Shown here in pieces: positions 1 through 64,000 of a DNA stretch of 64,000 nt. The stretch spans positions 64,001-128,000 of the IMG/VR virus record IMGVR_UViG_3300020473_002200, one strand, 5' to 3'. This DNA comes from a virus. How positions within the stretch are numbered: position 1 is the first letter of the stretch; the number at the start of each line of letters is the position of its first letter. Made by a program: the position numbers and the translations under genes. The notes under the pieces are model-generated. The model was not told where the DNA came from and ran no database searches. It saw only the letters and a program-made list of their open reading frames with translations.

Positions 1-33
1 TATCGAATGAATGTTCATTTGAAAGTCGAATAA

Positions 34-1635
34 ATGCCACCTTCCACCAAGCAGCGGCAAGTCAAAGAAATAATCAAGTGCGGAAAAGATCCAGTTTACT
101 TTTTTAATAAGTATGTGAAAATACAGCACGCCACAAAAGGCACTTTGCCTTTCAACACTTATGGTTTCCAGGATGAATGTGTTAAGGATTTTAATGACAA
201 CCGCTTTAACGTCATTGTAAAAAGTAGACAGCTCGGACTCTCTACGCTAGTTGCTGCTTATGCTGTTTGGTTAACTATTTTTTATAAAGATAAAAATGTT
301 TTAGTAATTGCAACTAAGCTAGCTGTGGCTCAAAACTTTATTAGAAAAGTTAAGTTTGCCATCCGATCTCTTCCTTCCTGGCTATTAATGCCAGAAATTA
401 TATCTAATAATAAGCAGTCTTTAGAATTCTCAAATGGCTCTATCGTAAAGGCTGTTCCTACGTCTGAGGACGCAGGCCGTTCTGAGGCTCTATCATTATT
501 GATTGTAGATGAGGCTGCGTTTGTTAGAAATTTTGATGATCTTTGGATGGGTCTATATCCTACACTTTCAACTGGTGGTCGTGCGATTATATTATCTACG
601 CCGAATGGTGTAGGTGGACAATACTACGATATATATACTCAGGCTGAATCTGGAGATAACGATTTCCATCCGATAAAGCTTCCATGGGATGTTCACCCAG
701 AGCGCGATGATGAATGGTTTGATAAAGAAACAAAAAATATGACCAAGCGGCAAATAGCGCAAGAGCTACTTTGCGATTTTCAATCATCTGGTGAAACGTT
801 CATAACGCAAAAAGATATTGAGTTTTTAATGATGTCAATTAGGAACCCCGTTGAGCGATGGGGCCCTAACAATGGCGTGTGGGTCTGGAAATATTCTGTA
901 CCTGGTAATAAATACGTAATAAGTGCAGATGTCGCTCGTGGCGATGGTGGTGACTTTTCTACATTCCACGTTATTGATACTAACGAGTCTGAAGTTGTTT
1001 GCGAATTTAAGGGCAAAACACCTCCCGACCAATTTGCGATTGTTTTAATGGAGGCCAGCAAAAGATATAATAACGCTACAATTTGTCCTGAAAGCAATAC
1101 ATACGGTTATGCTGTTTTAATGAAGTTAAAGGAATTAAAGTGTCAAGAAATTTATTTTGAAAAAGACAAAGATAGAATTTCTGCTCTTTATGGTGATGGT
1201 TCAATTTCAAAAGCGGGGTTTTCTACTCAAGGGCCATCAAGATCGAAGATACTAACAAAACTTGAGGAAGTAATAAGGAATAAACAGATTAAGGTATATT
1301 CTTCTAGATTTTATGAAGAAATGAAAACATTTATATGGAAAGGTTCAAAACCCCAGGCTATGAGGGGTAAAAATGATGATCTTGTAATATCTTTGGCCAT
1401 TGGCATATGGTTATATGATACATCTAATTTTCATTCTAAAAGCTCTGCCGATGTTAATAAAGCGATGCTAGCAGGATTTGGATCTGAATCAAATTCATTT
1501 GCTGGTTCTGTAGGCTCTTCTTTTGGTAATGAATACTTAAATAATGTTTTGAACACTCAACGCGCTGTCCCTTATGATAAGGTATCGCGATTTATGTCAG
1601 GAAGCATAGACACAGAGTTTAAATGGTTATATTAA
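34..1635 (+). CDS. gp17: Terminase large subunit (T4 gp17-like)
   Basis: N-terminal ATPase with KSRQLGLST (Walker A variant) and LLIVDEAAF (Walker B), LSTPNG coupling motif, C-terminal RNase H-like nuclease (ADVARG..DFS, DDLV); directly upstream of the portal. Confidence 0.93.
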   Translation: MPPSTKQRQVKEIIKCGKDPVYFFNKYVKIQHATKGTLPFNTYGFQDECVKDFNDNRFNVIVKSRQLGLSTLVAAYAVWLTIFYKDKNVLVIATKLAVAQNFIRKVKFAIRSLPSWLLMPEIISNNKQSLEFSNGSIVKAVPTSEDAGRSEALSLLIVDEAAFVRNFDDLWMGLYPTLSTGGRAIILSTPNGVGGQYYDIYTQAESGDNDFHPIKLPWDVHPERDDEWFDKETKNMTKRQIAQELLCDFQSSGETFITQKDIEFLMMSIRNPVERWGPNNGVWVWKYSVPGNKYVISADVARGDGGDFSTFHVIDTNESEVVCEFKGKTPPDQFAIVLMEASKRYNNATICPESNTYGYAVLMKLKELKCQEIYFEKDKDRISALYGDGSISKAGFSTQGPSRSKILTKLEEVIRNKQIKVYSSRFYEEMKTFIWKGSKPQAMRGKNDDLVISLAIGIWLYDTSNFHSKSSADVNKAMLAGFGSESNSFAGSVGSSFGNEYLNNVLNTQRAVPYDKVSRFMSGSIDTEFKWLY

Positions 1636-1682
1636 ATTTTAAAGAAAGCGATAATTTTAATATTATAGCATAGAGTGAGGAT

Positions 1683-3614
1683 ATGGCAGAAAAAGAAAAA
1701 AATTTATTTCAAAAATTAACTAGGTTATTTAGAACCGGTCCTGTTGTTAAGCGAAAAATAAAGACGTCTGCAACGGGCGGCTCAAAGTCTTCTGCTGCGC
1801 AACTTTTTAAGCGTGCGCATAGTGATATTTATAATAGCACATTAAGCGCATACGGTTCTTTTGATCGTATGGCTAGATATAGTGATTTTAGTGAGATGGA
1901 GGCTACTCCAGAACTCGCATCAGCATTAGACATTTATTCTGAAGAGACTGTTTCCCCTGATGAGCATGGTAGGGTATTGCATATATACTCTGATGATCCC
2001 CAAAAGCAAGAGTTGTTGAGCACTTTATTTCATGATACCATAAACGTTGAATTTAATCTTGTTATGTGGATCAGGAATTTAGTCAAATATGGCGATTTCT
2101 TTTTATTCAATGATGTTCATCCTGAGTATGGCATTATTAATACCTACCCGATCCCAATAACAGAAATTGAGCGTGAAGAGGGTTTCGATCCTGAGAACCC
2201 CGCAGCTGTTAGGTTCCGCTGGATAACACAGGGAAACGCTATATTGGAAAACTGGCAAGTTAGCCATTTCCGTCTTTTGGCAAATGACGCATTTTTACCA
2301 TACGGTACATCTGTTCTAGAATCTGCGCGTAGAATTTGGCGACAATTAATCCTTATAGAGGATGCGATGCTTGTTTATAGAATAATACGGGCTCCCGAAA
2401 GACGTGTTTTTTATATTGACGTAGGTAATGTACCCCCCGAGGATGTTTCGAATTATGTGGAGCAGGCAAAAGCCGCGTTAAAAAAGAGTACCGTCACCGC
2501 CAGCTCGACCGGTCAAGCAGATCTAAGGTATAACCCGATGGCAGTCGATGAAGATTATTATATTCCCGTCCGCGGTGGTGATAGTGGCACTCGAATTGAT
2601 ACATTGGCTGGTGGTCAAAATGCAACAGCTATAGAAGATGTAGAGTATATACAAAAGAAACTATTCGCAGCGCTTAAAATTCCAAAAGCGTATTTGGGTT
2701 ATGATGAAGACATTGGCGCCAAGGCGACTTTGGCTCAAGAAGACATTAGATTTTCTAGAACGATACAAAGGATTCAAAAAACAGTTATATCCGAACTTAA
2801 CAAGTTAGCGATGGTCCATCTATATTCTCATGGGTTTGACGGAGAAGATCTTTTAGATTTTGAATTGAGGCTCTCAAACCCATCATCAGTTGCTCAGCTT
2901 CAAAAGCTTGAACTAATTAGCACTCGGTTTGATATCGCCGGTAAAGTACCCGAGGGTATGCTCGACAAAACTTGGGTTCGTAAAAATGTTCTCGGGCTTA
3001 CTGACGATCAAATCGAAGGTGTTCTTGAGGGTCTTAAGAAAGACAAGCAAGATGACGCTGATCTTGAAGGCGGCGGTGATGCTGGTGGCGATGATGCTGG
3101 TGGCGATGATGATGAGGGAGGTCTTTTCGCCGTTGATCAAGGTGACGACAGTAAGCTTATGACAGCGCTACCCGTAACAGCGTCTACGGAGAGGTCACAA
3201 TTTTTAGAAGCTGATGAAGATGAAGATGAAGATGATTTACTCTTGTCTTTAGACGACGAAGATGCGCCCTTAAAGGCCCAAGAAAAAATGAAAAATGTCT
3301 GGGGCGGAGAAATTAAGCAAAGAAAAGATAAAAAAACATCTGCGTCAAGTGATATGCCAAATTTTGGTAATATGACGATGAATAAACGAAGCCAAGACTC
3401 AATGCGTCAACCATATAATAGAAGGCAATTAAATTCCTTCGAAGCATTTGAGAGAGATTTAGATAAAAAAGCATCTACCGGCCCAGTTATGTCACCTGAT
3501 ATTTTAAACATTTTAAGAAATATCGACAAATCTGGACTACTTAGTAATAAAAAGTTAGTTTTAAATGAGTTAAGCGACTCAAGTGAGCCTGAAAGTAATG
3601 AAGGTTCGAGTTAA
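1683..3614 (+). CDS. gp20: Portal protein (T4 gp20-like) with long acidic C-terminal extension
   Basis: LIEDAMLVYRIIRAPERRVFYIDVGN, EDYYIP.RG, IEDVEY..KKLF.ALK.P and QEDIRFSR motifs typical of gp20 portals. Confidence 0.93.
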   Translation: MAEKEKNLFQKLTRLFRTGPVVKRKIKTSATGGSKSSAAQLFKRAHSDIYNSTLSAYGSFDRMARYSDFSEMEATPELASALDIYSEETVSPDEHGRVLHIYSDDPQKQELLSTLFHDTINVEFNLVMWIRNLVKYGDFFLFNDVHPEYGIINTYPIPITEIEREEGFDPENPAAVRFRWITQGNAILENWQVSHFRLLANDAFLPYGTSVLESARRIWRQLILIEDAMLVYRIIRAPERRVFYIDVGNVPPEDVSNYVEQAKAALKKSTVTASSTGQADLRYNPMAVDEDYYIPVRGGDSGTRIDTLAGGQNATAIEDVEYIQKKLFAALKIPKAYLGYDEDIGAKATLAQEDIRFSRTIQRIQKTVISELNKLAMVHLYSHGFDGEDLLDFELRLSNPSSVAQLQKLELISTRFDIAGKVPEGMLDKTWVRKNVLGLTDDQIEGVLEGLKKDKQDDADLEGGGDAGGDDAGGDDDEGGLFAVDQGDDSKLMTALPVTASTERSQFLEADEDEDEDDLLLSLDDEDAPLKAQEKMKNVWGGEIKQRKDKKTSASSDMPNFGNMTMNKRSQDSMRQPYNRRQLNSFEAFERDLDKKASTGPVMSPDILNILRNIDKSGLLSNKKLVLNELSDSSEPESNEGSS

Positions 3615-3633
3615 ATTTGACGAAGGGAATACA

Positions 3634-4467
3634 ATGCCAAAGAGCCACAACAAGAAAAGAAACGTCGGTATTATTTTTGAGCAGCTAGTGAGATATGCTT
3701 CATTAGCGATAATAGAAAATAACCAAGATAAAGCTGCGAAGGTTCTTAAAATAACCAACAAATATTTTAAGCCAGGAACAGAGCTGTATAGGGAGTATCG
3801 TTTATTTAACGCCCTATATAGTACAACAATGCCATCTGAGAGTTTGGCAACTAGGATTATTGGTGAAGCAAAAGAGGCTGCTAAGTCATTCGATGCAGCT
3901 AAACTTTACAAAGAAAAATCTTCTTTGATTCACGAAATAAATTACGCCTTTAATGATCCAAAATTTTATTCCCAAAGGGTGTCAAGCTATAAAACGCTAG
4001 CCACCATTCAAAGACTTTTAGAAAGCTGGCGTTCAAATGAACCCGATATTGATTCTCAAGCGATTTATGAGGCAAAGCTACATAACTGGTTAGTGCAAGA
4101 GAAAAAAGTTGCAAATATCTCAGAGCTAAAGACGGAGGATGTAAATAATCTAACTGTCAATATTATGACTAAAAAGTTTAATGAAGCATTTACTGATGAG
4201 CTATTACCTGAGCAAGCCAGCTTATTACGAGACTATGTTTTCTCAATGGACAAAAAAGATAAGATCGCTAAGATTTTTGAGGGTAGAAAAAGAAATTGTC
4301 TTAGTGAGCTTAAATCATATTCTTTGACTTGTGATAGTGAAGTTGTTAAGTCCAAGGTCGCTTTAGTCAGAGAGAAAATTGAAAGTTTGCCAATAGAAAA
4401 TATTAATGATGATGTTGTTTCACGTTATTTAACGGTTATGAAACTAAGTAATGAGTTAAGGAGCTAA
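3634..4467 (+). CDS. Conserved-looking hypothetical head-module protein
   Basis: Long helical ORF between portal and protease; ATG at 3634 chosen because the upstream start overlaps the portal gene. Confidence 0.6.
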   Translation: MPKSHNKKRNVGIIFEQLVRYASLAIIENNQDKAAKVLKITNKYFKPGTELYREYRLFNALYSTTMPSESLATRIIGEAKEAAKSFDAAKLYKEKSSLIHEINYAFNDPKFYSQRVSSYKTLATIQRLLESWRSNEPDIDSQAIYEAKLHNWLVQEKKVANISELKTEDVNNLTVNIMTKKFNEAFTDELLPEQASLLRDYVFSMDKKDKIAKIFEGRKRNCLSELKSYSLTCDSEVVKSKVALVREKIESLPIENINDDVVSRYLTVMKLSNELRS

Positions 4468-4469
4468 AA

Positions 4470-5078
4470 ATGAGTAGAAAGCTACTGACAAATTGGTCAC
4501 AATTTGAATATTCACCTGAAATGGTGAATGAATCAAGATTAGAGAACGACGGTAAGGTTATCTTAAAAGGGGTATTGCAAAAGTCAGGAACCTTAAACCA
4601 AAATGGCCGTGTGTATCCTAAGCCAATCTTGGAAAGAGAAGTTAGGAACTATCAAAAGTTTATTCAGGAAAACAGAGCGCTTGGTGAATGCGATCACCCA
4701 GATAGCAGTGTTGTTGAGCTCAAGAACGTTTCTCACATTGTTCGTGAAGCCTATATGGACGGCGACGTCTGCTATGGAAGCGTAGAATTACTTGATACAC
4801 CAGCAGGTAAGATTCTTCAAAGTTTAGTAGAATCAGGTGTAACATTAGGTATTTCGTCTCGAGGCGTTGGCTCAACAAAGCGAAGTGGTGATCACCAAGT
4901 TGTTCAAGATGATTTTCAATTAATCTGTTGGGACTTTGTTTCTGAACCATCAACCCCTGGTGCTTTTATGATGAATGAAGGTAAGGAAATAAATGAAGCT
5001 GAGCTAAACACATTCTTTAACAAGTCTGACAGAATTGATAGAGTTTTTAACGACATCTTATCTTGGGAGGAAGAATAA
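4470..5078 (+). CDS. gp21: Prohead core protease (T4 gp21-like)
   Basis: NQNGRVYP, ALGECDHP (catalytic His), GISSRGVGS (catalytic Ser), WDFVSEPS motifs. Confidence 0.92.
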   Translation: MSRKLLTNWSQFEYSPEMVNESRLENDGKVILKGVLQKSGTLNQNGRVYPKPILEREVRNYQKFIQENRALGECDHPDSSVVELKNVSHIVREAYMDGDVCYGSVELLDTPAGKILQSLVESGVTLGISSRGVGSTKRSGDHQVVQDDFQLICWDFVSEPSTPGAFMMNEGKEINEAELNTFFNKSDRIDRVFNDILSWEEE

Positions 5079-5560
5079 TGCCATTAGATAATCCAAGGTC
5101 CGGCGGCCCAAATCACGTCGCAGAATATCAGCTTAGTAGTATTCCTTACGCTAGGCAAGGTACTGTTGCTAATTTATGTGGAGCTGCAATTGCGGTTAAT
5201 GTTGATCCACGCGAAGGTCAAACAACCAATGCAAATATGAGGGCTTTTACATTCCCCCGCGTGACTCGATGGATTTATATTGCAAACGGCGCCGGTGGTA
5301 CTCTAAGAGTCCATTTTTCTGAGTTATCCGCCGCGGCTGATGGTCATGCCGATATTGGCGGCGCTGTTGTTAATACCGCACATAAGGCTATCGTAATAGC
5401 AGCTAGTTCTAATACTATCGTTAGGTTACCATTAAGGGTTTCAAAAATTTACTTTCCAGATGGCGATAATGGTAGATCAATCCAGATTATTGCTGGTTTA
5501 ACAACTGTTGGAACTTCAGATTTTACTGGTCACATAGAACATTTTACGGATAATAATTGA
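5078..5560 (+). CDS. Hypothetical beta-rich virion/head protein
   Basis: ATG overlaps the protease stop (TAATG); small-residue, beta-strand-rich composition; lies in the head operon. Confidence 0.5.
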   Translation: MPLDNPRSGGPNHVAEYQLSSIPYARQGTVANLCGAAIAVNVDPREGQTTNANMRAFTFPRVTRWIYIANGAGGTLRVHFSELSAAADGHADIGGAVVNTAHKAIVIAASSNTIVRLPLRVSKIYFPDGDNGRSIQIIAGLTTVGTSDFTGHIEHFTDNN

Positions 5561-5561
5561 T

Positions 5562-5969
5562 ATGGCTAAAGTAAGTAGGGCAGTTTTAAAGAGTTTAGTT
5601 AAAGAGTGTCTTGTAGAGATTCTTAGTGAAGGTCTTGTCGGCGCTAGCGAGCAAATTCAAGAATCAAAGCAGATTTCATCTAGAAGAACAGCGCCAGCCA
5701 AGAAAAGAAAGCCAGTAAAAAAGGACGTTATCCCTGAAACTGTTAAGGGGATAACAGATGATCCTTTAATGCAGTCAATTTTTGCTGATACTGCTAGAAC
5801 AACGTTACAAGAACAAACAAACGCCGAAAGAAACCCTAGGGTGATTGCTGGCGACACAATTTCCACATCCGTAGCCCAGGAGGATCTTGGAGATCTTTTT
5901 GGAGAAGCTGCAAACAATTGGGCAAGTTTAGCGTTTTCTGAAAAGAAACTGCCCGGGCAGCATAAATAA
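5562..5969 (+). CDS. Hypothetical protein (possible prohead/internal protein)
   Basis: ORF in head operon; N-terminal amphipathic LKSLVKECLVEILSE segment. Confidence 0.5.
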   Translation: MAKVSRAVLKSLVKECLVEILSEGLVGASEQIQESKQISSRRTAPAKKRKPVKKDVIPETVKGITDDPLMQSIFADTARTTLQEQTNAERNPRVIAGDTISTSVAQEDLGDLFGEAANNWASLAFSEKKLPGQHK

Positions 5970-5999
5970 TATTATAGACTATTTTATTTGGAGCACATT

Positions 6000-6269
6000 A
6001 TGAAAAAGTCGGTTAAGTTAACTCCTAGAATTCTTAGAAGAATGATTCAAGAAGAAAAAAGAAGATCTGTTTTTGAAACCCTAGAGCAGGGGAATGAAGA
6101 TCCTGAAAAAGTTGATGCTGAAGAGGTTGAGGCTGGTGATTTAGCAACTGCGCTAGAAAAGGATTTAGATCATCTTAAGGCATTGAAGATTCAAGAAGCC
6201 AAGGCACGAAGAAGGCTAAAGAGAATCATAGAGAGTAAAAAAGTTCTGTTAAGAAAACTTTCTAAATAA
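6000..6269 (+). CDS. Hypothetical small charged protein (possible prohead core protein)
   Basis: ATG at 6000 with GGAG upstream; LRRMIQEEKRR motif and coiled-coil-like C-terminus. Confidence 0.5.
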   Translation: MKKSVKLTPRILRRMIQEEKRRSVFETLEQGNEDPEKVDAEEVEAGDLATALEKDLDHLKALKIQEAKARRRLKRIIESKKVLLRKLSK

Positions 6270-6278
6270 GGAGAAAAA

Positions 6279-6755
6279 ATGCCAACTCATAGACAAAATG
6301 TCGTTGAGGCTAAGGGTGGACCAAGTTCACGTGCACTCGGCGCTAGAGATGATAAAAGTATCCGGGCTTCCTTTCCAGGTTGCCCAACTTTCGAAATGAA
6401 AGATGATGATGTAAGGGCTCAATTTCAAGAGCTTGTACTAGATGGAAATGTAAACGACGAAGGCCATACCTTCGGACAAATGGATAGAGACTATACTGAC
6501 GCTCCAAACATGGAAGAAGTCGAGACAGGCGGTGGCGGTTTACCGGCTAGCCCTTGGGTTCCTAATCCTGTATCACCAGGCGAAGGCTCTGCAGACCCAA
6601 GTGATCAAGCAGATCCACCTGAAGGCTTCGGTCAAACGCCTTCTTCAACTCCTTTTGTTGGAGTAGGTGCTGTTGAAAGTCCAAAAGGCACTTCCGAACG
6701 CGCAGGACGTCATACATTAGGTGACTATAAACTCGGTAAAGGCGTCGGCAACTAA
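6279..6755 (+). CDS. Hypothetical Pro/Gly-rich protein
   Basis: AGGAG SD at about 6268-6272; ORF in head operon. Confidence 0.55.
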   Translation: MPTHRQNVVEAKGGPSSRALGARDDKSIRASFPGCPTFEMKDDDVRAQFQELVLDGNVNDEGHTFGQMDRDYTDAPNMEEVETGGGGLPASPWVPNPVSPGEGSADPSDQADPPEGFGQTPSSTPFVGVGAVESPKGTSERAGRHTLGDYKLGKGVGN

Positions 6756-6758
6756 GCG

Positions 6759-7304
6759 ATGACCCAACCTGCCTCACTTGGCAATTTAGCACATGGTTCC
6801 CGCCCGGATGATCGGGCGGGACTTGGTTATGGCCAATCAAATCCTAGATTCCACAAAGACCGGCAAGCAGTTAATTCATTTCCCTATAAAGAGGAAGATG
6901 AGCATGAGGACGAGGATATATCTGATATCCCAATAGAGTTACAAGATAAATTAAGAAAAGTTGTTAGTGGCTATCTTGCGAGCGACTACCTTGCAGTGAA
7001 GGGTACTGATCCTTTTTATTACGCTGCGGGCAACACAAGGTTTCATGAAGCTGTTGGAACAAGTATCGCTCCAATGCCTGGAATGTATAAAAAAAGAACG
7101 CAGGTTGGAGGCGGTGTTAATTCTCCCAAAGCATTTTCTCCTGGCAGTTTACAGCAGACGGGTAGCACAATAGGATATAGTCATCCGCACGTTTCAATCG
7201 GTGCAGACAGAGACATTCATCACTCTGATATTGATCAAGAAGATGAAGAGCTACCATTAAAGAGAGTTAGAATGGTAATTAGAAAAATGCTGGAAGATGA
7301 ATAA
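6759..7304 (+). CDS. Hypothetical protein
   Basis: ORF 3 nt after the preceding stop; ends in LKRVRMVIRKMLEDE. Confidence 0.5.
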   Translation: MTQPASLGNLAHGSRPDDRAGLGYGQSNPRFHKDRQAVNSFPYKEEDEHEDEDISDIPIELQDKLRKVVSGYLASDYLAVKGTDPFYYAAGNTRFHEAVGTSIAPMPGMYKKRTQVGGGVNSPKAFSPGSLQQTGSTIGYSHPHVSIGADRDIHHSDIDQEDEELPLKRVRMVIRKMLEDE

Positions 7305-7392
7305 TTTCATTTTTTTTAAGTAAAATAATTGAGAAATGGTAAATTTAACTTTCTAATCGATATTTACCATTTAGCAGACCATAGGTGGTGTT

Positions 7393-9033
7393 ATGACAAG
7401 TAATCTATATGAACAAGCAATCGCTGAAGCAAAGCAGCTTAAAGAGATGGCGGAACAAAACGCTAAAAATAAAATTATAGAGGCGGTAACTCCTCGAATT
7501 AAGGCTTTGATTGAAGCGCAAATATTAGGCGAACAAGATGATGTCGCCGATGATGAGATGTCTGGTGTAGATATTGCGATGATGACTGATGACGAAGAGT
7601 CTGAAGACGTTGTTGATGACACCCCTGAAGAAGAGGTCCTCGATCTTGTAGATCTAGGTTCTCTTCCTGAAGACGAATTACTGGAACCCCCCGCACTGGA
7701 AGACGAGATGTCTGATGAAGTCGAACACGAAATCGAGAATACATCTGTAACAGTAAATGCGCAGGGAGACGTTAATATTTCCGTTGCTGAAGGTCGCGGT
7801 CGGAACCGCGTTTTGAGCAAGAACACTCGTTCAACCACACTGTCGGGCAAAGTAAATCTCACAGAAAATTGTAATTCTGTAAGACGCCAGGCGAAAAGGA
7901 TGGATGCGATGCTTCAAGGCCTCCAGTTCAATAAGCTAAATGAAATGCAACGGACACTGATAAAAAAAGCATATCAGGAATTGCTTTCTGAAGCTTTGTT
8001 GATTAAGAGGCTGCTCCTTCAAGAGGGAGCAAACAACAAACTAACTACTTCTTATAAAGACATGATAAAGGAGATTAAGAAAATGACTAGAAGAAGCAGT
8101 GCCATCTTTCGCCGACTATTTGAGATTGACGAAATGGCAGATGAAATGAGAGAAGAAGATGAAGAACTCGCCGGTGAGGAAGAGATGGCAGATGAGATGG
8201 GCGACGAAGACGTAGGTGGCGAAGCCGACGTTGACGTTGATGCAGCTTCATCAGCTCTTGAGGATCTCGGTGTTGCTCTCGGACTAGACGTTGAAGTCGG
8301 TGCCGAAGAGGGTGGCGAGGAAGAAATGGACGATGAGATGAGTGATGAAGAGGAAGAGGAAATCGACCTTGGAGAAATCCACTTAGGCGAAGCCGACGAA
8401 GAAGATGAAGAAGATGAAGGCGCTCAAGACGAGGTTTACGAAATTGATGAGAATATTCTCCGTCGTGAAATCCGTCGCCTCCGTAGACTTCGTGAGTCCG
8501 AAGGCGTAGACGCTGCAGTGCTTGATGATTTTGGCGGTGGTGATGATGAAGGTGATGCTTTCGTCGACGTCGACGAAGATGATCTTATTAACGCGCTTGC
8601 TGATGAACTCGGTTCTGTACCTAAGGTCGCATCCGAGTCACGTCGTCGTAGATTTGCATCACGTCGTTCAAATCGTCGTGCAGCAAAATTGCAAACAGAA
8701 AACAAGAAGTTGCGTAAGCAGCTTTCAGAAATGAATTTATTTAACGCTAAGCTTTTATATGTGAATAAACTGATGCAGAATCGTAATGTGACACAGAAGC
8801 AGCAGCGTGCCATTGTCGAGGCTCTTGATAATGCCAAGACTATTCGTGAAGCTAAGTTCCTATATCAGGGACTTGCTAAGTCTCTCGTTAAGAAAGGTAA
8901 CAGAATTAACGAGTCAACCAATCGTCAGAGATTGTTGTCATCCGCTAGTAAGCCAACTCGCCGCGGTTCCGCCGCTCTTAATGAGGACGCAGTAGCATCA
9001 CGATGGGCAACATTGGCTGGCATCAAGAGATAA
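7393..9033 (+). CDS. Prohead scaffolding/core protein (gp22-like position)
   Basis: Very acidic coiled-coil protein immediately upstream of the MCP; C-terminal region LSEMNLFNAKLLY...AKTIREAK; many L/I-x-E potential gp21 cleavage sites. Confidence 0.78.
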   Translation: MTSNLYEQAIAEAKQLKEMAEQNAKNKIIEAVTPRIKALIEAQILGEQDDVADDEMSGVDIAMMTDDEESEDVVDDTPEEEVLDLVDLGSLPEDELLEPPALEDEMSDEVEHEIENTSVTVNAQGDVNISVAEGRGRNRVLSKNTRSTTLSGKVNLTENCNSVRRQAKRMDAMLQGLQFNKLNEMQRTLIKKAYQELLSEALLIKRLLLQEGANNKLTTSYKDMIKEIKKMTRRSSAIFRRLFEIDEMADEMREEDEELAGEEEMADEMGDEDVGGEADVDVDAASSALEDLGVALGLDVEVGAEEGGEEEMDDEMSDEEEEEIDLGEIHLGEADEEDEEDEGAQDEVYEIDENILRREIRRLRRLRESEGVDAAVLDDFGGGDDEGDAFVDVDEDDLINALADELGSVPKVASESRRRRFASRRSNRRAAKLQTENKKLRKQLSEMNLFNAKLLYVNKLMQNRNVTQKQQRAIVEALDNAKTIREAKFLYQGLAKSLVKKGNRINESTNRQRLLSSASKPTRRGSAALNEDAVASRWATLAGIKR

Positions 9034-9065
9034 CAACTTATTTAATATAAAAGGAGAAAAATAAA

Positions 9066-10976
9066 ATGAGTTTTTCATTAGATACGTTGACGGAAGGTAT
9101 CAAGGCACGCAATGTGGGTCAGGGTAATCGTCGACTATTAGAAAAATGGGGACGTACGGGTCTCCTTCGCGGTTTGGAAGCTACCAACCGTGAGAATATG
9201 GCTACCCTTCTGGAAAACCAGGCGGGTCAGGCCCTTCGCGAAGCTTCTGCCCTCGCAGGTGGAGCTAATTCAGACATTCGCGGCTTTACGAACATTGCAT
9301 TTCCAATCGTTCGTCGCGTATTCGGTTCATTGATTGCCAATGAGCTTGTTTCAATCCAGCCAATGAGTCTTCCTTCTGGTCTGCTCTTTTACTTGGATTA
9401 CACATATGGCTCAGGTGTTGGTGCTGACGGTTCTCTGACTGAGAATGCTTATGATGCTGGCCAGTCAATCTATGGTTTACCAACAAACCCAGGTAAGAAC
9501 GGCCCAGCTCAGGCAGTCGGTGGTCAGTATGACCTTGCTGGTTCTGGTTACTCACGTCCGCACAAGAAATTAACTGCTGCTGCGATGAATGACGTTGAGG
9601 CAACCGTAGCGTTTAAGCCAGGTACACAGCTTAGTAACACTGATGCTGTATCTGCTAGTAAGCTGGTTTCTGCTGATTCTGCATGGATCAGCTACGACCC
9701 ACAGATTCAGGCCTTGATTGACGCCGGCGGCGACGCTGGTAACTTTGGTCTCTTGTCAATTCCAATTGCGGTTTTCGCGGATGCTGACTTGGATCTTATT
9801 CGAGAAATCGCTTTCTGGGAACATGACGATGATGGAACAGACTTCTACGTCAATGTGGATGCGTCAATCCAGGGTGGCGAAGGTATCTTCAACGTTCGTC
9901 GTTTGACACGACTCTTAAAGGGTACTCTGGCTGAAATTCAGGCTGCTTCCAGTCCTGCAGATCTTCTCTGTGGTAAGGCTGAGGCTACTCACGTTCTTCT
10001 CGTTGTGAAGCTTGGCGCAGCAGCTACTCAGTTTACTGCCGCTGACTTCGGTGACGGTGCTAACGCTGAGTACGGTCTCTCTTTCGTTGAGAAGGCTGGT
10101 ACAAACCAGAATGATCTTTCATCAGTCGTTTCACCTGCTTTCGAATCAGCGTTTAAAGTCTCTGACGGTGATGGTAACGATGTTTCTGGTATTCCAGAAA
10201 TCGACATCAAGATTGAGTCCGTCTCAGTCGTTGCTCAAACACGTAAGCTCAAGGCCAAATGGTCTCCAGAGCTCGCGCAGGATTTGAATGCTTACCACAG
10301 CCTTGACGCTGAGGTTGAGCTTACTCAGATTCTTTCTGAGCAGGTTGCTCTAGAGATTGACCGAGAAATTCTTGGAGACCTTCTCATGAACGCCGGTGCT
10401 GCTAACTTCTTCTGGAGTCGCTCACCAGGTAACTTCGTTAATAAGCGAAGCGGTGCTGCAGTTTCAAGAGCTACTTCACTTCGCCCTGGCCCGGCTTTCA
10501 CCGGTACAGTTCGTGAGTGGTACGAGACTCTTGTTGAGACCATCATCGATGTTTCTAACGAGATTCATAGAAAGACACTTCGTGGCGCTGGTAACTTCAT
10601 CGTTGTTAGCCCTGAGGTTGCAACCATTCTTGAAGCTTCCGTGCTTTACAAGCCAGCTCTGAGCCTCGATAGTGATGGCCAGGTTGCTAGCCCAATGGTT
10701 CTCGGTGCCGAGAAGGTTGGTACTCTTTCAAGCCGTTTCACGGTTTATAAAGACCCATACTTCCCACGTCACAAGATCCTTGTTGGCTTCAAGGGAAGCA
10801 GCTACTTAGAGACCGGATATGTTTACGCTCCGTACGTACCATTGATTGTCACACCAACAATCTTCGCGCCTGAGGATTTCACCCCACGTAAGGGTGTTAT
10901 GACTCGTTACGGCAAGAAGATGGTTCGTTCTGACTTCTACGGTACCGTTACATGCTTGGACATGAACGTTATCTAA
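9066..10976 (+). CDS. gp23: Major capsid protein (T4 gp23-like) with large internal insertion
   Basis: FPIVRRVFG, VSIQPMSLPSGLLFYLDY, RKLKAKWSPELAQDLNAYHSLDAEVEL, GYVYAPYVPL, PRKGVMTRY motifs; AAGGAG SD. Confidence 0.96.
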   Translation: MSFSLDTLTEGIKARNVGQGNRRLLEKWGRTGLLRGLEATNRENMATLLENQAGQALREASALAGGANSDIRGFTNIAFPIVRRVFGSLIANELVSIQPMSLPSGLLFYLDYTYGSGVGADGSLTENAYDAGQSIYGLPTNPGKNGPAQAVGGQYDLAGSGYSRPHKKLTAAAMNDVEATVAFKPGTQLSNTDAVSASKLVSADSAWISYDPQIQALIDAGGDAGNFGLLSIPIAVFADADLDLIREIAFWEHDDDGTDFYVNVDASIQGGEGIFNVRRLTRLLKGTLAEIQAASSPADLLCGKAEATHVLLVVKLGAAATQFTAADFGDGANAEYGLSFVEKAGTNQNDLSSVVSPAFESAFKVSDGDGNDVSGIPEIDIKIESVSVVAQTRKLKAKWSPELAQDLNAYHSLDAEVELTQILSEQVALEIDREILGDLLMNAGAANFFWSRSPGNFVNKRSGAAVSRATSLRPGPAFTGTVREWYETLVETIIDVSNEIHRKTLRGAGNFIVVSPEVATILEASVLYKPALSLDSDGQVASPMVLGAEKVGTLSSRFTVYKDPYFPRHKILVGFKGSSYLETGYVYAPYVPLIVTPTIFAPEDFTPRKGVMTRYGKKMVRSDFYGTVTCLDMNVI

Positions 10977-11000
10977 TAGAGTAGAACAACTCTAAATTAA

Positions 11001-11030
11001 GGGGTGGCCTTTTGGCCACCCTTTTTTTTT
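11001..11030 (+). terminator. Rho-independent terminator after the MCP gene
   Basis: GGGTGGCC-TTTT-GGCCACCC (11002-11021) perfect 8-bp stem followed by 9 T. Confidence 0.92.
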
Positions 11031-11087
11031 ACTTTTTGCCGGTTTGGTGATATTTATTATTGAATATTCACGCCACTAGGAGAGTTT

Positions 11088-12647
11088 ATGAAATCTTTAA
11101 GAGAGCTTTACAACATTAAGGCCAGTAAAAGAAAGAAATTAACCCGTAAGGATAAGCTTCGCAATATATTAAAAGAAGCAGAAGCTGCCCTAACCCAACA
11201 GGTTCAAGATGCCGATGCTAAGCCTATTACACTTGTTGTTCTTTATGGACCACCAGCTGCTGGTAAAGGTGCTGCAAAGTCTGCTATTGGTGATTTTATA
11301 GGCGCAAACTCAGAGCAAAATTTTGAAGATTATTTAGATCAGCTTGCAGATCAAGGCCAAAAACAATTTCAAGAAGAAGATGCTGCTATGGTTAACATCA
11401 CTAGCAAATCATTAGCTCCTGCGATTTTTAAAGAGATAGAGGGAAGAGTATCTGGTGGGGAAGACTTCGACTCAATTATTGGTGATTATTTTCATGTGAA
11501 TGAAAAGGGTAAGAAATTTGAGCTAGGATCAATCCTTAGTAAGTCAGCATTTGAAAAACTTAAAGATGGCGGCGGCGCAAAAGAATTTGCGGATTTTCCT
11601 AACACTGCAGCGTTTTTTACTCAAGCTAGGGGTTTTTCAAAAGCTATTGATGGTTTAGATGATGATACTAATGCAATGATGGGTCCAAATGATGGTTCTC
11701 CAACGCTTGGTATTCGAGCCGCGGCAGCAGGTCGTTATATGGATGATGTTAAGAAAGAGCTTAAATCGCTAATGGGCGACGCAAAGGAAATTTCCGGAAC
11801 ACCTTACGCAACAGTATATTTAGCAGATCAAGCTGGGGAGTCAACAGCCGATACCGGTCGAATTGCAGCTCTTGGAGACTTAAAGGGAGACGCAGACTTC
11901 GCAGGTCTTAAGATCATTGGTGTTTATATCCACCAACCAGCTGAGCGCACACGTATAGCTAATCTTCACCGCGCATCGACTGGTGGTAGACGTGTCGCGC
12001 AATCTGAAGTTGAGCGTATCTTTGCGGCTGGTCCGGAGATAGATGGTTCTGGTAAAATCACAAAGAAGGGTGCAGCTATTGAAGCTATGGAAAGCGCAGG
12101 ATTTGATCAAATTCATCTCTATCATCCACCCAACCCGTTTGATCCAGAGGGTGTGAAAGTAAAGGGTCGACCAATTGGTAATGCTATTTGTGAACCGCTA
12201 GGCACAGGTACAGGACATCTTGACATTGAGGGTTGCGATGATGAATCTTCTGGTTCTAAAACTGGGGCTAGATCACTTAAGGGTATGGAGAAATATGCTG
12301 CTAAACAAGCAGAGTTAGATTCTGATGCTGTTGAAAAAGTCGGTGGTGGATTACCTACTGATTTAAGTGATGAAGAACAAGATAAAGTTATTGCCGCTTT
12401 CGAAAAGATGGGATTTTCTGGTGTTACAAAAGACAAATTGACAGATTATCTCCAAAGTGTTAAACCCCCATTCGTTAGAGGCGCAAAAAAGCACGGCCAA
12501 GTTCCGTGGAAAGATAGTCTTTTTGGCGATGGTACCAACCCAACGGAGAAAGTCACAATTAAAGATGAGTCCGCTCGCTCTAAAAAGACCAAAGACAATC
12601 TTCTTTTCGAGCGCTGGCGAAAAAATGCAGGCTTATTAAACGATTAA
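11088..12647 (+). CDS. P-loop kinase-fold protein (zeta-toxin/AAA_33-like) with probable virion-targeting termini
   Basis: VVLYGPPAAGKG Walker A; GVYIHQPAERTRIANLHRASTGGRRV resembles the zeta-toxin-like lid (R...R...GG..V); AGGAG SD. Confidence 0.55.
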   Translation: MKSLRELYNIKASKRKKLTRKDKLRNILKEAEAALTQQVQDADAKPITLVVLYGPPAAGKGAAKSAIGDFIGANSEQNFEDYLDQLADQGQKQFQEEDAAMVNITSKSLAPAIFKEIEGRVSGGEDFDSIIGDYFHVNEKGKKFELGSILSKSAFEKLKDGGGAKEFADFPNTAAFFTQARGFSKAIDGLDDDTNAMMGPNDGSPTLGIRAAAAGRYMDDVKKELKSLMGDAKEISGTPYATVYLADQAGESTADTGRIAALGDLKGDADFAGLKIIGVYIHQPAERTRIANLHRASTGGRRVAQSEVERIFAAGPEIDGSGKITKKGAAIEAMESAGFDQIHLYHPPNPFDPEGVKVKGRPIGNAICEPLGTGTGHLDIEGCDDESSGSKTGARSLKGMEKYAAKQAELDSDAVEKVGGGLPTDLSDEEQDKVIAAFEKMGFSGVTKDKLTDYLQSVKPPFVRGAKKHGQVPWKDSLFGDGTNPTEKVTIKDESARSKKTKDNLLFERWRKNAGLLND

Positions 12648-12693
12648 TTTTTAGCTATTATTATTCATTTTGTCTAAGCTAAAGGAGGCAAAC

Positions 12694-12993
12694 ATGGCTA
12701 CAGCTAAAAAGACTACAACGAAGACAACTGCTACAAAGGCAAAGACAACTGCTACAAAGGCAAAGACAACTGCTACAAAGGCAAAGGCGACCACCACTTC
12801 AACTTCTAAGACAGAAGTGGAGGCCCTTAAAAAGACTGTTGCGACTTTGAAAAATGAAGTTGCAAGTCTCAAAAAATCAATATCAGAAGTAAAAGATATG
12901 CAGCTAAGAGACGTTATTCTTACCTGGGCAGAAAGCCAACCTGACTTTAAGGTACTTCGTCGTTTACGAAGAGCCGGTATCACAAGAAGCTAA
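12694..12993 (+). CDS. Small Lys/Thr/Ala-rich (histone H1-like) protein with C-terminal coiled coil
   Basis: AAGGAGG SD at 12682-12688, ATG at 12694; KTTATKA repeats. Confidence 0.65.
   Translation: MATAKKTTTKTTATKAKTTATKAKTTATKAKATTTSTSKTEVEALKKTVATLKNEVASLKKSISEVKDMQLRDVILTWAESQPDFKVLRRLRRAGITRS
12721..12783 (+). repeat. Perfect 21-bp tandem repeat x3 (AAGACAACTGCTACAAAGGCA)
   Basis: Copies at 12721-12741, 12742-12762 and 12763-12783, each encoding KTTATKA. Confidence 0.95.
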
Positions 12994-13030
12994 TTCTTTT
13001 TGTAAATTCAATCTTTCTCTATAATTATTA

Positions 13031-13090
13031 GTAGGCCCGCATCATTTTTGATCAGCTGACCCTGCCAGCGGTGCGGAATCTTGCAGACAA
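13031..13090 (+). ncRNA. Candidate structured RNA in 5' leader (three-way junction with possible pseudoknot)
   Basis: GC-rich island in an AT-rich spacer; possible stems CCGC/GCGG, ATCA/TGAT and GCTG/CAGC, with loop CTGC complementary to downstream GCAG. All stems are short. Confidence 0.25.
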
Positions 13091-13105
13091 AAAAGGAGAA
13101 AGATC

Positions 13106-13552
13106 ATGCCAAAGATTCGACATATGGATACGAAGGGTCTCGTTCAAGAGACAGGATCAGGAGTTACTTTAGAGCAAGGAGCTCTCACTAGAACTATTAG
13201 TCACATCACAGCAACCGTGAATACCGCTAATGGAACAACAACAACAGATTTAGGCATTACCCCACCAGCTGGTTCACGTGCTTTAGGTTGGAAGATAGAA
13301 GTATTAGAAGTTACCGGCGCCGTTGCAGGTAATATTACTGATCTGGGGATTAAGGGCGTTGACGATGACGCAATATCAGGTACTATTGCGCTAGCTGGTA
13401 ATGCTGTGGCATCTCTAGCGGGAGCCGCAGTCGCCGCGACAAGAGACATCGACATGCCGGCTACGGAATTAATGATAACCCATGGCGACCCTGGTGCCGA
13501 AGGTCGTTCTTCTAAGGTTAGAGTTACAGTTCTTTTAGAAACTTGGGCTTAA
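13106..13552 (+). CDS. Putative capsid decoration/structural beta-sandwich protein (paralog 1)
   Basis: AAGGAG SD; small-residue-rich, beta-rich sequence; aligns along its length with 13562..13999. Confidence 0.55.
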   Translation: MPKIRHMDTKGLVQETGSGVTLEQGALTRTISHITATVNTANGTTTTDLGITPPAGSRALGWKIEVLEVTGAVAGNITDLGIKGVDDDAISGTIALAGNAVASLAGAAVAATRDIDMPATELMITHGDPGAEGRSSKVRVTVLLETWA

Positions 13553-13561
13553 GGGTAAATT

Positions 13562-13999
13562 ATGAAAATTGAAATGACAGATGTAAAAGGTCTTGTAACA
13601 GATGGCACAGGTACAGGCCAAGTTTTAACACAGGGTGCAATTACAAGAACAATTAGCCACCTCACTGCGACACTTACGCTTGCAGACGGTACACAAAATG
13701 ATACTACGATTAATATTCCGGCAGGCGCTCTATGTCTAGGCTGGAAAGTCGAAGTTTTAACAGCTGGCGCGACTGATGTAAATATTACGTCGTTGGGTGC
13801 GGCCGCTGGTGGTGATATTAATATACTTTCTGGAGACTTCACGTTACCAAATGAAGCTGTTGGCACCGCGGCAGGTGCGTGTGATGCTCTTGTAAGAGAC
13901 GCCGCAGTTGGTGCATTAGACCTGTACGTTCACCATGGTGACGTAAATGCAGGCGGCGCTAAGATCAGGGTTTCAGTTATGATCGAGCAATGGTCGTAA
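13562..13999 (+). CDS. Putative capsid decoration/structural beta-sandwich protein (paralog 2)
   Basis: Shares KGLV..TG.G..L.QGA.TRTISH.TAT, PAG..LGWK.EVL and H GD..A.G..K.RV.V..E.W with 13106..13552. Confidence 0.55.
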   Translation: MKIEMTDVKGLVTDGTGTGQVLTQGAITRTISHLTATLTLADGTQNDTTINIPAGALCLGWKVEVLTAGATDVNITSLGAAAGGDINILSGDFTLPNEAVGTAAGACDALVRDAAVGALDLYVHHGDVNAGGAKIRVSVMIEQWS

Positions 14000-14069
14000 T
14001 TCGATAACATATTTCTCACATCTTCAAGATATTCTCACTCCTGTTCCATATTTAGATCAGGAGTGAGAT

Positions 14070-15245
14070 ATGTCTTCATTTTCTAATACATTTAGGCCAA
14101 CGCCCTTCGGTTTTTTTGACGAAGATCAGGATTTTATTCGCGAAGCGGATTCAATGGTGACTTTTGTTAAAAGAAAATTGGGTGATGATATTCTTAGTGT
14201 CGAACTAACCAAGAAACAGGTATGGGCTTGCTTTGAAGAATCATTCCTCGAGTATGGCAGAATCGTCTTAGAAGCTCACGGAAAGTCGCAATTAACCAAT
14301 TTATTAGGTATTCCAACTGGATCACTTTCTGGGGCACAAGAACTTCACCCAAGACAAAATCTTGAATTTCTAATGCGCGCAGCTGAACCATATGCTGGTG
14401 AAGCTGGTGTGGGTGGCTCATATGAAATAGTTTCAGGTTCAATTGAGCTGGAGACAGGCCGACAAGATTATGATATCTATAAAGAGTTAAAAGATTCTAG
14501 CGGAGATCTAATAGTCAGTAGTAGCCTAAATTCTCCACGTACTCGAATGAAGATAATGGAGGTTATGCACTTTTCACCTATGGCTGCTTATCGTTTTTTC
14601 GATACCACGTCAGCCATAAACTATCTAAATAATGAGTTTTCATTCGAGTCATTTACACCTGAAACAGTTTTCTATGTGCTTCCAGTTTTTGAAGATATTC
14701 TTCGTGCCGGCCAGATGGATATTAGTAACAGAGTTAGAAGGTCAAATACATCATATCAGCTTGTTGGTGGAAAACTTCGCATCTTCCCAGTGCCGATGGA
14801 CACATCTGAGAAAAAGAAACTTTGGGTCAAGGTTATGTTTAATCCTGATCCGCTAAAGCCTCATATCGGAGAAGATGGCACAATATACGGCGTATCAAAC
14901 TTATCGAACGTTCCATTTGGCAATTTAAGATATTCGAAAGTGAATGAAATTGGTAGACAGTGGGTTCGTCAATACGGATTAGCACTTTCGAAAGAGCTTT
15001 TAGGGTTGGTTAGATCTAAGTTTTCTAGCGTACCTATCCCCGATGGTGATCTATCGCTAAATGGCTCTGACCTAATATCACAAGGTCGTGAAGATCAAAA
15101 TAATTTAAGAGATAAAATGGTCGAACTTCTTGACACATTGTCTTATGGTAACCTATTAAAGAGCGAAGCCGAATCGGCCGAAGCGATAAAAACAGTTTTA
15201 AAGTCAGTTCCAGTTCCTTTAGGTAAAGCAATAGTGATGGGATGA
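14070..15245 (+). CDS. gp13: Neck/head-completion protein (gp13-like)
   Basis: FVKRKLG...VELT..Q...CFEE, W.RQY.LAL.KE.LG..RSKF..VP.P...LNG..L..G motifs; position after the capsid genes. Confidence 0.8.
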   Translation: MSSFSNTFRPTPFGFFDEDQDFIREADSMVTFVKRKLGDDILSVELTKKQVWACFEESFLEYGRIVLEAHGKSQLTNLLGIPTGSLSGAQELHPRQNLEFLMRAAEPYAGEAGVGGSYEIVSGSIELETGRQDYDIYKELKDSSGDLIVSSSLNSPRTRMKIMEVMHFSPMAAYRFFDTTSAINYLNNEFSFESFTPETVFYVLPVFEDILRAGQMDISNRVRRSNTSYQLVGGKLRIFPVPMDTSEKKKLWVKVMFNPDPLKPHIGEDGTIYGVSNLSNVPFGNLRYSKVNEIGRQWVRQYGLALSKELLGLVRSKFSSVPIPDGDLSLNGSDLISQGREDQNNLRDKMVELLDTLSYGNLLKSEAESAEAIKTVLKSVPVPLGKAIVMG

Positions 15246-15249
15246 CATA

Positions 15250-15924
15250 ATGGCAAGACTTTTTATAACGCCAAGAGAAATTGACTTTATTTCTGATTTA
15301 ACAAAAGAGATTAATAAAGACGTAATAGGTCAAAAGGTTTTTTACTATAAGATTAGACCTGACTTAACCGATATACATGAAATTTATGAAGAAGCGATGA
15401 CAAAGGTTTTTAATCCGCCCGTAGAAGTTGAGGCTCGGGTTGATTGGGATCCTTCTGAAATTAAGACAACCAGATTTGGTACTGAAACAGTAAAAACGAT
15501 TCAGGTTTATATTCATTATCGTGATTTGCTGGATAGAAATCTTGAAATACAAGAGGGCGATTATATAAGTTACGGTAATATATTCTTCGAAATAACTAGT
15601 TCTATATTTACTTCGCTCATATTTGGGCAAGTCGAGTATAAGACTGGTCTTAAGCTGGCTTGTAAGCAGGCACGTAAGGGTCAAATAGACTTCAAGGTCC
15701 ACGGCCCAACAGACGAAGGTGATACCACTCCAGATGCCGTTCAAAAGACGTTTGTTCAGCAAAGGGGAAGCGCGATTAATAACGAGGGTGAAACCGGCGA
15801 TAAGCGCGCTTTAATTGAACAAGGTAAAGTAACCCCTGTAGAAGATGGTCCCGCTGAGGTATCTGAGCGTGGTGATAGCGCAAAAATAAGTTCTTCTTTC
15901 TATGGTGATGATTATGACGTCTAG
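15250..15924 (+). CDS. gp14: Neck/head-closure protein (gp14-like)
   Basis: DVIGQKVFYY, IYEEA...F..PVE...V, HYRDL......EGD.I.YG..FFEI pattern; synteny gp13-gp14-gp15. Confidence 0.65.
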   Translation: MARLFITPREIDFISDLTKEINKDVIGQKVFYYKIRPDLTDIHEIYEEAMTKVFNPPVEVEARVDWDPSEIKTTRFGTETVKTIQVYIHYRDLLDRNLEIQEGDYISYGNIFFEITSSIFTSLIFGQVEYKTGLKLACKQARKGQIDFKVHGPTDEGDTTPDAVQKTFVQQRGSAINNEGETGDKRALIEQGKVTPVEDGPAEVSERGDSAKISSSFYGDDYDV

Positions 15925-17176
15925 ATACAAAGTAAAAAAAGGATCTGGCGGAAAAGCCGATATCGGATATCAGGAGGGAGAACAGGTCTCAGCTCTCGAT
16001 ATTCCTTCATGTACAATCGAGGATGTCGATCGCTCAGTTTTTAATTTATTTGAACATAGTTTAGATTTTACTGTTAAGAGTAATAAAAAGCCCACAAAGG
16101 TTCCAGTAATATTTGCAACAGGCGAGCGCTTTGCATTATTGGCTAGAAAAAAGCCGCTTAGGGATGCTTCATCTGCATTAATACTTCCTCTAATATCCAT
16201 TATGAGAACAGCGGTAGACCAATCCCAGGGCATCGGTGAAAATGTTCCTCTTATTGTAAAGAAAAGATTGGCTCCTGAAGATGCATCATATCAAGCCTAT
16301 GTAAACAAACAAGGTCTTATGAATGACGACAATCTAGTGTCTGCTGAAAATCTTGAATCTGATGATTGTCCAAACCACGAAAACGCCTCTGCGAAAAAGC
16401 TTAAGGTGAAAATGGGCGAACCAGGACCTTCTAATCCCCTTATTGGAAAAGATATAACGTATAATATATTCGAGATTTTTGAAATACCACCTGTTAAGCA
16501 TTTCACTGCGACGTATGAAGTAACGTTTTGGTGCCAGTATACCCAGCAAATGAACAGTATGTTAACAATTTTAATGGGAGGTTATACAAATAATAATCGC
16601 CCATCTTTTAAGCTGGAAACAGATAAGGGATATTTCTTTACTGGCTTTGTGGAGGATGGGTTTTCTCCAGATGTAAATTTCGATGATTTTACCGAAGACG
16701 AAAGATTAGTAAAGTGTAGTATTAATATGAAAGTCCAGGCGTATCTAGTTGCGCCTAGAAGTATAGGGCAACCGACGCCGATTAGAAGGTATGTTTCGGC
16801 TCCCAATATTTCTTTTACGATTCATGAAGGATTTGATGTTGTGGGATCTGGAGTAACTCCAGTTGTAGATTCGAACAATCCAACCGATCATGTACTTAGT
16901 GATTTAAGTCATGAGTTAGACGGAGGCCCAAAAAGAGGTGTAAGTGAAACTATATACCAACAAATTGACAGTAATTTGGATTCTTTGGGTACTACGACAT
17001 TAAATAATAATATAGGGTCGATGGGTACTTTGCATAAAGTTAAAGGCCGCGACCCGATTACAGGAAGAGAGCGTAACGTGGAAGTAAGAGTCGCTGATCA
17101 AAATAGAAAGTCTGGTGAGACTGTCTTAAGGGCATATGACTTTATAATTAAACTAGAAGACTTAATTAAGAAATAA
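15914..17176 (+). CDS. gp15: Tail terminator/sheath stabiliser (gp15-like)
   Basis: TIEDVDRSVF, PVIFATGERF, LILPLISIMR, YEVTFW.QY..QMN pattern; lies just before the sheath. Start is uncertain (15902/15908/15914). Confidence 0.65.
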   Translation: MTSRYKVKKGSGGKADIGYQEGEQVSALDIPSCTIEDVDRSVFNLFEHSLDFTVKSNKKPTKVPVIFATGERFALLARKKPLRDASSALILPLISIMRTAVDQSQGIGENVPLIVKKRLAPEDASYQAYVNKQGLMNDDNLVSAENLESDDCPNHENASAKKLKVKMGEPGPSNPLIGKDITYNIFEIFEIPPVKHFTATYEVTFWCQYTQQMNSMLTILMGGYTNNNRPSFKLETDKGYFFTGFVEDGFSPDVNFDDFTEDERLVKCSINMKVQAYLVAPRSIGQPTPIRRYVSAPNISFTIHEGFDVVGSGVTPVVDSNNPTDHVLSDLSHELDGGPKRGVSETIYQQIDSNLDSLGTTTLNNNIGSMGTLHKVKGRDPITGRERNVEVRVADQNRKSGETVLRAYDFIIKLEDLIKK

Positions 17177-17260
17177 AATATGACGAACCACGAGAAACTA
17201 GAGATTTTAGAAAATAGTTATTATGTGGTTGCATAAGTAAATCACAGGAGAATCCATAAT

Positions 17261-20200
17261 ATGGCAGAGCAAACATTCAGATCCCCCGGATTTTTTGAAA
17301 GGGAAATTGACCTTGCGGCGAGGCGCCAAACAGTTTCTGGAGTACCTGGTGGTGTTATTGGTACATCAGCAAAAGGTCCCGCCTTCGTACCGGTCACCGT
17401 CGGTGATTTCACAGATTTCGTAAACAGGTTCGGTGGTCTTGACCCCGATCTTCCAGCTGTTTATGCTGCGTTCGAATTTTTAAAGAACAAAAGGGCTCTA
17501 ACGTTCATGAGGGTTCTAGGCGCAGGTGGTAATATAACTGCCGCCGATCGCGACACAACAAGGACATCAGGTATTGTAAAGGGTGCTGGTTTTAGAGTTA
17601 ATGGCGTTGAGGCCACCACCAACAGAGATAACATCGCACTCGCTGCAGGTTCAGCTGGTGATTCAGGCAACGTCGCCGGTTTGCTTCTTAACGGTGGTGT
17701 TAATCTAATCATGGCTACTCATGATCTTAACGTTGCTGGTAAGTCTCAAGAAGCCCGTGAGTCATACCCTATTTTTGTTGATAACTCAAGCGTTACCAAT
17801 TCATCTGTATCAACCCAACTATTACGAGGTGTTGTATATACTTCTAATGGTCATCGACTCGCGTGTATGGCAACAACGGCAACATTCGATAGCGATCCAC
17901 GCATCCAGACTGACTCTAAGGCAGCTTTGGTATCTTCTGAATTTAGATTATTGATACTAGACTCAAGTCAAAATGTTATTAAAAATGTCAAGGCATCTCT
18001 TGATCCTGAGCATGACTCATATATCTCTAAGGCCTTGAATACTGATCCACACAAATTTTTAGAAGAAAAGCACTTATTACACTTAGACCTCCCTGTAGAG
18101 GACGAGGTTGCGTCTGCAACTGTAGCGTTTGTATCAACACCATCCAGATCAACTGTTGGTGGATCTCCTTTTACTGGAGATGATGCCCGGGCATGGTCTG
18201 TTATGGGAAGAATGGACGCACGTTATACAACGTCCAGATCACCAGCAATTATATCACAACCTTTCGGTACTCAAGAATTCGATATTATGCATTTCGAATC
18301 TCTTTCTGATGGCGAAGCTGGAAATAAAGATGTAAAAATTAGTATTGCAAACATAAGGGCTTCTCTTGATCCAAAACAACCTTTCGGAACGTTCGAAGTT
18401 CAGGTTCGAAAATTAAAGGATTTAGATACTGATCCTGAAATTCTAGAATCTTATCCTGGTTGTACTCTTGATCCAAACTCAGAAGACTTTGTCGCAAGAA
18501 AGATTGGTGATTATAAAGCACAGTTTAATTTTGACGCTGACTTAGAAGAAGAGCGTCGCTTGATTGTTTCAGGTAAATACCCTAATCGTTCGCTTCACGT
18601 AAGGGTTGTGATGAGCGATAAGTTCGAAAGAGGAGAGGTTCCTGCTGGATCATTACCTTTTGGATTTAGAGGGATTCCAGTTCTTAAGACATCTGAGTCA
18701 CTTACTGATGACGCCACCAAGACGATTATGGACGATTCTGGTCCATTAGGTAATGTGGTAATTGCAGATAGAGCGTCAGGCGCATCCGCAACAGTAGCAA
18801 TTTGTGACGGTAACGAAGGACTAAAGCAAGCTGCCGCGGCCCACCGCGATATCTGTAGAATCCATACGGCAACTCTTATTGATCATGATGATAGAGCTAG
18901 TGCGACACTAAACTCTCCAATTTTTCCGCCATTCCCACTACGATATAAGTTGACTCGTGGGCTAATGCCTGCTGCTGCAGACGTCGGCGGTTCGGATCCA
19001 TCCGGTAATCCTGCACTAACAGAAAAGGTTGATGCTAAATTATATTGGGGTATGAAATCAGCACGCTTACCAAGGACTGCATCAATTGCTAATGCGGCAA
19101 GAAACCCAAACGCAGGAGCGCAGTTTAACACATTAATTGAAGGATACACAAAGTTCCAGGGTATTGCGAAGACAGGAGCATTACTCACAGGTTCAGCTGT
19201 CGATGTATACAACTCAAATAAGTTTACTCTTGCAAGGGTGGCTTTAAATAAAGTTGGTTCATCTGCAGCAAAAATCGCCGAATACGTAACAGGATCTGCT
19301 AAAGAGCACATGCTAGAAGCTGTATATATGAGAAGTGCAGCTGTTGATCCTAGTGACTATCGTGTAACTGATGGTTCATACGGCGATAGAATAACAATGG
19401 CGACCCTATTAAACAGTTCATCTGTTAAGTTTAATAGGTTTGTTGCTTATAACAAGTTCACACTTCCTATGTACGGCGGATTTGATGGTTTAAATCCTCT
19501 AGACAAGGATATGTCACTTATGAATGATAGAAGTACATCATCTGACGCCCCACTTGGGTTTGAAGGAAAGGCATCAACTGAATTTAACGCAGCTTTTACA
19601 ACAAACACTGGGTTAAATACAGGCGCTCCAGGAACAGGCAAAAACAATAGCACGGTGATTTCATATCGTCAAGCTGTTTCGATTATGACCGACCCAATGA
19701 CTGTTCGTCATAATATTCTTGCAGTGCCAGGTATAAGGGATTCCTTTGTGGCTGATTTTGCTTCTGATAAGGTTAAAGAGTATTCGTTGGCATTATACCT
19801 TATGGATGTGCCTGCTTACTCCGAGAATGGAACTCGCTTATTCGGAACAGAGGATAGAACAGCATTTACTAAATTGCGAAAGTCTGTCCCGGATGTAAGA
19901 GAGACATCAGAACAATTATCTTCTAGAGTGATTGATAACAATTATTCAGCCGCATATTTTCCAGATATTATATTGGCAGATGCGGCCAATTCAACGCAGG
20001 TCAAGGTACCTGCATCTGTTGCTGCAATGAAGGCCCTCGCGTTCAGCGATTCGGTATCTTTTCCTTGGTTCGCACCCGCTGGTTTTAATCGCGGTGCTCT
20101 GGATAACGTAACGAATGTAGACGTTAGGCTAACAGCCGGCGATAGAGATGAATTATATGATGCTAGAATTAATCCAATTGCAAACTTCCCTGATGGTGGG

Positions 20201-20563
20201 TTTGTGATTTTTGGACAAAAAACTTTGCAAATGGCTAAGAGCGCACTAGACAGAGTAAATGTAAGAAGATTACTACTAGAAATTAAGCGTTTGATTACAG
20301 GCATTGCACAAAGATTATTATTCGAACCAAATAACGCTGAAACGAGAGCAAGATTTATTAATTTGGTAACTCCATTGCTTGCAACTGTTCAAGCGCAGGC
20401 TGGTATTGATAGCTTTAGAGTTGTGATGGATGATTCGAATAATAGTCCTCAAGATGTTGAGAATAATAGATTGAACGGTCGTATAGTCGTTGTACCGACC
20501 AGGGCAATCGAGTTCATCGCGATTGACTTCGTGATAACTAATAGTGGAGTTTCTTTTGAATAA
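17261..20563 (+). CDS. gp18: Tail sheath protein 1 (gp18-like, 1100 aa)
   Basis: SPGFFEREID N-terminus, GPAFVP, FPWFAPAGFNRG, LY..RINPI, FGQKTLQ, DRVNVRRLL, PTRAIEFIAIDF. Confidence 0.93.
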   Translation: MAEQTFRSPGFFEREIDLAARRQTVSGVPGGVIGTSAKGPAFVPVTVGDFTDFVNRFGGLDPDLPAVYAAFEFLKNKRALTFMRVLGAGGNITAADRDTTRTSGIVKGAGFRVNGVEATTNRDNIALAAGSAGDSGNVAGLLLNGGVNLIMATHDLNVAGKSQEARESYPIFVDNSSVTNSSVSTQLLRGVVYTSNGHRLACMATTATFDSDPRIQTDSKAALVSSEFRLLILDSSQNVIKNVKASLDPEHDSYISKALNTDPHKFLEEKHLLHLDLPVEDEVASATVAFVSTPSRSTVGGSPFTGDDARAWSVMGRMDARYTTSRSPAIISQPFGTQEFDIMHFESLSDGEAGNKDVKISIANIRASLDPKQPFGTFEVQVRKLKDLDTDPEILESYPGCTLDPNSEDFVARKIGDYKAQFNFDADLEEERRLIVSGKYPNRSLHVRVVMSDKFERGEVPAGSLPFGFRGIPVLKTSESLTDDATKTIMDDSGPLGNVVIADRASGASATVAICDGNEGLKQAAAAHRDICRIHTATLIDHDDRASATLNSPIFPPFPLRYKLTRGLMPAAADVGGSDPSGNPALTEKVDAKLYWGMKSARLPRTASIANAARNPNAGAQFNTLIEGYTKFQGIAKTGALLTGSAVDVYNSNKFTLARVALNKVGSSAAKIAEYVTGSAKEHMLEAVYMRSAAVDPSDYRVTDGSYGDRITMATLLNSSSVKFNRFVAYNKFTLPMYGGFDGLNPLDKDMSLMNDRSTSSDAPLGFEGKASTEFNAAFTTNTGLNTGAPGTGKNNSTVISYRQAVSIMTDPMTVRHNILAVPGIRDSFVADFASDKVKEYSLALYLMDVPAYSENGTRLFGTEDRTAFTKLRKSVPDVRETSEQLSSRVIDNNYSAAYFPDIILADAANSTQVKVPASVAAMKALAFSDSVSFPWFAPAGFNRGALDNVTNVDVRLTAGDRDELYDARINPIANFPDGGFVIFGQKTLQMAKSALDRVNVRRLLLEIKRLITGIAQRLLFEPNNAETRARFINLVTPLLATVQAQAGIDSFRVVMDDSNNSPQDVENNRLNGRIVVVPTRAIEFIAIDFVITNSGVSFE

Positions 20564-20587
20564 GAGTATAACAGGAGAAGTTAACAA

Positions 20588-23500
20588 ATGGCAGAACTGA
20601 CATTTAAAAGTCCAGGTGTAAGCACTCGAGAGATTGATCTTTCTGGTCCCTCTAGAGTTGGCCCGGTTGGAACGCCGGCTGGCGTCATTGGTACATCCGC
20701 TAAGGGTCGTGCCTTTGTTCCTCTGGTATTCGCAAACCTCTCAGAATTCGTAGCTGAGTTTGGTGCTGTGGGTCCAGATAAATTCGGCCCAATGGCTTTA
20801 AGGGAATGGTTTTCAAATGCGAGGGCCGGTCTTTACCTTAAGGTCCTAGGTGTTGGTGACGGTAAGGCTCGAATAGGTGAAGCCGGTAAAGACTCTCGCG
20901 GTAATGATATCGCCGCTGGTGCAGTAAAAAATGCTGGTTTCGTAGTTGGTTCTGAAATTGTTAATCCAGATACGGGCAGGGTGGCTGCAAATCCTTACGC
21001 AGGTGCTGAGGCAGCTGGTGCTAAGGCAACAATCGTCCTAGGTGTTACTGATGGTGATGCCACTAATCACGGCATAGCAGAAGATGATACAATAACACTG
21101 ACAGATGCAGGTGGCGTAACAAAGACCTACAGCGTCGTCGACGGTGGCCATGCTGCGCAGAAAGCAACAGCGACCTTAACGTATACTGCCCGACCAGTTG
21201 CTGATAATGTAATCACGCTCATTACCCACGATAATATTACAAAAACCTATATCTTTAAAGACGAAGGTAGTACCGGCCAAGTGGTTGATGGCAAAGTCGT
21301 TGTAAGAAGAGGCGCAAACGGTGACGCAGACTATGCTCAGCTCATTGTAGCAATTAATCACGCCGCGGGTAACAACGCAGGATCGGCCGATGACAAAATC
21401 GAAATGACCCATAATAATGCTGGCGATAATAATAATGCTGGTAATATTGTGTTCACACAAAAACCCACAACTGCTGCTGGCAACAAAGCGATTACGGCGA
21501 CTTTGGCGGCTGGCTCATCGTTTAGTGGAAATTTTGTGGGTGGTGGCTCAGCTGTGGCGACAGGAACAGTCTTGGCGCTTCATGATAGAACCGGTTCTGG
21601 TTTGGCTGAGGCCGCTCAAGTAGGCACCGTCGCAGTAAATATTAATACAACAGGTGGCTCTGTATCTGCGGCGCATACATTCTTAAAAGAATTAGAGACT
21701 GCCATGGAATCCTCAACCGGACATGATGGCGAAATTGCTGGAGTCCAAAGCACTGTCGCTGCTGGGGCATTCGTCGCCAGTCAAGTATATAAGATAACGG
21801 AAGTTCTGGAAGCTAATTGGTCTGGTTTCGGGGGTCCTGAGAATGCCACAGTCGGCGCTACTTTTACTGCCACCGGCGTTGGTACAGAGGGTCACGGCTC
21901 AGCTGAAGGCCCAATGGACGGCGCTCAGACATTAACATTAACGCAAAAAGCAGGTGGGACAGCAGGTAATACAACAGTCTTGAATACAGGCTTACCACAA
22001 GCTGTAACTCTTGGCGGACTTCGCATTGATGAAGCAGCGACAGTAAATGACTTTACTGGTGGCCGCGATGGTAATGGTATGGAAGGCAGAACACACTTTT
22101 TGAGTGTTTTGATGAAAGAGTCTGCGCCCTCTAAGGCTTCTGCAAGAATTACGGTGGCTGCCGGTAATGCCAATTCTGCGGTGGAAGCAGGAAGAACAAT
22201 TAAAGTCACTTCCGCTGATGGAACATCTAGAACATATGTGATCGTAGATTCTGGTAACGGTGGTGTTGCTAATCATAAAAAGCTTGTAGCCAATGACGCG
22301 CTAGGAAACGGATCAACCGCCGGCGCCGCTGGCGTCGTGGATGGCATTTCCGTTAGCTTAGACTTAACTGCCGACGCCGGCCAGGATAACCAATATACAT
22401 TCTTGACTAAATTAAAGGAGTCGATCGAAGACACCGACGGTCATGCAGGAAAACTTTCAGTTTCAATTTACGACGCTGATGGAGACGCCGCATCGTCAGC
22501 CGCCGCTGAAGCTCAATACGCGGTGATAACTCAGGACTCGCCAGGACGAGCTGGTAACAGGCCGATTACATTATCGCATGCATCTATTGGTAACTTAACG
22601 ATTGTATCTGCATTTACGGGCGGAGTCGGTGAAAGAATATTCTCTGAAGCCGGTACGGGCGTCGCTACTACTGATGGTATTAGATATGCAAACGTCTTGC
22701 GCGGTGTGCTAATGTACCCATCTGGTGTGGTACCTTCGCTTGCAGCTTCTCGTACTGCAATTACTAATAACTCTCCAGTCGGTAAATCTAGTCTTAAGGC
22801 AACTGCCCACGCGGAAATTAATTTTCTAAACGAAATTACTGCTACACGTACTATCATAGTAACAGACGGATCTACTTCTCGAACTTACCGCGCCGTTAAC
22901 GATGGTAGCGAAGCCGGCTTAGATTTTAAGCGAGGTAACTCAGGCGGTAACGCTGCCGCTAAAGCCGCCTTGGCCGCGACTGATTTCGCAAGAGCTGTTA
23001 ACGCATCCACAGGCCACTCTGGCACAATTCGTGCTGTGGCATCAGGTTCAATGGTTACGCTTAGTCAGCTAATCGCAGGTTCGGCTAAGAACACTGCAAT
23101 AGCAACAACGATAGAATCTACCGTAGCTTCCATACCTTCACACTTCGAAGGTGGAGCAGATTCAGTTCCTCAATATGCTGGTTCAACCGCAGCTTTTGGT
23201 ATAAAGCCAAACAGGGTAGGTCACGAAAATGGTGGCTCACAATTGGGTAATGTAACTACGACAAGCGGAAAGCAAGAGTTCATTATGATTCTTAATGGTC
23301 ATAAGTCGACTCAAAACAACCCAAGCGCTTTAACGGCATCATTTGATCCTCAAGCGTCGAATTACTTTCCGAATGTATTGAATACTGACCCAACTGCAAT
23401 TCAGACAACTGGTCATTATCTATATACTCACTACGACGTATTTAGCACCTACGCTACGCCAGCTGGTACAGGTAATCCATACCTAACGTCGCAAGGTCAG

Positions 23501-25615
23501 GCAGGTACTGATGTCGCAATGTTACTCTCTACAAGGGGTGACCGAAATACGGGCAGCGCCACAAAGGCAAACGCGGAATCATTTTCTGATAGATTCCGAA
23601 CTGCGGTATCTCCAACGATTGTGTCTCAAAAGCTTGGTGGCGTAAATCAACCATTATTTAGACTACACTCTCTTGATGATGGCGCGGGTGGAAATAGTGT
23701 ATATAAGATAACGGTAGAAAATATAAGGAGATCACAGTCTGATAAAAACAGATATGGAACATTCGATCTTCTTATAAGAAGCTTCACAGATAATGATCGT
23801 GAGCCTGTGGTACTAGAAAGATTCTCTAGCTTAAGCCTTGATCCTAATTCGGAAAGGTTTATTTCAAGAATTATAGGTGATCAAAGATTATTCTACGATT
23901 TTGATAAACGAGCGGGTAGCCAAAAGTTAACCCTCGCAGGAAAATTCGCGAATAACTCAAGCTATGTTAGAGTAGAATTAGCAGACTCTGTAGAGAATGG
24001 TACGATGGACGCAACCGCGTTACCATTCGGGTTTAGAGGGCCGCAGAAGCTTAATATTGATAATGCCGATGCGTTATATTCACCGTCTGGAATTGTAGAC
24101 ACAGCTGGAAACGCGTTATTAGACGCAACTAATATCGCACATAAGTCGATGGTCGCACCACCTCTTCCAATGAGAAGAAACCTGGCGGTGGGCCAAACAC
24201 CAAAGAAGAGGCTTGTTTCATCCCTAAACTGGGGTATCCAGTTTGAGATTGATGATTTATATAATGAGCCAAATAAAAATAGCAAGGTCGTAAGTTGTGC
24301 CGAATCATGGACAAAGTATTTTCCTGATTTTGATCAAGACTCATTGGCTTTAGTAACTGCAAGAAAGGGTTCAGCAGCGGCTGATTCACATAATAACAAC
24401 TTATTTACTCTTGAAAATATTCAGGTACTTACTTCTAGCGCTGGTATTCCTGATTCAGCCGAATGGGCTGCTGCAGAATATAGAAGAGATGGTGTTGTAG
24501 ACGATAGTATTGTTGATACCAACGGTCTCGCGGCTTCTGGCAGATCAAGATTCTTAAATACAACTACCGACCTAGACTTAGGTTCCGTTAGAAGATATCT
24601 TAAGTTTAATCTTTTCGTTGCTGGTGGTTTTGACGGTACAGAGATTTTTGATAAAGAAAAATCAGCGTTATCCGATATAGCTATTATGAGAGAAGTTGAT
24701 GATGTATCAAGACAGGGTGGCAAAGAAGGCGCGACTGCCGCAACCTATATGAAGGCAATCGATGTCTTGGCTGAAAGAAGTGATGTAGATATTCAACTTC
24801 TTGCGATTCCAGGTATAAGGCAATCCCTGGTAACAGACAGAGCAATTGACGCTGTTGAAGAACGATTCGATGCCATGTATATTATGGACGCGATTGTATA
24901 CGATACAGAAAATACAGTGGTTACAGGCTCAGCGCAAAAGGCAAGCGTATCAAATACGGTGACAAGATTCAATAACAGAGTTCTTGATTCAAGCTTTGCT
25001 GCTGCATACTTTCCAGATGTTATTTTAAGTGATCCATCCACTGGCCAGAATATCCAGGTTCCGCCTTCTGTTCCGGTCCTTGGTGCCTTTGCTCTTAACG
25101 ATCAATTAGCACACCCATGGTACGCTCCCGCGGGCTTCACGCGAGGCGCCATGGCCAATGTAGCTGAGACCCAGGTTAAGCTTAATAGAGATAATCTAGA
25201 TTCACTTTATGATGTAGACATTAACCCAATCACAGCATTCCCTCATACTGATGGTGTTGTGGTGTTCGGTCAAAAGACACTACTAAGAACACAGAGTTCT
25301 CTTGATAGGGTTAATGTTCGTAGATTACTTATTGAGCTACGTAGAAGAGTAAGGCGAGTGGCTAATAGCTTTATCTTTGAGCCAAATAGAGAGGCAACTC
25401 TCGCTAGATTCTCCGCCCAGGTGAATCCAATATTACGACAGATTCAACAGCAGCAAGGTGTTGATAGGTTCTTGGTAAAGATTGATACTACTACCACTAC
25501 ACAAACAGATGTAGAAAACAATACGTTGCGAGGAAAGATATTCTTGCAACCCACACGTTCTGTTGAGTTTATTTCACTTGACTTTGTTATTACAAATGCA
25601 GGTGCAGAAATCTAA
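20588..25615 (+). CDS. gp18: Tail sheath protein 2 (gp18-like, 1675 aa) with repeated inserted domains
   Basis: SPGVSTREID, HPWYAPAGFTRG, FGQKTL, DRVNVRRLL, PTRSVEFISLDF; long Gly/Ala/Thr-rich insert. Confidence 0.93.
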   Translation: MAELTFKSPGVSTREIDLSGPSRVGPVGTPAGVIGTSAKGRAFVPLVFANLSEFVAEFGAVGPDKFGPMALREWFSNARAGLYLKVLGVGDGKARIGEAGKDSRGNDIAAGAVKNAGFVVGSEIVNPDTGRVAANPYAGAEAAGAKATIVLGVTDGDATNHGIAEDDTITLTDAGGVTKTYSVVDGGHAAQKATATLTYTARPVADNVITLITHDNITKTYIFKDEGSTGQVVDGKVVVRRGANGDADYAQLIVAINHAAGNNAGSADDKIEMTHNNAGDNNNAGNIVFTQKPTTAAGNKAITATLAAGSSFSGNFVGGGSAVATGTVLALHDRTGSGLAEAAQVGTVAVNINTTGGSVSAAHTFLKELETAMESSTGHDGEIAGVQSTVAAGAFVASQVYKITEVLEANWSGFGGPENATVGATFTATGVGTEGHGSAEGPMDGAQTLTLTQKAGGTAGNTTVLNTGLPQAVTLGGLRIDEAATVNDFTGGRDGNGMEGRTHFLSVLMKESAPSKASARITVAAGNANSAVEAGRTIKVTSADGTSRTYVIVDSGNGGVANHKKLVANDALGNGSTAGAAGVVDGISVSLDLTADAGQDNQYTFLTKLKESIEDTDGHAGKLSVSIYDADGDAASSAAAEAQYAVITQDSPGRAGNRPITLSHASIGNLTIVSAFTGGVGERIFSEAGTGVATTDGIRYANVLRGVLMYPSGVVPSLAASRTAITNNSPVGKSSLKATAHAEINFLNEITATRTIIVTDGSTSRTYRAVNDGSEAGLDFKRGNSGGNAAAKAALAATDFARAVNASTGHSGTIRAVASGSMVTLSQLIAGSAKNTAIATTIESTVASIPSHFEGGADSVPQYAGSTAAFGIKPNRVGHENGGSQLGNVTTTSGKQEFIMILNGHKSTQNNPSALTASFDPQASNYFPNVLNTDPTAIQTTGHYLYTHYDVFSTYATPAGTGNPYLTSQGQAGTDVAMLLSTRGDRNTGSATKANAESFSDRFRTAVSPTIVSQKLGGVNQPLFRLHSLDDGAGGNSVYKITVENIRRSQSDKNRYGTFDLLIRSFTDNDREPVVLERFSSLSLDPNSERFISRIIGDQRLFYDFDKRAGSQKLTLAGKFANNSSYVRVELADSVENGTMDATALPFGFRGPQKLNIDNADALYSPSGIVDTAGNALLDATNIAHKSMVAPPLPMRRNLAVGQTPKKRLVSSLNWGIQFEIDDLYNEPNKNSKVVSCAESWTKYFPDFDQDSLALVTARKGSAAADSHNNNLFTLENIQVLTSSAGIPDSAEWAAAEYRRDGVVDDSIVDTNGLAASGRSRFLNTTTDLDLGSVRRYLKFNLFVAGGFDGTEIFDKEKSALSDIAIMREVDDVSRQGGKEGATAATYMKAIDVLAERSDVDIQLLAIPGIRQSLVTDRAIDAVEERFDAMYIMDAIVYDTENTVVTGSAQKASVSNTVTRFNNRVLDSSFAAAYFPDVILSDPSTGQNIQVPPSVPVLGAFALNDQLAHPWYAPAGFTRGAMANVAETQVKLNRDNLDSLYDVDINPITAFPHTDGVVVFGQKTLLRTQSSLDRVNVRRLLIELRRRVRRVANSFIFEPNREATLARFSAQVNPILRQIQQQQGVDRFLVKIDTTTTTQTDVENNTLRGKIFLQPTRSVEFISLDFVITNAGAEI

Positions 25616-25651
25616 TATAGAGTATATTTAAAAGGAGATTAGGAGAAAAAA

Positions 25652-26140
25652 ATGGCCGAAACATTAAATGTCTCAAGCATGTTGCCAAATAAATTTGAGC
25701 CAAAGCGAAAGTTTAGATGGGTCTTTGCAATCGAGGGTATCGATGCTTATCTAGTTAAGACAGCGAACCGTCCGACTGTTAACACAGCGAATATTGAAAT
25801 TCCATTCATGAATTCAACTCGTTATATCGCTGGTAAAACCAAGTTCGATGCAATTAGTTGTACAATACACGATCCAATTGCACCGTCTGGTGCACAGCAG
25901 GTAATGGAATGGGTAAGAACTCACTTTGAATCTGTATCAGGTCGTTCTGGTTACGCAGATTTTTATAAGAGAGATTGCCAGCTTAAATTGCTTGATGCAG
26001 TAGGTACAGTTGTAGAACTTTGGGATATCAAGGGTTGCTTTTTAGAGTCCGCTAGCTTTGGTGATCTAGATTACGGTTCAGAAGATCCTGCAGAGATTTC
26101 TCTCACGATCAGATTTGACAACTGCGTACTTCAGTACTAA
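25652..26140 (+). CDS. gp19: Tail tube protein (gp19-like)
   Basis: FEPKRKFRW, L..LD..G..VE.W.IKG.F.....FG.LDY......I.LT.RFD pattern; follows the sheaths. Confidence 0.9.
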   Translation: MAETLNVSSMLPNKFEPKRKFRWVFAIEGIDAYLVKTANRPTVNTANIEIPFMNSTRYIAGKTKFDAISCTIHDPIAPSGAQQVMEWVRTHFESVSGRSGYADFYKRDCQLKLLDAVGTVVELWDIKGCFLESASFGDLDYGSEDPAEISLTIRFDNCVLQY

Positions 26141-26181
26141 TCTTACAATATAAAAAATAATTTTCTTTTAAATTGTGACTT

Positions 26182-26215
26182 GTCAAGAAGCGCTTTGCGC
26201 TTCTTGACTTTTTTT
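26182..26215 (+). terminator. Rho-independent terminator after the tail tube gene
   Basis: GTCAAGAAGCGC-TTT-GCGCTTCTTGAC perfect 12-bp stem followed by 7 T. Confidence 0.9.
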
Positions 26216-26277
26216 ATTTACTCTTCTTAATTCTCCTTTTAAATTTAATACTAACAATATGCCAGCGAGGTGCTTAT

Positions 26278-27123
26278 ATGAGTGAAGGTAATAACGAGGC
26301 TCGACAAGAGCTGTTTGGTTCTACTGCCCCGAACATGCCAACAAAGAATGTGATGAGGGATGATTTTGGGTTTGAAGTACCTATAGAGGCTGTTCCTCTA
26401 CCGTCTAAAGGAAAAATTTATGATGCAGATAGTCCGCTTCATGGAAAAGAGACTTTGGAAATAAAGGCCATGACAGCCAAAGACGAAGATATTCTTACTT
26501 CTCGCGCCTTAATAAAGAAAGGTACCGTTATAACTGAGCTACTACGCTCTTGTTTGATAGATAAATCTATTAATCCTGATGATATGGTATCTGGTGATAG
26601 AAACGCGATTATGACTGCTTTGCGTGTTACGGGTTACGGTTCAGAATATAAGGTCGAGGTAGAGTGTCCTGCATGTGGTGAAAGATCAAGCCAAAGCTTC
26701 GATCTAACAGATATGCCTATTAATACTTTGGATATTGATCCAGTCTCGATTGGTGCTAATGTTTTTGAGTTCACATTACCAGTGACTGGGTTACCTGTTA
26801 GGTTTCGATTTCTAACCGGCGCAGAAGAGCAGGAAATAATGACCATTTCGGAGAGAAGAAAAAAGAAAGGTCAAACTGCCGACAATATGATAACCCAACG
26901 CTTGACTTATTCTCTAATCGAAGTGAATGGTATCAGGGATAAGACAAAAATCCAGATGTTTGTTAAGAATATGCCGGCTAAAGACTCTTTATCATTAAGA
27001 AGATTTTTAGACAATAATGAACCAGGTATAGATCTTGCAGGCTGGATGGAGTGCCCTCATTGTACCGAAACTTCGGAGGTAAAGCTCCCTCTGGGAGCCT
27101 CGTTTTTTTGGCCTGACGCCTGA
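26278..27123 (+). CDS. Tail assembly chaperone / baseplate hub assembly protein (gp26/gp51-like) with CxxC motifs
   Basis: LPSKG..Y, MTAKDEDILT, GDRNAI...LR..GYG, CPACG and CPHC; located between tube and tape measure. Confidence 0.7.
   Translation: MSEGNNEARQELFGSTAPNMPTKNVMRDDFGFEVPIEAVPLPSKGKIYDADSPLHGKETLEIKAMTAKDEDILTSRALIKKGTVITELLRSCLIDKSINPDDMVSGDRNAIMTALRVTGYGSEYKVEVECPACGERSSQSFDLTDMPINTLDIDPVSIGANVFEFTLPVTGLPVRFRFLTGAEEQEIMTISERRKKKGQTADNMITQRLTYSLIEVNGIRDKTKIQMFVKNMPAKDSLSLRRFLDNNEPGIDLAGWMECPHCTETSEVKLPLGASFFWPDA
27103..27109 (+). other. Candidate programmed frameshift site (T7 run)
   Basis: TCG TTT TTT TGG CCT GAC GCC TGA; the +1 frame is open from 27083 and continues into the 27158..27382 ORF. 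Confidence 0.5.
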
Positions 27124-27157
27124 GCATAAAGAAGTATTTCTAAACCATATATTTCTT

Positions 27158-27382
27158 TTGATGTATTATATGGGGTTTGGGTATAGAGAATGTTACTTAT
27201 TACCAGTTTGGCAAAGAATTTGGTTCATAGAAAGAATCAATAAAGAAATTAAGGAATCTAATAAGAATAATGGTGGTGAGGGTGCTGCAACTAGGGCAGC
27301 GCATCACAATGATCCAAATGTTCGAGCAATGATGGGTCGACATCGTGCTAATGTTCCGGCAAAATTGAGAAGATTTACATAA
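27158..27382 (+). CDS. Tail chaperone 'T'-type ORF (probably the frameshifted extension of 26278..27123)
   Basis: No SD before TTG/ATG; the frame extends upstream as FFGLTPEHKEVFLNHIFLL; LP...R.WF..RI pattern. Confidence 0.55.
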   Translation: MMYYMGFGYRECYLLPVWQRIWFIERINKEIKESNKNNGGEGAATRAAHHNDPNVRAMMGRHRANVPAKLRRFT

Positions 27383-27390
27383 TTAAGAAT

Positions 27391-27648
27391 ATGCTTAATG
27401 AAATAAAATGGAAAGATTTTTTTGCTGATTGCGCGACATACGTTATTAGTGAAAATAAAAGCTTCAGAATAAACGGGGATAAGAAGATCGCAGAAGCAAC
27501 CGCAAATGCCTTGTCTAGCTCCAGGAAGCTATATAACGTATTGTGTTCTGAGCAGTCTTCTATTTTAGAGGTGAAAACTGCTATTATTAGTAAAAAGAAA
27601 GCAGCGAATCAATTTCTAAAAACCACCGGCATTTGTTGGCCCTTTTAA
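27391..27648 (+). CDS. Hypothetical protein
   Basis: 85-aa ORF between chaperone and tape measure. Confidence 0.5.
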   Translation: MLNEIKWKDFFADCATYVISENKSFRINGDKKIAEATANALSSSRKLYNVLCSEQSSILEVKTAIISKKKAANQFLKTTGICWPF

Positions 27649-27714
27649 CCTATTGCGTACGTATTTTATCGGTGCGTAATAATTATTCCTAGTGGTTAAC
27701 TTTTTGGGGGCAGC

Positions 27715-30700
27715 GTGTCTGAAGATTTGGGAAAACAGGTTGAGTTACAGGCTCAATTAAACAAGCTTCTACAAGACCGCATAAAACTTCAAAATCAATT
27801 AAATTCTGCATGCGGACAACAGGCCGGCTGCGCTCAGCAAATGAATGAAGCTGCTGAAAAGGCCACCGCTAATCAAGAAAAGCAGGCAAAGGGCCAGCAA
27901 AAGATAACGCAAGAGCAAGAAAAGGCTCGCAAATCACAAGAAAAATCTGGTAAAACCGCAGACGGATTCTTTTCTAAGATCACAACCGGTCAAGCTGCCG
28001 CAACTGGCGGTGTTATGGGGTTAGTCAAAGGCTTTAAGGATATGGGCTTTTCCCTTAGTGGGATGGGTAAGCTAATAAAGAGTTTCGTATCCGGATTGTT
28101 CAGTATCGGTGTGGCTATTATTAAGATGCCTTTTAAGATCTTTAGCGGTCTTGTTGGCATGGCTAATAATATGGCCCAAGCCGGAGTTGCGCTAAGGCAA
28201 GCGTATGAAGACGTGCGTAAAGAATTCGGTTCATTCGCAGAAGGTCCTGCCAAAAATGTAATCGCCGGCTTTAAGGATATGACAAAATCTGCCAATAATT
28301 TAGGTGGCACTGGTTTATCCGTTTCAAAAGTTTATGGTTGGGGCCCCGATGGCATGGCTGCGATGTTGAAGGACGTAGCTGACATTGCTAAGGGTCTTGG
28401 ATCTGCAATGAACCTATTGGGTGATGAGTTTGGTAAAGTTGCTCAAAAAGCCGCAATGTTTAAAAAGGGTATGGGTCTTTCTGGCGAGCAAATGGGCAAA
28501 CTTATGAAAGATGCCAAGCTATCTGGTAAGTCTCAAACTGAAATGATGACTGAAGTTGGTAGCATGTCATTACAAATGGCTAAAAAGTTTGGGCTTAGCT
28601 CTAAAGATATTGCTCGAGATATAGCTGACATGAAGGGTGACTTTGTTACGTTTGGTAATGTGAGCACAACTCAAATGGGGGCCGCTTCGGCTTACGCTAG
28701 AAAACTTGGCATGACCATGAAAGATCTTAAGGGTGTGGTTGACAAGTTTGACAACTTTGAAGGAGCCGCAGATAGCGTATCACAATTGAATCAGGCATTT
28801 GGTATCCAGCTTGATACGATGAAGATGATGAACGCTGAAAATCCAGCAGAGCGAATTGATATGTTGAGAGAATCCTTCTTCGCTGCTGGTAAGTCTATAG
28901 AAAATATGACTCGCCAAGAAAAGAAGCTTCTACAACAACAAACAGGTCTAACTGAATCTGCACTAAAGAACGCTTTCGCAGCCGAAAACCAGGGTATTGC
29001 GTATGAAGACTTTGCTGACGCTGCCGCCGATTCTGAAGAAGCGCAAATGTCAGAAAAAGAGGTAATGCTTAAGCTTGCCGAAGCTATTGAAAAAATCACC
29101 AAAACCGGCCCACAGTTTACTGGAATTTTTGATGCATTTTTCAAAGGTTTTGGTAAGGGTATGGCTTATCAAAAAGATTTTAGGGCTTTGCTGTCAACAA
29201 TTCGTTCATTTTTGTTTGTTGTATATGACTTTGGTAAGAAAATCGGTGGTGTGTTTGCCGATATATTGGCAGAAACTGGATTGCTAGGGGGCTTGCAAGA
29301 TCTTTTTGATCCTGGTGCTCTTAAGATCTTTTTAGATGACATAATGAAGACTGTCTGTAAGCTCAAGGCTTGGTTAATCGATGGGACAGGTAATCCTGAT
29401 GAGATCCTACAAGAGTTTACAGATAAGTTTGCCAATTTCTTTAGCGATAAAAAGAAAGCGCTAGGTAAAACAGGCGGCGCGCTTAAGCGTATGGGGCTAC
29501 TATTTTCAAAACTCTTTGGCGCTGTAACTGGTTGGTTATGGAAGAAGTTGGCTCCACTTTTCACATCTATGTTTGAAAAAGTTGGTGCTTATCTTTCAAA
29601 GAACTGGAAGCCAATTGCAATGTTTGTTGCTAAATACGTAATGGCTCCATTATTAATATGGGCTGTAATGAAAGGCTTCGTATTTGCAGCCGGTGCCGGC
29701 TTAGCAAAAATGCTCGCAGCAAAATTTCTAGGAATTAAAGCCGCCGCCGCCGCTGCCTCGAAGGCTGGCTCAACAGGGGCTGCTGCTGCTGCATCTAGCG
29801 GCGGCTTAGCGGCTTGGCTCCAGTCTTTGGCGATGATGCCTAAGGGAACGATTGGTAAGGCTGCTCAAACATTAATAGCACTTGCTGCCGTATTTTCTGT
29901 GGGTGTCGTTATGTTCGCCGGGGCATTTTGGGCTGCTGGTAAGCTATTAAGGAAAGTTAGCTGGAATACTATGGCGAAGGTTCTGGTAATGGTAGCAGCC
30001 AGCATGGTCGCCACCGCTGGCCTAATAACTGCAGCTCTTATACTTGACGCAATGAAGAGCCAGATGGGTCAAGCTATTATTGGCCTGTTGGCTGCAGCTG
30101 CTGTATTTTCGATTGGTATGATTGCCTACGCTGGTGGCATCTGGGTTGTTAATAAAATACTTTCAAAAGTTCCCATGATGCAATTCTTAAAGCAGCTTGG
30201 GGTTATTGTTCTTTGTATGGCAATTACTGGATTAGCAATAATCGCAGCTGCTTTGCTTGTGGCTGATGGCGGTACAACAGCTGGCCTGGCTTTACTTGGT
30301 ACGCTAGCGGCGGCACTATTGTTCAACGTTGGTATGGTTGCTTTTGCCGGTGGTATTTGGGTCGTTAGTAAGATATTAGCCAAAGTAGACTTAGGTAGAT
30401 TTTTAAAACAACTAGGCACTATAGTACTTGCAATGGCTGCAACTGGATTGATGATAGCCGGCGGGGCAGCAATTGGTATGATGGGCCCTGCTCTTCTTTT
30501 GGCTGGAGCCGGCATCGTCGCTGCTGCCGCATTATTTACTGGAGGTATGCTCGCATTTGCAGGTGGTATTGCGATTGTTATGGCTGCGATTAATAAGATA
30601 TCTGGCTTCGATAAATTTCCAAGTAAGCTCAAGGTAGTTGGGCTAGCAATGCTGGCCACTGTTGGATTATTGGGAATGGCAGCTGTTGGTGTATTAGCTG

Positions 30701-32379
30701 GTTTGGCTTATCCATTAATAATAGCGGGTCTTACCGCCTCTGCCGCTCTTTTTACTGGTGGTATGCTATTATTCGCTGGGGCTATAGCTACTGTAGATAG
30801 AAAATTCAAAATGAAAAAAGGTTTTGAGAAGAAACTGGATATTGTCCAGGACGTAATAAATATGACCGCCGAAATGCTAAAAATAGCTGGTAAGATGGGA
30901 CTTACGGCGTTATTGGGCTTTGGTGGTCCTTCAATAGACAGCGGCGCTGCCTTCTTTATCGAGTCCGGACCTAAGTTATTCGAGATGGTAAAGAGTATTG
31001 ACAAGATAAAAATCCCAGACCCCAAGAAGACAGCAGCTGTTGTAGGGATTGTAAAAGATTTAATAATGGCGATGTCTGCGCTTAAATCGCTTGTTCCAGA
31101 GCAAGGTGTATTTAGCTCTATTGCAACTATGTTGTCTGGCGGTTCTCCAAAGGCGTTAGTTTCTGAAATGGGTACATTTATTACTTCAATCTTAGATAAA
31201 CTGCAAGAGTGTGTGAAGGGGTTTGTCAAGCTTGCGCAAGGTATGAGCAAGTCAGATTTAGAAAAGGGTAAAGTCGTTGCAAGCATGATTAAGGCGATTG
31301 CAGACGTTGCCGCAGCTATGGCGCCTACATTGAAATTAATATCAGAGGATGCTTCGTACGCTACAACAATGAAGCTATTATCTGCCGGTACGGTAACTCA
31401 CAAGACTGGTACTGCTATGGAAGGTATGACCGTATTTTTCGATAAACTTATAGAGAAAATGCCACCGCTAATTACAGCTTTAGTTGAAGTAATGACAAAA
31501 GCTATGAAGGGCAAAGATCCAAAGAAAGTTTCCGCGCAGGCAGATGTTCTTGGCAAGATTATGAGCTCTGTAAAAGATGTGATGGCGGCTGTAGGCGAAT
31601 TCCAAAAGATGGTTGGAAAGCAGGACGGGTGGCTAACATCTACTAAGGGCGCGATGAAAGAAGTTGAAAAGATGTTCGATCTGGTCGCTAAGTTGGTTGG
31701 TCCGGGCGGGGCTATCAATAAAATGATAACCGCAATGATAGAATTAGCAAATCAGCTCGTCAAACTAAATACAATTAAGCCTGAAGATATGAAAAATCAG
31801 ATTAAGGTTCTTGAAACTATCGCGGGTGATGTATTACCTAATCTGGGTAATGCTATGCAAAAGATGTCTGAAATAGAATTCCCAGATCTAACCGAAAAAA
31901 CAGGGTTCCTTGGCGGTGGTACCTCTGTGAAAGATCAAATCTTAAATGCATTTGACCAAATGGCGACGTTGATCACTGACGGGAACAAGAAATTAACTTC
32001 GATTTCTAGTATTTCCGCCCCATTTGATACGCTTAAAGACGCAATGTCTGGTTTAGAATCAATAGCTAAGGGATTTGACAATGATTATTTTGGTTCTTCT
32101 GGCACCGTCGTAAAGGCAGCGCAGGGCCTTGTCGAGTCTTATAACGCAACTTATGCTGCTCTTTCAACGCTAACACAGGCTCCGATGGATTTAGACATTA
32201 AGCTCCAGACATTTGCAGACGCAATGGGCATGGATAGCTCTACATTTACGATTGATAATGAAAAACTTAATTTTACAGTAAATGTTAACGTGACCATGGA
32301 TGCTGAAAAGTTAAGTGATACGTTAACGGATAAACCAACAATGGGCAAGAAAACTATGAAACTAGCAGCGGGTGGATAA
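27715..32379 (+). CDS. Tape measure protein
   Basis: 1554 aa, Ala/Gly-rich helical protein with a long central hydrophobic repeat region; canonical position after tube and chaperone; GTG start. Confidence 0.85.
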   Translation: MSEDLGKQVELQAQLNKLLQDRIKLQNQLNSACGQQAGCAQQMNEAAEKATANQEKQAKGQQKITQEQEKARKSQEKSGKTADGFFSKITTGQAAATGGVMGLVKGFKDMGFSLSGMGKLIKSFVSGLFSIGVAIIKMPFKIFSGLVGMANNMAQAGVALRQAYEDVRKEFGSFAEGPAKNVIAGFKDMTKSANNLGGTGLSVSKVYGWGPDGMAAMLKDVADIAKGLGSAMNLLGDEFGKVAQKAAMFKKGMGLSGEQMGKLMKDAKLSGKSQTEMMTEVGSMSLQMAKKFGLSSKDIARDIADMKGDFVTFGNVSTTQMGAASAYARKLGMTMKDLKGVVDKFDNFEGAADSVSQLNQAFGIQLDTMKMMNAENPAERIDMLRESFFAAGKSIENMTRQEKKLLQQQTGLTESALKNAFAAENQGIAYEDFADAAADSEEAQMSEKEVMLKLAEAIEKITKTGPQFTGIFDAFFKGFGKGMAYQKDFRALLSTIRSFLFVVYDFGKKIGGVFADILAETGLLGGLQDLFDPGALKIFLDDIMKTVCKLKAWLIDGTGNPDEILQEFTDKFANFFSDKKKALGKTGGALKRMGLLFSKLFGAVTGWLWKKLAPLFTSMFEKVGAYLSKNWKPIAMFVAKYVMAPLLIWAVMKGFVFAAGAGLAKMLAAKFLGIKAAAAAASKAGSTGAAAAASSGGLAAWLQSLAMMPKGTIGKAAQTLIALAAVFSVGVVMFAGAFWAAGKLLRKVSWNTMAKVLVMVAASMVATAGLITAALILDAMKSQMGQAIIGLLAAAAVFSIGMIAYAGGIWVVNKILSKVPMMQFLKQLGVIVLCMAITGLAIIAAALLVADGGTTAGLALLGTLAAALLFNVGMVAFAGGIWVVSKILAKVDLGRFLKQLGTIVLAMAATGLMIAGGAAIGMMGPALLLAGAGIVAAAALFTGGMLAFAGGIAIVMAAINKISGFDKFPSKLKVVGLAMLATVGLLGMAAVGVLAGLAYPLIIAGLTASAALFTGGMLLFAGAIATVDRKFKMKKGFEKKLDIVQDVINMTAEMLKIAGKMGLTALLGFGGPSIDSGAAFFIESGPKLFEMVKSIDKIKIPDPKKTAAVVGIVKDLIMAMSALKSLVPEQGVFSSIATMLSGGSPKALVSEMGTFITSILDKLQECVKGFVKLAQGMSKSDLEKGKVVASMIKAIADVAAAMAPTLKLISEDASYATTMKLLSAGTVTHKTGTAMEGMTVFFDKLIEKMPPLITALVEVMTKAMKGKDPKKVSAQADVLGKIMSSVKDVMAAVGEFQKMVGKQDGWLTSTKGAMKEVEKMFDLVAKLVGPGGAINKMITAMIELANQLVKLNTIKPEDMKNQIKVLETIAGDVLPNLGNAMQKMSEIEFPDLTEKTGFLGGGTSVKDQILNAFDQMATLITDGNKKLTSISSISAPFDTLKDAMSGLESIAKGFDNDYFGSSGTVVKAAQGLVESYNATYAALSTLTQAPMDLDIKLQTFADAMGMDSSTFTIDNEKLNFTVNVNVTMDAEKLSDTLTDKPTMGKKTMKLAAGG

Positions 32380-32554
32380 AATGACTAAAGAAGAAAAAGA
32401 AGAAATTGAAAAAGTTTATGGGGGTCTTTTAAAAGATTTTCCCTTTGACAAATATGATGAAATAATAGATAATATAAAGAAGCTTTTTGCGCATCCTTCT
32501 GCTAAAAAGGGCCTACTTAAGCATATAAAAGAAGAATTAGTGGATAAGAAATAG
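32372..32554 (+). CDS. Small hypothetical protein
   Basis: 60-aa ORF overlapping both neighbours (coupled start and stop). Confidence 0.4.
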   Translation: MDKMTKEEKEEIEKVYGGLLKDFPFDKYDEIIDNIKKLFAHPSAKKGLLKHIKEELVDKK

Positions 32555-35500
32555 TGTCTGATGAAAAGAAAATATATCCTGAAGGATCTGGTGAATTTGG
32601 AGCACCTGACTCCGGCCGTCCTGGTAAAGTGGAATTTGACAAGGATGATCTGACTAGTCACACAAAGGCCACACTAAAGGATTATTTAAGCGGTTTAACG
32701 CACGGCAAAAAAAATGCGTTTCCAATTTCTCATGCTTCTTTAATAGATCCCAAGACGAAGGAAAAGAAAAGTCTAGATGATGAAATAGACACAAGGGCAA
32801 ATTCTGAAGATAGGATAGCAGAGATTAGAGTCGATACAAACGATTCACAATTTGTTTCTTTGTCTAGAGATTCTCAGGAAGCAAATGCGATGAGAACGTA
32901 TTCTGATTCTGGGAAGTTTACTGATATAGAAGATAAGTCTTCGACGCTTAAGACATTTTTTGATAAAAACAAAAGAGGTCCAGGTCATAGCTTGCTTAGG
33001 GATATTAAGCCCACTAAAAAATATGATAATGGTGAGTTAACAGACCCAACTGGCGTCGATAAAGAAATCTATAAAATTCCCGATGACGCACCAACAGTGC
33101 AAAAAAGAATTTCAGCAATTCTCACTAACAACAATAGGTTTTCGCCTTCACCAGAATCGCCCTATATTAGAGATGGGCAATATACGAAACCTGGCGCAGC
33201 ATATGGTTCTATTCAAAAAAGCCTAGGTATGTACACTAGCAATTCACCCGCTGGTGATCTTGCTATAAATGATTTAAGAAAAATTGCTCATTCATTAATG
33301 CTAAAACAAACCGGACATTCTGGTCCAGATGGAAACCCAGATAGCGAAAATTTTATTACAGTTGCTCCAGGATCATTTGTAGATACTCGAGTTCCAATTC
33401 GAGACACATACGCTTCTCATGCCCATAAAGGATCTGGCCGGAGAGGGCGCCCATCACTAGATGCCGTTGTGCAGGATGAAGATGATGATGATCACTTTTT
33501 CAAATTTAATGATGGTAAGTCTTATGGCGCTACAAATTCTCATTTGGAGCCCTTTACAGGTAATCCATTAGCAGCAGTTACTTTTATCCTCCAGGGACTT
33601 ATAACACTATTTGGGCTAAGTTTTGTTATTGGTATATTCTTAGAGCAGCTTTTTAAAGAATTTACTGATGAAAGAGCCCAAGGCAAAGACCCCGGATCAC
33701 TTCCGCTAGGTAAGTCAACAGATGCACCAGCAGCTGCCTTAATTGATATAGGGGTTCCCTATCTAAGGTTTCCAGTATTCACATGTATAGCTTATGGTCT
33801 TGCTGCATTTTTTAGAATGAAATGGCCCAAAGCTAGACCTGATGATGATTTAGGGAATTTTATTTCTTTGGGACTCTGGTTTGCAGGTGAAGCAATCAAT
33901 ATATTCGAGTTTATCGATAGGATTAACGAGTCTAAGGGCTTCTATGTTAATTTAATGCGTAACATTATGAGGGACAATTCGAAGATCATAGACACCTTTA
34001 CGGATCCGTTATTGGTTCTAGGCGCAATTGGTGAAGCGGCTCTTCTGGGTGGCTCTATCAAGGCTGTATTGGTAAAACTTTTATCGTTGTTTTCTGGTTT
34101 GTCATCATTTCGATTCTTTATGGCGGTTGCGATTGTAGGTGAGCGGTGTAAGATGGGCGAAATAAGGGATTTTTCTGGTCTTGGTGGTCAATTAATAGAA
34201 ACTATACAAGATAATGGCGCCACTCGAGTGACCAAGAGCCGTGTACACAAAACGTCTAATGCTCTGGTATGGCGCCATCGTTCTGCTCCAGCAAAAATGA
34301 TTTTACCTGTTGAGCTTTTGAATGCAAAAGGGATAGTAAATAACGGCCCAGATATTATGACGGCAGTCGCTGCGAAGGTCGGTGATTACGAAGGGACAGA
34401 AAGCCATAGAAGAAGAATTGATTTTGTCGACAACGGTAGAATTTCATCTGATGATGTTCTGAAGTTTGAAGACGAACTCGAATCCGAGTATATGCCATTT
34501 TATTTTCACGATCTTAGGACAAATGAAGTAATAAGTTTTCATGCATTTATAACTGATATGAAGGATTCATTCTCTGTTTCTTATACTGATACCGACGCTT
34601 ATGGTCGTATTGATCCTGTGAAAATTTATAATAAAACTGCTCGCTCAATAAGCGTTGGTTTTTGGTTAATAGCAACCTCTCAAGAAGACTTTGATTCAAT
34701 GTGGCTAAGTATTAATAAATTAACAAACATGGTTTATCCTCAATGGTCCGAGGGTCGCCAGTTAGCCTCAGAGGGTAAAAGCTTCATAATGCCCTTTTCA
34801 CAAATTCCCACTGCTAGCCCAATGATTCGATTAAGGGTTGGTGATTTTATTAGATCAAATGGTAGTAAGTTTAATCTACAAAAGCTGTTTGGTTTACAAC
34901 ATGCGTCTGGTGAAGAGCCTAAGTTCACATTCGGTAAGAACCCCGGGATAAAAGCAGAAAAAGCGAATAAGGATGTTGATAAAGCTAGGGACGTTATAGT
35001 GGGTCAAGCCGACGTACTAAGCGAGCAAGACACATTTGGCGTAGGCAAGTTTGCTATTTTAAGAAGATCTACTGCACACCCTTACGTTACTTTAAAGAAG
35101 GGTGGAGCAGCTGGTGGTCTTTTGGGCCCACCTACTTTACCATTTTATACGTGGACTCGCGGAGATGCTATAGTCAAAATTACTAAAGCTGAAGATAGGC
35201 CGGGTGCACCCGATGTTGATACTAGCAAGGGTGAAGAGTACGTTATGAAAAAGCCCTATCAATATCGCGTAGAGTTTCAAAATCCGAAGGATCCAGCAAA
35301 TCCGCATGACAAGGCTGATTTCGAAATGATCGTCTTAGCTTCTGACATGAAGGTAATAACAACGGAGGCCGAACCTATAGAGAATAAATTAAATGATCTA
35401 AAAGAAGCTGCTGACGCAGGTGAATTTTTTGATCCAGAAAAGAACTCTATTATGAAGGCATATGAGTCTACCCGCGGTAGAGGCCTTGCGGGATTTATTT

Positions 35501-35790
35501 CTAGTTTAGATTTCGACTATACAGACGCAACTTACGAAACTGGATCAATCACTCGTAGAGCGCCAAAGATGGTAAAGGTATCGATTAGTTTTGTGCCAAT
35601 TCACGATATCGCTCCTGGAATGGACAGCCAGGGTGGTATGCGTGCACCACTTTACCCTGTCGGTGATATATCTGCGCATCTCGCCGGCGATGAGTTAGCA
35701 AATGTTGAAGAATATGGTGTAAAATCGTCAAAAGCACAGGAATCGTTTAAGGAGACGCAAGGCTCTTTGGGTCGTAGGCAAGATGAATAA
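32554..35790 (+). CDS. Baseplate/tail tube initiator-like protein (gp48/gp54 or CIS tube-initiator-like), multi-domain
   Basis: PFYF.DLRT...I.F.AFI....DSFS.......YGR.DPV.IY..T.RSI...F and PMIRLR.GD motifs of tube-initiator folds; central hydrophobic segments. Confidence 0.6.
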   Translation: MSDEKKIYPEGSGEFGAPDSGRPGKVEFDKDDLTSHTKATLKDYLSGLTHGKKNAFPISHASLIDPKTKEKKSLDDEIDTRANSEDRIAEIRVDTNDSQFVSLSRDSQEANAMRTYSDSGKFTDIEDKSSTLKTFFDKNKRGPGHSLLRDIKPTKKYDNGELTDPTGVDKEIYKIPDDAPTVQKRISAILTNNNRFSPSPESPYIRDGQYTKPGAAYGSIQKSLGMYTSNSPAGDLAINDLRKIAHSLMLKQTGHSGPDGNPDSENFITVAPGSFVDTRVPIRDTYASHAHKGSGRRGRPSLDAVVQDEDDDDHFFKFNDGKSYGATNSHLEPFTGNPLAAVTFILQGLITLFGLSFVIGIFLEQLFKEFTDERAQGKDPGSLPLGKSTDAPAAALIDIGVPYLRFPVFTCIAYGLAAFFRMKWPKARPDDDLGNFISLGLWFAGEAINIFEFIDRINESKGFYVNLMRNIMRDNSKIIDTFTDPLLVLGAIGEAALLGGSIKAVLVKLLSLFSGLSSFRFFMAVAIVGERCKMGEIRDFSGLGGQLIETIQDNGATRVTKSRVHKTSNALVWRHRSAPAKMILPVELLNAKGIVNNGPDIMTAVAAKVGDYEGTESHRRRIDFVDNGRISSDDVLKFEDELESEYMPFYFHDLRTNEVISFHAFITDMKDSFSVSYTDTDAYGRIDPVKIYNKTARSISVGFWLIATSQEDFDSMWLSINKLTNMVYPQWSEGRQLASEGKSFIMPFSQIPTASPMIRLRVGDFIRSNGSKFNLQKLFGLQHASGEEPKFTFGKNPGIKAEKANKDVDKARDVIVGQADVLSEQDTFGVGKFAILRRSTAHPYVTLKKGGAAGGLLGPPTLPFYTWTRGDAIVKITKAEDRPGAPDVDTSKGEEYVMKKPYQYRVEFQNPKDPANPHDKADFEMIVLASDMKVITTEAEPIENKLNDLKEAADAGEFFDPEKNSIMKAYESTRGRGLAGFISSLDFDYTDATYETGSITRRAPKMVKVSISFVPIHDIAPGMDSQGGMRAPLYPVGDISAHLAGDELANVEEYGVKSSKAQESFKETQGSLGRRQDE

Positions 35791-35802
35791 AGGAGGTTTG
35801 GT

Positions 35803-36090
35803 TTGAGAAGATATGGGCCAGCCCCCATTATGGGAGGGGGTACTTTTTACGGTACGTATATCCCAAGTAAAATATTAAGAGAAGCAGCTTTAAGCGGTAC
35901 AATATCTATACGAAAAGACTACCTTAGAGAAGGTGAAAGAATGGATACTATCGCTGGAGTTGAGTATGGCGACTCAAGGTTGTGGTGGATCATCGCAGGT
36001 GCCAGTGGTATTGGTTGGAGCTTGCAGGTCCCACCTGGGACCTATTTGTTGGTACCTACCAATTTAATGCAGGTAGCAGCCCTGGTATAA
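35803..36090 (+). CDS. Baseplate wedge protein, LysM/gp53/tail-X-like
   Basis: GERMDTIAGVEYGDSRLWWIIA..SGI motif; AAGGAGG SD before the TTG start. Confidence 0.75.
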   Translation: MRRYGPAPIMGGGTFYGTYIPSKILREAALSGTISIRKDYLREGERMDTIAGVEYGDSRLWWIIAGASGIGWSLQVPPGTYLLVPTNLMQVAALV

Positions 36091-36101
36091 GGTGAACATC
36101 G

Positions 36102-39026
36102 ATGGCTAGAGGTACAAAAACTAGGCTAAATCAAGCTATAGAAGATCTCAAGGCTTATTTTGGCGTATTATCTCAAGATGATCTATTTAATGTCCTTATG
36201 GGCGTATCGACAATGGATAACCTCCAAAAGGCTAATTTCGATATGGTCCAAGGCAAGCCTGCTCCTGAGCCAGGAATTGCTGCGATAATAGGCATGCTAC
36301 AATCGAACGAAACTGCCTATTTTGCTCATGAGATTATTGCAAAAATAAACGAATTTAAGACCAAAAGTGGTGATGCTGAAAAGCTGGTTTCTGATGCGCT
36401 AATGGTGGTGTATGAAGATTCAGAAGCACAATTAGGTGACAAGATAGGTGTTAAGACTTCAATGTCTCAATTGGTGGTACCCATCAATAAAGATCCAAGA
36501 GACAAACCACCAATAGAACCCAACCAAGATGTTACAAACCCGAGTAAAGATAAGCCAGCTCTTTCTGCTTTTGTTGTTTTAAAAAATACGTTGAACCCTA
36601 CAAAGAGGGGTACACCGGCTGCTGAAATTTTTATGAATACTATTCCCACTCTAGAAATGTCTAGATGTGTACCTTTTCTCGACGTAACATTAATCCCATC
36701 CGTTCCTGCGTTATCTGACGACGGTACAGTTCAAACAATATCTTTATTACAATTTTTAAGAGGTAACTTTAAGCCTGCCGGAGGCTCAGCAGACGAGACT
36801 ATTGCCAAGGGCATTGATCTTAAGGTAAGAAAAAATGTCTTAAATACTCCACCGCCAAAAGTTAGCGATGAAAGTAAAAAGAAGCAAGATCCTTCGTTAA
36901 CTTCTGCTGGTATGGAAATTTTTACTTCACCTCAAACACTTGTCATGGGTGATGAGTCATATACACCGCATGCTCCTGAATCTAGAGGCGCGCCTGTTAT
37001 AGACAGGTTTAGACCCTTTATGAGCTTAAAGGACTTCAAGGTAAATTTAGTACCGTCTGCTGGGCTATTGACGTTTAAGTCAGCAGAGATGGGCCTTATT
37101 TTACATGACAGATCTAGACTCGCCGAAATCGCTGAATTTGTTAAACCAGATCTATATGGAAAAACGCAGATGTTGGTTACCTACGGCTGGTCTCATCCTG
37201 ATGGTAATCTGCCAGGGAATGTTTACGGAAGATTTTTGGATAGTCTAAAGTGCACTGAGAAATATGGCGTCGTTAATTCTAGCTTTACGTTTGATAATGT
37301 TGGGCAAGTCAATATAACACTTAAGTTATCGCTAAAAGGATCTGCACAAGTAGAATTATCCAAAATATCTGCAGGCGCTGCCGTCAAGGATGCGTTAAAA
37401 GATGTTGAAAGACTTACTGAGGCGCTAAAAGGCGCTCGTAAGCAAAAGCCTGGTGGTGCAAAAGGGGCAAAAAAGATTGATGGTGGTCAAATAGTGTCCA
37501 GGATGTCTGATACTGGATCTGCTATGGGGTTTAATAAAGAGACAGGTAAGAAAATAGACGAATTTATTAAAAACGCCAGAAAAGTCGGCGCGCCTGGTAA
37601 TCTAAAAAAAGTCCTACCATTATTAAAGAAGTTAAAAAATGCAGTCCCTAAAGCCCAAAAGGCCATGGCGCGCATTGTTGCAAAGAAAGTTGGAGATGTA
37701 TCCAAAAAAAGGAAATTATCGCTACAAGCGAGCAAAAAAGAGCTTCTAGATCCTTTTATGAAAACTTTTGTAGGACATAATCAGAAATTTGTAAATATCA
37801 ATGAGAATGATGTAGGGTACACTACTTTTGGTAATCTTGTTTTGGCGTTCTGCGGATATCCACTTTGCGGTACTGGCCAATTTGATGAAGTGCAATTCAT
37901 ATTCTATACCTTCAACAGCCATGCTTCATATATGAAAGATGCACCAATATCTAGCTTTCCAATCAGTATTCAAACATTTACTCAGAAATTTAGGGAAAAA
38001 TGTAAAACGTCTACGAATATGCCTATCGGCGCGTTTATTAGGTTTTTATCAAAAGAATTTGTTTCAAGCCAGACTGCGGAAGCGTATGGGCTAACAGATC
38101 TATACGAAAAAGATAAAGAGAATCCTGGTAAAATTAAGCTTAAAAAAGTTTTTGAAGATGAGGGTGGAAAAACGCTGCTAAAGAGTGTAAAAGACTTAAG
38201 GTTAAAAGACGCGTATGGAATAAAAGACGAAGAAGCTGATATTAATTTTAAGGTCCCCAGAATACAAATGCAGGCAGAGTGTCTAACTGCTGATGAGGAT
38301 GGGAAATCAATTTATAGAATCCATATTTTCGATCAAAATTCTACTTCACATACGACGTTGGCACAGATATGGCAGGCTTCCCAACAGGAAGCTATTACGC
38401 CGTTTACTAGCGGTATCGCAAAAGCCGCCAGAAAAGAAAAGGATAAAAGCGGAAGCAAAGAAGAATTCATATCTCAGATTAATGCTGCTTTAAAGAGTGG
38501 AATTTTAGAAGCGATTCCATCAACTACTGAGATAACAGAATCTGATGTTGAAAGTGGAAGCGTAAGATTTCGAGTCAAGAAAGACTTTACATACGTAAAA
38601 GATTTTTTGAAATCCGTTATGCCCACCATCATATACGGTAATAATACCACGAACGTAATAACAGCTAATCTCGCATCAATGAATAACCCTGCAATGACCA
38701 GCATTAATATGAGAAGATCAGGGTTGGGGGCAGGTACTTCTGCATTAGGCTTAAGGGAGTCTGGCTTACCATTACAGATTGCACCAACCAGACTCTCGCT
38801 ACAAACCATGGGCTTTCCAATTGCTACAATCGGTCAAACATTTTTTGTGGATTTTGGTACGGGTACCAGCGCTGATAATATCTACTGTGCATCAAAAGTT
38901 AGTCATACAATTTCTGCCGGTAATTTTCAAACAAGTTGGGAGTTTCAACCCCTAAATGCTTATGGCTCATATACCAATATCGGAAATGCTGTAAATCAAG
39001 CGGTCGCAGAAATTGAGTCTGATTAA
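36102..39026 (+). CDS. Baseplate hub protein (gp27/VgrG-like), putative
   Basis: Follows the LysM-like gene; LVTYGWSHP and C-terminal G.P....GQ.FFVDFGTGT..DN.Y....V.H.I..G.F.T pattern of hub proteins. Confidence 0.55.
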   Translation: MARGTKTRLNQAIEDLKAYFGVLSQDDLFNVLMGVSTMDNLQKANFDMVQGKPAPEPGIAAIIGMLQSNETAYFAHEIIAKINEFKTKSGDAEKLVSDALMVVYEDSEAQLGDKIGVKTSMSQLVVPINKDPRDKPPIEPNQDVTNPSKDKPALSAFVVLKNTLNPTKRGTPAAEIFMNTIPTLEMSRCVPFLDVTLIPSVPALSDDGTVQTISLLQFLRGNFKPAGGSADETIAKGIDLKVRKNVLNTPPPKVSDESKKKQDPSLTSAGMEIFTSPQTLVMGDESYTPHAPESRGAPVIDRFRPFMSLKDFKVNLVPSAGLLTFKSAEMGLILHDRSRLAEIAEFVKPDLYGKTQMLVTYGWSHPDGNLPGNVYGRFLDSLKCTEKYGVVNSSFTFDNVGQVNITLKLSLKGSAQVELSKISAGAAVKDALKDVERLTEALKGARKQKPGGAKGAKKIDGGQIVSRMSDTGSAMGFNKETGKKIDEFIKNARKVGAPGNLKKVLPLLKKLKNAVPKAQKAMARIVAKKVGDVSKKRKLSLQASKKELLDPFMKTFVGHNQKFVNINENDVGYTTFGNLVLAFCGYPLCGTGQFDEVQFIFYTFNSHASYMKDAPISSFPISIQTFTQKFREKCKTSTNMPIGAFIRFLSKEFVSSQTAEAYGLTDLYEKDKENPGKIKLKKVFEDEGGKTLLKSVKDLRLKDAYGIKDEEADINFKVPRIQMQAECLTADEDGKSIYRIHIFDQNSTSHTTLAQIWQASQQEAITPFTSGIAKAARKEKDKSGSKEEFISQINAALKSGILEAIPSTTEITESDVESGSVRFRVKKDFTYVKDFLKSVMPTIIYGNNTTNVITANLASMNNPAMTSINMRRSGLGAGTSALGLRESGLPLQIAPTRLSLQTMGFPIATIGQTFFVDFGTGTSADNIYCASKVSHTISAGNFQTSWEFQPLNAYGSYTNIGNAVNQAVAEIESD

Positions 39027-39027
39027 A

Positions 39028-39056
39028 TTGAAAATCTGTATTCAGATTTATACAAT
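39028..39056 (+). promoter_or_regulatory. Sigma70-like promoter TTGAAA-N17-TACAAT with an inverted repeat over the spacer
   Basis: -35 at 39028-39033, -10 at 39051-39056; AAATCTG-TATT-CAGATTT palindrome at 39032-39049; marks the boundary from structural to replication genes. Confidence 0.6.
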
Positions 39057-39061
39057 TATTC

Positions 39062-40228
39062 ATGAGACTGCTAATAGATAGATCACTTTTCGGGCAAAAT
39101 CGGTATCTTTTGCTAGATGGTAAAGAATACGCTTGGGTTGACAATAGCGATGTAGATCATGATCTGTTTTTAGATATTAACGAATCTAACACTCTAAATG
39201 AATATTTGAGGCTATACGATATTGATCCAATAGAATTTATAGACAAAAAGTATAAAGCAATGATGAATGTAGTTGCTGCGCATTCCCCAAACTGGAAATA
39301 CGTTTTACCGAAATCTGTTTATTCTAAAAAGCTAGATATTCTTAATACGTTCCTTGAGGACACATACCCTATTATCAATAAAGATAATTACGCAAAAACA
39401 TTAGAGGCCGGGAATTTTATATTAAGGCAGCTCGAGGAATTTAAGCCCAATAAAGAAGTATTAGGTTCTAAAATAGAAAATCCGACGATTAAAAAAATAA
39501 TACAATCTTTTACCCCGGGCAGTAATGGCTTAACTAAAAAGCTAACTTATGATAGGTTTAAAACCGTAACAGGTCGCTTGGTGGTGCAAAACGGACCGCA
39601 AGTATTACTTCTACCTAGACGTATGAAGAATATTTTTGAAAGCAGTTATTCCGAGGGTAAGATTTTATGGGTTGACTTTGTGTCTCTAGAGCCACGTTTT
39701 GCAAAATTGCTAACAAGCGACGTAGCTAAAAAAGACATTTACACAGATATAATAAAAGAATACGACTTGTCTTATAGCAGAGAAAAGGTGAAAGCAGCTG
39801 TTTTATCTACATTATTCGGCGCTGGTTTGTCAAAATTAACAGAAATTGTGGGTAAGGAAGCGTTTGTTATCAAAAAGGCGATAGATGAATATTTTAATCT
39901 CAAACATATTTTGTCTATGGCTGGTGATTATAGCAAGGGTAAGATCAAAAATTATTTTGGAAGACCTATTCCGCTTAAGAAGTTAACATCGAATGTCGCT
40001 GTAAATAACTTTATACAAAGTTCAAGTGTTGATGTGTCACTTATGGGATTTTCAAGCTTAATGAAGGATGCTAGGATGCCGAATACCGTAAAGCCACTTT
40101 GTATAATTCATGATGCGCTGGTGTTAGACGTTAAGAATAGTGATATAGAGCAAGTTTACAAGATAATTAATGAAGGGATAGATATTGAAAATGTTGGCCA
40201 TTTTTTTCTGGAGTGTGATATAATATGA
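39062..40228 (+). CDS. Minimal family A DNA polymerase domain (no exonuclease domains)
   Basis: TVTGRL, motif A DFVSLEPR, motif B REKVKAAVLSTLFG, NYFGR, NNFIQSS, motif C IIHDALV. Confidence 0.75.
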   Translation: MRLLIDRSLFGQNRYLLLDGKEYAWVDNSDVDHDLFLDINESNTLNEYLRLYDIDPIEFIDKKYKAMMNVVAAHSPNWKYVLPKSVYSKKLDILNTFLEDTYPIINKDNYAKTLEAGNFILRQLEEFKPNKEVLGSKIENPTIKKIIQSFTPGSNGLTKKLTYDRFKTVTGRLVVQNGPQVLLLPRRMKNIFESSYSEGKILWVDFVSLEPRFAKLLTSDVAKKDIYTDIIKEYDLSYSREKVKAAVLSTLFGAGLSKLTEIVGKEAFVIKKAIDEYFNLKHILSMAGDYSKGKIKNYFGRPIPLKKLTSNVAVNNFIQSSSVDVSLMGFSSLMKDARMPNTVKPLCIIHDALVLDVKNSDIEQVYKIINEGIDIENVGHFFLECDII

Positions 40229-40722
40229 AAGTTTCTATTAAAGATGTTGTGCTAGACATTCTTTCTGAAGAGAAAGAAGAAGGCAATGAACCGAAAAAAG
40301 AAAAGAAGCTAAAACCTGGTGTAGAGGCTTCAACTGGATCTGGTAGATTTTCTGCTGGTGTTAATGAGGCCGGTGCCCTTGCCAAAGAAGATCCGAAGCA
40401 ATTAATGAAAAATCTGCAAATAAGATCTGCTACGGGTGGAAATGATATCGAAAGAGTGAAGGTGTTGCTCAAGCAGGCATTTGTCGGTGCTGATGCAATG
40501 AAGGCGGTATACACATCGCTAAAGACTGTTACTAAAGGAGAAAAAACTGGGTTACGTGTAGATATCTCTGAGATTAAAGTGCGAGACGGTATAAAGTACT
40601 TATATCATACACTAGTTGGAGCAAGAAGCGCCGGGATCCTAGACTTAGATTCATTAGTACAAATAGAAAATGATTCAGGAAGCGTTATTATTTACTCTGG
40701 AGAAAAAAAGACTTGGCAATGA
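40225..40722 (+). CDS. Hypothetical protein
   Basis: Starts MKVSIKDVVLDILSEE; overlaps both neighbours. Confidence 0.55.
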   Translation: MKVSIKDVVLDILSEEKEEGNEPKKEKKLKPGVEASTGSGRFSAGVNEAGALAKEDPKQLMKNLQIRSATGGNDIERVKVLLKQAFVGADAMKAVYTSLKTVTKGEKTGLRVDISEIKVRDGIKYLYHTLVGARSAGILDLDSLVQIENDSGSVIIYSGEKKTWQ

Positions 40723-41537
40723 TTATAGATAGCAAAAAAGAAGTTATAGAATTAAAAAATCTTAGTGATTTATCTGCTCTTGAAACCCATTCTTCAATGG
40801 ATGATATCGCTGTGATCCTATGTAGCATCGTGACAACCTCTTTAAGCCCTACTACGGGTGATATATTAAGGATTAATTTGAAGCTTTGCCATATTAATAA
40901 AGACGGAAATTTCACAAAACATAGGAATGTAGCATCATTTTTTGAAGATCCAAAAAGGGAATTATCGAATGAAGAATCTCAATTTTTAGATTTTTCTATT
41001 AGCGACAAGAATGGCTCAAGCATAAATTGGGAATTAATATCTGGGTTGTTACAGAAAGCTGAATTAGTAATCGCTCATAATGCGGCATTCGTAAAGCCGT
41101 GGATAGAAAAATATACTGGGAATATGGATGTATTATGGGGTTGTAGCATGGATCAAGTTAATTGGGCTGAGATGGGATTTCCGTCAAGAAGTCTAAATGT
41201 ATTATCAGTATTTTCTGGCTTTTTTTATGATTTTAAAAATTCTGCTTCTACCTTAGACGCCTTAACTCATGTGTTAAGCTTAAACAATTCAACAAAAAAT
41301 CTAATAATAAAAGCCAAGTCTCCTGATCTCCAAATATTCGCAGCAAATGCTCCTAGGGAGCTAAATCACTTGCTGAAAGAAAGACGATATCGCTGGAATC
41401 CCGATGTTGGAAGTTGGTGGCTGGGACTAGAAAACACAGAGCAAGGAGAGCTTGAATCGAAATGGTTATCGAATAATTTACCCGGTACGGAACCACAAAT
41501 TTTCGAAATTGATCCTAAATTCAGATTTTCAAGATAA
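40713..41537 (+). CDS. DnaQ/epsilon-like DEDDh exonuclease homolog, catalytic residues degenerate
   Basis: Fold landmarks AELVIAHNAAF, WGCSM..V.W...GF and C-terminal LK.R.YRW....SW, but ExoI, II and III acids are replaced. Confidence 0.65.
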   Translation: MAMIIDSKKEVIELKNLSDLSALETHSSMDDIAVILCSIVTTSLSPTTGDILRINLKLCHINKDGNFTKHRNVASFFEDPKRELSNEESQFLDFSISDKNGSSINWELISGLLQKAELVIAHNAAFVKPWIEKYTGNMDVLWGCSMDQVNWAEMGFPSRSLNVLSVFSGFFYDFKNSASTLDALTHVLSLNNSTKNLIIKAKSPDLQIFAANAPRELNHLLKERRYRWNPDVGSWWLGLENTEQGELESKWLSNNLPGTEPQIFEIDPKFRFSR

Positions 41538-41545
41538 TTAATATT

Positions 41546-41782
41546 ATGAACACTAAGCTTATTAGAGAATTTATACGACTTTTTTTAGAGAGATCAAGCG
41601 ATGTACTCGGTGAACCTGACCTCTCAAACCAAGAGGAAAGAGAAAAAGAGAAAAAAGATTCTGAGAAAGATGAAATGTCTGTTGCTGCTGGTATGCCTGG
41701 TGTTTCCACACCGCTAGGTACTGGACCGACCTACCCTGCTAAAATTGTCAAAAAGAATAAGAAAAGACAAAAAAAGAAATAG
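41546..41782 (+). CDS. Small hypothetical protein with basic C-terminus
   Basis: MNTKLIREFIRLFLE N-terminus, GMPGVSTPLGTGPTYP, poly-Lys tail. Confidence 0.55.
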   Translation: MNTKLIREFIRLFLERSSDVLGEPDLSNQEEREKEKKDSEKDEMSVAAGMPGVSTPLGTGPTYPAKIVKKNKKRQKKK

Positions 41783-41790
41783 CATCTATT

Positions 41791-41819
41791 CTGAAAACCC
41801 TTCAATTCGGTAATATAAT
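41791..41819 (+). promoter_or_regulatory. Sigma70-like promoter CTGAAA-N17-TATAAT upstream of the SSB gene
   Basis: -35 at 41791-41796, -10 at 41814-41819. Confidence 0.45.
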
Positions 41820-41866
41820 CATAATACAGTTGATAAGTTGCCAATTTAAAAATATGGAGGTGAACC

Positions 41867-42664
41867 ATGGCAGTAGATTTTGAAGCAATTAGAAGAAAGT
41901 TAAACCAACTTAGCGGTCAAGGGAATAAGCGCAATGCAATGTGGCGACCGCAAGAGGGAGAAGAAGTTACAGTACGTATTCTGTCATTTCCCAATAATGA
42001 TGACGGTCTACCTTTTACTGAGCGTTGGTTTTATTACAACATCGGTAATAACCCAGGCCTACTAGCGCCATATCAGTTTAGTAAGCCAGATCCGATTCAG
42101 GATCTTATTAATAAGCTTCGTGATGAAGGCACAAAGGAGTCTTATGAGCTAGCCAAGAAGCTTTATCCGAAGCCTAGATATTACGCGCCTGTAGTTGTTA
42201 GAGGTGAAGAAGATAAGGGGATTAGGGTTTGGTCTTTTGGTAAGATGGTATATCAATCTTTGTTGAATATTATGTTAGACGAAGACTATGGCGATATTAC
42301 TGATGTCGCTGAAGGACGAGATGTTAAGGTGATTTGTACAAAGGCGCCAGGTCGAATGTGGGCAACTACAGAAGTTCGTCCTCGGGGCAAACAAAGCAAG
42401 CTGTCAGACAATAATAAGCAAATTGAGAACTGGGTTTCTAGTATTCCGAACTTGGATGATATGTACTCACTTAAGTCCAGCGAGGAACTTGAGAAAATTA
42501 TAAATGATTGGCTAAATGGCGATCTAGAAGACTCAAGCACTGAAAGTACAGGTACCACAAGAAATACCAACTTTCAGAGTAATAATACCAGCGCAAATAC
42601 AGAGACACAAAAGAAATTTAACAGTCTGGATGACGCGTTCGCAGACTTAGAGAGCGATTTTTAA
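41867..42664 (+). CDS. gp32: Single-stranded DNA binding protein (T4 gp32-like)
   Basis: WRP..G...VRIL.FP, VVRGEE..G...W.FGK, YGDITD...GRD and acidic DDAFADLESDF tail; GGAGGTG SD. Confidence 0.82.
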   Translation: MAVDFEAIRRKLNQLSGQGNKRNAMWRPQEGEEVTVRILSFPNNDDGLPFTERWFYYNIGNNPGLLAPYQFSKPDPIQDLINKLRDEGTKESYELAKKLYPKPRYYAPVVVRGEEDKGIRVWSFGKMVYQSLLNIMLDEDYGDITDVAEGRDVKVICTKAPGRMWATTEVRPRGKQSKLSDNNKQIENWVSSIPNLDDMYSLKSSEELEKIINDWLNGDLEDSSTESTGTTRNTNFQSNNTSANTETQKKFNSLDDAFADLESDF

Positions 42665-42677
42665 AAGAGGATTTTAA

Positions 42678-43871
42678 ATGGCAAAAAGAAAGTCTAAGAA
42701 TCAAACTGACGACTTTACTTCTGACCTAATTTCTTCATTAAATAAAGAGCATGGATCTAAGGTTGCATATAACCTGCATACCGATTCATCTCCGACACAT
42801 GTGAAGAGGTGGGTAAGTACAGGTTCAAAACAGCTTGATTATATTATTTCAAATAAAAGAGAAGGTGGATTGCCTGAGGGTCGGATCATAGAAATTTTTG
42901 GTCCGCCCTCAATTGGCAAATCGCACATCGCGATACAGATAGCTAGATCAACCCAGCAAATGGGCGGTATAGTTGTTTATATAGACACAGAGAACGCAAC
43001 TAGCGTTGAAAATTTAGGTCTACTAGGTGTTGACATAACAAAGCGTTTCGTGTACGTTGATACGCATTGCACAGAAGAGGTCTTGTCCATTGCCGAAGCT
43101 ACAATTATGAAGGCAAAAGCAATGGACAAAGATGTACCCATTACTATTATATGGGATTCAGTTGCTGCTTCATCTCCAAAAGCGGAGTTGGTTGGTGATT
43201 ATGATCAAAACTCTATCGGACTACAGGCTCGAGCTATTTCGAAAGGTATGAGAAAAATTACAGGTGTAATAGGTCAAACTAATACATTGCTGATTTGTTT
43301 AAATCAAATTAGGACTAATATCGGGGTTATGTATGGTGATCCGACAACTACGCCGGGTGGAAAAGCAATTCCATTTCATTCTTCTGTAAGAATCAAGCTT
43401 GGTGCAGGTCAGCGGATAGAGAATAAGAAAAAAGAAGTAATTGGCATCAACGTTTCTGCGAAAACGATAAAAAATAAGGTTGCACCCCCATTCAGGACTG
43501 TAAATTTTGAGATTCACTTTGGGAAAGGTATTGTTGAGCACGAGCAGGTGTTCGATGAACTTAGGAAAGCGGGTCCAGCGATAGTTGGAGATAACAAGAT
43601 AGAGTTAGCAGGTACCGGCGCGTGGAAATCTTTGCTTGTACATAATCAGAAAACCGGTGAAGTATTGGCTGAGAAGAAATTTTATAAATCTGATTTTGGG
43701 GAGCTGTGGAGTAATCCAGATCACAAAGGTTATATAGACGACTTGCTTGAAGCAACAATGGTCAGAAAAATGTCAGACCCAAAGTCTGTCGATATTGATC
43801 CAGAGTCTTATGAGGAGATTAGATCAATATCGCTAGAGGCTGGTGACGACTTTATGGAATTGGATACGTGA
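42678..43871 (+). CDS. recA: RecA/UvsX recombinase
   Basis: GGLPEGRIIEIFGPPSIGKS, YIDTENA, IIWDSVAA, LNQIR, TTPGGKAIPFHSSVRI, KNKVAPPF. Confidence 0.95.
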   Translation: MAKRKSKNQTDDFTSDLISSLNKEHGSKVAYNLHTDSSPTHVKRWVSTGSKQLDYIISNKREGGLPEGRIIEIFGPPSIGKSHIAIQIARSTQQMGGIVVYIDTENATSVENLGLLGVDITKRFVYVDTHCTEEVLSIAEATIMKAKAMDKDVPITIIWDSVAASSPKAELVGDYDQNSIGLQARAISKGMRKITGVIGQTNTLLICLNQIRTNIGVMYGDPTTTPGGKAIPFHSSVRIKLGAGQRIENKKKEVIGINVSAKTIKNKVAPPFRTVNFEIHFGKGIVEHEQVFDELRKAGPAIVGDNKIELAGTGAWKSLLVHNQKTGEVLAEKKFYKSDFGELWSNPDHKGYIDDLLEATMVRKMSDPKSVDIDPESYEEIRSISLEAGDDFMELDT

Positions 43872-44830
43872 AGCAATTTGCAAGACCGCTACTTATAATC
43901 GACTCGTTGAATCTTTTTACAAGACACTTTATTGCAAACCCAACAATTTCAGAAAATGGTAATCATATTGGAGGTATTGTTGGGTTTCTAAAAGCTATCC
44001 AGCTTTTGTCTGAGAGGTTCTCTCCTTCAGACATATATGTTGTATGGGAAGGAGGAGGATCGCCTCGCAGAAGAGCGATACAGTCTTCTTATAAGGATAT
44101 GCGACGCCCACAAAGGTTAAACAGATTTTACTCTGAAGATGAGATCCCAGACACTTTTGAAAATAGAAATTGGCAAATTGCTACAATTATAAAGCTTTTA
44201 AACAAAGCTGCAGTAAGACAATTTTACGTATCTGATTGCGAGGCGGATGATATTATCGCGTATATGTGTAATGATGTATTTTCAGAAAAGGAAAAAATCA
44301 TTATATCTTCTGATAAAGATCTCTATCAGTTAATCGATAAAAATACATTACAGTGGTCTCCTGGTCAAAAAAGAATAATCGATAGAAATAGTGTGAAACA
44401 AAAATTTGAAATATACCCTGAAAATTTTTGTTTGGTTAGGAGTTTTGTGGGAGATCCCTCTGATAATCTCCAGGGTATAAAAGGTGCTGGGTTTAAGAGT
44501 ATGGTTAAGAGGTTTCCAGAAATTAATGAAAGCAGCTTACTAATAGATGATCTAATTAAGTTAGCTGAGGCAAAAAGCCAGCATAGCAAATTGAAGCTTT
44601 ATTCAGAGATTGCGAATAACTCAGAAATACCAAGAAACAACTGGAGGCTTATGAATTTAGGTATCAGAAATTTGTCGGCATTTCAAATTCAAAAAATAGA
44701 TAGTTCTTTAGAGAATATTCATGATAAAAAAAGAGATAAACTTGGGTTTATTCGTGAACAAAATAGAATTGGTGTTAAAAATTTTGATGTAGAAAGATTC
44801 TTCTTAGCAATTAGGAATTTAGGTCGATAA
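43868..44830 (+). CDS. 5'-3' exonuclease / flap endonuclease (Pol I N-terminal, T4 RNase H-like)
   Basis: LLIIDSLN, EADDIIA, ISSDKDLYQL, GDPSDNLQGIKGAG (H3TH) motifs; GTG start. Confidence 0.9.
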   Translation: MKQFARPLLIIDSLNLFTRHFIANPTISENGNHIGGIVGFLKAIQLLSERFSPSDIYVVWEGGGSPRRRAIQSSYKDMRRPQRLNRFYSEDEIPDTFENRNWQIATIIKLLNKAAVRQFYVSDCEADDIIAYMCNDVFSEKEKIIISSDKDLYQLIDKNTLQWSPGQKRIIDRNSVKQKFEIYPENFCLVRSFVGDPSDNLQGIKGAGFKSMVKRFPEINESSLLIDDLIKLAEAKSQHSKLKLYSEIANNSEIPRNNWRLMNLGIRNLSAFQIQKIDSSLENIHDKKRDKLGFIREQNRIGVKNFDVERFFLAIRNLGR

Positions 44831-46236
44831 TGGAAAATAACGCATACGAAGCAGATGTCTTAGAACATGTCCCATCTGGACAGTTTTCAAAATATAACAA
44901 GCAATTTCAAGAAAAAATCTTACAAGGTCTTTTGACTGATCATAATTGGGCCGCTCAAATGGTGGAGGTTATGAGATACGATTTTTTTGAACTTGTTTAT
45001 CTAAAGTTCTTATGCGAAAAATATTTTAATTATTATTTTAGATATAAGTGCTTTCCAACAACTCAGCTCTTAATATCGATTATTAAAGAGTCATTTCAAG
45101 AAGAGAATGATGACTTATTAAAAAATCAAGTTATAGATTTTTTGCATAGAATGAAAAGGAACCCGAACCCAGGTGATGTTGCGTACGTAAAGGAAAAGAT
45201 TCTTGACTTTTGCAAGAGGCAAGCGTTTAAAGAGGCACTCGAGAAATCAGTAGAGCTAATTTCTGAAGATAAATTTGATCATGTTCTTACATTGATGAAG
45301 AACGCTGTATCAATTGGTTTGCCAAATTCGGCTGGTCATGATTTTTTTGAAGATATTGAGGCCCGCTTTATAAAGATTAATAGACAGGTATGTCCAACTG
45401 GTATACAAAAACTCGACGCGTCTGATGTCCTTAATGGTGGGCTCGGCCGTGGAGAAATTGGGATCGTTACTGCAAATACTGGTGTTGGTAAATCACATTG
45501 GCTAGTTGCAATGGGCGCCAACGCGATGCGTGTAGGAAAAAATGTTTTACATTATACATTTGAGCTAACCGAACAGGCTGTTGGATTAAGATATGATTCG
45601 AACCTTTGTGGGATCAATTCGTCAGATGTAATTAACCAGAAAGAAAAAGTGATTAATTTTTACGAAAGCAACGAGGATCTTGGGAGATTAATAATAAAAG
45701 AATATCCCACAAATTCTGCTTCTGTTGTTACGATAAGAAATCATATCGATAAACTTTTGTTAAGAGGATTTAAGCCAAGTGTGATTATAATAGACTATGC
45801 AGATATTATGAGATCAACCAGAGCCTATGATTCATTACGGCATGAGCTTAAATTAATTTATGAAGAACTTCGAAATCTTGCGATGGAAATGAGTATCCCG
45901 ATTTGGACTGCGTCACAAGCAAACCGCGATTCTGCAAATTCTGATATTGTCGGGCTTGAAAATATGTCTGAAGCATATGGCAAGGCGATGGTCGCTGATT
46001 TTGTCGTTTCTTTATCTAGAAAACCAATGGAAAAAGCCACTGGCCATGGTCGCTTATTTGTCGCTAAAAATAGAGCTGGAAAGGACGGAATCGTTTTTCC
46101 TGTTCACATAGACACAAGTATGTCTAAAATTGAAATATTGGATGAAGAAGTCCAAACTTTGTCTGAGGCAGTTCAAAGCGACGAAAAGGTGATGAAGGAA
46201 AATCTAAAAAAGAAGTGGGATGAGCTAAAGGGTTAG
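44830..46236 (+). CDS. gp41: Replicative DnaB-like helicase (T4 gp41-like)
   Basis: ANTGVGKSH Walker A, YTFEL, IKEYPT, IIIDYADIM, WTASQANR, KNRAG.DG. Confidence 0.92.
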   Translation: MENNAYEADVLEHVPSGQFSKYNKQFQEKILQGLLTDHNWAAQMVEVMRYDFFELVYLKFLCEKYFNYYFRYKCFPTTQLLISIIKESFQEENDDLLKNQVIDFLHRMKRNPNPGDVAYVKEKILDFCKRQAFKEALEKSVELISEDKFDHVLTLMKNAVSIGLPNSAGHDFFEDIEARFIKINRQVCPTGIQKLDASDVLNGGLGRGEIGIVTANTGVGKSHWLVAMGANAMRVGKNVLHYTFELTEQAVGLRYDSNLCGINSSDVINQKEKVINFYESNEDLGRLIIKEYPTNSASVVTIRNHIDKLLLRGFKPSVIIIDYADIMRSTRAYDSLRHELKLIYEELRNLAMEMSIPIWTASQANRDSANSDIVGLENMSEAYGKAMVADFVVSLSRKPMEKATGHGRLFVAKNRAGKDGIVFPVHIDTSMSKIEILDEEVQTLSEAVQSDEKVMKENLKKKWDELKG

Positions 46237-46248
46237 TTAGGAGAAAAA

Positions 46249-48744
46249 ATGGGAAATTTCGAAAAAGCACTATCAGAAAGCCTAGAATACTTTGGTGGGG
46301 ATGAGTTAGCGGCAAACGTTTTTGTAACAAAATACGCTTTAACAGACCGAGATGGGAATATTTTAGAAACAAATCCTGAACAGATGCATCGCCGATTAGC
46401 TAGCGAATTTCATAGAATAGAATCCAGATATAAAAATCCGCTAACGCAAAAAGAGATATTCGAGTTATTTGATCAGTTTAAGTACGTTGTGCCTCAAGGT
46501 TCACCAATGTCCGGTATTGGAAATCAGTTTCAGGTACAATCAATTTCAAATTGCTTTGTGATTGAAAGCCCGTTTGACTCCTATGGCGGAATTTTGAAAG
46601 TAGATCAGGAATTAGTCCAAATTGCTAAACGCCGCGGCGGAGTTGGATTTGATGTATCGACTATTCGCCCAAAGGGCCAAGCCACGGGTAACTGCGCGAG
46701 GACCACAGATGGGATTGAAGTATTCATGGATAGGTTCTCAAACTCCTGTCGAGAGGTAGCCCAGAACGGCCGTCGTGGGGCTCTAATGTTAACAATATCT
46801 GTCCATCACCCACAGGTTTTAGACTTTATAAAAATTAAAAGGGACTTGAAGCGCGTTACAGGCGCCAACATTAGTGTTCGATTAACTGATGAGTTTATGA
46901 AAGCTGTAAAAGAAGAAAAAGAAGTCCAATTACGCTGGCCAGTAGACAGTAAGAGTCCTGATGTTTCGAAGATGGCGTCGGCTAACGAGATTTGGGATCA
47001 AATTATAGAGTCAGCTCACGCCTGCGCTGAACCTGGTATTTTATTCTGGGATACAGCGAAATCAATGACTCCAGCAGACATATACACAGCTGATGGTTTT
47101 GGATCAACCTCTACAAATCCTTGTGGGGAAATTATCCTTTCTCCCTATGACAGCTGCCGTCTAATGTTAGTAAATTTAACTTCGTTTGTAGATTCAGCGT
47201 TTACCAAGAGCGCAAAATTTGATTGGGATAAATTTTCCGAAGTTGTAATAAAGACACAAAGATTAATGGACGATATGATCGATTTAGAGCTTGAGCAAAT
47301 CGATAAAATTATTAATAAGATTGAATCTGATCCTGAGCCTAGTCACGTAAAAGCTATTGAGTTGGATATGTGGAATAATGTAAAAAGTCGAGCTATTCAA
47401 GGTCGTAGAACGGGATTAGGAATTACTGGTTTGGGTGATATGTTGGCTTCTTTAGGCATTACGTATGGATCAAAAGAATCAATCAAGATGACTGAAGAAG
47501 TATATTCGAATCTAGCAACCAGCGCTTATAAATCTTCGTGCATTCTTGCAAAAGAAAGAGGCTCATTTCCAGTCCACGATCATAATCTTGAAAAGGATCA
47601 TCCATTCTTAAGTCGTATTTGGGAAAAAGATCCTGAAATCCTTGAGTTAAGTAAAAAGTTCGGTAGAAGAAATATCGCAATTACAACTACAGCGCCAGCA
47701 GGTTCAGTATCAGTATTAACACAAACTACATCTGGAATCGAACCTGCGTTTATGCTTCATTATATGAGAAGAAAAAAATTAACTGAAAATGATTTAGACG
47801 GTCGAGTTGATTTTACGGATGATAGTGGCGATAAGTGGCAAGAATATACAGTATACCATCATGGTTTCAAAAAATGGATGGAGACTCTTTCACCAGACAC
47901 GGTGGATACAACAAACAACGATAAGCTGGTTAAATTAAGCCCATATTCAGGCGCAACAGCGAATGAAATTGATTGGGTCGCAAAAGTTAAAATGCAAGCC
48001 GCGGCTCAAAAATGGGTTTGCCATGCAATTTCTAATACAACAAATCTGCCAGCAGACACTAGTATCGAGACTGTTAAAAGCGTATATATGGCAGGATGGG
48101 AAAGCGGTTGCAAAGGGGTGACCATTTATCGCGATGGTTGTAGAACGGGCGTACTCGTCAGTAATGAAGCCCCAGATATTTCTGAGCAAAAAATCCAAAA
48201 TATTAACGCACCTAGGCGCCCAGAGACTTTGTCATGTGAAATACATAGATCACAAGTTAAAGGTGAGGCGTGGACGATATTAATTGGTTTAATGGACGGT
48301 AGGCCCTACGAAGTCCTAGGTGGTAAGTCGGAGTTTATAGAGATTCCAGCGGCTTATAGTTCTGGTAAAATTACAAAGCGTGTCAGAAAGACTATGCCGT
48401 CTAAATATGATTTACACTTTGGCGAAAATGGGAACGAAGTAGTTGTTAAAGATATTGTAAAGGTTTTTGATAATCCTGATCATGCTGGGTTTACGAGAAT
48501 TATTTCTTTGGCTTTGCGCCATGGCGCACCTATTCACTATATCGTTGAGCAACTACAAAAAGATAGAGACGCTCATTTATTTTCATTTGCACGAGTTGTA
48601 TCCAGGGTGTTAAAAAAGTATATAAATGACGGCACAATCCCAGGTGGGAGCAGAGTGTGTCCTGAATGTGGGGCAGAAGACTCTATGAAGTACCAAGAGG
48701 GGTGTGTTGCATGTACCTCTTGTGGCTATTCCAAGTGTTCTTAA
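46249..48744 (+). CDS. nrdJ: Class II (adenosylcobalamin-dependent) ribonucleotide reductase
   Basis: SNCFV, TNPCGEI, APAGSVS, GIEP, ISNTTNLP, class II KGVTIYRDG, C-terminal CPECG...CxxC zinc ribbon. Confidence 0.92.
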   Translation: MGNFEKALSESLEYFGGDELAANVFVTKYALTDRDGNILETNPEQMHRRLASEFHRIESRYKNPLTQKEIFELFDQFKYVVPQGSPMSGIGNQFQVQSISNCFVIESPFDSYGGILKVDQELVQIAKRRGGVGFDVSTIRPKGQATGNCARTTDGIEVFMDRFSNSCREVAQNGRRGALMLTISVHHPQVLDFIKIKRDLKRVTGANISVRLTDEFMKAVKEEKEVQLRWPVDSKSPDVSKMASANEIWDQIIESAHACAEPGILFWDTAKSMTPADIYTADGFGSTSTNPCGEIILSPYDSCRLMLVNLTSFVDSAFTKSAKFDWDKFSEVVIKTQRLMDDMIDLELEQIDKIINKIESDPEPSHVKAIELDMWNNVKSRAIQGRRTGLGITGLGDMLASLGITYGSKESIKMTEEVYSNLATSAYKSSCILAKERGSFPVHDHNLEKDHPFLSRIWEKDPEILELSKKFGRRNIAITTTAPAGSVSVLTQTTSGIEPAFMLHYMRRKKLTENDLDGRVDFTDDSGDKWQEYTVYHHGFKKWMETLSPDTVDTTNNDKLVKLSPYSGATANEIDWVAKVKMQAAAQKWVCHAISNTTNLPADTSIETVKSVYMAGWESGCKGVTIYRDGCRTGVLVSNEAPDISEQKIQNINAPRRPETLSCEIHRSQVKGEAWTILIGLMDGRPYEVLGGKSEFIEIPAAYSSGKITKRVRKTMPSKYDLHFGENGNEVVVKDIVKVFDNPDHAGFTRIISLALRHGAPIHYIVEQLQKDRDAHLFSFARVVSRVLKKYINDGTIPGGSRVCPECGAEDSMKYQEGCVACTSCGYSKCS

Positions 48745-48756
48745 GGAGAGTAAAAT

Positions 48757-49359
48757 ATGAAGTGGATGACTAAAATATCACCGTTAATAAAAGAAGTAGA
48801 AATGCGTCATAACCCCGTAATAGTCAGGGTTAATAAATTCGATGAGGATGCTGCGAAAAAATTTGATCAAGAAATTGCGCGAGCGCACAATACGGGACAA
48901 AAGGTAATTCCCGTAGTTATTGATTCTTATGGCGGTCAAGTCTATAGCTTGATGTCAATGATATCAGCAATTAAACACTCTGAGCTTCCGATTGCCACGA
49001 TAGTCGAGGGTAAAGCGATGAGCTGCGGCGCTGTTTTATTTTCATTTGGGGAAGAGGGTCTCCGATTTATGGACCCAAATGCAACGGTTATGATTCATGA
49101 TGTTTCATCCATGGATTGGGGTAAGGTAGAGGAGCTTAAAGCTGGTGCGAAGGAAGCCGATCGCTTAAATACTAAAATATACACCATGATGGCAAGAAAT
49201 TGCGGAAAAAAAGATGATTATTTTATGAAGATTGTTGATAAGAAAAAGCATGCAGATTGGTTTCTTGATGCAGAAGAAGCAAAGAAACATGGGATGGCTA
49301 ATCAGCTAAGGATTCCAAAGATAACAATAGACGTTTCAGTCGAAATAGAATTAGAATAA
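48757..49359 (+). CDS. clpP: ClpP-like protease proteolytic subunit
   Basis: IDSYGGQV, AMSCG (Ser), MIHD (His), DWFLDAEEA (Asp region). Confidence 0.88.
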   Translation: MKWMTKISPLIKEVEMRHNPVIVRVNKFDEDAAKKFDQEIARAHNTGQKVIPVVIDSYGGQVYSLMSMISAIKHSELPIATIVEGKAMSCGAVLFSFGEEGLRFMDPNATVMIHDVSSMDWGKVEELKAGAKEADRLNTKIYTMMARNCGKKDDYFMKIVDKKKHADWFLDAEEAKKHGMANQLRIPKITIDVSVEIELE

Positions 49360-49385
49360 ACATAGATTTCTCCATATTTAAAAGC

Positions 49386-49610
49386 ATGGGGAAATATGAT
49401 CATTTAGAGACGCTCCGACAGAAACTTGCTTCTCGAGCAAGGGGTAAGAAGGTTAGCTCTGCTTTGGTTTCTCTTTGGTTGAAGTTTGATGAATGTTTAG
49501 ACAAGTATAAGCCGAGTTGTAAAGAGAATGATGCTGTCATTCGTGAGTTGAGAGAAATTCAGGCTTCAATAAAAGAAACCATAAATGGCGGAGCCGAAGA
49601 TAATGTCTGA
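49386..49610 (+). CDS. Hypothetical protein
   Basis: 74-aa ORF preceded by ATATTTA. Confidence 0.45.
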   Translation: MGKYDHLETLRQKLASRARGKKVSSALVSLWLKFDECLDKYKPSCKENDAVIRELREIQASIKETINGGAEDNV

Positions 49611-49923
49611 GAACGGATGGGCCGAATACTCAAAACTAGTGCTAAAAGAGTTAGAAACTCTTTCAACAGGAATCGAATCACTTAAGGACGAAGTGCATGA
49701 TCTTAAACAAGATATTGCGCTTTTACGAGACAGGGAAGATAGAGTAACTGAGCTAAGGCAATGGAAAGAAAAAGTTGATGAAGTAGTGTCTCCCACCCAA
49801 CTTCAAACACTGGCTAATGATGTCGAAAGCCTAAAACATTTTAAAACCAAGTCGATCACTATTTTTGCCGTCGCTCAAGCTGCCATGGCAATATTTGCTT
49901 GGGCTATAAATTTTATTAAATAA
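49603..49923 (+). CDS. Coiled-coil protein with one C-terminal transmembrane helix (possibly lysis/holin-like)
   Basis: Heptad-rich body and hydrophobic ITIFAVAQAAMAIFAWAINFIK; GGAG SD fits ATG 49603 (longer start at 49585 possible). Confidence 0.45.
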   Translation: MSENGWAEYSKLVLKELETLSTGIESLKDEVHDLKQDIALLRDREDRVTELRQWKEKVDEVVSPTQLQTLANDVESLKHFKTKSITIFAVAQAAMAIFAWAINFIK

Positions 49924-49994
49924 TTTTTAAAAAAACTAAAAAAATAGCTATAATTTATTCATGAATCATTATATTTCATGGAGACATTTGACCT

Positions 49995-50801
49995 ATGCCT
50001 GAGGGACCAGAGTGCAGAAAATATGCCCTTTTTTTAGGTGATTATATCGGTGGTGACACACTAGAAAGCATTAATATAGTGTCTGGTAGGTATTCTAAAA
50101 AAGAATTACCAGGCTTAGAGGATTTTAAAAAAAAGCTACCATTACAAATCCAGGGTGTTGGGGTGCATGGTAAATTTATCTATTTCATCTTTCAAGACAA
50201 AAGCAGTCTTTGGTCGACCCTAGGAATGACCGGTGCTTGGGAAAAGTCAAGCTCAAATCACACACGGGTATCTTTAAGATTCTCAAATGGAAAAATAGCG
50301 TATTTCAATGATATGAGAAATTTTGGGACTATTAAGTTTTCTTTTGATCCAAAACAACTGGCAATGAAATTAGCTTCATTTGGCCCGGATATGCTGGCCG
50401 ATGATATTAGTAACGAGGTATTTCTTTCTTCTTTAAGAAAAAAAGACGATCTTAATATAACTAAAGCGCTACTAGATCAAACAGTTGTCGCCGGTGTAGG
50501 GAACTATATAAAGGCAGAGTCTCTTTATCTTGCAAGAATAAGCCCGTTTAGAAAAGTAAGAGACCTATCAGATGCGAATTTAAAAATATTAAATAAATCA
50601 ATAAAATCTGTAATGAGGGAATCGTTTCAAACAGGCGGTACGACGATAAATTCGTATAAAGATTTTTATGGTGAAATTGGTGATAACAATTCTCGTTTTT
50701 TAGTTTATAATCAAGATAGTGATCCAGATGGAAATCCTGTCAAAAAAGAAAAGACACCAGATGGCAGAACAACGCACTGGGTACCAGAAGTTCAGGGGTA
50801 A
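49995..50801 (+). CDS. Fpg/Nei DNA glycosylase-lyase (zincless-finger type)
   Basis: N-terminal MPEGPE, GKFI, LGMTG, F.D.R.FG, LGPD-like FGPD, LLDQ..VAGVGNYIK.E.L; C-terminal GRTTHWVPEVQ without Cys. Confidence 0.9.
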   Translation: MPEGPECRKYALFLGDYIGGDTLESINIVSGRYSKKELPGLEDFKKKLPLQIQGVGVHGKFIYFIFQDKSSLWSTLGMTGAWEKSSSNHTRVSLRFSNGKIAYFNDMRNFGTIKFSFDPKQLAMKLASFGPDMLADDISNEVFLSSLRKKDDLNITKALLDQTVVAGVGNYIKAESLYLARISPFRKVRDLSDANLKILNKSIKSVMRESFQTGGTTINSYKDFYGEIGDNNSRFLVYNQDSDPDGNPVKKEKTPDGRTTHWVPEVQG

Positions 50802-50804
50802 AAT

Positions 50805-51038
50805 ATGAAAGAGTTTAATTTTAGCGATGATGTAATCGTCTACATATGCAAGGCGTTGCAAATCGCAATGATTACAGGTACAGATATTGTTGACAACTTA
50901 AGAATGATGAAATTAGTTGAAGGTGAATCAGGTACTCTAGAGGCCACAGAAGAGTTTAAGGCGCAATTTGAATCCAACATAGAAAAGATGATGGAGGAAA
51001 TTGAAAAATCCAACAATTTAGACGAGACACCAGCATAA
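50805..51038 (+). CDS. Small acidic hypothetical protein
   Basis: 77-aa ORF directly after Fpg/Nei. Confidence 0.55.
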   Translation: MKEFNFSDDVIVYICKALQIAMITGTDIVDNLRMMKLVEGESGTLEATEEFKAQFESNIEKMMEEIEKSNNLDETPA

Positions 51039-51057
51039 CATTTTAATATTTATCTTT

Positions 51058-51744
51058 GTGAGCTACAAAGAAAAAATAAAGCAAAGACAAATTTTAAGAG
51101 AACTTCGTAAAGCGAAGGCTGAGCTGTCAATGCTTTCATCATATCTGCTAGAATGTGAAGACGCCTTAACTGAATATTCATTAGAGTGGAGCTCTGATTT
51201 AAAGTTTATACTTGAGCACTTGTCACCCAAGACAGAGCCGACCTCCAATGAAAAAGAAGAGAAACAGACCTTAGGCGGAAATTCGTTTCATCATTATAAA
51301 GATGAGAAAAAATTAGACGAAGTAGAATTAAAGCCGAATACGCCAGAGTGGGCCAAGAAAGCATTTCGAAAAATTGCGTTAAAAACACATCCTGACAAAG
51401 TTAGAGATCAGCCGAATGCAAAAGAGCTGGAAGATTTATACGCAAAAGCAAACGAAGCTGTTTTCGAAGAAAACTATGATATGCTTTTAGAAATATGTAA
51501 TCTGTTATCAATAGAAAATAATTTAGATCCAGAATTAGAGCTGAAATATAATGAGAAAAGAAGAACTTCGATTAAAGAAGAACTGCAGAAAATAACAGAG
51601 TCTTTGCCTTGGGTGTGGTGCGAATCATATGACAATCCCGCGATAAGAGAGGGTTTGTTATTATCAGTACTACCACATTATGGCATAAATAATTTAACAA
51701 AAGAAGATGTCTCTGATATCCTGGAAAAGCTTTTATCACGATAA
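51058..51744 (+). CDS. J-domain (DnaJ-like) protein
   Basis: KKAFRKIALKTHPDKV with an intact HPD motif, followed by ...ANEA; GTG start. Confidence 0.75.
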   Translation: MSYKEKIKQRQILRELRKAKAELSMLSSYLLECEDALTEYSLEWSSDLKFILEHLSPKTEPTSNEKEEKQTLGGNSFHHYKDEKKLDEVELKPNTPEWAKKAFRKIALKTHPDKVRDQPNAKELEDLYAKANEAVFEENYDMLLEICNLLSIENNLDPELELKYNEKRRTSIKEELQKITESLPWVWCESYDNPAIREGLLLSVLPHYGINNLTKEDVSDILEKLLSR

Positions 51745-51799
51745 GCTGTAAAATCTCCATTTTTTATTAAAATAAAATTTTAGAAACTAGGAGTGCTAT

Positions 51800-52174
51800 A
51801 TGGCTGATCGGCTAGAGAAGATTTTTAATTTGCGCGGATCCTTTATGAAATTAATCTCAGAAAAAGTTTCAGGAGCATATCCGGAGTGGCCTGTAAATTT
51901 ACAAGACAAAAGATCTCAAAAGGCTTTAAGGGAAATTACATTTCGTAGTGTAGAAGAACTATTCGAGGCCTTATTACATCTCAAGAACTGGAAAGATCAC
52001 AGAGCGTCTAAAGATCAATTTGATCGAGAAGAATATCTTGAGGAAATGATTGACGCATTTAATTACTTTTTGGCTATTTTGGTGTTAACAGGTGTAGATG
52101 CGGATGAATTTTTTGAAGCATATAATCGAAAACATGAGATAATAGTTGATAGATTGTCAGAGATTAAGTCTTAA
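51800..52174 (+). CDS. All-alpha NTP pyrophosphatase (dimeric dUTPase / T4 gp56 dCTPase-like)
   Basis: EELFEAL..LKNWK.H and REEYLEEMIDAFNYFL (EExxE...EExxD) motifs; AGGAG SD. Confidence 0.8.
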   Translation: MADRLEKIFNLRGSFMKLISEKVSGAYPEWPVNLQDKRSQKALREITFRSVEELFEALLHLKNWKDHRASKDQFDREEYLEEMIDAFNYFLAILVLTGVDADEFFEAYNRKHEIIVDRLSEIKS

Positions 52175-52179
52175 AAAAA

Positions 52180-52208
52180 CTGAATAATTGCAATAATCCT
52201 ATTATAAT
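52180..52208 (+). promoter_or_regulatory. Sigma70-like promoter CTGAAT-N17-TATAAT upstream of dnaE
   Basis: -35 at 52180-52185, -10 at 52203-52208; same form as the 41791 promoter. Confidence 0.45.
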
Positions 52209-52253
52209 ATTCTTATCATAAATCAGCAATAAGATACAATTATAGGAAAATAA

Positions 52254-55200
52254 ATGATTAAATCTCCTAAGCGATTTACTTCTCTACATGCGCACGATGG
52301 CTTTTCAACTTTTGACGGATTAGGCTATCCCCAGGAACATATAGATTTTGTTCTAGAAAATGGTATGGATAGCTACTGTCTTACAAATCATGGCCATATG
52401 AACTCTTTTGGACATGCTTATTTACATGCGGAAAAAATTCGTAAACGTAACCCAGGTTTTAAATTTATCCCTGGTTGCGAGATGTATGTTCATCCCGATT
52501 TGCAGGTATGGGAATTAGATCGTCAAATTAGACAAGCTGCGAAAAAAGGTGATAAGGATGCCATCGCAGTGCTAAAAGCTCAACGTGAAGCAATAGCGAC
52601 ACCATTGACTGCTGTTGTAGATGGTGATGATGAAATTGTAGATATTACCACCGAAGAAGCCGGCTTGACAGTGGAGAATGAAGAAGAAACAAAGTCTGCG
52701 AAGTTTTATGATCCTATTAAGAGACGTCATCATTTAGTAGTGCTGCCAAAAACCAGTGAAGGACTACAACGATTATTTCACCTTGTTAGTAGGGGCTATA
52801 GGGAGGGGTTTTATCGTTTCCCAAGAGTAGACTATAAAATGCTACAAGAAGCCGCAGAGGGTGGTCACCTAATGGTTTCGACAGCATGTATTGGTGGCCC
52901 AATAGCGTATGAGGTATTTAGACACGCCCAACAAGTTGAGTTTGACGACCTAAGCCATAAGCTGCTTGACGATTCTTCATTTTATGAAAAGGTAATGACC
53001 GGTGTTGGAAATGCTTATCAAGGACTAGTTGATTCTGTCGGTATCAATGATGTAATGCTTGAGCTACAATTTAATAAGCTACCCGCACAGCACCTGGTGA
53101 ATAGAGCGATAATAGAGTTTGCAAATAGCCAGGGTATTACCGATAAATTGGTCGTTACGACTGATTCACATTATGCACGACCAGAGCACTGGCGTGAGCG
53201 TGAGCTTTATAAAAAGCTTGGGTGGCTTAATTATCGTGAGTTTGATCCATCAAAATTACCTCAATCTAAAGAAGACTTAAAGTGTGAGCTTTATCCAAAA
53301 AATGCAGAGCAAGTTTGGGACACATATCTTGAGACGACTGAAGGTATGGATTTTTATAATCACGAAGCCATCCGCGATGCAATAGAAAGACCTCACGATA
53401 TTGTACATCAGGAAATTGGAGAAATCCACCCTGACAGAAGTATGAAGCTACCTTCGTATGTTGTACCTAAGGGTATGACTGACGATAAGGCTCTTTTAGA
53501 AGCATGTAAAAAGGGGCTTATAGCTAGGGGTTTGGCGGATGATCCAAAATACGTTGAAAGAATAAAGCACGAATTAAAAATTATTAAAGACAAGAATTTC
53601 TCTCGCTACTTTTTAACGATGGAAGCTATTATTGAAATTGCTAAAAAGGCAATGCTCGTAGGACCGGGTCGAGGCTCTGCAGCAGGAAGTCTTGTTGCGT
53701 ACGTTCTTAGGTTAACTGATGTTGATCCATTCGAGTATGATCTTATGTTTGGTCGGTTTTTAAATCCATCTCGCGAGGGCGCGCCAGATATCGATACCGA
53801 TGTTGGCGATCGAGATCTACTCATTAATATGATGAAAGACAAGTGGGGTGATGAAAACATCGTTCCAATTTCTAACTACAATACATTTAAGCTTAAGTCT
53901 CTTGTCAAGGATATTTCTCGTTTTTATGGGATTCCATTTAACGAGGTGAATAAGGCTTTGGCTCCTGTTGAGGATGATGTAAAGAAAGCAGTCTTTAAGC
54001 AAGGGACTGACAAAAATCTATTTGTGTTACTTTACGAAGACGCCATCGCTCATTCTAAGACGTTTAGGGAATTCATCGAAAAGTACCCAGAAGTCGCCGA
54101 CCCTATCCAGGTTTTATTTAAGCAAAATAAAGCCTTGGGTCGACATGCAGGTGGCTGTATAGTAGCAGAAGACATTGCTGAAAGAATGCCTCTTATTAAG
54201 GCTCGTGGTGAACTACAGACGCCATGGGCTGAGGGTATGAATTATAAGCATCTTGAAACGTTTGGCTGGATTAAATTTGATCTACTTGGTCTGGAAACTC
54301 TTCGTATAATTCAACGCACAATTGAATTAATTTTGCAGCGTAAGGAAGGAATTGAAAACCCAACATTTGATCAAGTATATGAGTGGTTCAATTCTAATAT
54401 GGATCCTAAAGTTTTAGATATGGATGATCAACATGTCTATGAACATGTCTATGCAAAGGGTCGTTGGGCCGGCATATTTCAGTTGGCAGGTAGAGGTGCT
54501 CAGAATTTATTTAAGAAAGCTAAGCCAAAAAGTATCGTCGATATTGCTACGCTAACTTCGATATATCGTCCAGGTCCCTTAACAGCGAAAGTAGATAAGC
54601 TCTATATAAATGCCAAGAATAATCCGGATGATATTGATTATGGTCACCCTCTTATTAAAGAGGTTTTAGAAGAGACATACGGATTGATTGTGTTCCAGGA
54701 ACAGATTATGAAGTTATGCTCTGTGGTGGCTGGTTTCCCTGAGGAGGAAACAGACACAGTGCGCCGTAATATTATGAAGCGAAAAGCTTCCGAAGCCGCA
54801 GAGTCACTTGCTAAGGCTCGAGCAATTAAAGAGCAATTTGTCGCTGGATCTGTAAAGAATGGTGTTGATAGACAATTAGCTGATGATCTTTACGAAAAGA
54901 TTTTATTCTTCGCAGGTTACGGTTTTAATAAGTCACACGCTGTTTGTTATGCGATTGATTCTTACTACTGTGCTTGGCTACTAACATATTTCGAGGAAGA
55001 GTGGTTGTGCGCCTATCTTGAGTCAATGTCAGGTAATGATAAGAAGCGAGCAAAGGCTTTTTCGGAAGTCAAGGCGCTAGGATACACTATCGTACCTATT
55101 GACATTAACTACGCTACAAAATCGTGGACTATTTTAGAAGGTAAGAAGTTTATGCCTTCATTCCTTTCTTGCAAGGGTGTTGGCGAAGCCGCGATTGATG

Positions 55201-55856
55201 AGATATTGGCCAATAGACCATATTCAGACATTGATGATCTTTTATGGAATGAAGATGGTAAATGGAAGCACTCTAAGTTTAATAAAAGAGCGATGCAAGC
55301 GCTAATCGCGATTAAGGCGTTTGGGTCTATGAAGTGCGTTGGTAAAGATTCAATATTCGAAAGTTATAAGCATATGAATGAAGTTGTAATTGCCAACAAT
55401 ACAGAGGTTAAAAAGTGGACCAAGAAAGATCCAACACGAGGACAAGATGCGTTTAAGCGTATTTTGCTTGAGACTTCTGGGGAGGGTGAGTGGTCTAGAC
55501 ATGAGCAGGTACAAAATAGCGTGGCTCACCTAGGATCTTTTAACGTATCTACGCTAATATCACCAGAAGTGATTCAAAGACTGGACGATAAAGACATTAA
55601 TGTGATTGACGACTACAATGGTGTTGATTTACATTGGTTTCTCGTAATGGATGTGAAAGAAAAGTTGACTAAAAATAAAAAGCCATATCTGCTACTAACT
55701 GTTGCAGGAACCTCGGGCCAGCAATTTAGGATTTTTTGTTGGAGTTGGGATGGAAAGACGGAAATGCCAAAGTATAGTTTGTGTGTTGGTGAGTTGAATA
55801 AAAATGATTATGGATTTCAAACTTCTATGAGAAAAATCAAGGTACTTAAAGTATAA
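52254..55856 (+). CDS. dnaE: DNA polymerase III alpha subunit (family C, DnaE)
   Basis: PHP domain (HAHDGFSTFDG, TNHG, GCEMY, TDSHY), GPGRGSAAGSLVAY, PDIDTD catalytic motif, KFDLLGL, YRPGP, YGFNKSHA. Confidence 0.96.
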   Translation: MIKSPKRFTSLHAHDGFSTFDGLGYPQEHIDFVLENGMDSYCLTNHGHMNSFGHAYLHAEKIRKRNPGFKFIPGCEMYVHPDLQVWELDRQIRQAAKKGDKDAIAVLKAQREAIATPLTAVVDGDDEIVDITTEEAGLTVENEEETKSAKFYDPIKRRHHLVVLPKTSEGLQRLFHLVSRGYREGFYRFPRVDYKMLQEAAEGGHLMVSTACIGGPIAYEVFRHAQQVEFDDLSHKLLDDSSFYEKVMTGVGNAYQGLVDSVGINDVMLELQFNKLPAQHLVNRAIIEFANSQGITDKLVVTTDSHYARPEHWRERELYKKLGWLNYREFDPSKLPQSKEDLKCELYPKNAEQVWDTYLETTEGMDFYNHEAIRDAIERPHDIVHQEIGEIHPDRSMKLPSYVVPKGMTDDKALLEACKKGLIARGLADDPKYVERIKHELKIIKDKNFSRYFLTMEAIIEIAKKAMLVGPGRGSAAGSLVAYVLRLTDVDPFEYDLMFGRFLNPSREGAPDIDTDVGDRDLLINMMKDKWGDENIVPISNYNTFKLKSLVKDISRFYGIPFNEVNKALAPVEDDVKKAVFKQGTDKNLFVLLYEDAIAHSKTFREFIEKYPEVADPIQVLFKQNKALGRHAGGCIVAEDIAERMPLIKARGELQTPWAEGMNYKHLETFGWIKFDLLGLETLRIIQRTIELILQRKEGIENPTFDQVYEWFNSNMDPKVLDMDDQHVYEHVYAKGRWAGIFQLAGRGAQNLFKKAKPKSIVDIATLTSIYRPGPLTAKVDKLYINAKNNPDDIDYGHPLIKEVLEETYGLIVFQEQIMKLCSVVAGFPEEETDTVRRNIMKRKASEAAESLAKARAIKEQFVAGSVKNGVDRQLADDLYEKILFFAGYGFNKSHAVCYAIDSYYCAWLLTYFEEEWLCAYLESMSGNDKKRAKAFSEVKALGYTIVPIDINYATKSWTILEGKKFMPSFLSCKGVGEAAIDEILANRPYSDIDDLLWNEDGKWKHSKFNKRAMQALIAIKAFGSMKCVGKDSIFESYKHMNEVVIANNTEVKKWTKKDPTRGQDAFKRILLETSGEGEWSRHEQVQNSVAHLGSFNVSTLISPEVIQRLDDKDINVIDDYNGVDLHWFLVMDVKEKLTKNKKPYLLLTVAGTSGQQFRIFCWSWDGKTEMPKYSLCVGELNKNDYGFQTSMRKIKVLKV

Positions 55857-55862
55857 TAAATT

Positions 55863-56888
55863 ATGAGAAAATTTAAGAATTTTACTGACTGCTATCTATC
55901 TCTAATTAGAGAGGTCTATGACGATTATGAGTATGAATCATCTCCTAGGGGCCAGAAGATAAGAGAAAAACTGGGGGTTTCTTTTACAATAGAGGATCCT
56001 AGACATAGATACCCTTTTGTGTGGGGCAGAAATTTTAGCCCGACATATCTTGCAGCTGAGATGATCTGGTATTTATCTGGTAACAATGCTACAGAGTGGA
56101 TATCAAATTATTCAAAGTTCTGGTCCAATATTAGTGATGATGGAAAGACCGCTAATTCCGCTTATGGCGCTAGGATATTCCACACAAACCCTATTATCGC
56201 GGGAGGAAGGCTAAATCAGTGGGAATTTGTAAAAGGTGAATTAACAAGAGACCCGGATTCGAGAAGGGCAATCATTCATTTAAGGACTCCTGATGATAGT
56301 GTCGATGCAAAGCTGGATGTACCATGTACACTAAGTCTTCAATTCTTCATAAGAGATGCGCAGCTTCATATGATTGTTAATATGAGGAGTTCTGATCTTA
56401 TTTTTGGGATTGCTTATGATATTCCGGCTTTTACTTTTTTTCAAGAGATGCTTGCTCTAGAGCTAGGAGTTGAATTAGGGACTTATACGCACTGCAGTAA
56501 TTCTCTGCACATTTATGAAAGACACTTTAAGATGTGTAGAACAATTTTAACAGATCGAGGAGAACATGAGTCAATAATGGCTTTAGTACGCAATGGGGCT
56601 ATGCCAAAACTCAAGCATACCGACTTTTTGAACGGCAAGAAAGAAGAGTGGTTACAAAAGATCTTAGCATTTGAGAAAAAATTAAGATCATCCAATACAG
56701 AAATTGAATTAGATGAATTATTGCGAAACATATATCAAGGTGAGAATAAAAACATTTGGACAGATTTTGCGAGTCTGCTAGCTTATCATCGAGCAAAGAA
56801 GCTAGGTATCAACAGACAAATTTTAGAAAAGATAGACTTTGATTATTCTGGTTACGAAGTTGATTTAAGGAGAAGAAATGAAGTATGA
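55863..56888 (+). CDS. Thymidylate synthase-fold enzyme with dCMP-type specificity (dCMP hydroxymethylase gp42-like)
   Basis: AAEMIWYLSG, SAYGAR, DSRRA, catalytic DVPC155T, RSSDLIFGIAYD186 (Asp where dUMP-specific ThyA has Asn), SLHIYERH. Confidence 0.82.
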   Translation: MRKFKNFTDCYLSLIREVYDDYEYESSPRGQKIREKLGVSFTIEDPRHRYPFVWGRNFSPTYLAAEMIWYLSGNNATEWISNYSKFWSNISDDGKTANSAYGARIFHTNPIIAGGRLNQWEFVKGELTRDPDSRRAIIHLRTPDDSVDAKLDVPCTLSLQFFIRDAQLHMIVNMRSSDLIFGIAYDIPAFTFFQEMLALELGVELGTYTHCSNSLHIYERHFKMCRTILTDRGEHESIMALVRNGAMPKLKHTDFLNGKKEEWLQKILAFEKKLRSSNTEIELDELLRNIYQGENKNIWTDFASLLAYHRAKKLGINRQILEKIDFDYSGYEVDLRRRNEV

Positions 56889-57987
56889 TTATTTAATTGT
56901 GGGTGCCGGTATGTTCGGAGCTACATTCGCTAGAGAAATGTTAGATGCCGGTAAAACTGTTTTGGTATTAGACAAAAGAGAGCATATCGGTGGAAATTGC
57001 TACTCAGAAAGAAGAGAAGGTGTTGATGTTCATGTATACGGGCCTCATATTTTTCACACAAACAATGAAAAAATCTGGAATTTTGTAAATCGATTTGCAA
57101 CGTTCAATCAATATATCAATAAGCCTAAGGTCAATTTCCGTGGAAATATTTACTCATTTCCTATAAATTTAATGACTCTACACCAGCTTTGGGGAGTGAC
57201 AACACCCGCTGAGGCAGAGGCTAAATTACAAGAAGTCAGAATTCCTTGCGAGAACCCACAAAATTTAGAGGAATGGATTTTATCACAAGTTGGTAGAGAA
57301 GTTTATGAGACCTTTATCAAGGGCTATACTATGAAGCAATGGAAGCGGCACCCAAGCGAGTTGCCCGCTTCTATCATTAAACGCTTACCAATTCGTTTAA
57401 TCTTTGAAGAAAACTATTTCTTTGATAAATTCCAGGGTATTCCAAAAAACGGATATACGAAAATGATTGGCAATATGCTTGAAGGCGCAGATGTCCGGAC
57501 AGGCGTTGATTATCTAGAAGATAGAGAAACCTGGGATAGCATGGCCAATAAGACTGTATTTACCGGTAAGATTGACGAGTTTTTTGATTATGAGCATGGC
57601 TATCTAGAGTATAGATCATTACGCTTCGAGCATGAAGTTCACGATGGCGACTTTCAAGGAAACGCAGTCGTAAATTATACTGATTATGAAGTACCTTATA
57701 CTAGGATAGTGGAGCATAAACATTTTCAACCACAAGAGGCTGCGAGTCTTGAAAAGACGATAGTGACGAAAGAGTATCCGCAGGATTGGTCACCAAGTAA
57801 GGTACCGTACTATCCTGTAAATGATAAAAAGAACAGTGAGGTTTTTAAGAAGTATTCTGTTCTTGCTAGAAATAGTGATATAATATTTGGAGGTAGATTA
57901 GCTGAATATCGTTATTACGATATGCACCAAGTAATTGGTTCAGCTTTGCAAAAGGCAAAAAAAGAATTAAGGAATAATGGAGAATAA
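56878..57987 (+). CDS. glf: UDP-galactopyranose mutase
   Basis: FAD motif IVGAGMFG, HIGGNCY, YGPHIFHT, F...FQGIP..GY, TRIVEHKHF, PYYP, GRLAEYRYYDMHQVI. Confidence 0.95.
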   Translation: MKYDYLIVGAGMFGATFAREMLDAGKTVLVLDKREHIGGNCYSERREGVDVHVYGPHIFHTNNEKIWNFVNRFATFNQYINKPKVNFRGNIYSFPINLMTLHQLWGVTTPAEAEAKLQEVRIPCENPQNLEEWILSQVGREVYETFIKGYTMKQWKRHPSELPASIIKRLPIRLIFEENYFFDKFQGIPKNGYTKMIGNMLEGADVRTGVDYLEDRETWDSMANKTVFTGKIDEFFDYEHGYLEYRSLRFEHEVHDGDFQGNAVVNYTDYEVPYTRIVEHKHFQPQEAASLEKTIVTKEYPQDWSPSKVPYYPVNDKKNSEVFKKYSVLARNSDIIFGGRLAEYRYYDMHQVIGSALQKAKKELRNNGE

Positions 57988-59032
57988 TATGAGAGTTCTT
58001 TATAGCTTTTGGGGATTTATTACGCCGCTAGAAAAAAATTCAATGGTAAATACCCCGGATGGTGAGAGAGGTAATCGAGTTGATTTTGTAAGAGAATTAC
58101 AAAGTAGAGATCACACTGTAATTCAGCTTCAGAAAATGAGAGATGAAGAGCAGTTTCCGGGTGTTGAGTACAGCCCGGTTGGTTTTCCAGATGGTGATAT
58201 TGTATATTGCGAATGGCGTTGGCCGACATGGAAAAATTCTGGTAACAATCCTCAAGAATCTGACTATACTAGGCAATGTGAGGTTTTAGATCACTATCAT
58301 GCTGCTGGAGTGCCCATTATTATTCATGACGGCGATCTTAAAATGACAGCTGAAGAAGAACAGCGTTGGCCAAACGCTGTGATTTCCGATGCATGTGTAA
58401 ATCCTCGAATGCTAACTAGGAAAAGAATTTCAATCCCATGGTGCAATTATATGCAGCGTTATTTTTCGCCTGTCGAATATTCTTACAACTATACTTACGT
58501 TGGGAATAATTACGAGAGAGAAAATCAGTTTAAGAAATATTACGTTGACCCCAGCACCCCTCTAAGAGAATCAGGTATTCAGACATATGTTTGTGGTAAT
58601 TGGCTGGCCAGATCTCCAGAAAGAGAAGATCCTGGTGCTAGAATTACGAACGCGCCTAATGTTGCATTTGGTCCACGCCTTGCTTATAAAGATATTTTTT
58701 CTGTTTTGAATTCTTCTATTACGGTAACGCATATTACGAAAGATGACTATACACCTTTTGGAAACATTACGGGAAGGTTTTTCGAAGCTATCAAGAGTGG
58801 GGTACCAGCTTTAATTCCATGGGAATATGAGCACGCTCGCCCTGTTGGTCTTAGTGACGAATCATTAATCGTTAGATCTTCTGAGGATGTTGTTAAAAAG
58901 ACGAAGTGGATATCAACTCTTTCTGCAAACGATAGACTAGGTTTGGTAAATCTGCAGGAAGAGGCATTAAGGACAGTTATTGATCCTCGCCCTGAGGCCC
59001 GCGTCGACCTTTTGGAGCAGCTTTGCGGGTAA
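57977..59032 (+). CDS. GT-B glycosyltransferase resembling T4 DNA beta-glucosyltransferase / Glyco_trans_1_2
   Basis: YVGNNYER sugar-nucleotide-loop-like segment and C-terminal ITGRFFEAIKSGVPALIP (compare T4 BGT ITLRVWE..ASDAV.LID). Confidence 0.68.
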   Translation: MENNMRVLYSFWGFITPLEKNSMVNTPDGERGNRVDFVRELQSRDHTVIQLQKMRDEEQFPGVEYSPVGFPDGDIVYCEWRWPTWKNSGNNPQESDYTRQCEVLDHYHAAGVPIIIHDGDLKMTAEEEQRWPNAVISDACVNPRMLTRKRISIPWCNYMQRYFSPVEYSYNYTYVGNNYERENQFKKYYVDPSTPLRESGIQTYVCGNWLARSPEREDPGARITNAPNVAFGPRLAYKDIFSVLNSSITVTHITKDDYTPFGNITGRFFEAIKSGVPALIPWEYEHARPVGLSDESLIVRSSEDVVKKTKWISTLSANDRLGLVNLQEEALRTVIDPRPEARVDLLEQLCG

Positions 59033-59036
59033 AGTA

Positions 59037-59564
59037 ATGATTGTAGCTTTTATTGGTCCAGATATGACAGGAAAGTCGAATATAGCTTCTCGACTATCTA
59101 AAGAAATTAACATTCCTGTTTTTAAGAACACAGGCGAATGGAAGGCAGATTTAAGTGGAGATGATTATTATATAAATCTTCTTAAATTTGGTGGTACATT
59201 CTTGATGGACTTCTTGGTACAAACAAATCCATCTGCTATTTTAGATAGATTTTACCCTTGTGAATATGCTTATTCTAATGTGTTTAACCGTAGTTCTAAT
59301 AAGGATTTAATTTTAAAGCTGGATAAAAAGTTTTCTTCTATTAGCGGTAAATTTGTTTTTTGCTATAGAAGTAGCTATGATGGAATTAAAGATGATTTAT
59401 TTCCAGAGAAAATAAATTGTGAAACTCTAAAAAAAATAGAAAGACAATATAGAATATTTTTAGAGGAAACAAAATGTGATATTTTACATTTGGAAACGTC
59501 TGATATGAATCTAGAAAATCAGATTTTTAAAATTAAGAAATTTTTAGGAGTTGATGAAACATGA
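59037..59564 (+). CDS. Deoxynucleoside monophosphate kinase (thymidylate kinase-like)
   Basis: AFIGPDMTGKS P-loop and ILDRFYPCEYAY (DR motif); ATG at 59037. Confidence 0.8.
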   Translation: MIVAFIGPDMTGKSNIASRLSKEINIPVFKNTGEWKADLSGDDYYINLLKFGGTFLMDFLVQTNPSAILDRFYPCEYAYSNVFNRSSNKDLILKLDKKFSSISGKFVFCYRSSYDGIKDDLFPEKINCETLKKIERQYRIFLEETKCDILHLETSDMNLENQIFKIKKFLGVDET

Positions 59565-60565
59565 GTAAAAAAGCGTTAGTCACCGGCGGTTGTGGCTTTA
59601 TTGGTTCAAATTTGGCTATTAAATTAGTTGAGCAAGGATGGAGCGTTGACGTTGTTGATGATCTTTCTAGTGGCGATTTAGATGCATTAAAAAATTTAGA
59701 TATCAGGACTGTCACACCTGAGCTTTTAATACAGTATGAAGAGTCTGGAATTATTGAAGATAAGACCCTTGTAATCACTGGGGATTTTGCTAGTCCATAT
59801 GTCCTTTCTAGAATCGCTGATAAAAGATACGATTATGTATTTCACTTAGCTGCACTACCAAGAGTTCAATTTTCTGTAGAGAACCCTGTTTTGACAACAG
59901 ATCAAAATGTTATGAAAACAGTTTCGCTTATGACTGCTTGCATCGAAAATGTAGACAGATTTATTTTTAGTAGTTCATCCTCTGTATACGGAGATGTTTC
60001 TGACAATTTTCCCTCAAGGGAATCTGGTAACTATGAGCCAGCCTCTCCTTACGCATTACAAAAGTTAGTGGTTGAGAATTTTTGTCAATTATTTTTTAAG
60101 CTATATAAGCTTGAGTCTGTTTGCTTGAGGTATTTTAACGTATTTGGGCCTGGTCAGCCTGGAGACAGTCCATATTCAACTGCAGTATCTGCATGGTTGG
60201 ATAAAATTGCCACTAATCAGCCACTTCGAAGTGATGGAGATGGAGAGCAAACTCGTGATATCGTGTATATCGATGATGTTGTTGATGCCAATATAAGGGC
60301 AGCTGAAAGCCCCAAGACAATGAGCGGTAATACATACAATGTAGGCACAGGTGCGACGTATAGCAATAACGAGATCTTGGGTTTACTTAAAAATAAGTTT
60401 GGTGATCTTGAAATTAACCACGCGCCTGAAAGACCTGGCGACGTTAAGCATACAAAGGCAAATATAGCAAAGATTTTTGAAGATCTTGGCTGGAAGCCTA
60501 AGTGGGATTTTGTATCTGGGTTAAATGAAACAATAAAGTGGTGGGGTCTAAAAGAGAACTCCTAA
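59561..60565 (+). CDS. NAD-dependent NDP-sugar epimerase (extended SDR, GalE/WbpP-like)
   Basis: TGGCGFIGSN, FHLAA, SSSSVYG, YALQK (YxxxK), LRYFNVFGP, RDIVYIDDVV.AN. Confidence 0.92.
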   Translation: MSKKALVTGGCGFIGSNLAIKLVEQGWSVDVVDDLSSGDLDALKNLDIRTVTPELLIQYEESGIIEDKTLVITGDFASPYVLSRIADKRYDYVFHLAALPRVQFSVENPVLTTDQNVMKTVSLMTACIENVDRFIFSSSSSVYGDVSDNFPSRESGNYEPASPYALQKLVVENFCQLFFKLYKLESVCLRYFNVFGPGQPGDSPYSTAVSAWLDKIATNQPLRSDGDGEQTRDIVYIDDVVDANIRAAESPKTMSGNTYNVGTGATYSNNEILGLLKNKFGDLEINHAPERPGDVKHTKANIAKIFEDLGWKPKWDFVSGLNETIKWWGLKENS

Positions 60566-61164
60566 TGAAAAGAAACCCACGATTTGAAATTTTTACTGGC
60601 CCAATGTTTGGTGGAAAAACGACTCGTCTAATCGCTGCTTTAGATAGATACCAATACCAAAATAAGAGTATTTTACTGTTTAAACCAAAGATTGATAATA
60701 GGTATGATAAAAATTCCGTTGTAACGCATAGCGGCTTGAGCCTATCTTCTAGGACAGTGGGGTTTAGTCGTGTGGAAAATGTGGCAAATGGAGATGAATT
60801 ATTAGAAAGATTCGAGTATCTTAATTCTGGTTGCGATATAGACGTTGTCGCTGTTGACGAGGCATTTATGATTGGGGGATCCGCTAGTGCTCTTAAAGCG
60901 ATTTATAATTTTTTTGGGAAAACAATACTTGTTTCTAGTCTGCAATTATCGTCTTCTGGCGAGTCCTATAAAGAGATATTAGATATTTTACCATGGGCAA
61001 CAAATATTCAAATTTGTCCTGCAGTATGTGCTATTTGTGGCGAAGACGCTTATTTTACACAAAAAATCGCAGGGAATAATGATCCTGGTAAATTGGAGAT
61101 TGGTGGATCTGATTTGTATCAGCCTCGTTGTCATAATCATTTTAATCCACAGGAATTATTGTGA
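60565..61164 (+). CDS. tdk: Thymidine kinase
   Basis: GPMFGGKTT, KPKIDNRY, VAVDEAF, C..CG..A..T.K...GG...YQPRC..H; ATG overlaps the upstream stop (TAATG). Confidence 0.9.
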   Translation: MKRNPRFEIFTGPMFGGKTTRLIAALDRYQYQNKSILLFKPKIDNRYDKNSVVTHSGLSLSSRTVGFSRVENVANGDELLERFEYLNSGCDIDVVAVDEAFMIGGSASALKAIYNFFGKTILVSSLQLSSSGESYKEILDILPWATNIQICPAVCAICGEDAYFTQKIAGNNDPGKLEIGGSDLYQPRCHNHFNPQELL

Positions 61165-61577
61165 ATAAAAGTGCATGGGTTTTAAAGTCTGAAAAAATTG
61201 TAAAAGACTGGGGCCATGAAGTAAGATGGGATTTTGTAACGCAGCAAATATTTGGTAAAAAGCTTTTTATAAAAGAGGGGTTCTCAACAAGGACCAAGTA
61301 TTTTACCAATAAAAGCGAAACTTTTTTTCTAGAAGAAGGAGAGTTAGAAGTAGTTTTCGCTCCAGAATCTTATTTATTGAATAGAGACGTTCAGTTAGTT
61401 ACAAGAAGGGTTTTAGTTAAAGGAGACGTATTTCAAATTCAATCAGGGTGTCCATACACTTTAAAGGCTTTAGCTGATTGTAATATTTATGAAATCAGTT
61501 CATCAGGAAATTCCACTTTTTGTGTTTTAAATGATGAATATTTTAATATGACTGAACAAAGGAATAAAAATGGTTGA
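61161..61577 (+). CDS. Cupin-fold protein (mannose-6-P isomerase-like), metal His residues apparently lost
   Basis: K.WGHE...GK.L.I..G....KYF..K.ETF...G pattern; usual QYH and H ligands replaced. Confidence 0.6.
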   Translation: MNKSAWVLKSEKIVKDWGHEVRWDFVTQQIFGKKLFIKEGFSTRTKYFTNKSETFFLEEGELEVVFAPESYLLNRDVQLVTRRVLVKGDVFQIQSGCPYTLKALADCNIYEISSSGNSTFCVLNDEYFNMTEQRNKNG

Positions 61578-62430
61578 ACCCAACCAAGTGAATTGCGTAA
61601 TCTATCACGCAGATTGTACCGATGGTTTTGGTGCAGCATACGCTGCCTGGAAACAATTGGGTAATAGAGCAGAATATCATGCATGTAGACATGGTCAAAC
61701 CCCTCCAGATGTAAAAGACAAGATTGTTGCGATACTGGATTTTTCATTTGACAATGCCACAACAAAGCAAATGATTGAAGACGCAGAGGGCTTAATTGTT
61801 ATTGATCACCACAAATCTGCAATGGTAGAGCTTCATGATATATCAAATACACATTTCGATATGACTAAATCTGGCGCTATGTTATCGTGGGAATTTTTTC
61901 ATCCTGGTAAAGAACCGCCAAAGTTTGTAAGATATATTATGGATAGAGATCTCTGGACATGGGAGCTTGATTATTCAAAGGAATTTAGCGCTGCTTTTGA
62001 TATGGTACCATTTGAATTTGAGGAATTTGAAAAGTTTGAAGATGACTCAGTATTCGATGATGCAGTTAAGCGTGGTTCATATATCCTCGCATATTCAAAG
62101 ACAGTTGTAAAAAAAGTTTGTGAGAAAGCGGTTGTCCGTTACTTTGAAGATAAAAAGATTATGATAGTAAATGCGTCACACTGGATGTCAGAAATTGGGT
62201 CTAGATTATCTCCCGATTGTGACTTTGCAGTGATCTGGTATTTTGATCATGATATGGGTATTACTAAGGTTAGCTTAAGATCTTTTCATGACAATGTAGA
62301 TGTTAGTGAGTTTGCTAAAAAATTTGGGGGTGGTGGTCATAAGAAGGCCGCCGGCTTTACTCTCCCAATAGATCAGCATATTGACAATTTATTTACTCTA
62401 GAACCAGAAAAAAAGGAAGAATCTTCATAA
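61570..62430 (+). CDS. DHH/DHHA1 phosphoesterase (NrnB/oligoribonuclease-like)
   Basis: YHADCTDG, ILDFS, IDHHKS, D.DLW.W, GGGGHKKAAGF. Confidence 0.88.
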   Translation: MVEPNQVNCVIYHADCTDGFGAAYAAWKQLGNRAEYHACRHGQTPPDVKDKIVAILDFSFDNATTKQMIEDAEGLIVIDHHKSAMVELHDISNTHFDMTKSGAMLSWEFFHPGKEPPKFVRYIMDRDLWTWELDYSKEFSAAFDMVPFEFEEFEKFEDDSVFDDAVKRGSYILAYSKTVVKKVCEKAVVRYFEDKKIMIVNASHWMSEIGSRLSPDCDFAVIWYFDHDMGITKVSLRSFHDNVDVSEFAKKFGGGGHKKAAGFTLPIDQHIDNLFTLEPEKKEESS

Positions 62431-62451
62431 TTAATGATTGCGGAGGAAGAT

Positions 62452-63885
62452 ATGAAGAAAAACTCTGAGATATTATACGAGATAGCGTTAAAATTAGTCG
62501 ACGACAATGTACTATTTGAGCATGCAATGTCTAATCGTTCTGTCTATGGAATGTTGATGGAAGACATCAATGATGCCGATATTGAAAAGCTAAGATCAGC
62601 TGTTCAGGTTTCCATGAAGGCAGTTGATCAAAATATGAAAGTTGCAAATGAGCTTAATCTTGCGTCATTGGTCGACTATTTTAATAAGCTAAAAGGCTCG
62701 TTAACAAAGGCTGGCACTCTTGCTTCTAAGCTAGATTTAGCTGATGCAGATGGAGTGGCTGCTCAAATTAAGGGGTTTTTTGGGAAAAAGATGGATGTTT
62801 CCAGAGCACTTCAGGCTGTAATTGATTTACAAAATAAGTCGAATACTGCCGGCCAAACGCTAGCCAGCGCAATTCAATTAATTAGTAAAAACCTTGAAGG
62901 TAAAGTTGAAGACGACGTTACCTTAAGTGATCTAGACGCTGACAAACACGGTCTTACAGCTGATGATTTAAAATCAGGTGTATCAAAGGCTTTTAAGAGC
63001 TCTAAGCCTAAGGGCTTTTTGGCGAAGCTTGGCGCTTTAATGGGCAAATCAAAATTTATTGCTTCAATTCCTGGAGCTGAAGAGATTGATGAGTTGCCAG
63101 TCGATAAATTGGCTGACGAATTATTAAATTTGACATTCGGCCAGCTAAAGTCACTAGACGTAGAAGTTCAAAAAACTTCTGCGGCCGCTGAAAAAGCAGT
63201 AGTCCCACCAGATGTTGTAAAGGGTGTTCATAGTTCTGCCGAAGAAGCTCCGCCTCCTGGAAAAGAATCTGAAGAAGGTCCTGTTGCTGCTTCTGCTGAA
63301 GGTGGCGAAGGTGAAGGTAAAGAGGGCGAAGAAGGTGCTGAAGGTGCTGAAGGTGAAGAAGGCGCTGAGGGTGAAGAGGTTCCAGAAAACCCTGAGGAAG
63401 AGTCTGATCCTGCAAAAGAAATAAAGGCCGCTGCAGCCGAAGTACAGTCTAAGCCAATGTCACCAAAAGATGCTGTCGCCAAAGCTTTATCTGATTGGGA
63501 GTCTTCGTTATCCGACTCGAGTCAAAAAACGCTTCAAGCTAAAGGCAGAAGCCAAGAGTTAAAAGATGGAATCTTTACCGGTATTGATAAAGGCAAGGCT
63601 GCTGTTGAAAAAGCTGTTGCCAAGGCAGTTAAGACCTGGCGTGGCGCGCACGAAGAAACGCTGATTAAGTCAAAGAGGTTTGCTAAGAAAAACTTTGATT
63701 CTTTAGAGGAGCTAATTCCAAGTCTTGCAGCACAGGTCTTAGTTCAGACTAGCGAAAGTCGACAGCGCAAGATCACAACAACTCAAATTAGAAAATTTGT
63801 TCATAAAAGATTAGACGATGTGTTTCGTCCACAAAATCGTTTGTACGAAACTTGGCAAAAGAATGCTGGTCTATTAAAAGATTAA
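62452..63885 (+). CDS. Hypothetical helical protein with acidic low-complexity region (possible capsid-internal protein)
   Basis: GGAGG SD before ATG 62452 (the longer ORF starts at 62434); EGAEG-rich tract; C-terminus LYETWQKNAGLLKD matches 11088..12647. Confidence 0.6.
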   Translation: MKKNSEILYEIALKLVDDNVLFEHAMSNRSVYGMLMEDINDADIEKLRSAVQVSMKAVDQNMKVANELNLASLVDYFNKLKGSLTKAGTLASKLDLADADGVAAQIKGFFGKKMDVSRALQAVIDLQNKSNTAGQTLASAIQLISKNLEGKVEDDVTLSDLDADKHGLTADDLKSGVSKAFKSSKPKGFLAKLGALMGKSKFIASIPGAEEIDELPVDKLADELLNLTFGQLKSLDVEVQKTSAAAEKAVVPPDVVKGVHSSAEEAPPPGKESEEGPVAASAEGGEGEGKEGEEGAEGAEGEEGAEGEEVPENPEEESDPAKEIKAAAAEVQSKPMSPKDAVAKALSDWESSLSDSSQKTLQAKGRSQELKDGIFTGIDKGKAAVEKAVAKAVKTWRGAHEETLIKSKRFAKKNFDSLEELIPSLAAQVLVQTSESRQRKITTTQIRKFVHKRLDDVFRPQNRLYETWQKNAGLLKD

Positions 63886-63886
63886 A

Positions 63887-64000
63887 ATGGAAAATAACCA
63901 CAGACCTTCTTGGGATAGCGTCTGGGCGAATGTAGCAACTGCGATTTCTAAAAGATCATATGATCCACGCTATCAGGTAGGCGCAATCGTCGTAACGTCT
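63887..64000 (+). CDS. dCMP deaminase, N-terminal fragment (runs off the window)
   Basis: Translates MENNHRPSWDSVWANVATAISKRSYDPRYQVGAIVVTS, matching the RPSWD...RS......VGA.IV start of dCMP deaminases; not in the supplied ORF track. Confidence 0.78.
   Translation, partial: MENNHRPSWDSVWANVATAISKRSYDPRYQVGAIVVTS

Follow-up and report, generated by a model that had tools for sequence, protein, structure and literature searches.

A translationally coupled phage gene run predicted to hydroxymethylate and glycosylate cytosine, with an embedded UDP-galactopyranose mutase gene

The window analysed here is the whole 64 000-nucleotide stretch of phage DNA, and positions refer to it throughout. Between 51800 and 62430 it carries ten genes on the + strand, all of them at the coordinates given by the first-pass annotation. 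In order, these encode a MazG/PRA-PH-like NTP pyrophosphohydrolase (51800–52174), a DnaE-type replicative DNA polymerase (52254–55856), a thymidylate synthase (TS) homolog predicted to be a dCMP 5-hydroxymethylase (55863–56888), the UDP-galactopyranose mutase Glf (56878–57987), a GT-B glycosyltransferase (GT) of an unnamed family (57977–59032), a P-loop nucleotide kinase (59037–59564), an NAD-dependent SDR sugar-nucleotide 4-epimerase (59561–60565), a thymidine kinase (TK; 60565–61164), a small phosphomannose-isomerase-like cupin (61161–61577) and an NrnA-like DHH/DHHA1 phosphoesterase (61570–62430). The 5′ part of a dCMP deaminase gene follows on the same strand at 63902–64000 and runs past the window end (genome positions 127902–128297).

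The run proved to be as tightly coupled as had been claimed. The TS homolog and Glf genes overlap by 11 nt, as do the Glf and GT genes, and the cupin and DHH genes overlap by 8 nt. There are 4-nt overlaps between kinase and epimerase (ATGA) and between TK and cupin (GTGA). For the kinase, ATG 59037 is the most likely start: it lies 4 nt past the GT stop, and the ortholog alignments begin there; the TK most likely starts at ATG 60565 (TAATG), with an alternative GTG start at 60538. Dozens of diverged phage contigs from metagenomes have the same genes together, so the arrangement is far from a chance one. The source phage itself is uncultured, large and DnaE-encoding; no near-identical DNA was present in the phage collection, and a tRNA scan of the 64-kb window returned no tRNA.

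The TS homolog (PF00303, 2.8e-31) was aligned with T4 gp42, RB69 gp48, the RL38J1 5-hydroxycytosine (5hoC) synthase, SPO1 gp29 and canonical TSs. In ThyA numbering it has Asp143, Cys146, Asp169 and Asp177. The cysteine lies in a D-V-P-C-T motif and aligns with the catalytic cysteine (ThyA 146) of all the references, preceded in D-V-P-C by an acidic residue where ThyA has Leu143. Asp177 falls in A-Y-D, as against P-F-N in TSs and G-A-N in SPO1 gp29, and Asp169 in R-S-S-D, as against R-S-Q-N in RB69 gp48 and the RL38J1 enzyme. This signature is shared with T4 gp42, whereas canonical TSs have Leu143 and Asn177, the SPO1 dUMP hydroxymethylase has Asn177 and the RB69 and RL38J1 5hoC synthases have Asn169. 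An acidic residue in place of ThyA Leu143 indicates that the product is not methyl, and the residue rules that separate hydroxymethylases, TSs and 5hoC synthases are those of PMC13326640. The dCMP-type aspartate reported earlier was thus confirmed, as part of a full dCMP hydroxymethylase signature. A thymidylate synthase was rejected because of Asp143 and Asp177 in place of Leu143 and Asn177, and a 5-hydroxy-dCMP synthase because Asp169 is retained where Asn169 would be expected. The modified base had been given as either hydroxymethylcytosine (hmC) or hydroxycytosine; the gp42-type residues uphold the former, and the retained Asp169 predicts hmC rather than 5hoC.

The closest solved relatives of the TS homolog are the CMP 5-hydroxymethylases MilA and BcmA of nucleoside-antibiotic pathways, which it resembles in length (about 340 aa) and in the cytosine-specific aspartate. 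The best PDB sequence match was MilA (1.2e-47), compared with ∼7e-17 for T4 gp42, to which the window enzyme is 27% identical. However, the positions of MilA Ala176 and Lys133 are Ser and Arg here (R-S-S-D and p-d-s-R-R, as against R-A-N-D and p-d-s-K-R in MilA). Residues of this Ser167/Arg126′ type go with a deoxyribose rather than a ribose substrate, and the pair converts MilA to dCMP preference (PMC5175136). The Ser and Arg residues therefore point to deoxyribose specificity, and a CMP-specific, MilA-like enzyme was rejected on these grounds. From the diagnostic residues read in the alignment, we infer that the TS homolog is a dCMP hydroxymethylase with 5-hydroxymethyl-dCMP (5-hm-dCMP) as its predicted product.

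Several neighbouring genes fit into nucleotide metabolism. The first had been annotated as dCTPase/dUTPase-like; it belongs to the MazG superfamily of NTP pyrophosphohydrolases (PF01503, 2.3e-6; phrog_12184, 2.4e-13) but lies outside the dUTPase family, and its product gave no PDB sequence match. Orthologs occur near the cluster in many relatives, and by inference the protein is a candidate dCTPase that would do the work of T4 gp56. The DnaE protein has PHP, Pol III alpha, finger and HhH domains and is 84% identical to the copy in the related locus L002 and at most 30% identical to that of any cultured phage. The kinase has a GPDMTGKS motif and a weak match to phrog_761 (2.7e-7), and is a candidate hm-dCMP kinase. 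A profile of seven orthologs matched SPbeta YorR (2axp, 5.1e-12) and then deoxynucleoside and thymidylate kinases, with gp1 (1dek) not among the matches listed, and the ortholog from the distant locus L067 matches PF02223. The TK and DHH proteins were assigned from PF00265 (3.1e-34) and from PF02272 (1.1e-8) and phrog_4771 (9.2e-75), respectively. By tblastn, the deaminase fragment is 44–69% identical to the dCMP deaminases of L002, L004 and L005.

The GT is a protein of 351 aa with a compact two-Rossmann GT-B fold of about 350 residues, in which the Glyco_trans_1_2 match is sub-threshold. Its best structural match is T4 beta-glucosyltransferase (BGT), which bears out the BGT-like fold proposed earlier, although BshA, PimA, PglA and T4 alpha-glucosyltransferase (AGT) lie within 1.7 Z of BGT in the ranking and the likeness is thus not exclusive. 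Foldseek matches also include T4 AGT and the phage HY126 GT. Sequence similarity to BGT is weak: alignment of the two profiles with hhalign gave a probability of 46% (E 2e-4) and covered the C-terminal domain only. In tblastn searches the window GT matched nothing in the phage collection, T4 BGT included, and neither it nor the distant L067 GT matched any cultured phage, so there is no isolate with this GT family in that set. A GT-family HMM run against all open reading frames of the 188-kb record found no paralog.

The link between this GT and DNA is indirect and comes from the survey of related loci. A TS homolog of the hydroxymethylase type lies within 10 kb of the GT homolog in 57 of 61 loci, even where GT identity has fallen to 23–28%; three of the four remaining loci are truncated. 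The motif scan picked up 55 of these 57 TS homologs, all of them with Asp169 and Asp177 and 53 with Asp143. The survey confirmed that GT, kinase and TS homolog stay together across very diverged phages, and the pairing of GT and TS homolog ties the GT to DNA cytosine modification. We regard it as a candidate DNA hmC glycosyltransferase of an unnamed GT-B family.

Glf scores 379.3 bits against TIGR00031 (1.9e-113), above the equivalog cut-off of 303.75, and matches PF13450 (the FAD-binding N-terminus) and PF03275 (the GLF domain, 3.8e-76). These matches, and the 11-nt overlaps with both neighbours, uphold the earlier assignment and support its identification as a bona fide UDP-galactopyranose mutase, whose gene is translationally coupled to that of the TS homolog on one side and that of the GT on the other. 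Glf adjoins this GT family at three separate places on the GT tree; one of these lineages is represented by L067, where the order is Glf-kinase-GT-TS and the GT is 28% identical to that of the window. The expectation that glf would accompany the TS/GT pair in related phages did not hold, as most relatives with an orthologous GT (40–62% identity) lack it. Sister clades have the GT with the epimerase only, or with a second sugar-nucleotide enzyme in addition. Glf is present as an accessory in one clade and in two further lineages.

The epimerase has an extended-SDR fold with the GxxGxxG and YxxxK motifs in the PDB alignment, and may act on UDP-Glc/Gal or UDP-GlcNAc/GalNAc. The GalE-type label stands as far as an SDR 4-epimerase is concerned (PF01370, 4.9e-52), but the TIGR01179 galE score of 160.3 bits is below the 262.3 cut-off. 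Its nearest solved relatives are 6dnt (1.4e-54), PelX (6wjb, 1.7e-51), 4zrm, WbgU and WbpP, with E. coli GalE at ∼3e-25. Being nearer to UDP-GlcNAc/hexose 4-epimerases than to E. coli GalE, it leaves room for an N-acetylated sugar.

These genes suggest a T4-style pathway of cytosine replacement and glycosylation with a phage-encoded sugar-donor branch, a reading that we favour on balance. The TS homolog would convert dCMP to 5-hm-dCMP, from which the P-loop kinase and host NDP kinase would form the triphosphate. Depletion of dCTP and dCMP would fall to the MazG-like pyrophosphohydrolase and the dCMP deaminase, and the phage DnaE polymerase would synthesize hmC-DNA. In the donor branch, the 4-epimerase would convert host UDP-Glc(NAc) to UDP-Gal (or UDP-GalNAc), Glf would contract UDP-Gal(NAc) to its furanose form and the GT-B transferase would attach the sugar to the 5-hydroxymethyl groups of the DNA. 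Synthesis of hmC by the cluster, followed by its glycosylation, is probable. Galactofuranose (or N-acetylgalactofuranose) as the sugar on the base is plausible, at just under an even chance.

The most serious alternative, which we nevertheless consider unlikely, is that this GT places a pyranose on hmC (Gal, Glc or GalNAc via the epimerase), as it presumably does in the Glf-less sister clades, while Glf feeds another transferase. The latter might add a second, furanose sugar on top, or might sit in a distant island that builds a non-DNA glycan. The frequent pairing of orthologous GT and epimerase in relatives that lack Glf agrees with this. So does the comparison of the Glf-clade GT with the Glf-less clades, which revealed only five fixed differences, four of them conservative or variable, so that a switch from a pyranose to a furanose donor is not visible. 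The dedicated furanose-donor pathway of the first-pass annotation stands in its coupled, bona fide Glf, but the Glf-clade GT has no clear donor-pocket change to match. Other possible users of the furanose donor are known from relatives: near-complete ones have some ten glycan genes in an island far from the cluster, with four GT2, GT10, GT11 and two GT4 (‘GT4-conflict’) genes in G001, G002 and G003, and these could consume UDP-galactofuranose. In RL38J1, moreover, three GTs build sugar chains on the DNA that can reach three hexoses in length (PMC13326640). Against this alternative stand the position of Glf, whose gene overlaps those of the TS homolog and the GT on either side, and its recurrence as an immediate neighbour of this GT family in three lineages. 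No other GT was found in the 188-kb record with PF00534, PF00535 or PF13692, but this carries little weight because the PF13524 control missed even the window's own GT and the record ends just after the expected island position.

It is much less probable that Glf, the epimerase and the GT act off DNA, on virion proteins or on a polysaccharide or lipid of host or phage, and merely happen to lie in an early/replication operon. The island of the relatives, which is large, of a fucose/amino-sugar/sulfate type and next to a tail-fibre-like gene, would suit such a role, and BshA, PimA and PglA share the GT fold without acting on DNA. However, the GT is translationally coupled within a nucleotide-metabolism block, keeps its hydroxymethylase-type TS and kinase partners down to 23% identity, and has T4 DNA glucosyltransferases at or near the top of its structural matches. 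Least probable of all is a role in a small-molecule pathway. MilA makes a hydroxymethyl-cytosine nucleotide for a nucleoside antibiotic, and as MilA leads the solved sequence relatives by a wide margin, the TS homolog might likewise supply a free nucleotide, with the GT acting on the nucleotide or base. At both positions that set the CMP preference of MilA, however, the window enzyme has the deoxy-type residue; the cluster showed no MilB-like N-glycosidase, and the neighbours are DnaE, the kinase, TK and dCMP deaminase.

Within the favoured pathway, we tentatively propose, with somewhat less than even confidence, that the 351-aa protein founds a family of hmC-DNA GTs in uncultured, large, DnaE-encoding phages, with the donor set by swappable adjoining cassettes. 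These cassettes would comprise the epimerase alone, the epimerase with Glf, or the epimerase with a UXS/dehydratase-like SDR, with or without Glf; the product here would be galactofuranosyl- or N-acetylgalactofuranosyl-hmC, a base not yet described chemically. Phages with sugar-decorated cytosines evade CRISPR nucleases as well as restriction enzymes, and type IV restriction systems are selected for in response. If confirmed, the proposal would extend the known hmC decorations to a hexofuranose and provide a new DNA GT family with exchangeable donor modules, which could serve in enzymatic 5hmC labelling. It would also mean that the diversity of sugars on phage DNA arises through swaps of small sugar-nucleotide cassettes beside a conserved hydroxymethylase/transferase core.

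The T-even pathway to glucosyl-hmC uses gp56 dCTPase, gp42 dCMP hydroxymethylase, gp1 dNMP kinase, Cd deaminase and alpha- and beta-glucosyltransferases. The window has in common with it the gp42 active-site signature, a kinase, an NTP pyrophosphohydrolase and a dCMP deaminase, and a GT-B enzyme with BGT as best structural match. None of these enzymes is orthologous to its T4 counterpart, however: MilA is closer to the TS homolog than gp42 is, the kinase is YorR/TMPK-like and not demonstrably gp1-like, the pyrophosphohydrolase is MazG-like, the polymerase is DnaE where T4 has family B, and the profile similarity of GT and BGT is weak. Whereas T4 uses host UDP-glucose directly, the window phage encodes an epimerase and Glf.

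Closer parallels for the donor branch exist among 5hoC phages. RB69 and DLP3 carry arabinofuranosyl-5hoC, which establishes a furanose on phage cytosines for arabinose, and the Rhizobium phage RL38J1 carries Gal-(Glc)1-2 on 5hoC, for which a phage Glf route to UDP-galactofuranose has been proposed (Lee et al., NAR 2026, PMC13326640). In all three, as predicted for the window, a TS-superfamily enzyme sets the attachment point at the mononucleotide level and is joined by a TMPK-like kinase and GT-B transferases, but the window enzyme has Asp169 where the 5hoC synthases have Asn169. RL38J1 shares a phage-encoded Glf as donor-pathway enzyme; its Glf gene lies away from the TS and GT genes, in contrast to the coupled unit here, and nothing in the whole RL38J1 record is similar in sequence to the window GT. 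The earlier remark that no galactofuranosylated DNA base had been reported has been overtaken by this proposal for galactosyl-5-hydroxycytosine DNA, and the partial publication of the idea tempers the practical value of ours. PMC13326640 was the only paper to emerge from literature searches on Glf in hmC hypermodification.

A similar arrangement, which we count in favour of the proposed pathway, is present in Lactobacillus phage ATCCB (MK504445.1), where a hydroxymethylase-type TS, a GT-B gene and Glf also stand in one + strand row. There the GT-B enzyme is genuinely homologous to T4 BGT (31% identity, E 7e-40) and, like the rest of the ATCCB record, has no detectable similarity to the window GT. 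ATCCB is an unrelated, cultured, 80-kb siphovirus-type phage of a Gram-positive host, with no epimerase or kinase adjacent, and its paper has nothing on DNA modification.

The cupin gene (phrog_7851, 1.3e-14) gave nothing significant in a PDB sequence search; its orthologs have weak Cupin_1 and MannoseP_isomer matches, and its atlas neighbours are viral cupin clusters. It is kept beside the epimerase in L002, L004 and others.

The ten plus-strand genes that the first-pass annotation had read at 51800–62430 were all recovered by gene calls and family searches. Family searches identified a MazG/PRA-PH-like NTP pyrophosphohydrolase, DnaE, a thymidylate-synthase (TS) homolog (55863–56888), the UDP-galactopyranose mutase Glf (56878–57987), an SDR epimerase and a DHH phosphoesterase; the remaining genes encode a 351-aa glycosyltransferase (GT; 57977–59032), a P-loop kinase, a thymidine kinase (TK) and a small phosphomannose-isomerase-like cupin (61161–61577). 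A dCMP deaminase gene begins at 63902 and continues past the window end. A check of the junctions bore out the tight coupling reported from the TS homolog onward, with overlaps of 4–11 nt or gaps of 3–4 nt. The start calls of the kinase and TK need shifting, most likely to ATG 59037 and ATG 60565 (TAATG), respectively. The window spans bases 64001–128000 of its source record, a single IMG/VR virus sequence of 188,264 bp (39% G+C), classed as ‘provirus’ with a CheckV completeness estimate of 67%.

Because the genes upstream encode RecA, a 5′–3′ exonuclease, DnaB, ribonucleotide reductase, ClpP and an Fpg/Nei glycosylase, the cluster sits within a replication and nucleotide-metabolism module. 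The ribonucleotide reductase (46249–48744) has a C-terminal TSCPD domain and is followed, inside this module, by the ClpP protease gene (48757–49359). The Fpg/Nei-type DNA glycosylase (49995–50801), an unusual phage cargo, is complete (Fapy_DNA_glyco, H2TH and zinc-finger domains) and lies just 5′ of the cluster, whose predicted modification would cover all cytosines.

Across the whole record, PF00303 is matched by the TS homolog alone. Its closest solved sequence relative in a PDB sequence search was the CMP hydroxymethylase MilA (1.2e-47), with thymidylate synthases and T4 gp42 far behind (about 1e-17 to 1e-19). It was aligned with reference enzymes whose products are known, namely T4 gp42 (hm-dCMP), RB69 gp48 and the RL38J1 enzyme (5-hydroxy-dCMP) and SPO1 gp29 (hm-dUMP), as well as with the canonical TSs from phages RB69 and RL38J1, all taken from phage records. 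By ThyA numbering, Asn at position 177 indicates uracil and Asp cytosine; Leu at position 143 indicates a methyl product and Asp or Glu a non-methyl product; and a change from Asp to Asn at position 169 marks 5-hydroxycytosine (5hoC) synthases (Lee et al., NAR 2026, PMC13326640). The window enzyme reads D-V-P-C-T ... M-R-S-S-D ... A-Y-D, that is Asp143, Cys146, Asp169 and Asp177, a pattern identical to that of T4 gp42; the dCMP-type Asp noted on first reading is Asp177. Both 5hoC synthases have R-S-Q-N at the same motif. The CMP preference of MilA is set by Ala176 and Lys133, and Ser and Arg restore dCMP preference (PMC5175136); it is this latter pair that the window enzyme carries. Given this and the gp42-type residue pattern, its predicted product is 5-hydroxymethyl-dCMP.

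The case for a GT acting in cytosine modification, and not on another acceptor, rests most strongly on its co-occurrence with the TS gene. We gathered 61 loci with a GT homolog (57 from IMG/VR and 4 from assemblies) and searched them with the window's proteins. A TS homolog lay within 10 kb of the GT homolog in 57 of the 61, three of the four exceptions being truncated contigs, and the association holds down to 23–28% GT identity. A motif scan matched 55 of these 57 TS copies: Asp169 and Asp177 were present in all 55 and Asp143 in 53. The kinase accompanies the GT across related loci, and the window-type epimerase is found in essentially every locus where the GT is at least 38% identical.

Profile searches with the GT reached no curated family, and there were no matches among 50,697 phage records; 136 metagenomic relatives were found, on contigs that in some cases reach 290 kb. 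An AlphaFold model from 37 relatives was confident (pLDDT 93.8) and has a predicted GT-B fold, with Foldseek matches that include the T4 alpha- and beta-glucosyltransferases (AGT and BGT) and the phage HY126 glycosyltransferase. When the family was compared with a profile of T4 BGT and a Lactobacillus phage homolog of BGT, the probability was only 46%; at that probability, the invariant R267 and E270 align to BGT R269 and E272, which we take to be UDP-binding residues.

The first-pass proposal is supported in part: a glycosylated 5-hydroxymethylcytosine (hmC) DNA system is the likely function of the cluster. Galactofuranose as the attached sugar, the second part of that proposal, is plausible but unproven, and our confidence in it falls slightly short of even. 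Glf departs from the pattern of these companion genes and was found in three settings among the GT-homolog loci. The window clade (12 distinct GT sequences, 71–95% identity) always has the order TS-Glf-GT-kinase-epimerase. The metagenomic loci L067 and L069, with a GT 28% identical to that of the window, have Glf-kinase-GT-TS-deaminase-DnaE. In the third setting, the distant relative L062 (7379–12966), genes for a UXS/ArnA-like SDR, Glf, the kinase, the GT, a 4-epimerase and the TS homolog form a single row; this set could make UDP-arabinofuranose rather than UDP-galactofuranose (UDP-GlcA to UDP-Xyl to UDP-Arap to UDP-Araf). In a maximum-likelihood phylogeny built from 49 distinct GT sequences, the Glf label required at least three changes (window clade support 100/99); sister clades encode just the epimerase or pair it with a second, dehydratase/UDP-xylose-synthase-type SDR. 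The repeated direct adjacency of Glf argues for a functional link to the GT family, but as a donor module it is optional and stands outside the conserved core.

Against a GT adapted to a furanose donor, no re-tooling is visible in its sequence. Only five positions (I15, V103, K273, T333 and I335) show a residue that is invariant within the Glf clade and does not occur in the Glf-less clades used for comparison, and the sole suggestive one, K273, which adjoins the R267/E270 helix, is absent in L062. UDP-galactofuranose could instead feed another transferase. Three more complete Glf-clade relatives (one of 281 kb, 92% completeness) have, about 100 kb from the cluster and next to a tail-fibre-like gene, a glycan island with four GT2 genes, GT10 and GT11 fucosyltransferase-like genes, two sulfotransferases, two DegT aminotransferases, a GDP-mannose 4,6-dehydratase and two GT4 genes matching the ‘GT4-conflict’ family. 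In the near-complete relative G001 (IMGVR_UViG_3300022935_000005), the island (30–54 kb; L091 and L092) includes a PD-(D/E)XK nuclease. Position 1 of the window's record is exactly the homolog of the gene following the island in a relative, and ‘provirus’ trimming may have removed this bacterial-looking region. No other GTs were found in the 188,264-bp record, an absence that is uninformative because the record begins right after the expected island position. A PF13524 control search also missed the window's own GT (hmmscan match 1.6e-4); sub-threshold members escape such family searches. The epimerase, for its part, scores below the GalE equivalog cut-off; among solved structures it is closest to 6dnt, PelX, T. 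maritima GalE, WbgU and WbpP. PelX is a group 3 UDP-GlcNAc 4-epimerase, and the attached sugar may be N-acetylated.

The cluster shares a common logic with T4, but its proteins are not T4 orthologs and, unlike T4, the window phage itself encodes the sugar-donor branch. Arabinofuranosyl chains are attached to 5hoC in RB69 and DLP3 (Lee et al., NAR 2026; bioRxiv June 2025; PMC13326640). The first-pass annotation knew of no galactofuranosylated DNA base; however, synthesis of UDP-galactofuranose by a phage Glf has already been proposed for Rhizobium phage RL38J1, whose DNA has galactose-(glucose)1-2 on 5hoC (Lee et al., NAR 2026, PMC13326640). RL38J1 differs in having 5hoC, where the window enzyme predicts hmC, in a Glf that lies apart rather than in one coupled block with all the cluster genes, and in showing no sequence relation to the window GT family when its record was searched. 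In the cultured Lactobacillus phage ATCCB, genes for a hydroxymethylase-type TS, a true homolog of T4 BGT and Glf follow one another; the ATCCB paper does not discuss them. This phage is the most accessible system for a direct look at Glf-linked hmC glycosylation.

Further genes were seen around the cluster and its relatives. Directly before the MazG-like gene, a 228-aa protein (51058–51744) with weak WbqC-like (O-antigen cluster family) and DnaJ matches has an ortholog of 34% identity in the 290-kb relative L002, and could be a further pathway member. A few genes 5′ of DnaE, L002 (1836–3159) encodes a HAD hydrolase and a sugar-1-phosphate nucleotidyltransferase (NTP_transferase), neither found in the window's incomplete record (CheckV 67%). 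In the 258-kb relative L004, DnaE is split by intein-like segments (1–5300; Intein_splicing matches) and an N6/N4 DNA methyltransferase gene (11094–11960) lies between GT and kinase. At a position that looks like a cupin metal-binding site, the window's cupin carries Phe (K-Y-F), in contrast to the His of its L002 and L004 orthologs (K-F-H and K-Y-H), and it may be unable to bind metal.

Follow-up and report, generated by a model that had tools for sequence, protein, structure and literature searches.

The DNA stretch analysed here (the window; 64,000 nucleotides, corresponding to positions 64,001 to 128,000 of the virus record IMGVR_UViG_3300020473_002200) stems from the genome of a T4-like giant phage of marine origin that has not been cultured. 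Its plus strand carries an open reading frame (positions 55863-56888) that starts with an ATG codon, is open throughout, and encodes a thymidylate synthase (TS)-like protein of 341 amino acids (P0001). The Pfam family PF00303 covers residues 11-252 of this protein (2.8e-31). Based on this match, a PDB match, an AF2 model and residue tables, we predict that this ThyA-fold gene encodes a folate-dependent dCMP 5-hydroxymethylase with the long form known from MilA.

The catalytic Cys155 is encoded by a TGT codon (positions 56325-56327) and precedes Thr156 (ACA), while residues 175-186 read RSSDLIFGIAYD and end in Asp186, which is specified by a GAT codon (positions 56418-56420; plus strand). A script check of the codons reproduced this arrangement, including the distance of 31 residues between Cys155 and Asp186, as it had been described in the initial annotation of this DNA. 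The reference motifs cited there also proved to be right when the recorded sequences were aligned (C146-H and RSCDVFLG-LPFN177 in E. coli ThyA; C148-T and RSNDVVFG-FRND179 in T4 gp42). Four further features can be placed on the same strand. The codons for Asp152-Val-Pro-Cys155 (positions 56316-56327) comprise the catalytic Cys and the Asp residue at Cys-3 (E. coli L143, T4 D145), both of which are invariant in the alignment, and those for Ser99-Ala-Tyr101 (positions 56157-56165; T4 Ser94-Asn-Tyr96) represent the Ser-x-Tyr half of the hydroxymethylase signature. Asp178 (positions 56394-56396) corresponds to the pterin-binding residue D169 of E. coli and is retained. A C-terminal all-helical domain (residues ~230-341; positions 56550-56885) is equivalent to the helices alpha9-alpha13 of MilA, as judged from the model, Foldseek and VIA.

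Genes surrounding the TS-like gene

The TS-like gene is part of a conserved module that also contains genes for a MazG-like pyrophosphatase, DnaE, UDP-galactopyranose mutase (Glf), a GT-B transferase, a kinase and an epimerase. We counted the occurrence of these genes in 70 related viral contigs; DnaE, for instance, is present in 61 of them. When the 8.3-kb block was compared with the phage collection in a near-identity nucleotide search, no match was obtained.

The gene for the MazG-like (PRA-PH) nucleotide pyrophosphohydrolase (positions 51800-52174, plus strand) lies in the vicinity of the TS-like gene in 31 of the 70 relatives. Its product matches PF01503 (28.3 bits; cut-off 21.3) and a nucleotide pyrophosphohydrolase PHROG (2.4e-13), and neither single-sequence nor profile searches gave a meaningful PDB sequence match; these weak Pfam and PHROG family matches suggest a candidate dCTPase that may supply dCMP and exclude dCTP. 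The start of glf (positions 56878-57987, plus strand; TIGR00031, 379 bits, cut-off 303.75; Pfam GLF, 3.8e-76) overlaps the stop of the TS-like gene by 11 nucleotides, and glf is confined to the 21 closest of the 70 relatives.

A glycosyltransferase with a GT-B fold (positions 57977-59032, plus strand; AF2 model with a pLDDT of 91.6) follows and is a candidate DNA (5hmC) glycosyltransferase. Foldseek matched its model to T4 BGT (1qkj, TMq 0.65) and T4 AGT (1ya6, TMq 0.66), to the HY126 DNA glycosyltransferase 9iqz, and to 7qsg, 7fga and 3mbo. No homologue was detected in the phage collection by tblastn, BLASTP revealed no similarity to either RL38J1_215 or the ATCCB glucosyltransferase, and its classification stops at the GT-B fold, with no family name; the gene is present in 43 of the 70 relatives. 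The next gene (positions 59037-59564, plus strand; 52 of the 70 relatives) codes for a P-loop deoxynucleoside/deoxynucleotide-kinase-like protein, whose weak family matches (PHROG thymidylate kinase, 2.7e-7; in a PDB profile search YorR, 2axp, 1.2e-7, and deoxyguanosine kinase, 2jas, 4e-5) make it a candidate 5hm-dCMP kinase; a BLASTP comparison with RL38J1_214 matched the P-loop only. An extended-SDR NDP-sugar 4-epimerase of the GalE, WbgU, WbpP type is encoded at positions 59561-60565 (plus strand; Pfam Epimerase, 4.9e-52; TIGR01179 GalE, 5.2e-47, below cut-off; PDB sequence matches) and occurs in 61 of the 70 relatives.

At the end of the window, an intact dCMP deaminase gene begins (positions 63887-64000, plus strand) that extends to genome position 128318 and codes for 143 amino acids with an HAE...PCxxC zinc motif (PF00383, 8.4e-21; reading frame and motif checked). 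The same genome contains an intact ThyX with its RHR..S motif, and ThyX accompanies a single Asp-type TS in four of five large related genomes. A second TS is missing and DHFR was not found in the genome record, which is about 67% complete, so that both absences are weak evidence.

Active-site residues of the TS-like protein

We aligned the TS-like protein with experimentally characterised enzymes whose sequences were fetched from records. It possesses E66, W87, S99-A-Y101, R134/R135, D152, C155, T156, M174, S176, D178, G182, D186, H216 and Y218, and a matching pattern is present in T4 gp42 (E60, W82, S94-N-Y96, D145, C148, T149, M167, D171, G175, D179). The folate-binding residues are kept (Asp178, Trp87, Gly182, Tyr62 and Phe181; E. 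coli Asp169, Trp80 and Gly173; T4 Tyr56, Trp82 and Phe174), while Asn177, His147, Leu143 and Gln165 of ThyA are all replaced. In ThyA, Leu143 and His147 provide hydrophobic surroundings for the catalytic Cys that exclude water and permit hydride transfer; the TS-like protein carries Asp152 and Thr156 at these positions. Asp or Glu at Cys-3 combined with Ser-x-Tyr is the signature of hydroxymethylation, and the D145N variant of the T4 enzyme is inactive (PMC6400193). We propose that Asp152 is the water-activating residue for hydroxymethylation.

The choice between cytosine and uracil is made at the Asn/Asp position 177 (PMC5175136; PMC13326640), which is occupied by Asp186 (T4 D179, MilA D186). 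The second residue linked to cytosine-modified viral contigs by MetaGPA is that at position 147, where Thr replaces His (PMC8670742). The invariant Asp186 and Thr156 therefore support the claim of the initial annotation that dCMP rather than dUMP is the substrate.

Conservation, fold and phylogeny

In an alignment of 52 family sequences with 50-87% identity, Cys155, Thr156 and Asp186 are invariant. Because the protein also matches PF00303, the Cys-Thr/Asp motif is no chance motif. Across a set of 121 family proteins, eight positions were compared by their distance from the catalytic Cys, and each carries the same residue in every member save for Cys+26, which is Phe in 84 proteins and Leu or Tyr in the remainder. 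The NSAYG motif occurs in 120 of the 121 proteins, and the signature formed by Asp152 at Cys-3 and Ser-x-Tyr is kept in 120-121 of them.

The AF2 model of the TS-like protein (pLDDT 91.2) is helical from residue 219 to 336. A phmmer search of PDB sequences gave MilA as the best match (1e-47), compared with about 1e-19 for ThyA and 6.6e-17 for T4 gp42. The structural comparison points in the same direction: VIA superimposed residues 3-340 of the model onto residues 5-326 of MilA (Z 34.9, rmsd 2.4, 311 residues, 34% identity), whereas the second-best match, the dCMP hydroxylase of HY126, reached a Z of 24.3 and ThyA one of about 22; Foldseek aligned the model with MilA with a TMq of 0.80 over 338-348 columns. 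The C-terminal extension, initially estimated at roughly 100 amino acids, amounts to 89 residues beyond the Pfam match and to 123 residues after the Tyr209-equivalent, as opposed to 28 in T4 gp42 and 55 in E. coli ThyA. The partner-binding role that had been suggested for it found no support: the extension represents the C-terminal helical domain seen in long forms of the MilA type. The corresponding part of MilA is remote from the active site, and truncated MilA proteins are insoluble (PMC5175136).

A phylogenetic tree with gp42 and ThyA, an analysis that had been recommended in the initial annotation, placed the family of the TS-like gene in a clade of its own (support 97/96) within a group that contains the hydroxymethylases (89/82). 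Separate clades are formed by the true ThyA proteins (100/100) and by the 5-hydroxy-dCMP synthases (100/98), the latter outside of the group with the TS-like family. The deep branches of this tree are long and their support is only moderate. MilA itself was left out of the tree, and its relationship is judged from the matches obtained with PDB sequences and structures.

Substrate and product of the enzyme

The residue signatures, the fold, the conservation within the family and the genomic surroundings lead us to infer that the TS-like gene product is a homodimeric, CH2-THF-dependent deoxycytidylate 5-hydroxymethylase that performs the chemistry of T4 gp42 on the long architecture of MilA, an assignment that we hold to be highly probable. 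Its product is most likely the hydroxymethyl derivative, rather than the hydroxyl or methyl one, because the diagnostic residues of gp42 are all present and the signatures of hydroxylases and methylases are absent.

One alternative, to which we give little credence, is a flavin/O2-dependent 5-hydroxy-dCMP synthase like RB69 gp48, DLP3 gp80, RL38J1_216 and HY126 AfhB, with the sugar attached directly to C5-O. The Rhizobium phage RL38J1, whose DNA uses 5-hydroxycytosine with galactose-first glycans, also encodes Glf (PMC13326640), and its cluster has a similar layout, in which the TS homologue (216), a glycosyltransferase (215) and a Tmk-like kinase (214) adjoin, with Glf elsewhere. Moreover, the best Foldseek match of RL38J1_216 is also MilA, an Asp/Glu at 143, Thr147, Met165 and Asp177 are common to the TS-like protein and these synthases, and the HY126 hydroxylase ranks second among the structural matches (Z 24.3). 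However, the TS-like protein is devoid of the D169N, W80A and G173V signature of these enzymes: at positions 169, 80 and 173, which are occupied by Asn, Ala and Val in RB69 gp48 and RL38J1_216 of the same alignment, it retains Asp178 (present in all 121 family members) and the folate-contacting Trp87 and Gly182. D169N is diagnostic of 5-hydroxy-dCMP synthases (PMC13326640), a rule that was derived from a limited number of enzymes tested. The identity of the TS-like protein to RL38J1_216 is just 26%, compared with 33-34% to MilA, the verified hydroxylases occupy a separate clade, and the glycosyltransferase and kinase have no similarity to the RL38J1 proteins detectable by BLASTP beyond the P-loop of the kinase. 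The alternatives of 'hydroxymethyl or hydroxyl' that had been left standing by the initial annotation can thus be narrowed to hydroxymethyl. Methyl had already been rated there as less likely, and the residues agree: a 5-methyl-dCMP synthase like those of Xanthomonas phage Xp12 and Pseudomonas phage PaMx74 would fit Asp at position 177 and the retained folate residues, and true TS enzymes with an N177D substitution do make 5-methyl-dCMP (PMC8670742), but these two verified methylases contain Asn143, Pro147, Leu165 and Arg21, in place of which the TS-like protein has Asp, Thr, Met and Pro, the first three as in T4 gp42. They also end 61 residues after Tyr209, which is ThyA length, instead of continuing into a 123-residue helical domain; the adjacent glycosyltransferase requires a hydroxyl acceptor, and DHFR was not found in the incomplete record. 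We therefore view dCMP methylation as very improbable.

Hardly any weight can be given to an ordinary ThyA (EC 2.1.1.45) that has diverged in sequence. The match to PF00303 and the label 'thymidylate synthase' that JGI and PHROGs attach to relatives speak for it, yet each of the four ThyA residues named above is replaced, every NCBIfam TS equivalog model scores far under its cut-off, ThyX is intact in the same genome and in four of five large relatives, and the clade of true ThyA proteins is separate. An enzyme that, like MilA or BcmA, hydroxymethylates the ribonucleotide CMP and serves a nucleoside-type product or RNA but not DNA is suggested by the fact that MilA is the nearest solved relative by sequence and fold, C-terminal domain included. 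The ribose-selecting pair Lys133/Ala176 of MilA is replaced by Arg134/Ser176, however, and is thus of the deoxyribose type; the corresponding A176S/K133R variant of MilA has its preference switched to dCMP and has lost CMP activity (PMC5175136). Furthermore, the gene resides in a phage replication/dNTP module beside those for DnaE, the deoxynucleotide-kinase-like protein and the GT-B transferase. We consider a ribonucleotide substrate to be very unlikely as well.

A proposed route to glycosylated cytosine

By homology to the characterised enzymes, Cys155 of the predicted dCMP hydroxymethylase would attack C6 of dCMP, while Asp186 would read and protonate the N3/N4 side of the cytosine and thereby shut out dUMP. 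The folate, presumably bound through Tyr62, Trp87 and Phe181 at its PABA ring and through Asp178 at its pterin, would give the methylene group. Hydride transfer would be absent; a water molecule placed by Asp152 and Ser99/Tyr101 would add to the exocyclic methylene instead, so that 5-hydroxymethyl-dCMP and THF would be released. Arg134 and Ser176 would make this a deoxyribose-type and not a CMP-type enzyme.

The gene content suggests how this reaction may be embedded in phage metabolism. The MazG-like enzyme could supply dCMP, the kinase encoded downstream could move 5hm-dCMP towards the triphosphate, and the DnaE polymerase could incorporate the 5hm nucleotide. The GT-B protein might then glycosylate 5hmC in the DNA with a sugar nucleotide provided by the epimerase and Glf, whereas dTMP would be made by a separate route via dCMP deaminase and ThyX. 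Formation of 5-hydroxymethyl-dCMP would accordingly be the first step towards a sugar-coated cytosine in phage DNA. A more specific version, which we put forward tentatively and which is rather less than an even bet, views the TS-like enzyme as initiating a hexofuranosyl (galactofuranosyl) hypermodification of 5hmC, in which the epimerase provides UDP-Gal, Glf converts it into UDP-Galf, and a GT-B family not seen before places the sugar on 5hmC in DNA. In the literature searched, we found no furanose on hmC, and among the phage pathways for DNA modification, we found Glf only in the 5-hydroxycytosine system of RL38J1 (PMC13326640). Were the galactofuranosyl reading true, relatives without Glf would bear a different sugar on the same base.

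In a widespread lineage of marine T4-like giant phages, hundreds of metagenomic genes that carry the label 'thymidylate synthase' are better interpreted as genes for dCMP hydroxymethylases, which implies full replacement of cytosine in the DNA of this lineage. The prediction that automated pipelines would mislabel the gene holds in part: JGI and PHROGs do call its relatives thymidylate synthase, but the NCBIfam equivalog models would not, since all eight of them remain under their cut-offs (best score 92.3 bits; cut-off 327). Modified DNA affects restriction and CRISPR sensitivity, as well as virome recovery by bisulfite, enzymatic or nanopore methods. The locus also serves as a worked test of how residue rules (positions 143, 147, 169 and 177, and Ser-x-Tyr), when applied beside verified enzymes, separate hydroxymethyl, hydroxyl and methyl products.

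Relation to known enzymes and phages

Among cultured phages, the nearest homologues of the TS-like protein are those of Lactobacillus phage ATCCB (ATCCB_0045) and Enterococcus phage VPE25, with 38-40% identity and the same residue signature. Both genes adjoin annotated beta-glucosyltransferase genes, ATCCB shares the triad of TS-like gene, glucosyltransferase and Glf, and the DNA of VPE25 contains a modified cytosine that resists bisulfite conversion (PMC4999554). These homologues differ in that they comprise 269-281 amino acids and stem from Gram-positive siphophages, and in that the sequence of their glycosyltransferase has no relationship to that of the GT-B protein described here. The 5-hydroxy-dCMP synthases RB69 gp48, DLP3 gp80, RL38J1_216 and HY126 AfhB (PDB 9iqc, 9iqu; PMC13326640) are likewise TS-fold phage enzymes that use dCMP and contain Asp177, Thr147 and an acidic residue at 143, and their genes are also followed by kinase and DNA glycosyltransferase genes, in RL38J1 together with Glf. 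Apart from D169N, W80A and G173V, what distinguishes them is their use of flavin and O2, their short length (238-259 amino acids) and their separate clade.

MilA, the CMP 5-hydroxymethylase of the mildiomycin pathway of Streptomyces rimofaciens (PDB 5jnh, 5b6d, 5b6e, 5jp9; PMC5175136), matches the TS-like protein over its whole length, including the five-helix C-terminal domain, and does so even in the numbering of Cys155, Asp186, His216 and Tyr218. It prefers CMP by virtue of Lys133 and Ala176, where the phage protein has Arg134 and Ser176, and it operates in bacterial secondary metabolism, whereas the phage protein is a predicted DNA-precursor enzyme. Since a C-terminal domain of the MilA type is common among the deoxy-type enzymes of phages, MilA may have descended from enzymes of this kind.

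T4 gp42 (EC 2.1.2.8; PDB 1b49, 6a9a, 6l18; PMC6400193) has the substrate, cofactor and product that we predict for the TS-like protein and shares with it the Asp at Cys-3, Cys-Thr, Ser-x-Tyr, Met165, Asp169, Gly173, Asp177 and the Tyr/Trp/Phe set at the PABA ring. The genomic logic of the two phages is also alike in that both combine a pyrophosphatase, a kinase, a DNA glycosyltransferase and a dCMP deaminase. Nevertheless, gp42 is a distant relative of 246 amino acids without the C-terminal domain of the 341-residue protein, and T4 relies on the ThyA-type td and on gp43 where the marine phage has ThyX and DnaE. The enzyme class as such is well known, and the TS-like protein of this giant phage adds a further, well-supported case to a strategy that is already known.

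Residue signature of the thymidylate synthase-like protein

The thymidylate synthase (TS)-like gene is an open reading frame on the plus strand (55863-56888) that starts with ATG and encodes a protein of 341 amino acids, residues 11-252 of which match Pfam PF00303 (2.8e-31). The DNA before its start (55840-55865) is AT-rich, and no Shine-Dalgarno-like sequence was found there. A script check confirmed the features reported in the initial annotation: the catalytic Cys155 (TGT, 56325-56327, plus strand) is directly followed by Thr156, and the motif RSSDLIFGIAYD (residues 175-186) contains Asp186 (GAT, 56418-56420, plus strand), 31 residues beyond the cysteine. The motifs given there for E. coli ThyA (C146-H; ...PFN177) and for the dCMP hydroxymethylase T4 gp42 (C148-T; ...RND179) agree with the fetched and aligned sequences.

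Cys-dependent enzymes of the TS fold that act on pyrimidine monophosphates give rise to four known products: methyl-dU (ThyA), the hydroxymethyl derivative (T4 gp42, SPO1 gp29 and the Streptomyces rimofaciens CMP 5-hydroxymethylase MilA), methyl-dC (Xp12, PaMx74) and hydroxyl-dC (RB69 gp48, RL38J1_216, HY126 AfhB). We aligned verified representatives taken from genome records with the window protein and numbered the columns by E. coli ThyA positions. At columns 58, 80, 143, 147, 165, 169, 173 and 177, ThyA (dTMP) carries E, W, L, H, Q, D, G and N, with V-Y around Tyr94; T4 gp42 (5hm-dCMP) carries E, W, D, T, M, D, G and D, with S-N-Y around Tyr94. The 5-hydroxy-dCMP synthases RB69 gp48 and RL38J1_216 have E and F, respectively, at column 58, share A, E, T, M, N, V and D at the remaining ones, and possess Thr and Met, not Ser, two residues before the tyrosine. 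Xp12 and PaMx74 (5m-dCMP) show E, W, N, P, L, D, G and D, with (S or A)-A-Y around Tyr94. The corresponding residues of the window protein, E66, W87, S99-A-Y101, D152, T156, M174, D178, G182 and D186, follow the T4 gp42 pattern at every one of these positions.

Asp at column 177 selects cytosine (PMC5175136, PMC13326640), and columns 177 and 147 show the strongest residue associations with cytosine-modified viral contigs (PMC8670742). The proposed signature for hydroxymethylation is an Asp three residues before the catalytic Cys together with Ser-x-Tyr; the T4 gp42 mutants D145N, S94N and Y96F are inactive (PMC6400193). D169N is diagnostic of the flavin-dependent 5-hydroxy-dCMP synthases and was validated on nine further enzymes (PMC13326640). 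The T4 residues contacting the PABA ring of folate (Tyr56, Trp82 and Phe174) have counterparts in Tyr62, Trp87 and Phe181. The preference of MilA for CMP requires Lys133 and Ala176, and an A176S/K133R variant loses CMP activity (PMC5175136); the window protein instead possesses Arg134 and Ser176. Because T4-type residues are present at all positions, in combination with Arg134/Ser176, the protein is best read as a folate-dependent, deoxyribose-type dCMP 5-hydroxymethylase. This supports the earlier proposal that the enzyme modifies dCMP, and narrows its preference for a hydroxymethyl or hydroxyl product over a methyl one to hydroxymethyl. The enzyme class is already known, and the window protein adds one predicted member to it.

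Fold, C-terminal domain and phylogeny

When all PDB sequences were searched, the top matches were two MilA constructs (1e-47); true thymidylate synthases scored about 1e-19 and T4 gp42 6.6e-17. An AlphaFold2 model built from a 52-sequence family alignment was confident (pLDDT 91.2, pTM 0.92). Foldseek ranked MilA first (TMq 0.80, 338-348 columns), as compared with a TMq of about 0.55 over about 225 columns for ThyA structures. VIA-align likewise placed MilA on top (Z 34.9, rmsd 2.4 A over 311 residues, model 3-340 on chain 5-326), followed by the dCMP hydroxylase of phage HY126 (Z 24.3, model 1-230) and ThyA (Z about 22). Since the match to MilA spans it, the C-terminal extension is the counterpart of the helical domain by which MilA is longer than the TS core. 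That domain is reported to be located away from the active site, and truncated forms of MilA to be insoluble (PMC5175136). Hence, the extension noted in the initial annotation is present, while the partner-binding role suggested for it gains no support from the MilA data, although it would be compatible with them.

With an E-value limit of 1e-10, a large protein search yielded 1453 relatives. Those listed as the best 120 comprise 322-347 amino acids, cover 74-100% of the query (at least 91% in all but one) and stem mainly from marine metagenomes, some from contigs of 250-290 kb. As had been anticipated, relatives carry the JGI label 'thymidylate synthase'. Counted from the catalytic Cys, D(-3), T(+1), M(+19), S(+21), D(+23), G(+27) and D(+31) are present in each of the 121 family proteins examined, and the NSAYG motif in 120 of them. 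The window family forms a single clade in a maximum-likelihood tree (support 97/96) and groups, with moderate support (89/82), with T4 gp42, SPO1 gp29 and the ATCCB and VPE25 proteins; two 5-hydroxy-dCMP synthases (100/98) and true ThyA (100/100) form clades of their own. The deep branching order is unreliable because many terminal branches are long.

Gene neighborhood and dTMP supply

Upstream of the TS-like gene, and on the same strand, lie genes for a MazG-like pyrophosphohydrolase (51800-52174) and, directly before the TS-like gene, a DnaE-type (Pol III alpha) polymerase of 1200 amino acids (52254-55856). A 228-aa protein (51058-51744) is encoded between Fpg and the MazG-like gene; it has only weak, sub-threshold DnaJ and WbqC-like matches, and 27 of 70 related viral contigs encode homologues with low identity to it. 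Further genes on this strand encode a bona fide UDP-galactopyranose mutase (Glf; above the TIGR00031 cut-off), a GT-B protein (57977-59032), a deoxynucleotide-kinase-like protein, a GalE/WbgU-type epimerase and a thymidine kinase. The Glf start and the TS-like stop overlap by 11 nt (56870-56895). Within 10 kb of the TS-like gene, the 70 contigs contain the epimerase (61/70), DnaE (61/70), the kinase (52/70) and the GT (43/70). The window phage thus combines a DnaE-type polymerase with a T4-like capsid. DnaE adjoins the TS-like gene in 61 of the 70 relatives, and its best cultured-phage matches are only about 29% identical to it. Downstream of the module are genes for a small cupin-like protein (61161-61577), which matches the PHROG 'cysteine dioxygenase' at 1.3e-14, and for a DHH/DHHA1 phosphoesterase (61570-62430). 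Among the 70 relatives, the former lies close to the TS-like gene in 29 and the latter in 35.

The confident model of the GT-B protein resembles T4 alpha- and beta-glucosyltransferases, the HY126 DNA glycosyltransferase and other GT-B enzymes. A search of 50,697 phage records gave no homologue of the protein, which also has no PHROG and only a sub-threshold Pfam match; it is kept in 43 of the 70 contigs at 38-95% identity. It appears to represent a candidate DNA glycosyltransferase family that has not been described before. Of the 70 relatives, only the 21 closest possess Glf, and their gene order is that of the window; more distant relatives (within loci L018-L087) carry the TS-like, kinase, GT and epimerase genes in other orders and without Glf. 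This restriction of Glf, with the rest of the set retained, suggests that the sugar diversified on a shared modified base across the phage lineage. Which sugar the Glf-containing subclade would put on 5hmC is a matter of the neighboring genes.

The parent of the window is a 188-kb IMG/VR virus record that is about 67% complete. The major capsid protein encoded in it is a distant relative of the T4 type, and since its highest identity in cultured phages (about 45%) is to Flavobacterium phage immuto, the host may belong to the Bacteroidota. Both enzymes of a possible dTMP route are intact in the record, namely ThyX (genome C1:161538-162248; RHR..S motif) and dCMP deaminase (63887-64000, continuing to genome position 128318; HAE...PCxxC motif); no DHFR was found in this incomplete record. 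ThyX accompanies a single Asp-type TS in four of five large related genomes. With ThyX and dCMP deaminase intact, and ThyX in these relatives, dTMP supply would be independent of the TS-like gene.

Comparable clusters in cultured phages

Rhizobium phage RL38J1 possesses a much similar gene layout, with a TS homologue, a GT, a Tmk-like kinase and Glf, and its TS homologue produces 5-hydroxy-dCMP (PMC13326640), so that the window enzyme might be envisaged as a synthase of the same kind. We regard this as highly improbable, because the residue test separates the two proteins: RL38J1_216 differs at columns 169 (Asn), 80 (Ala) and 173 (Val) and is only 26% identical to the window protein. Moreover, pairwise comparison detected no similarity of the RL38J1 GT and kinase to their window counterparts.

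The predicted dCMP 5-hydroxymethylase finds its nearest cultured-phage homologues in ATCCB and VPE25, both of which carry analogous gene clusters. That of Enterococcus phage VPE25 comprises TS-like, dUTPase and beta-glucosyltransferase genes, and VPE25 DNA is resistant to bisulfite conversion (PMC4999554). Lactobacillus phage ATCCB (L003; MK504445.1, 34336-37391) encodes a TS homologue of the Asp type together with Glf and a protein annotated as beta-glucosyltransferase. Because this Gram-positive siphophage is unrelated to the window lineage and yet has the same triad, the combination of Glf and an enzyme of the hydroxymethylase type, as judged from gene content, recurs independently.
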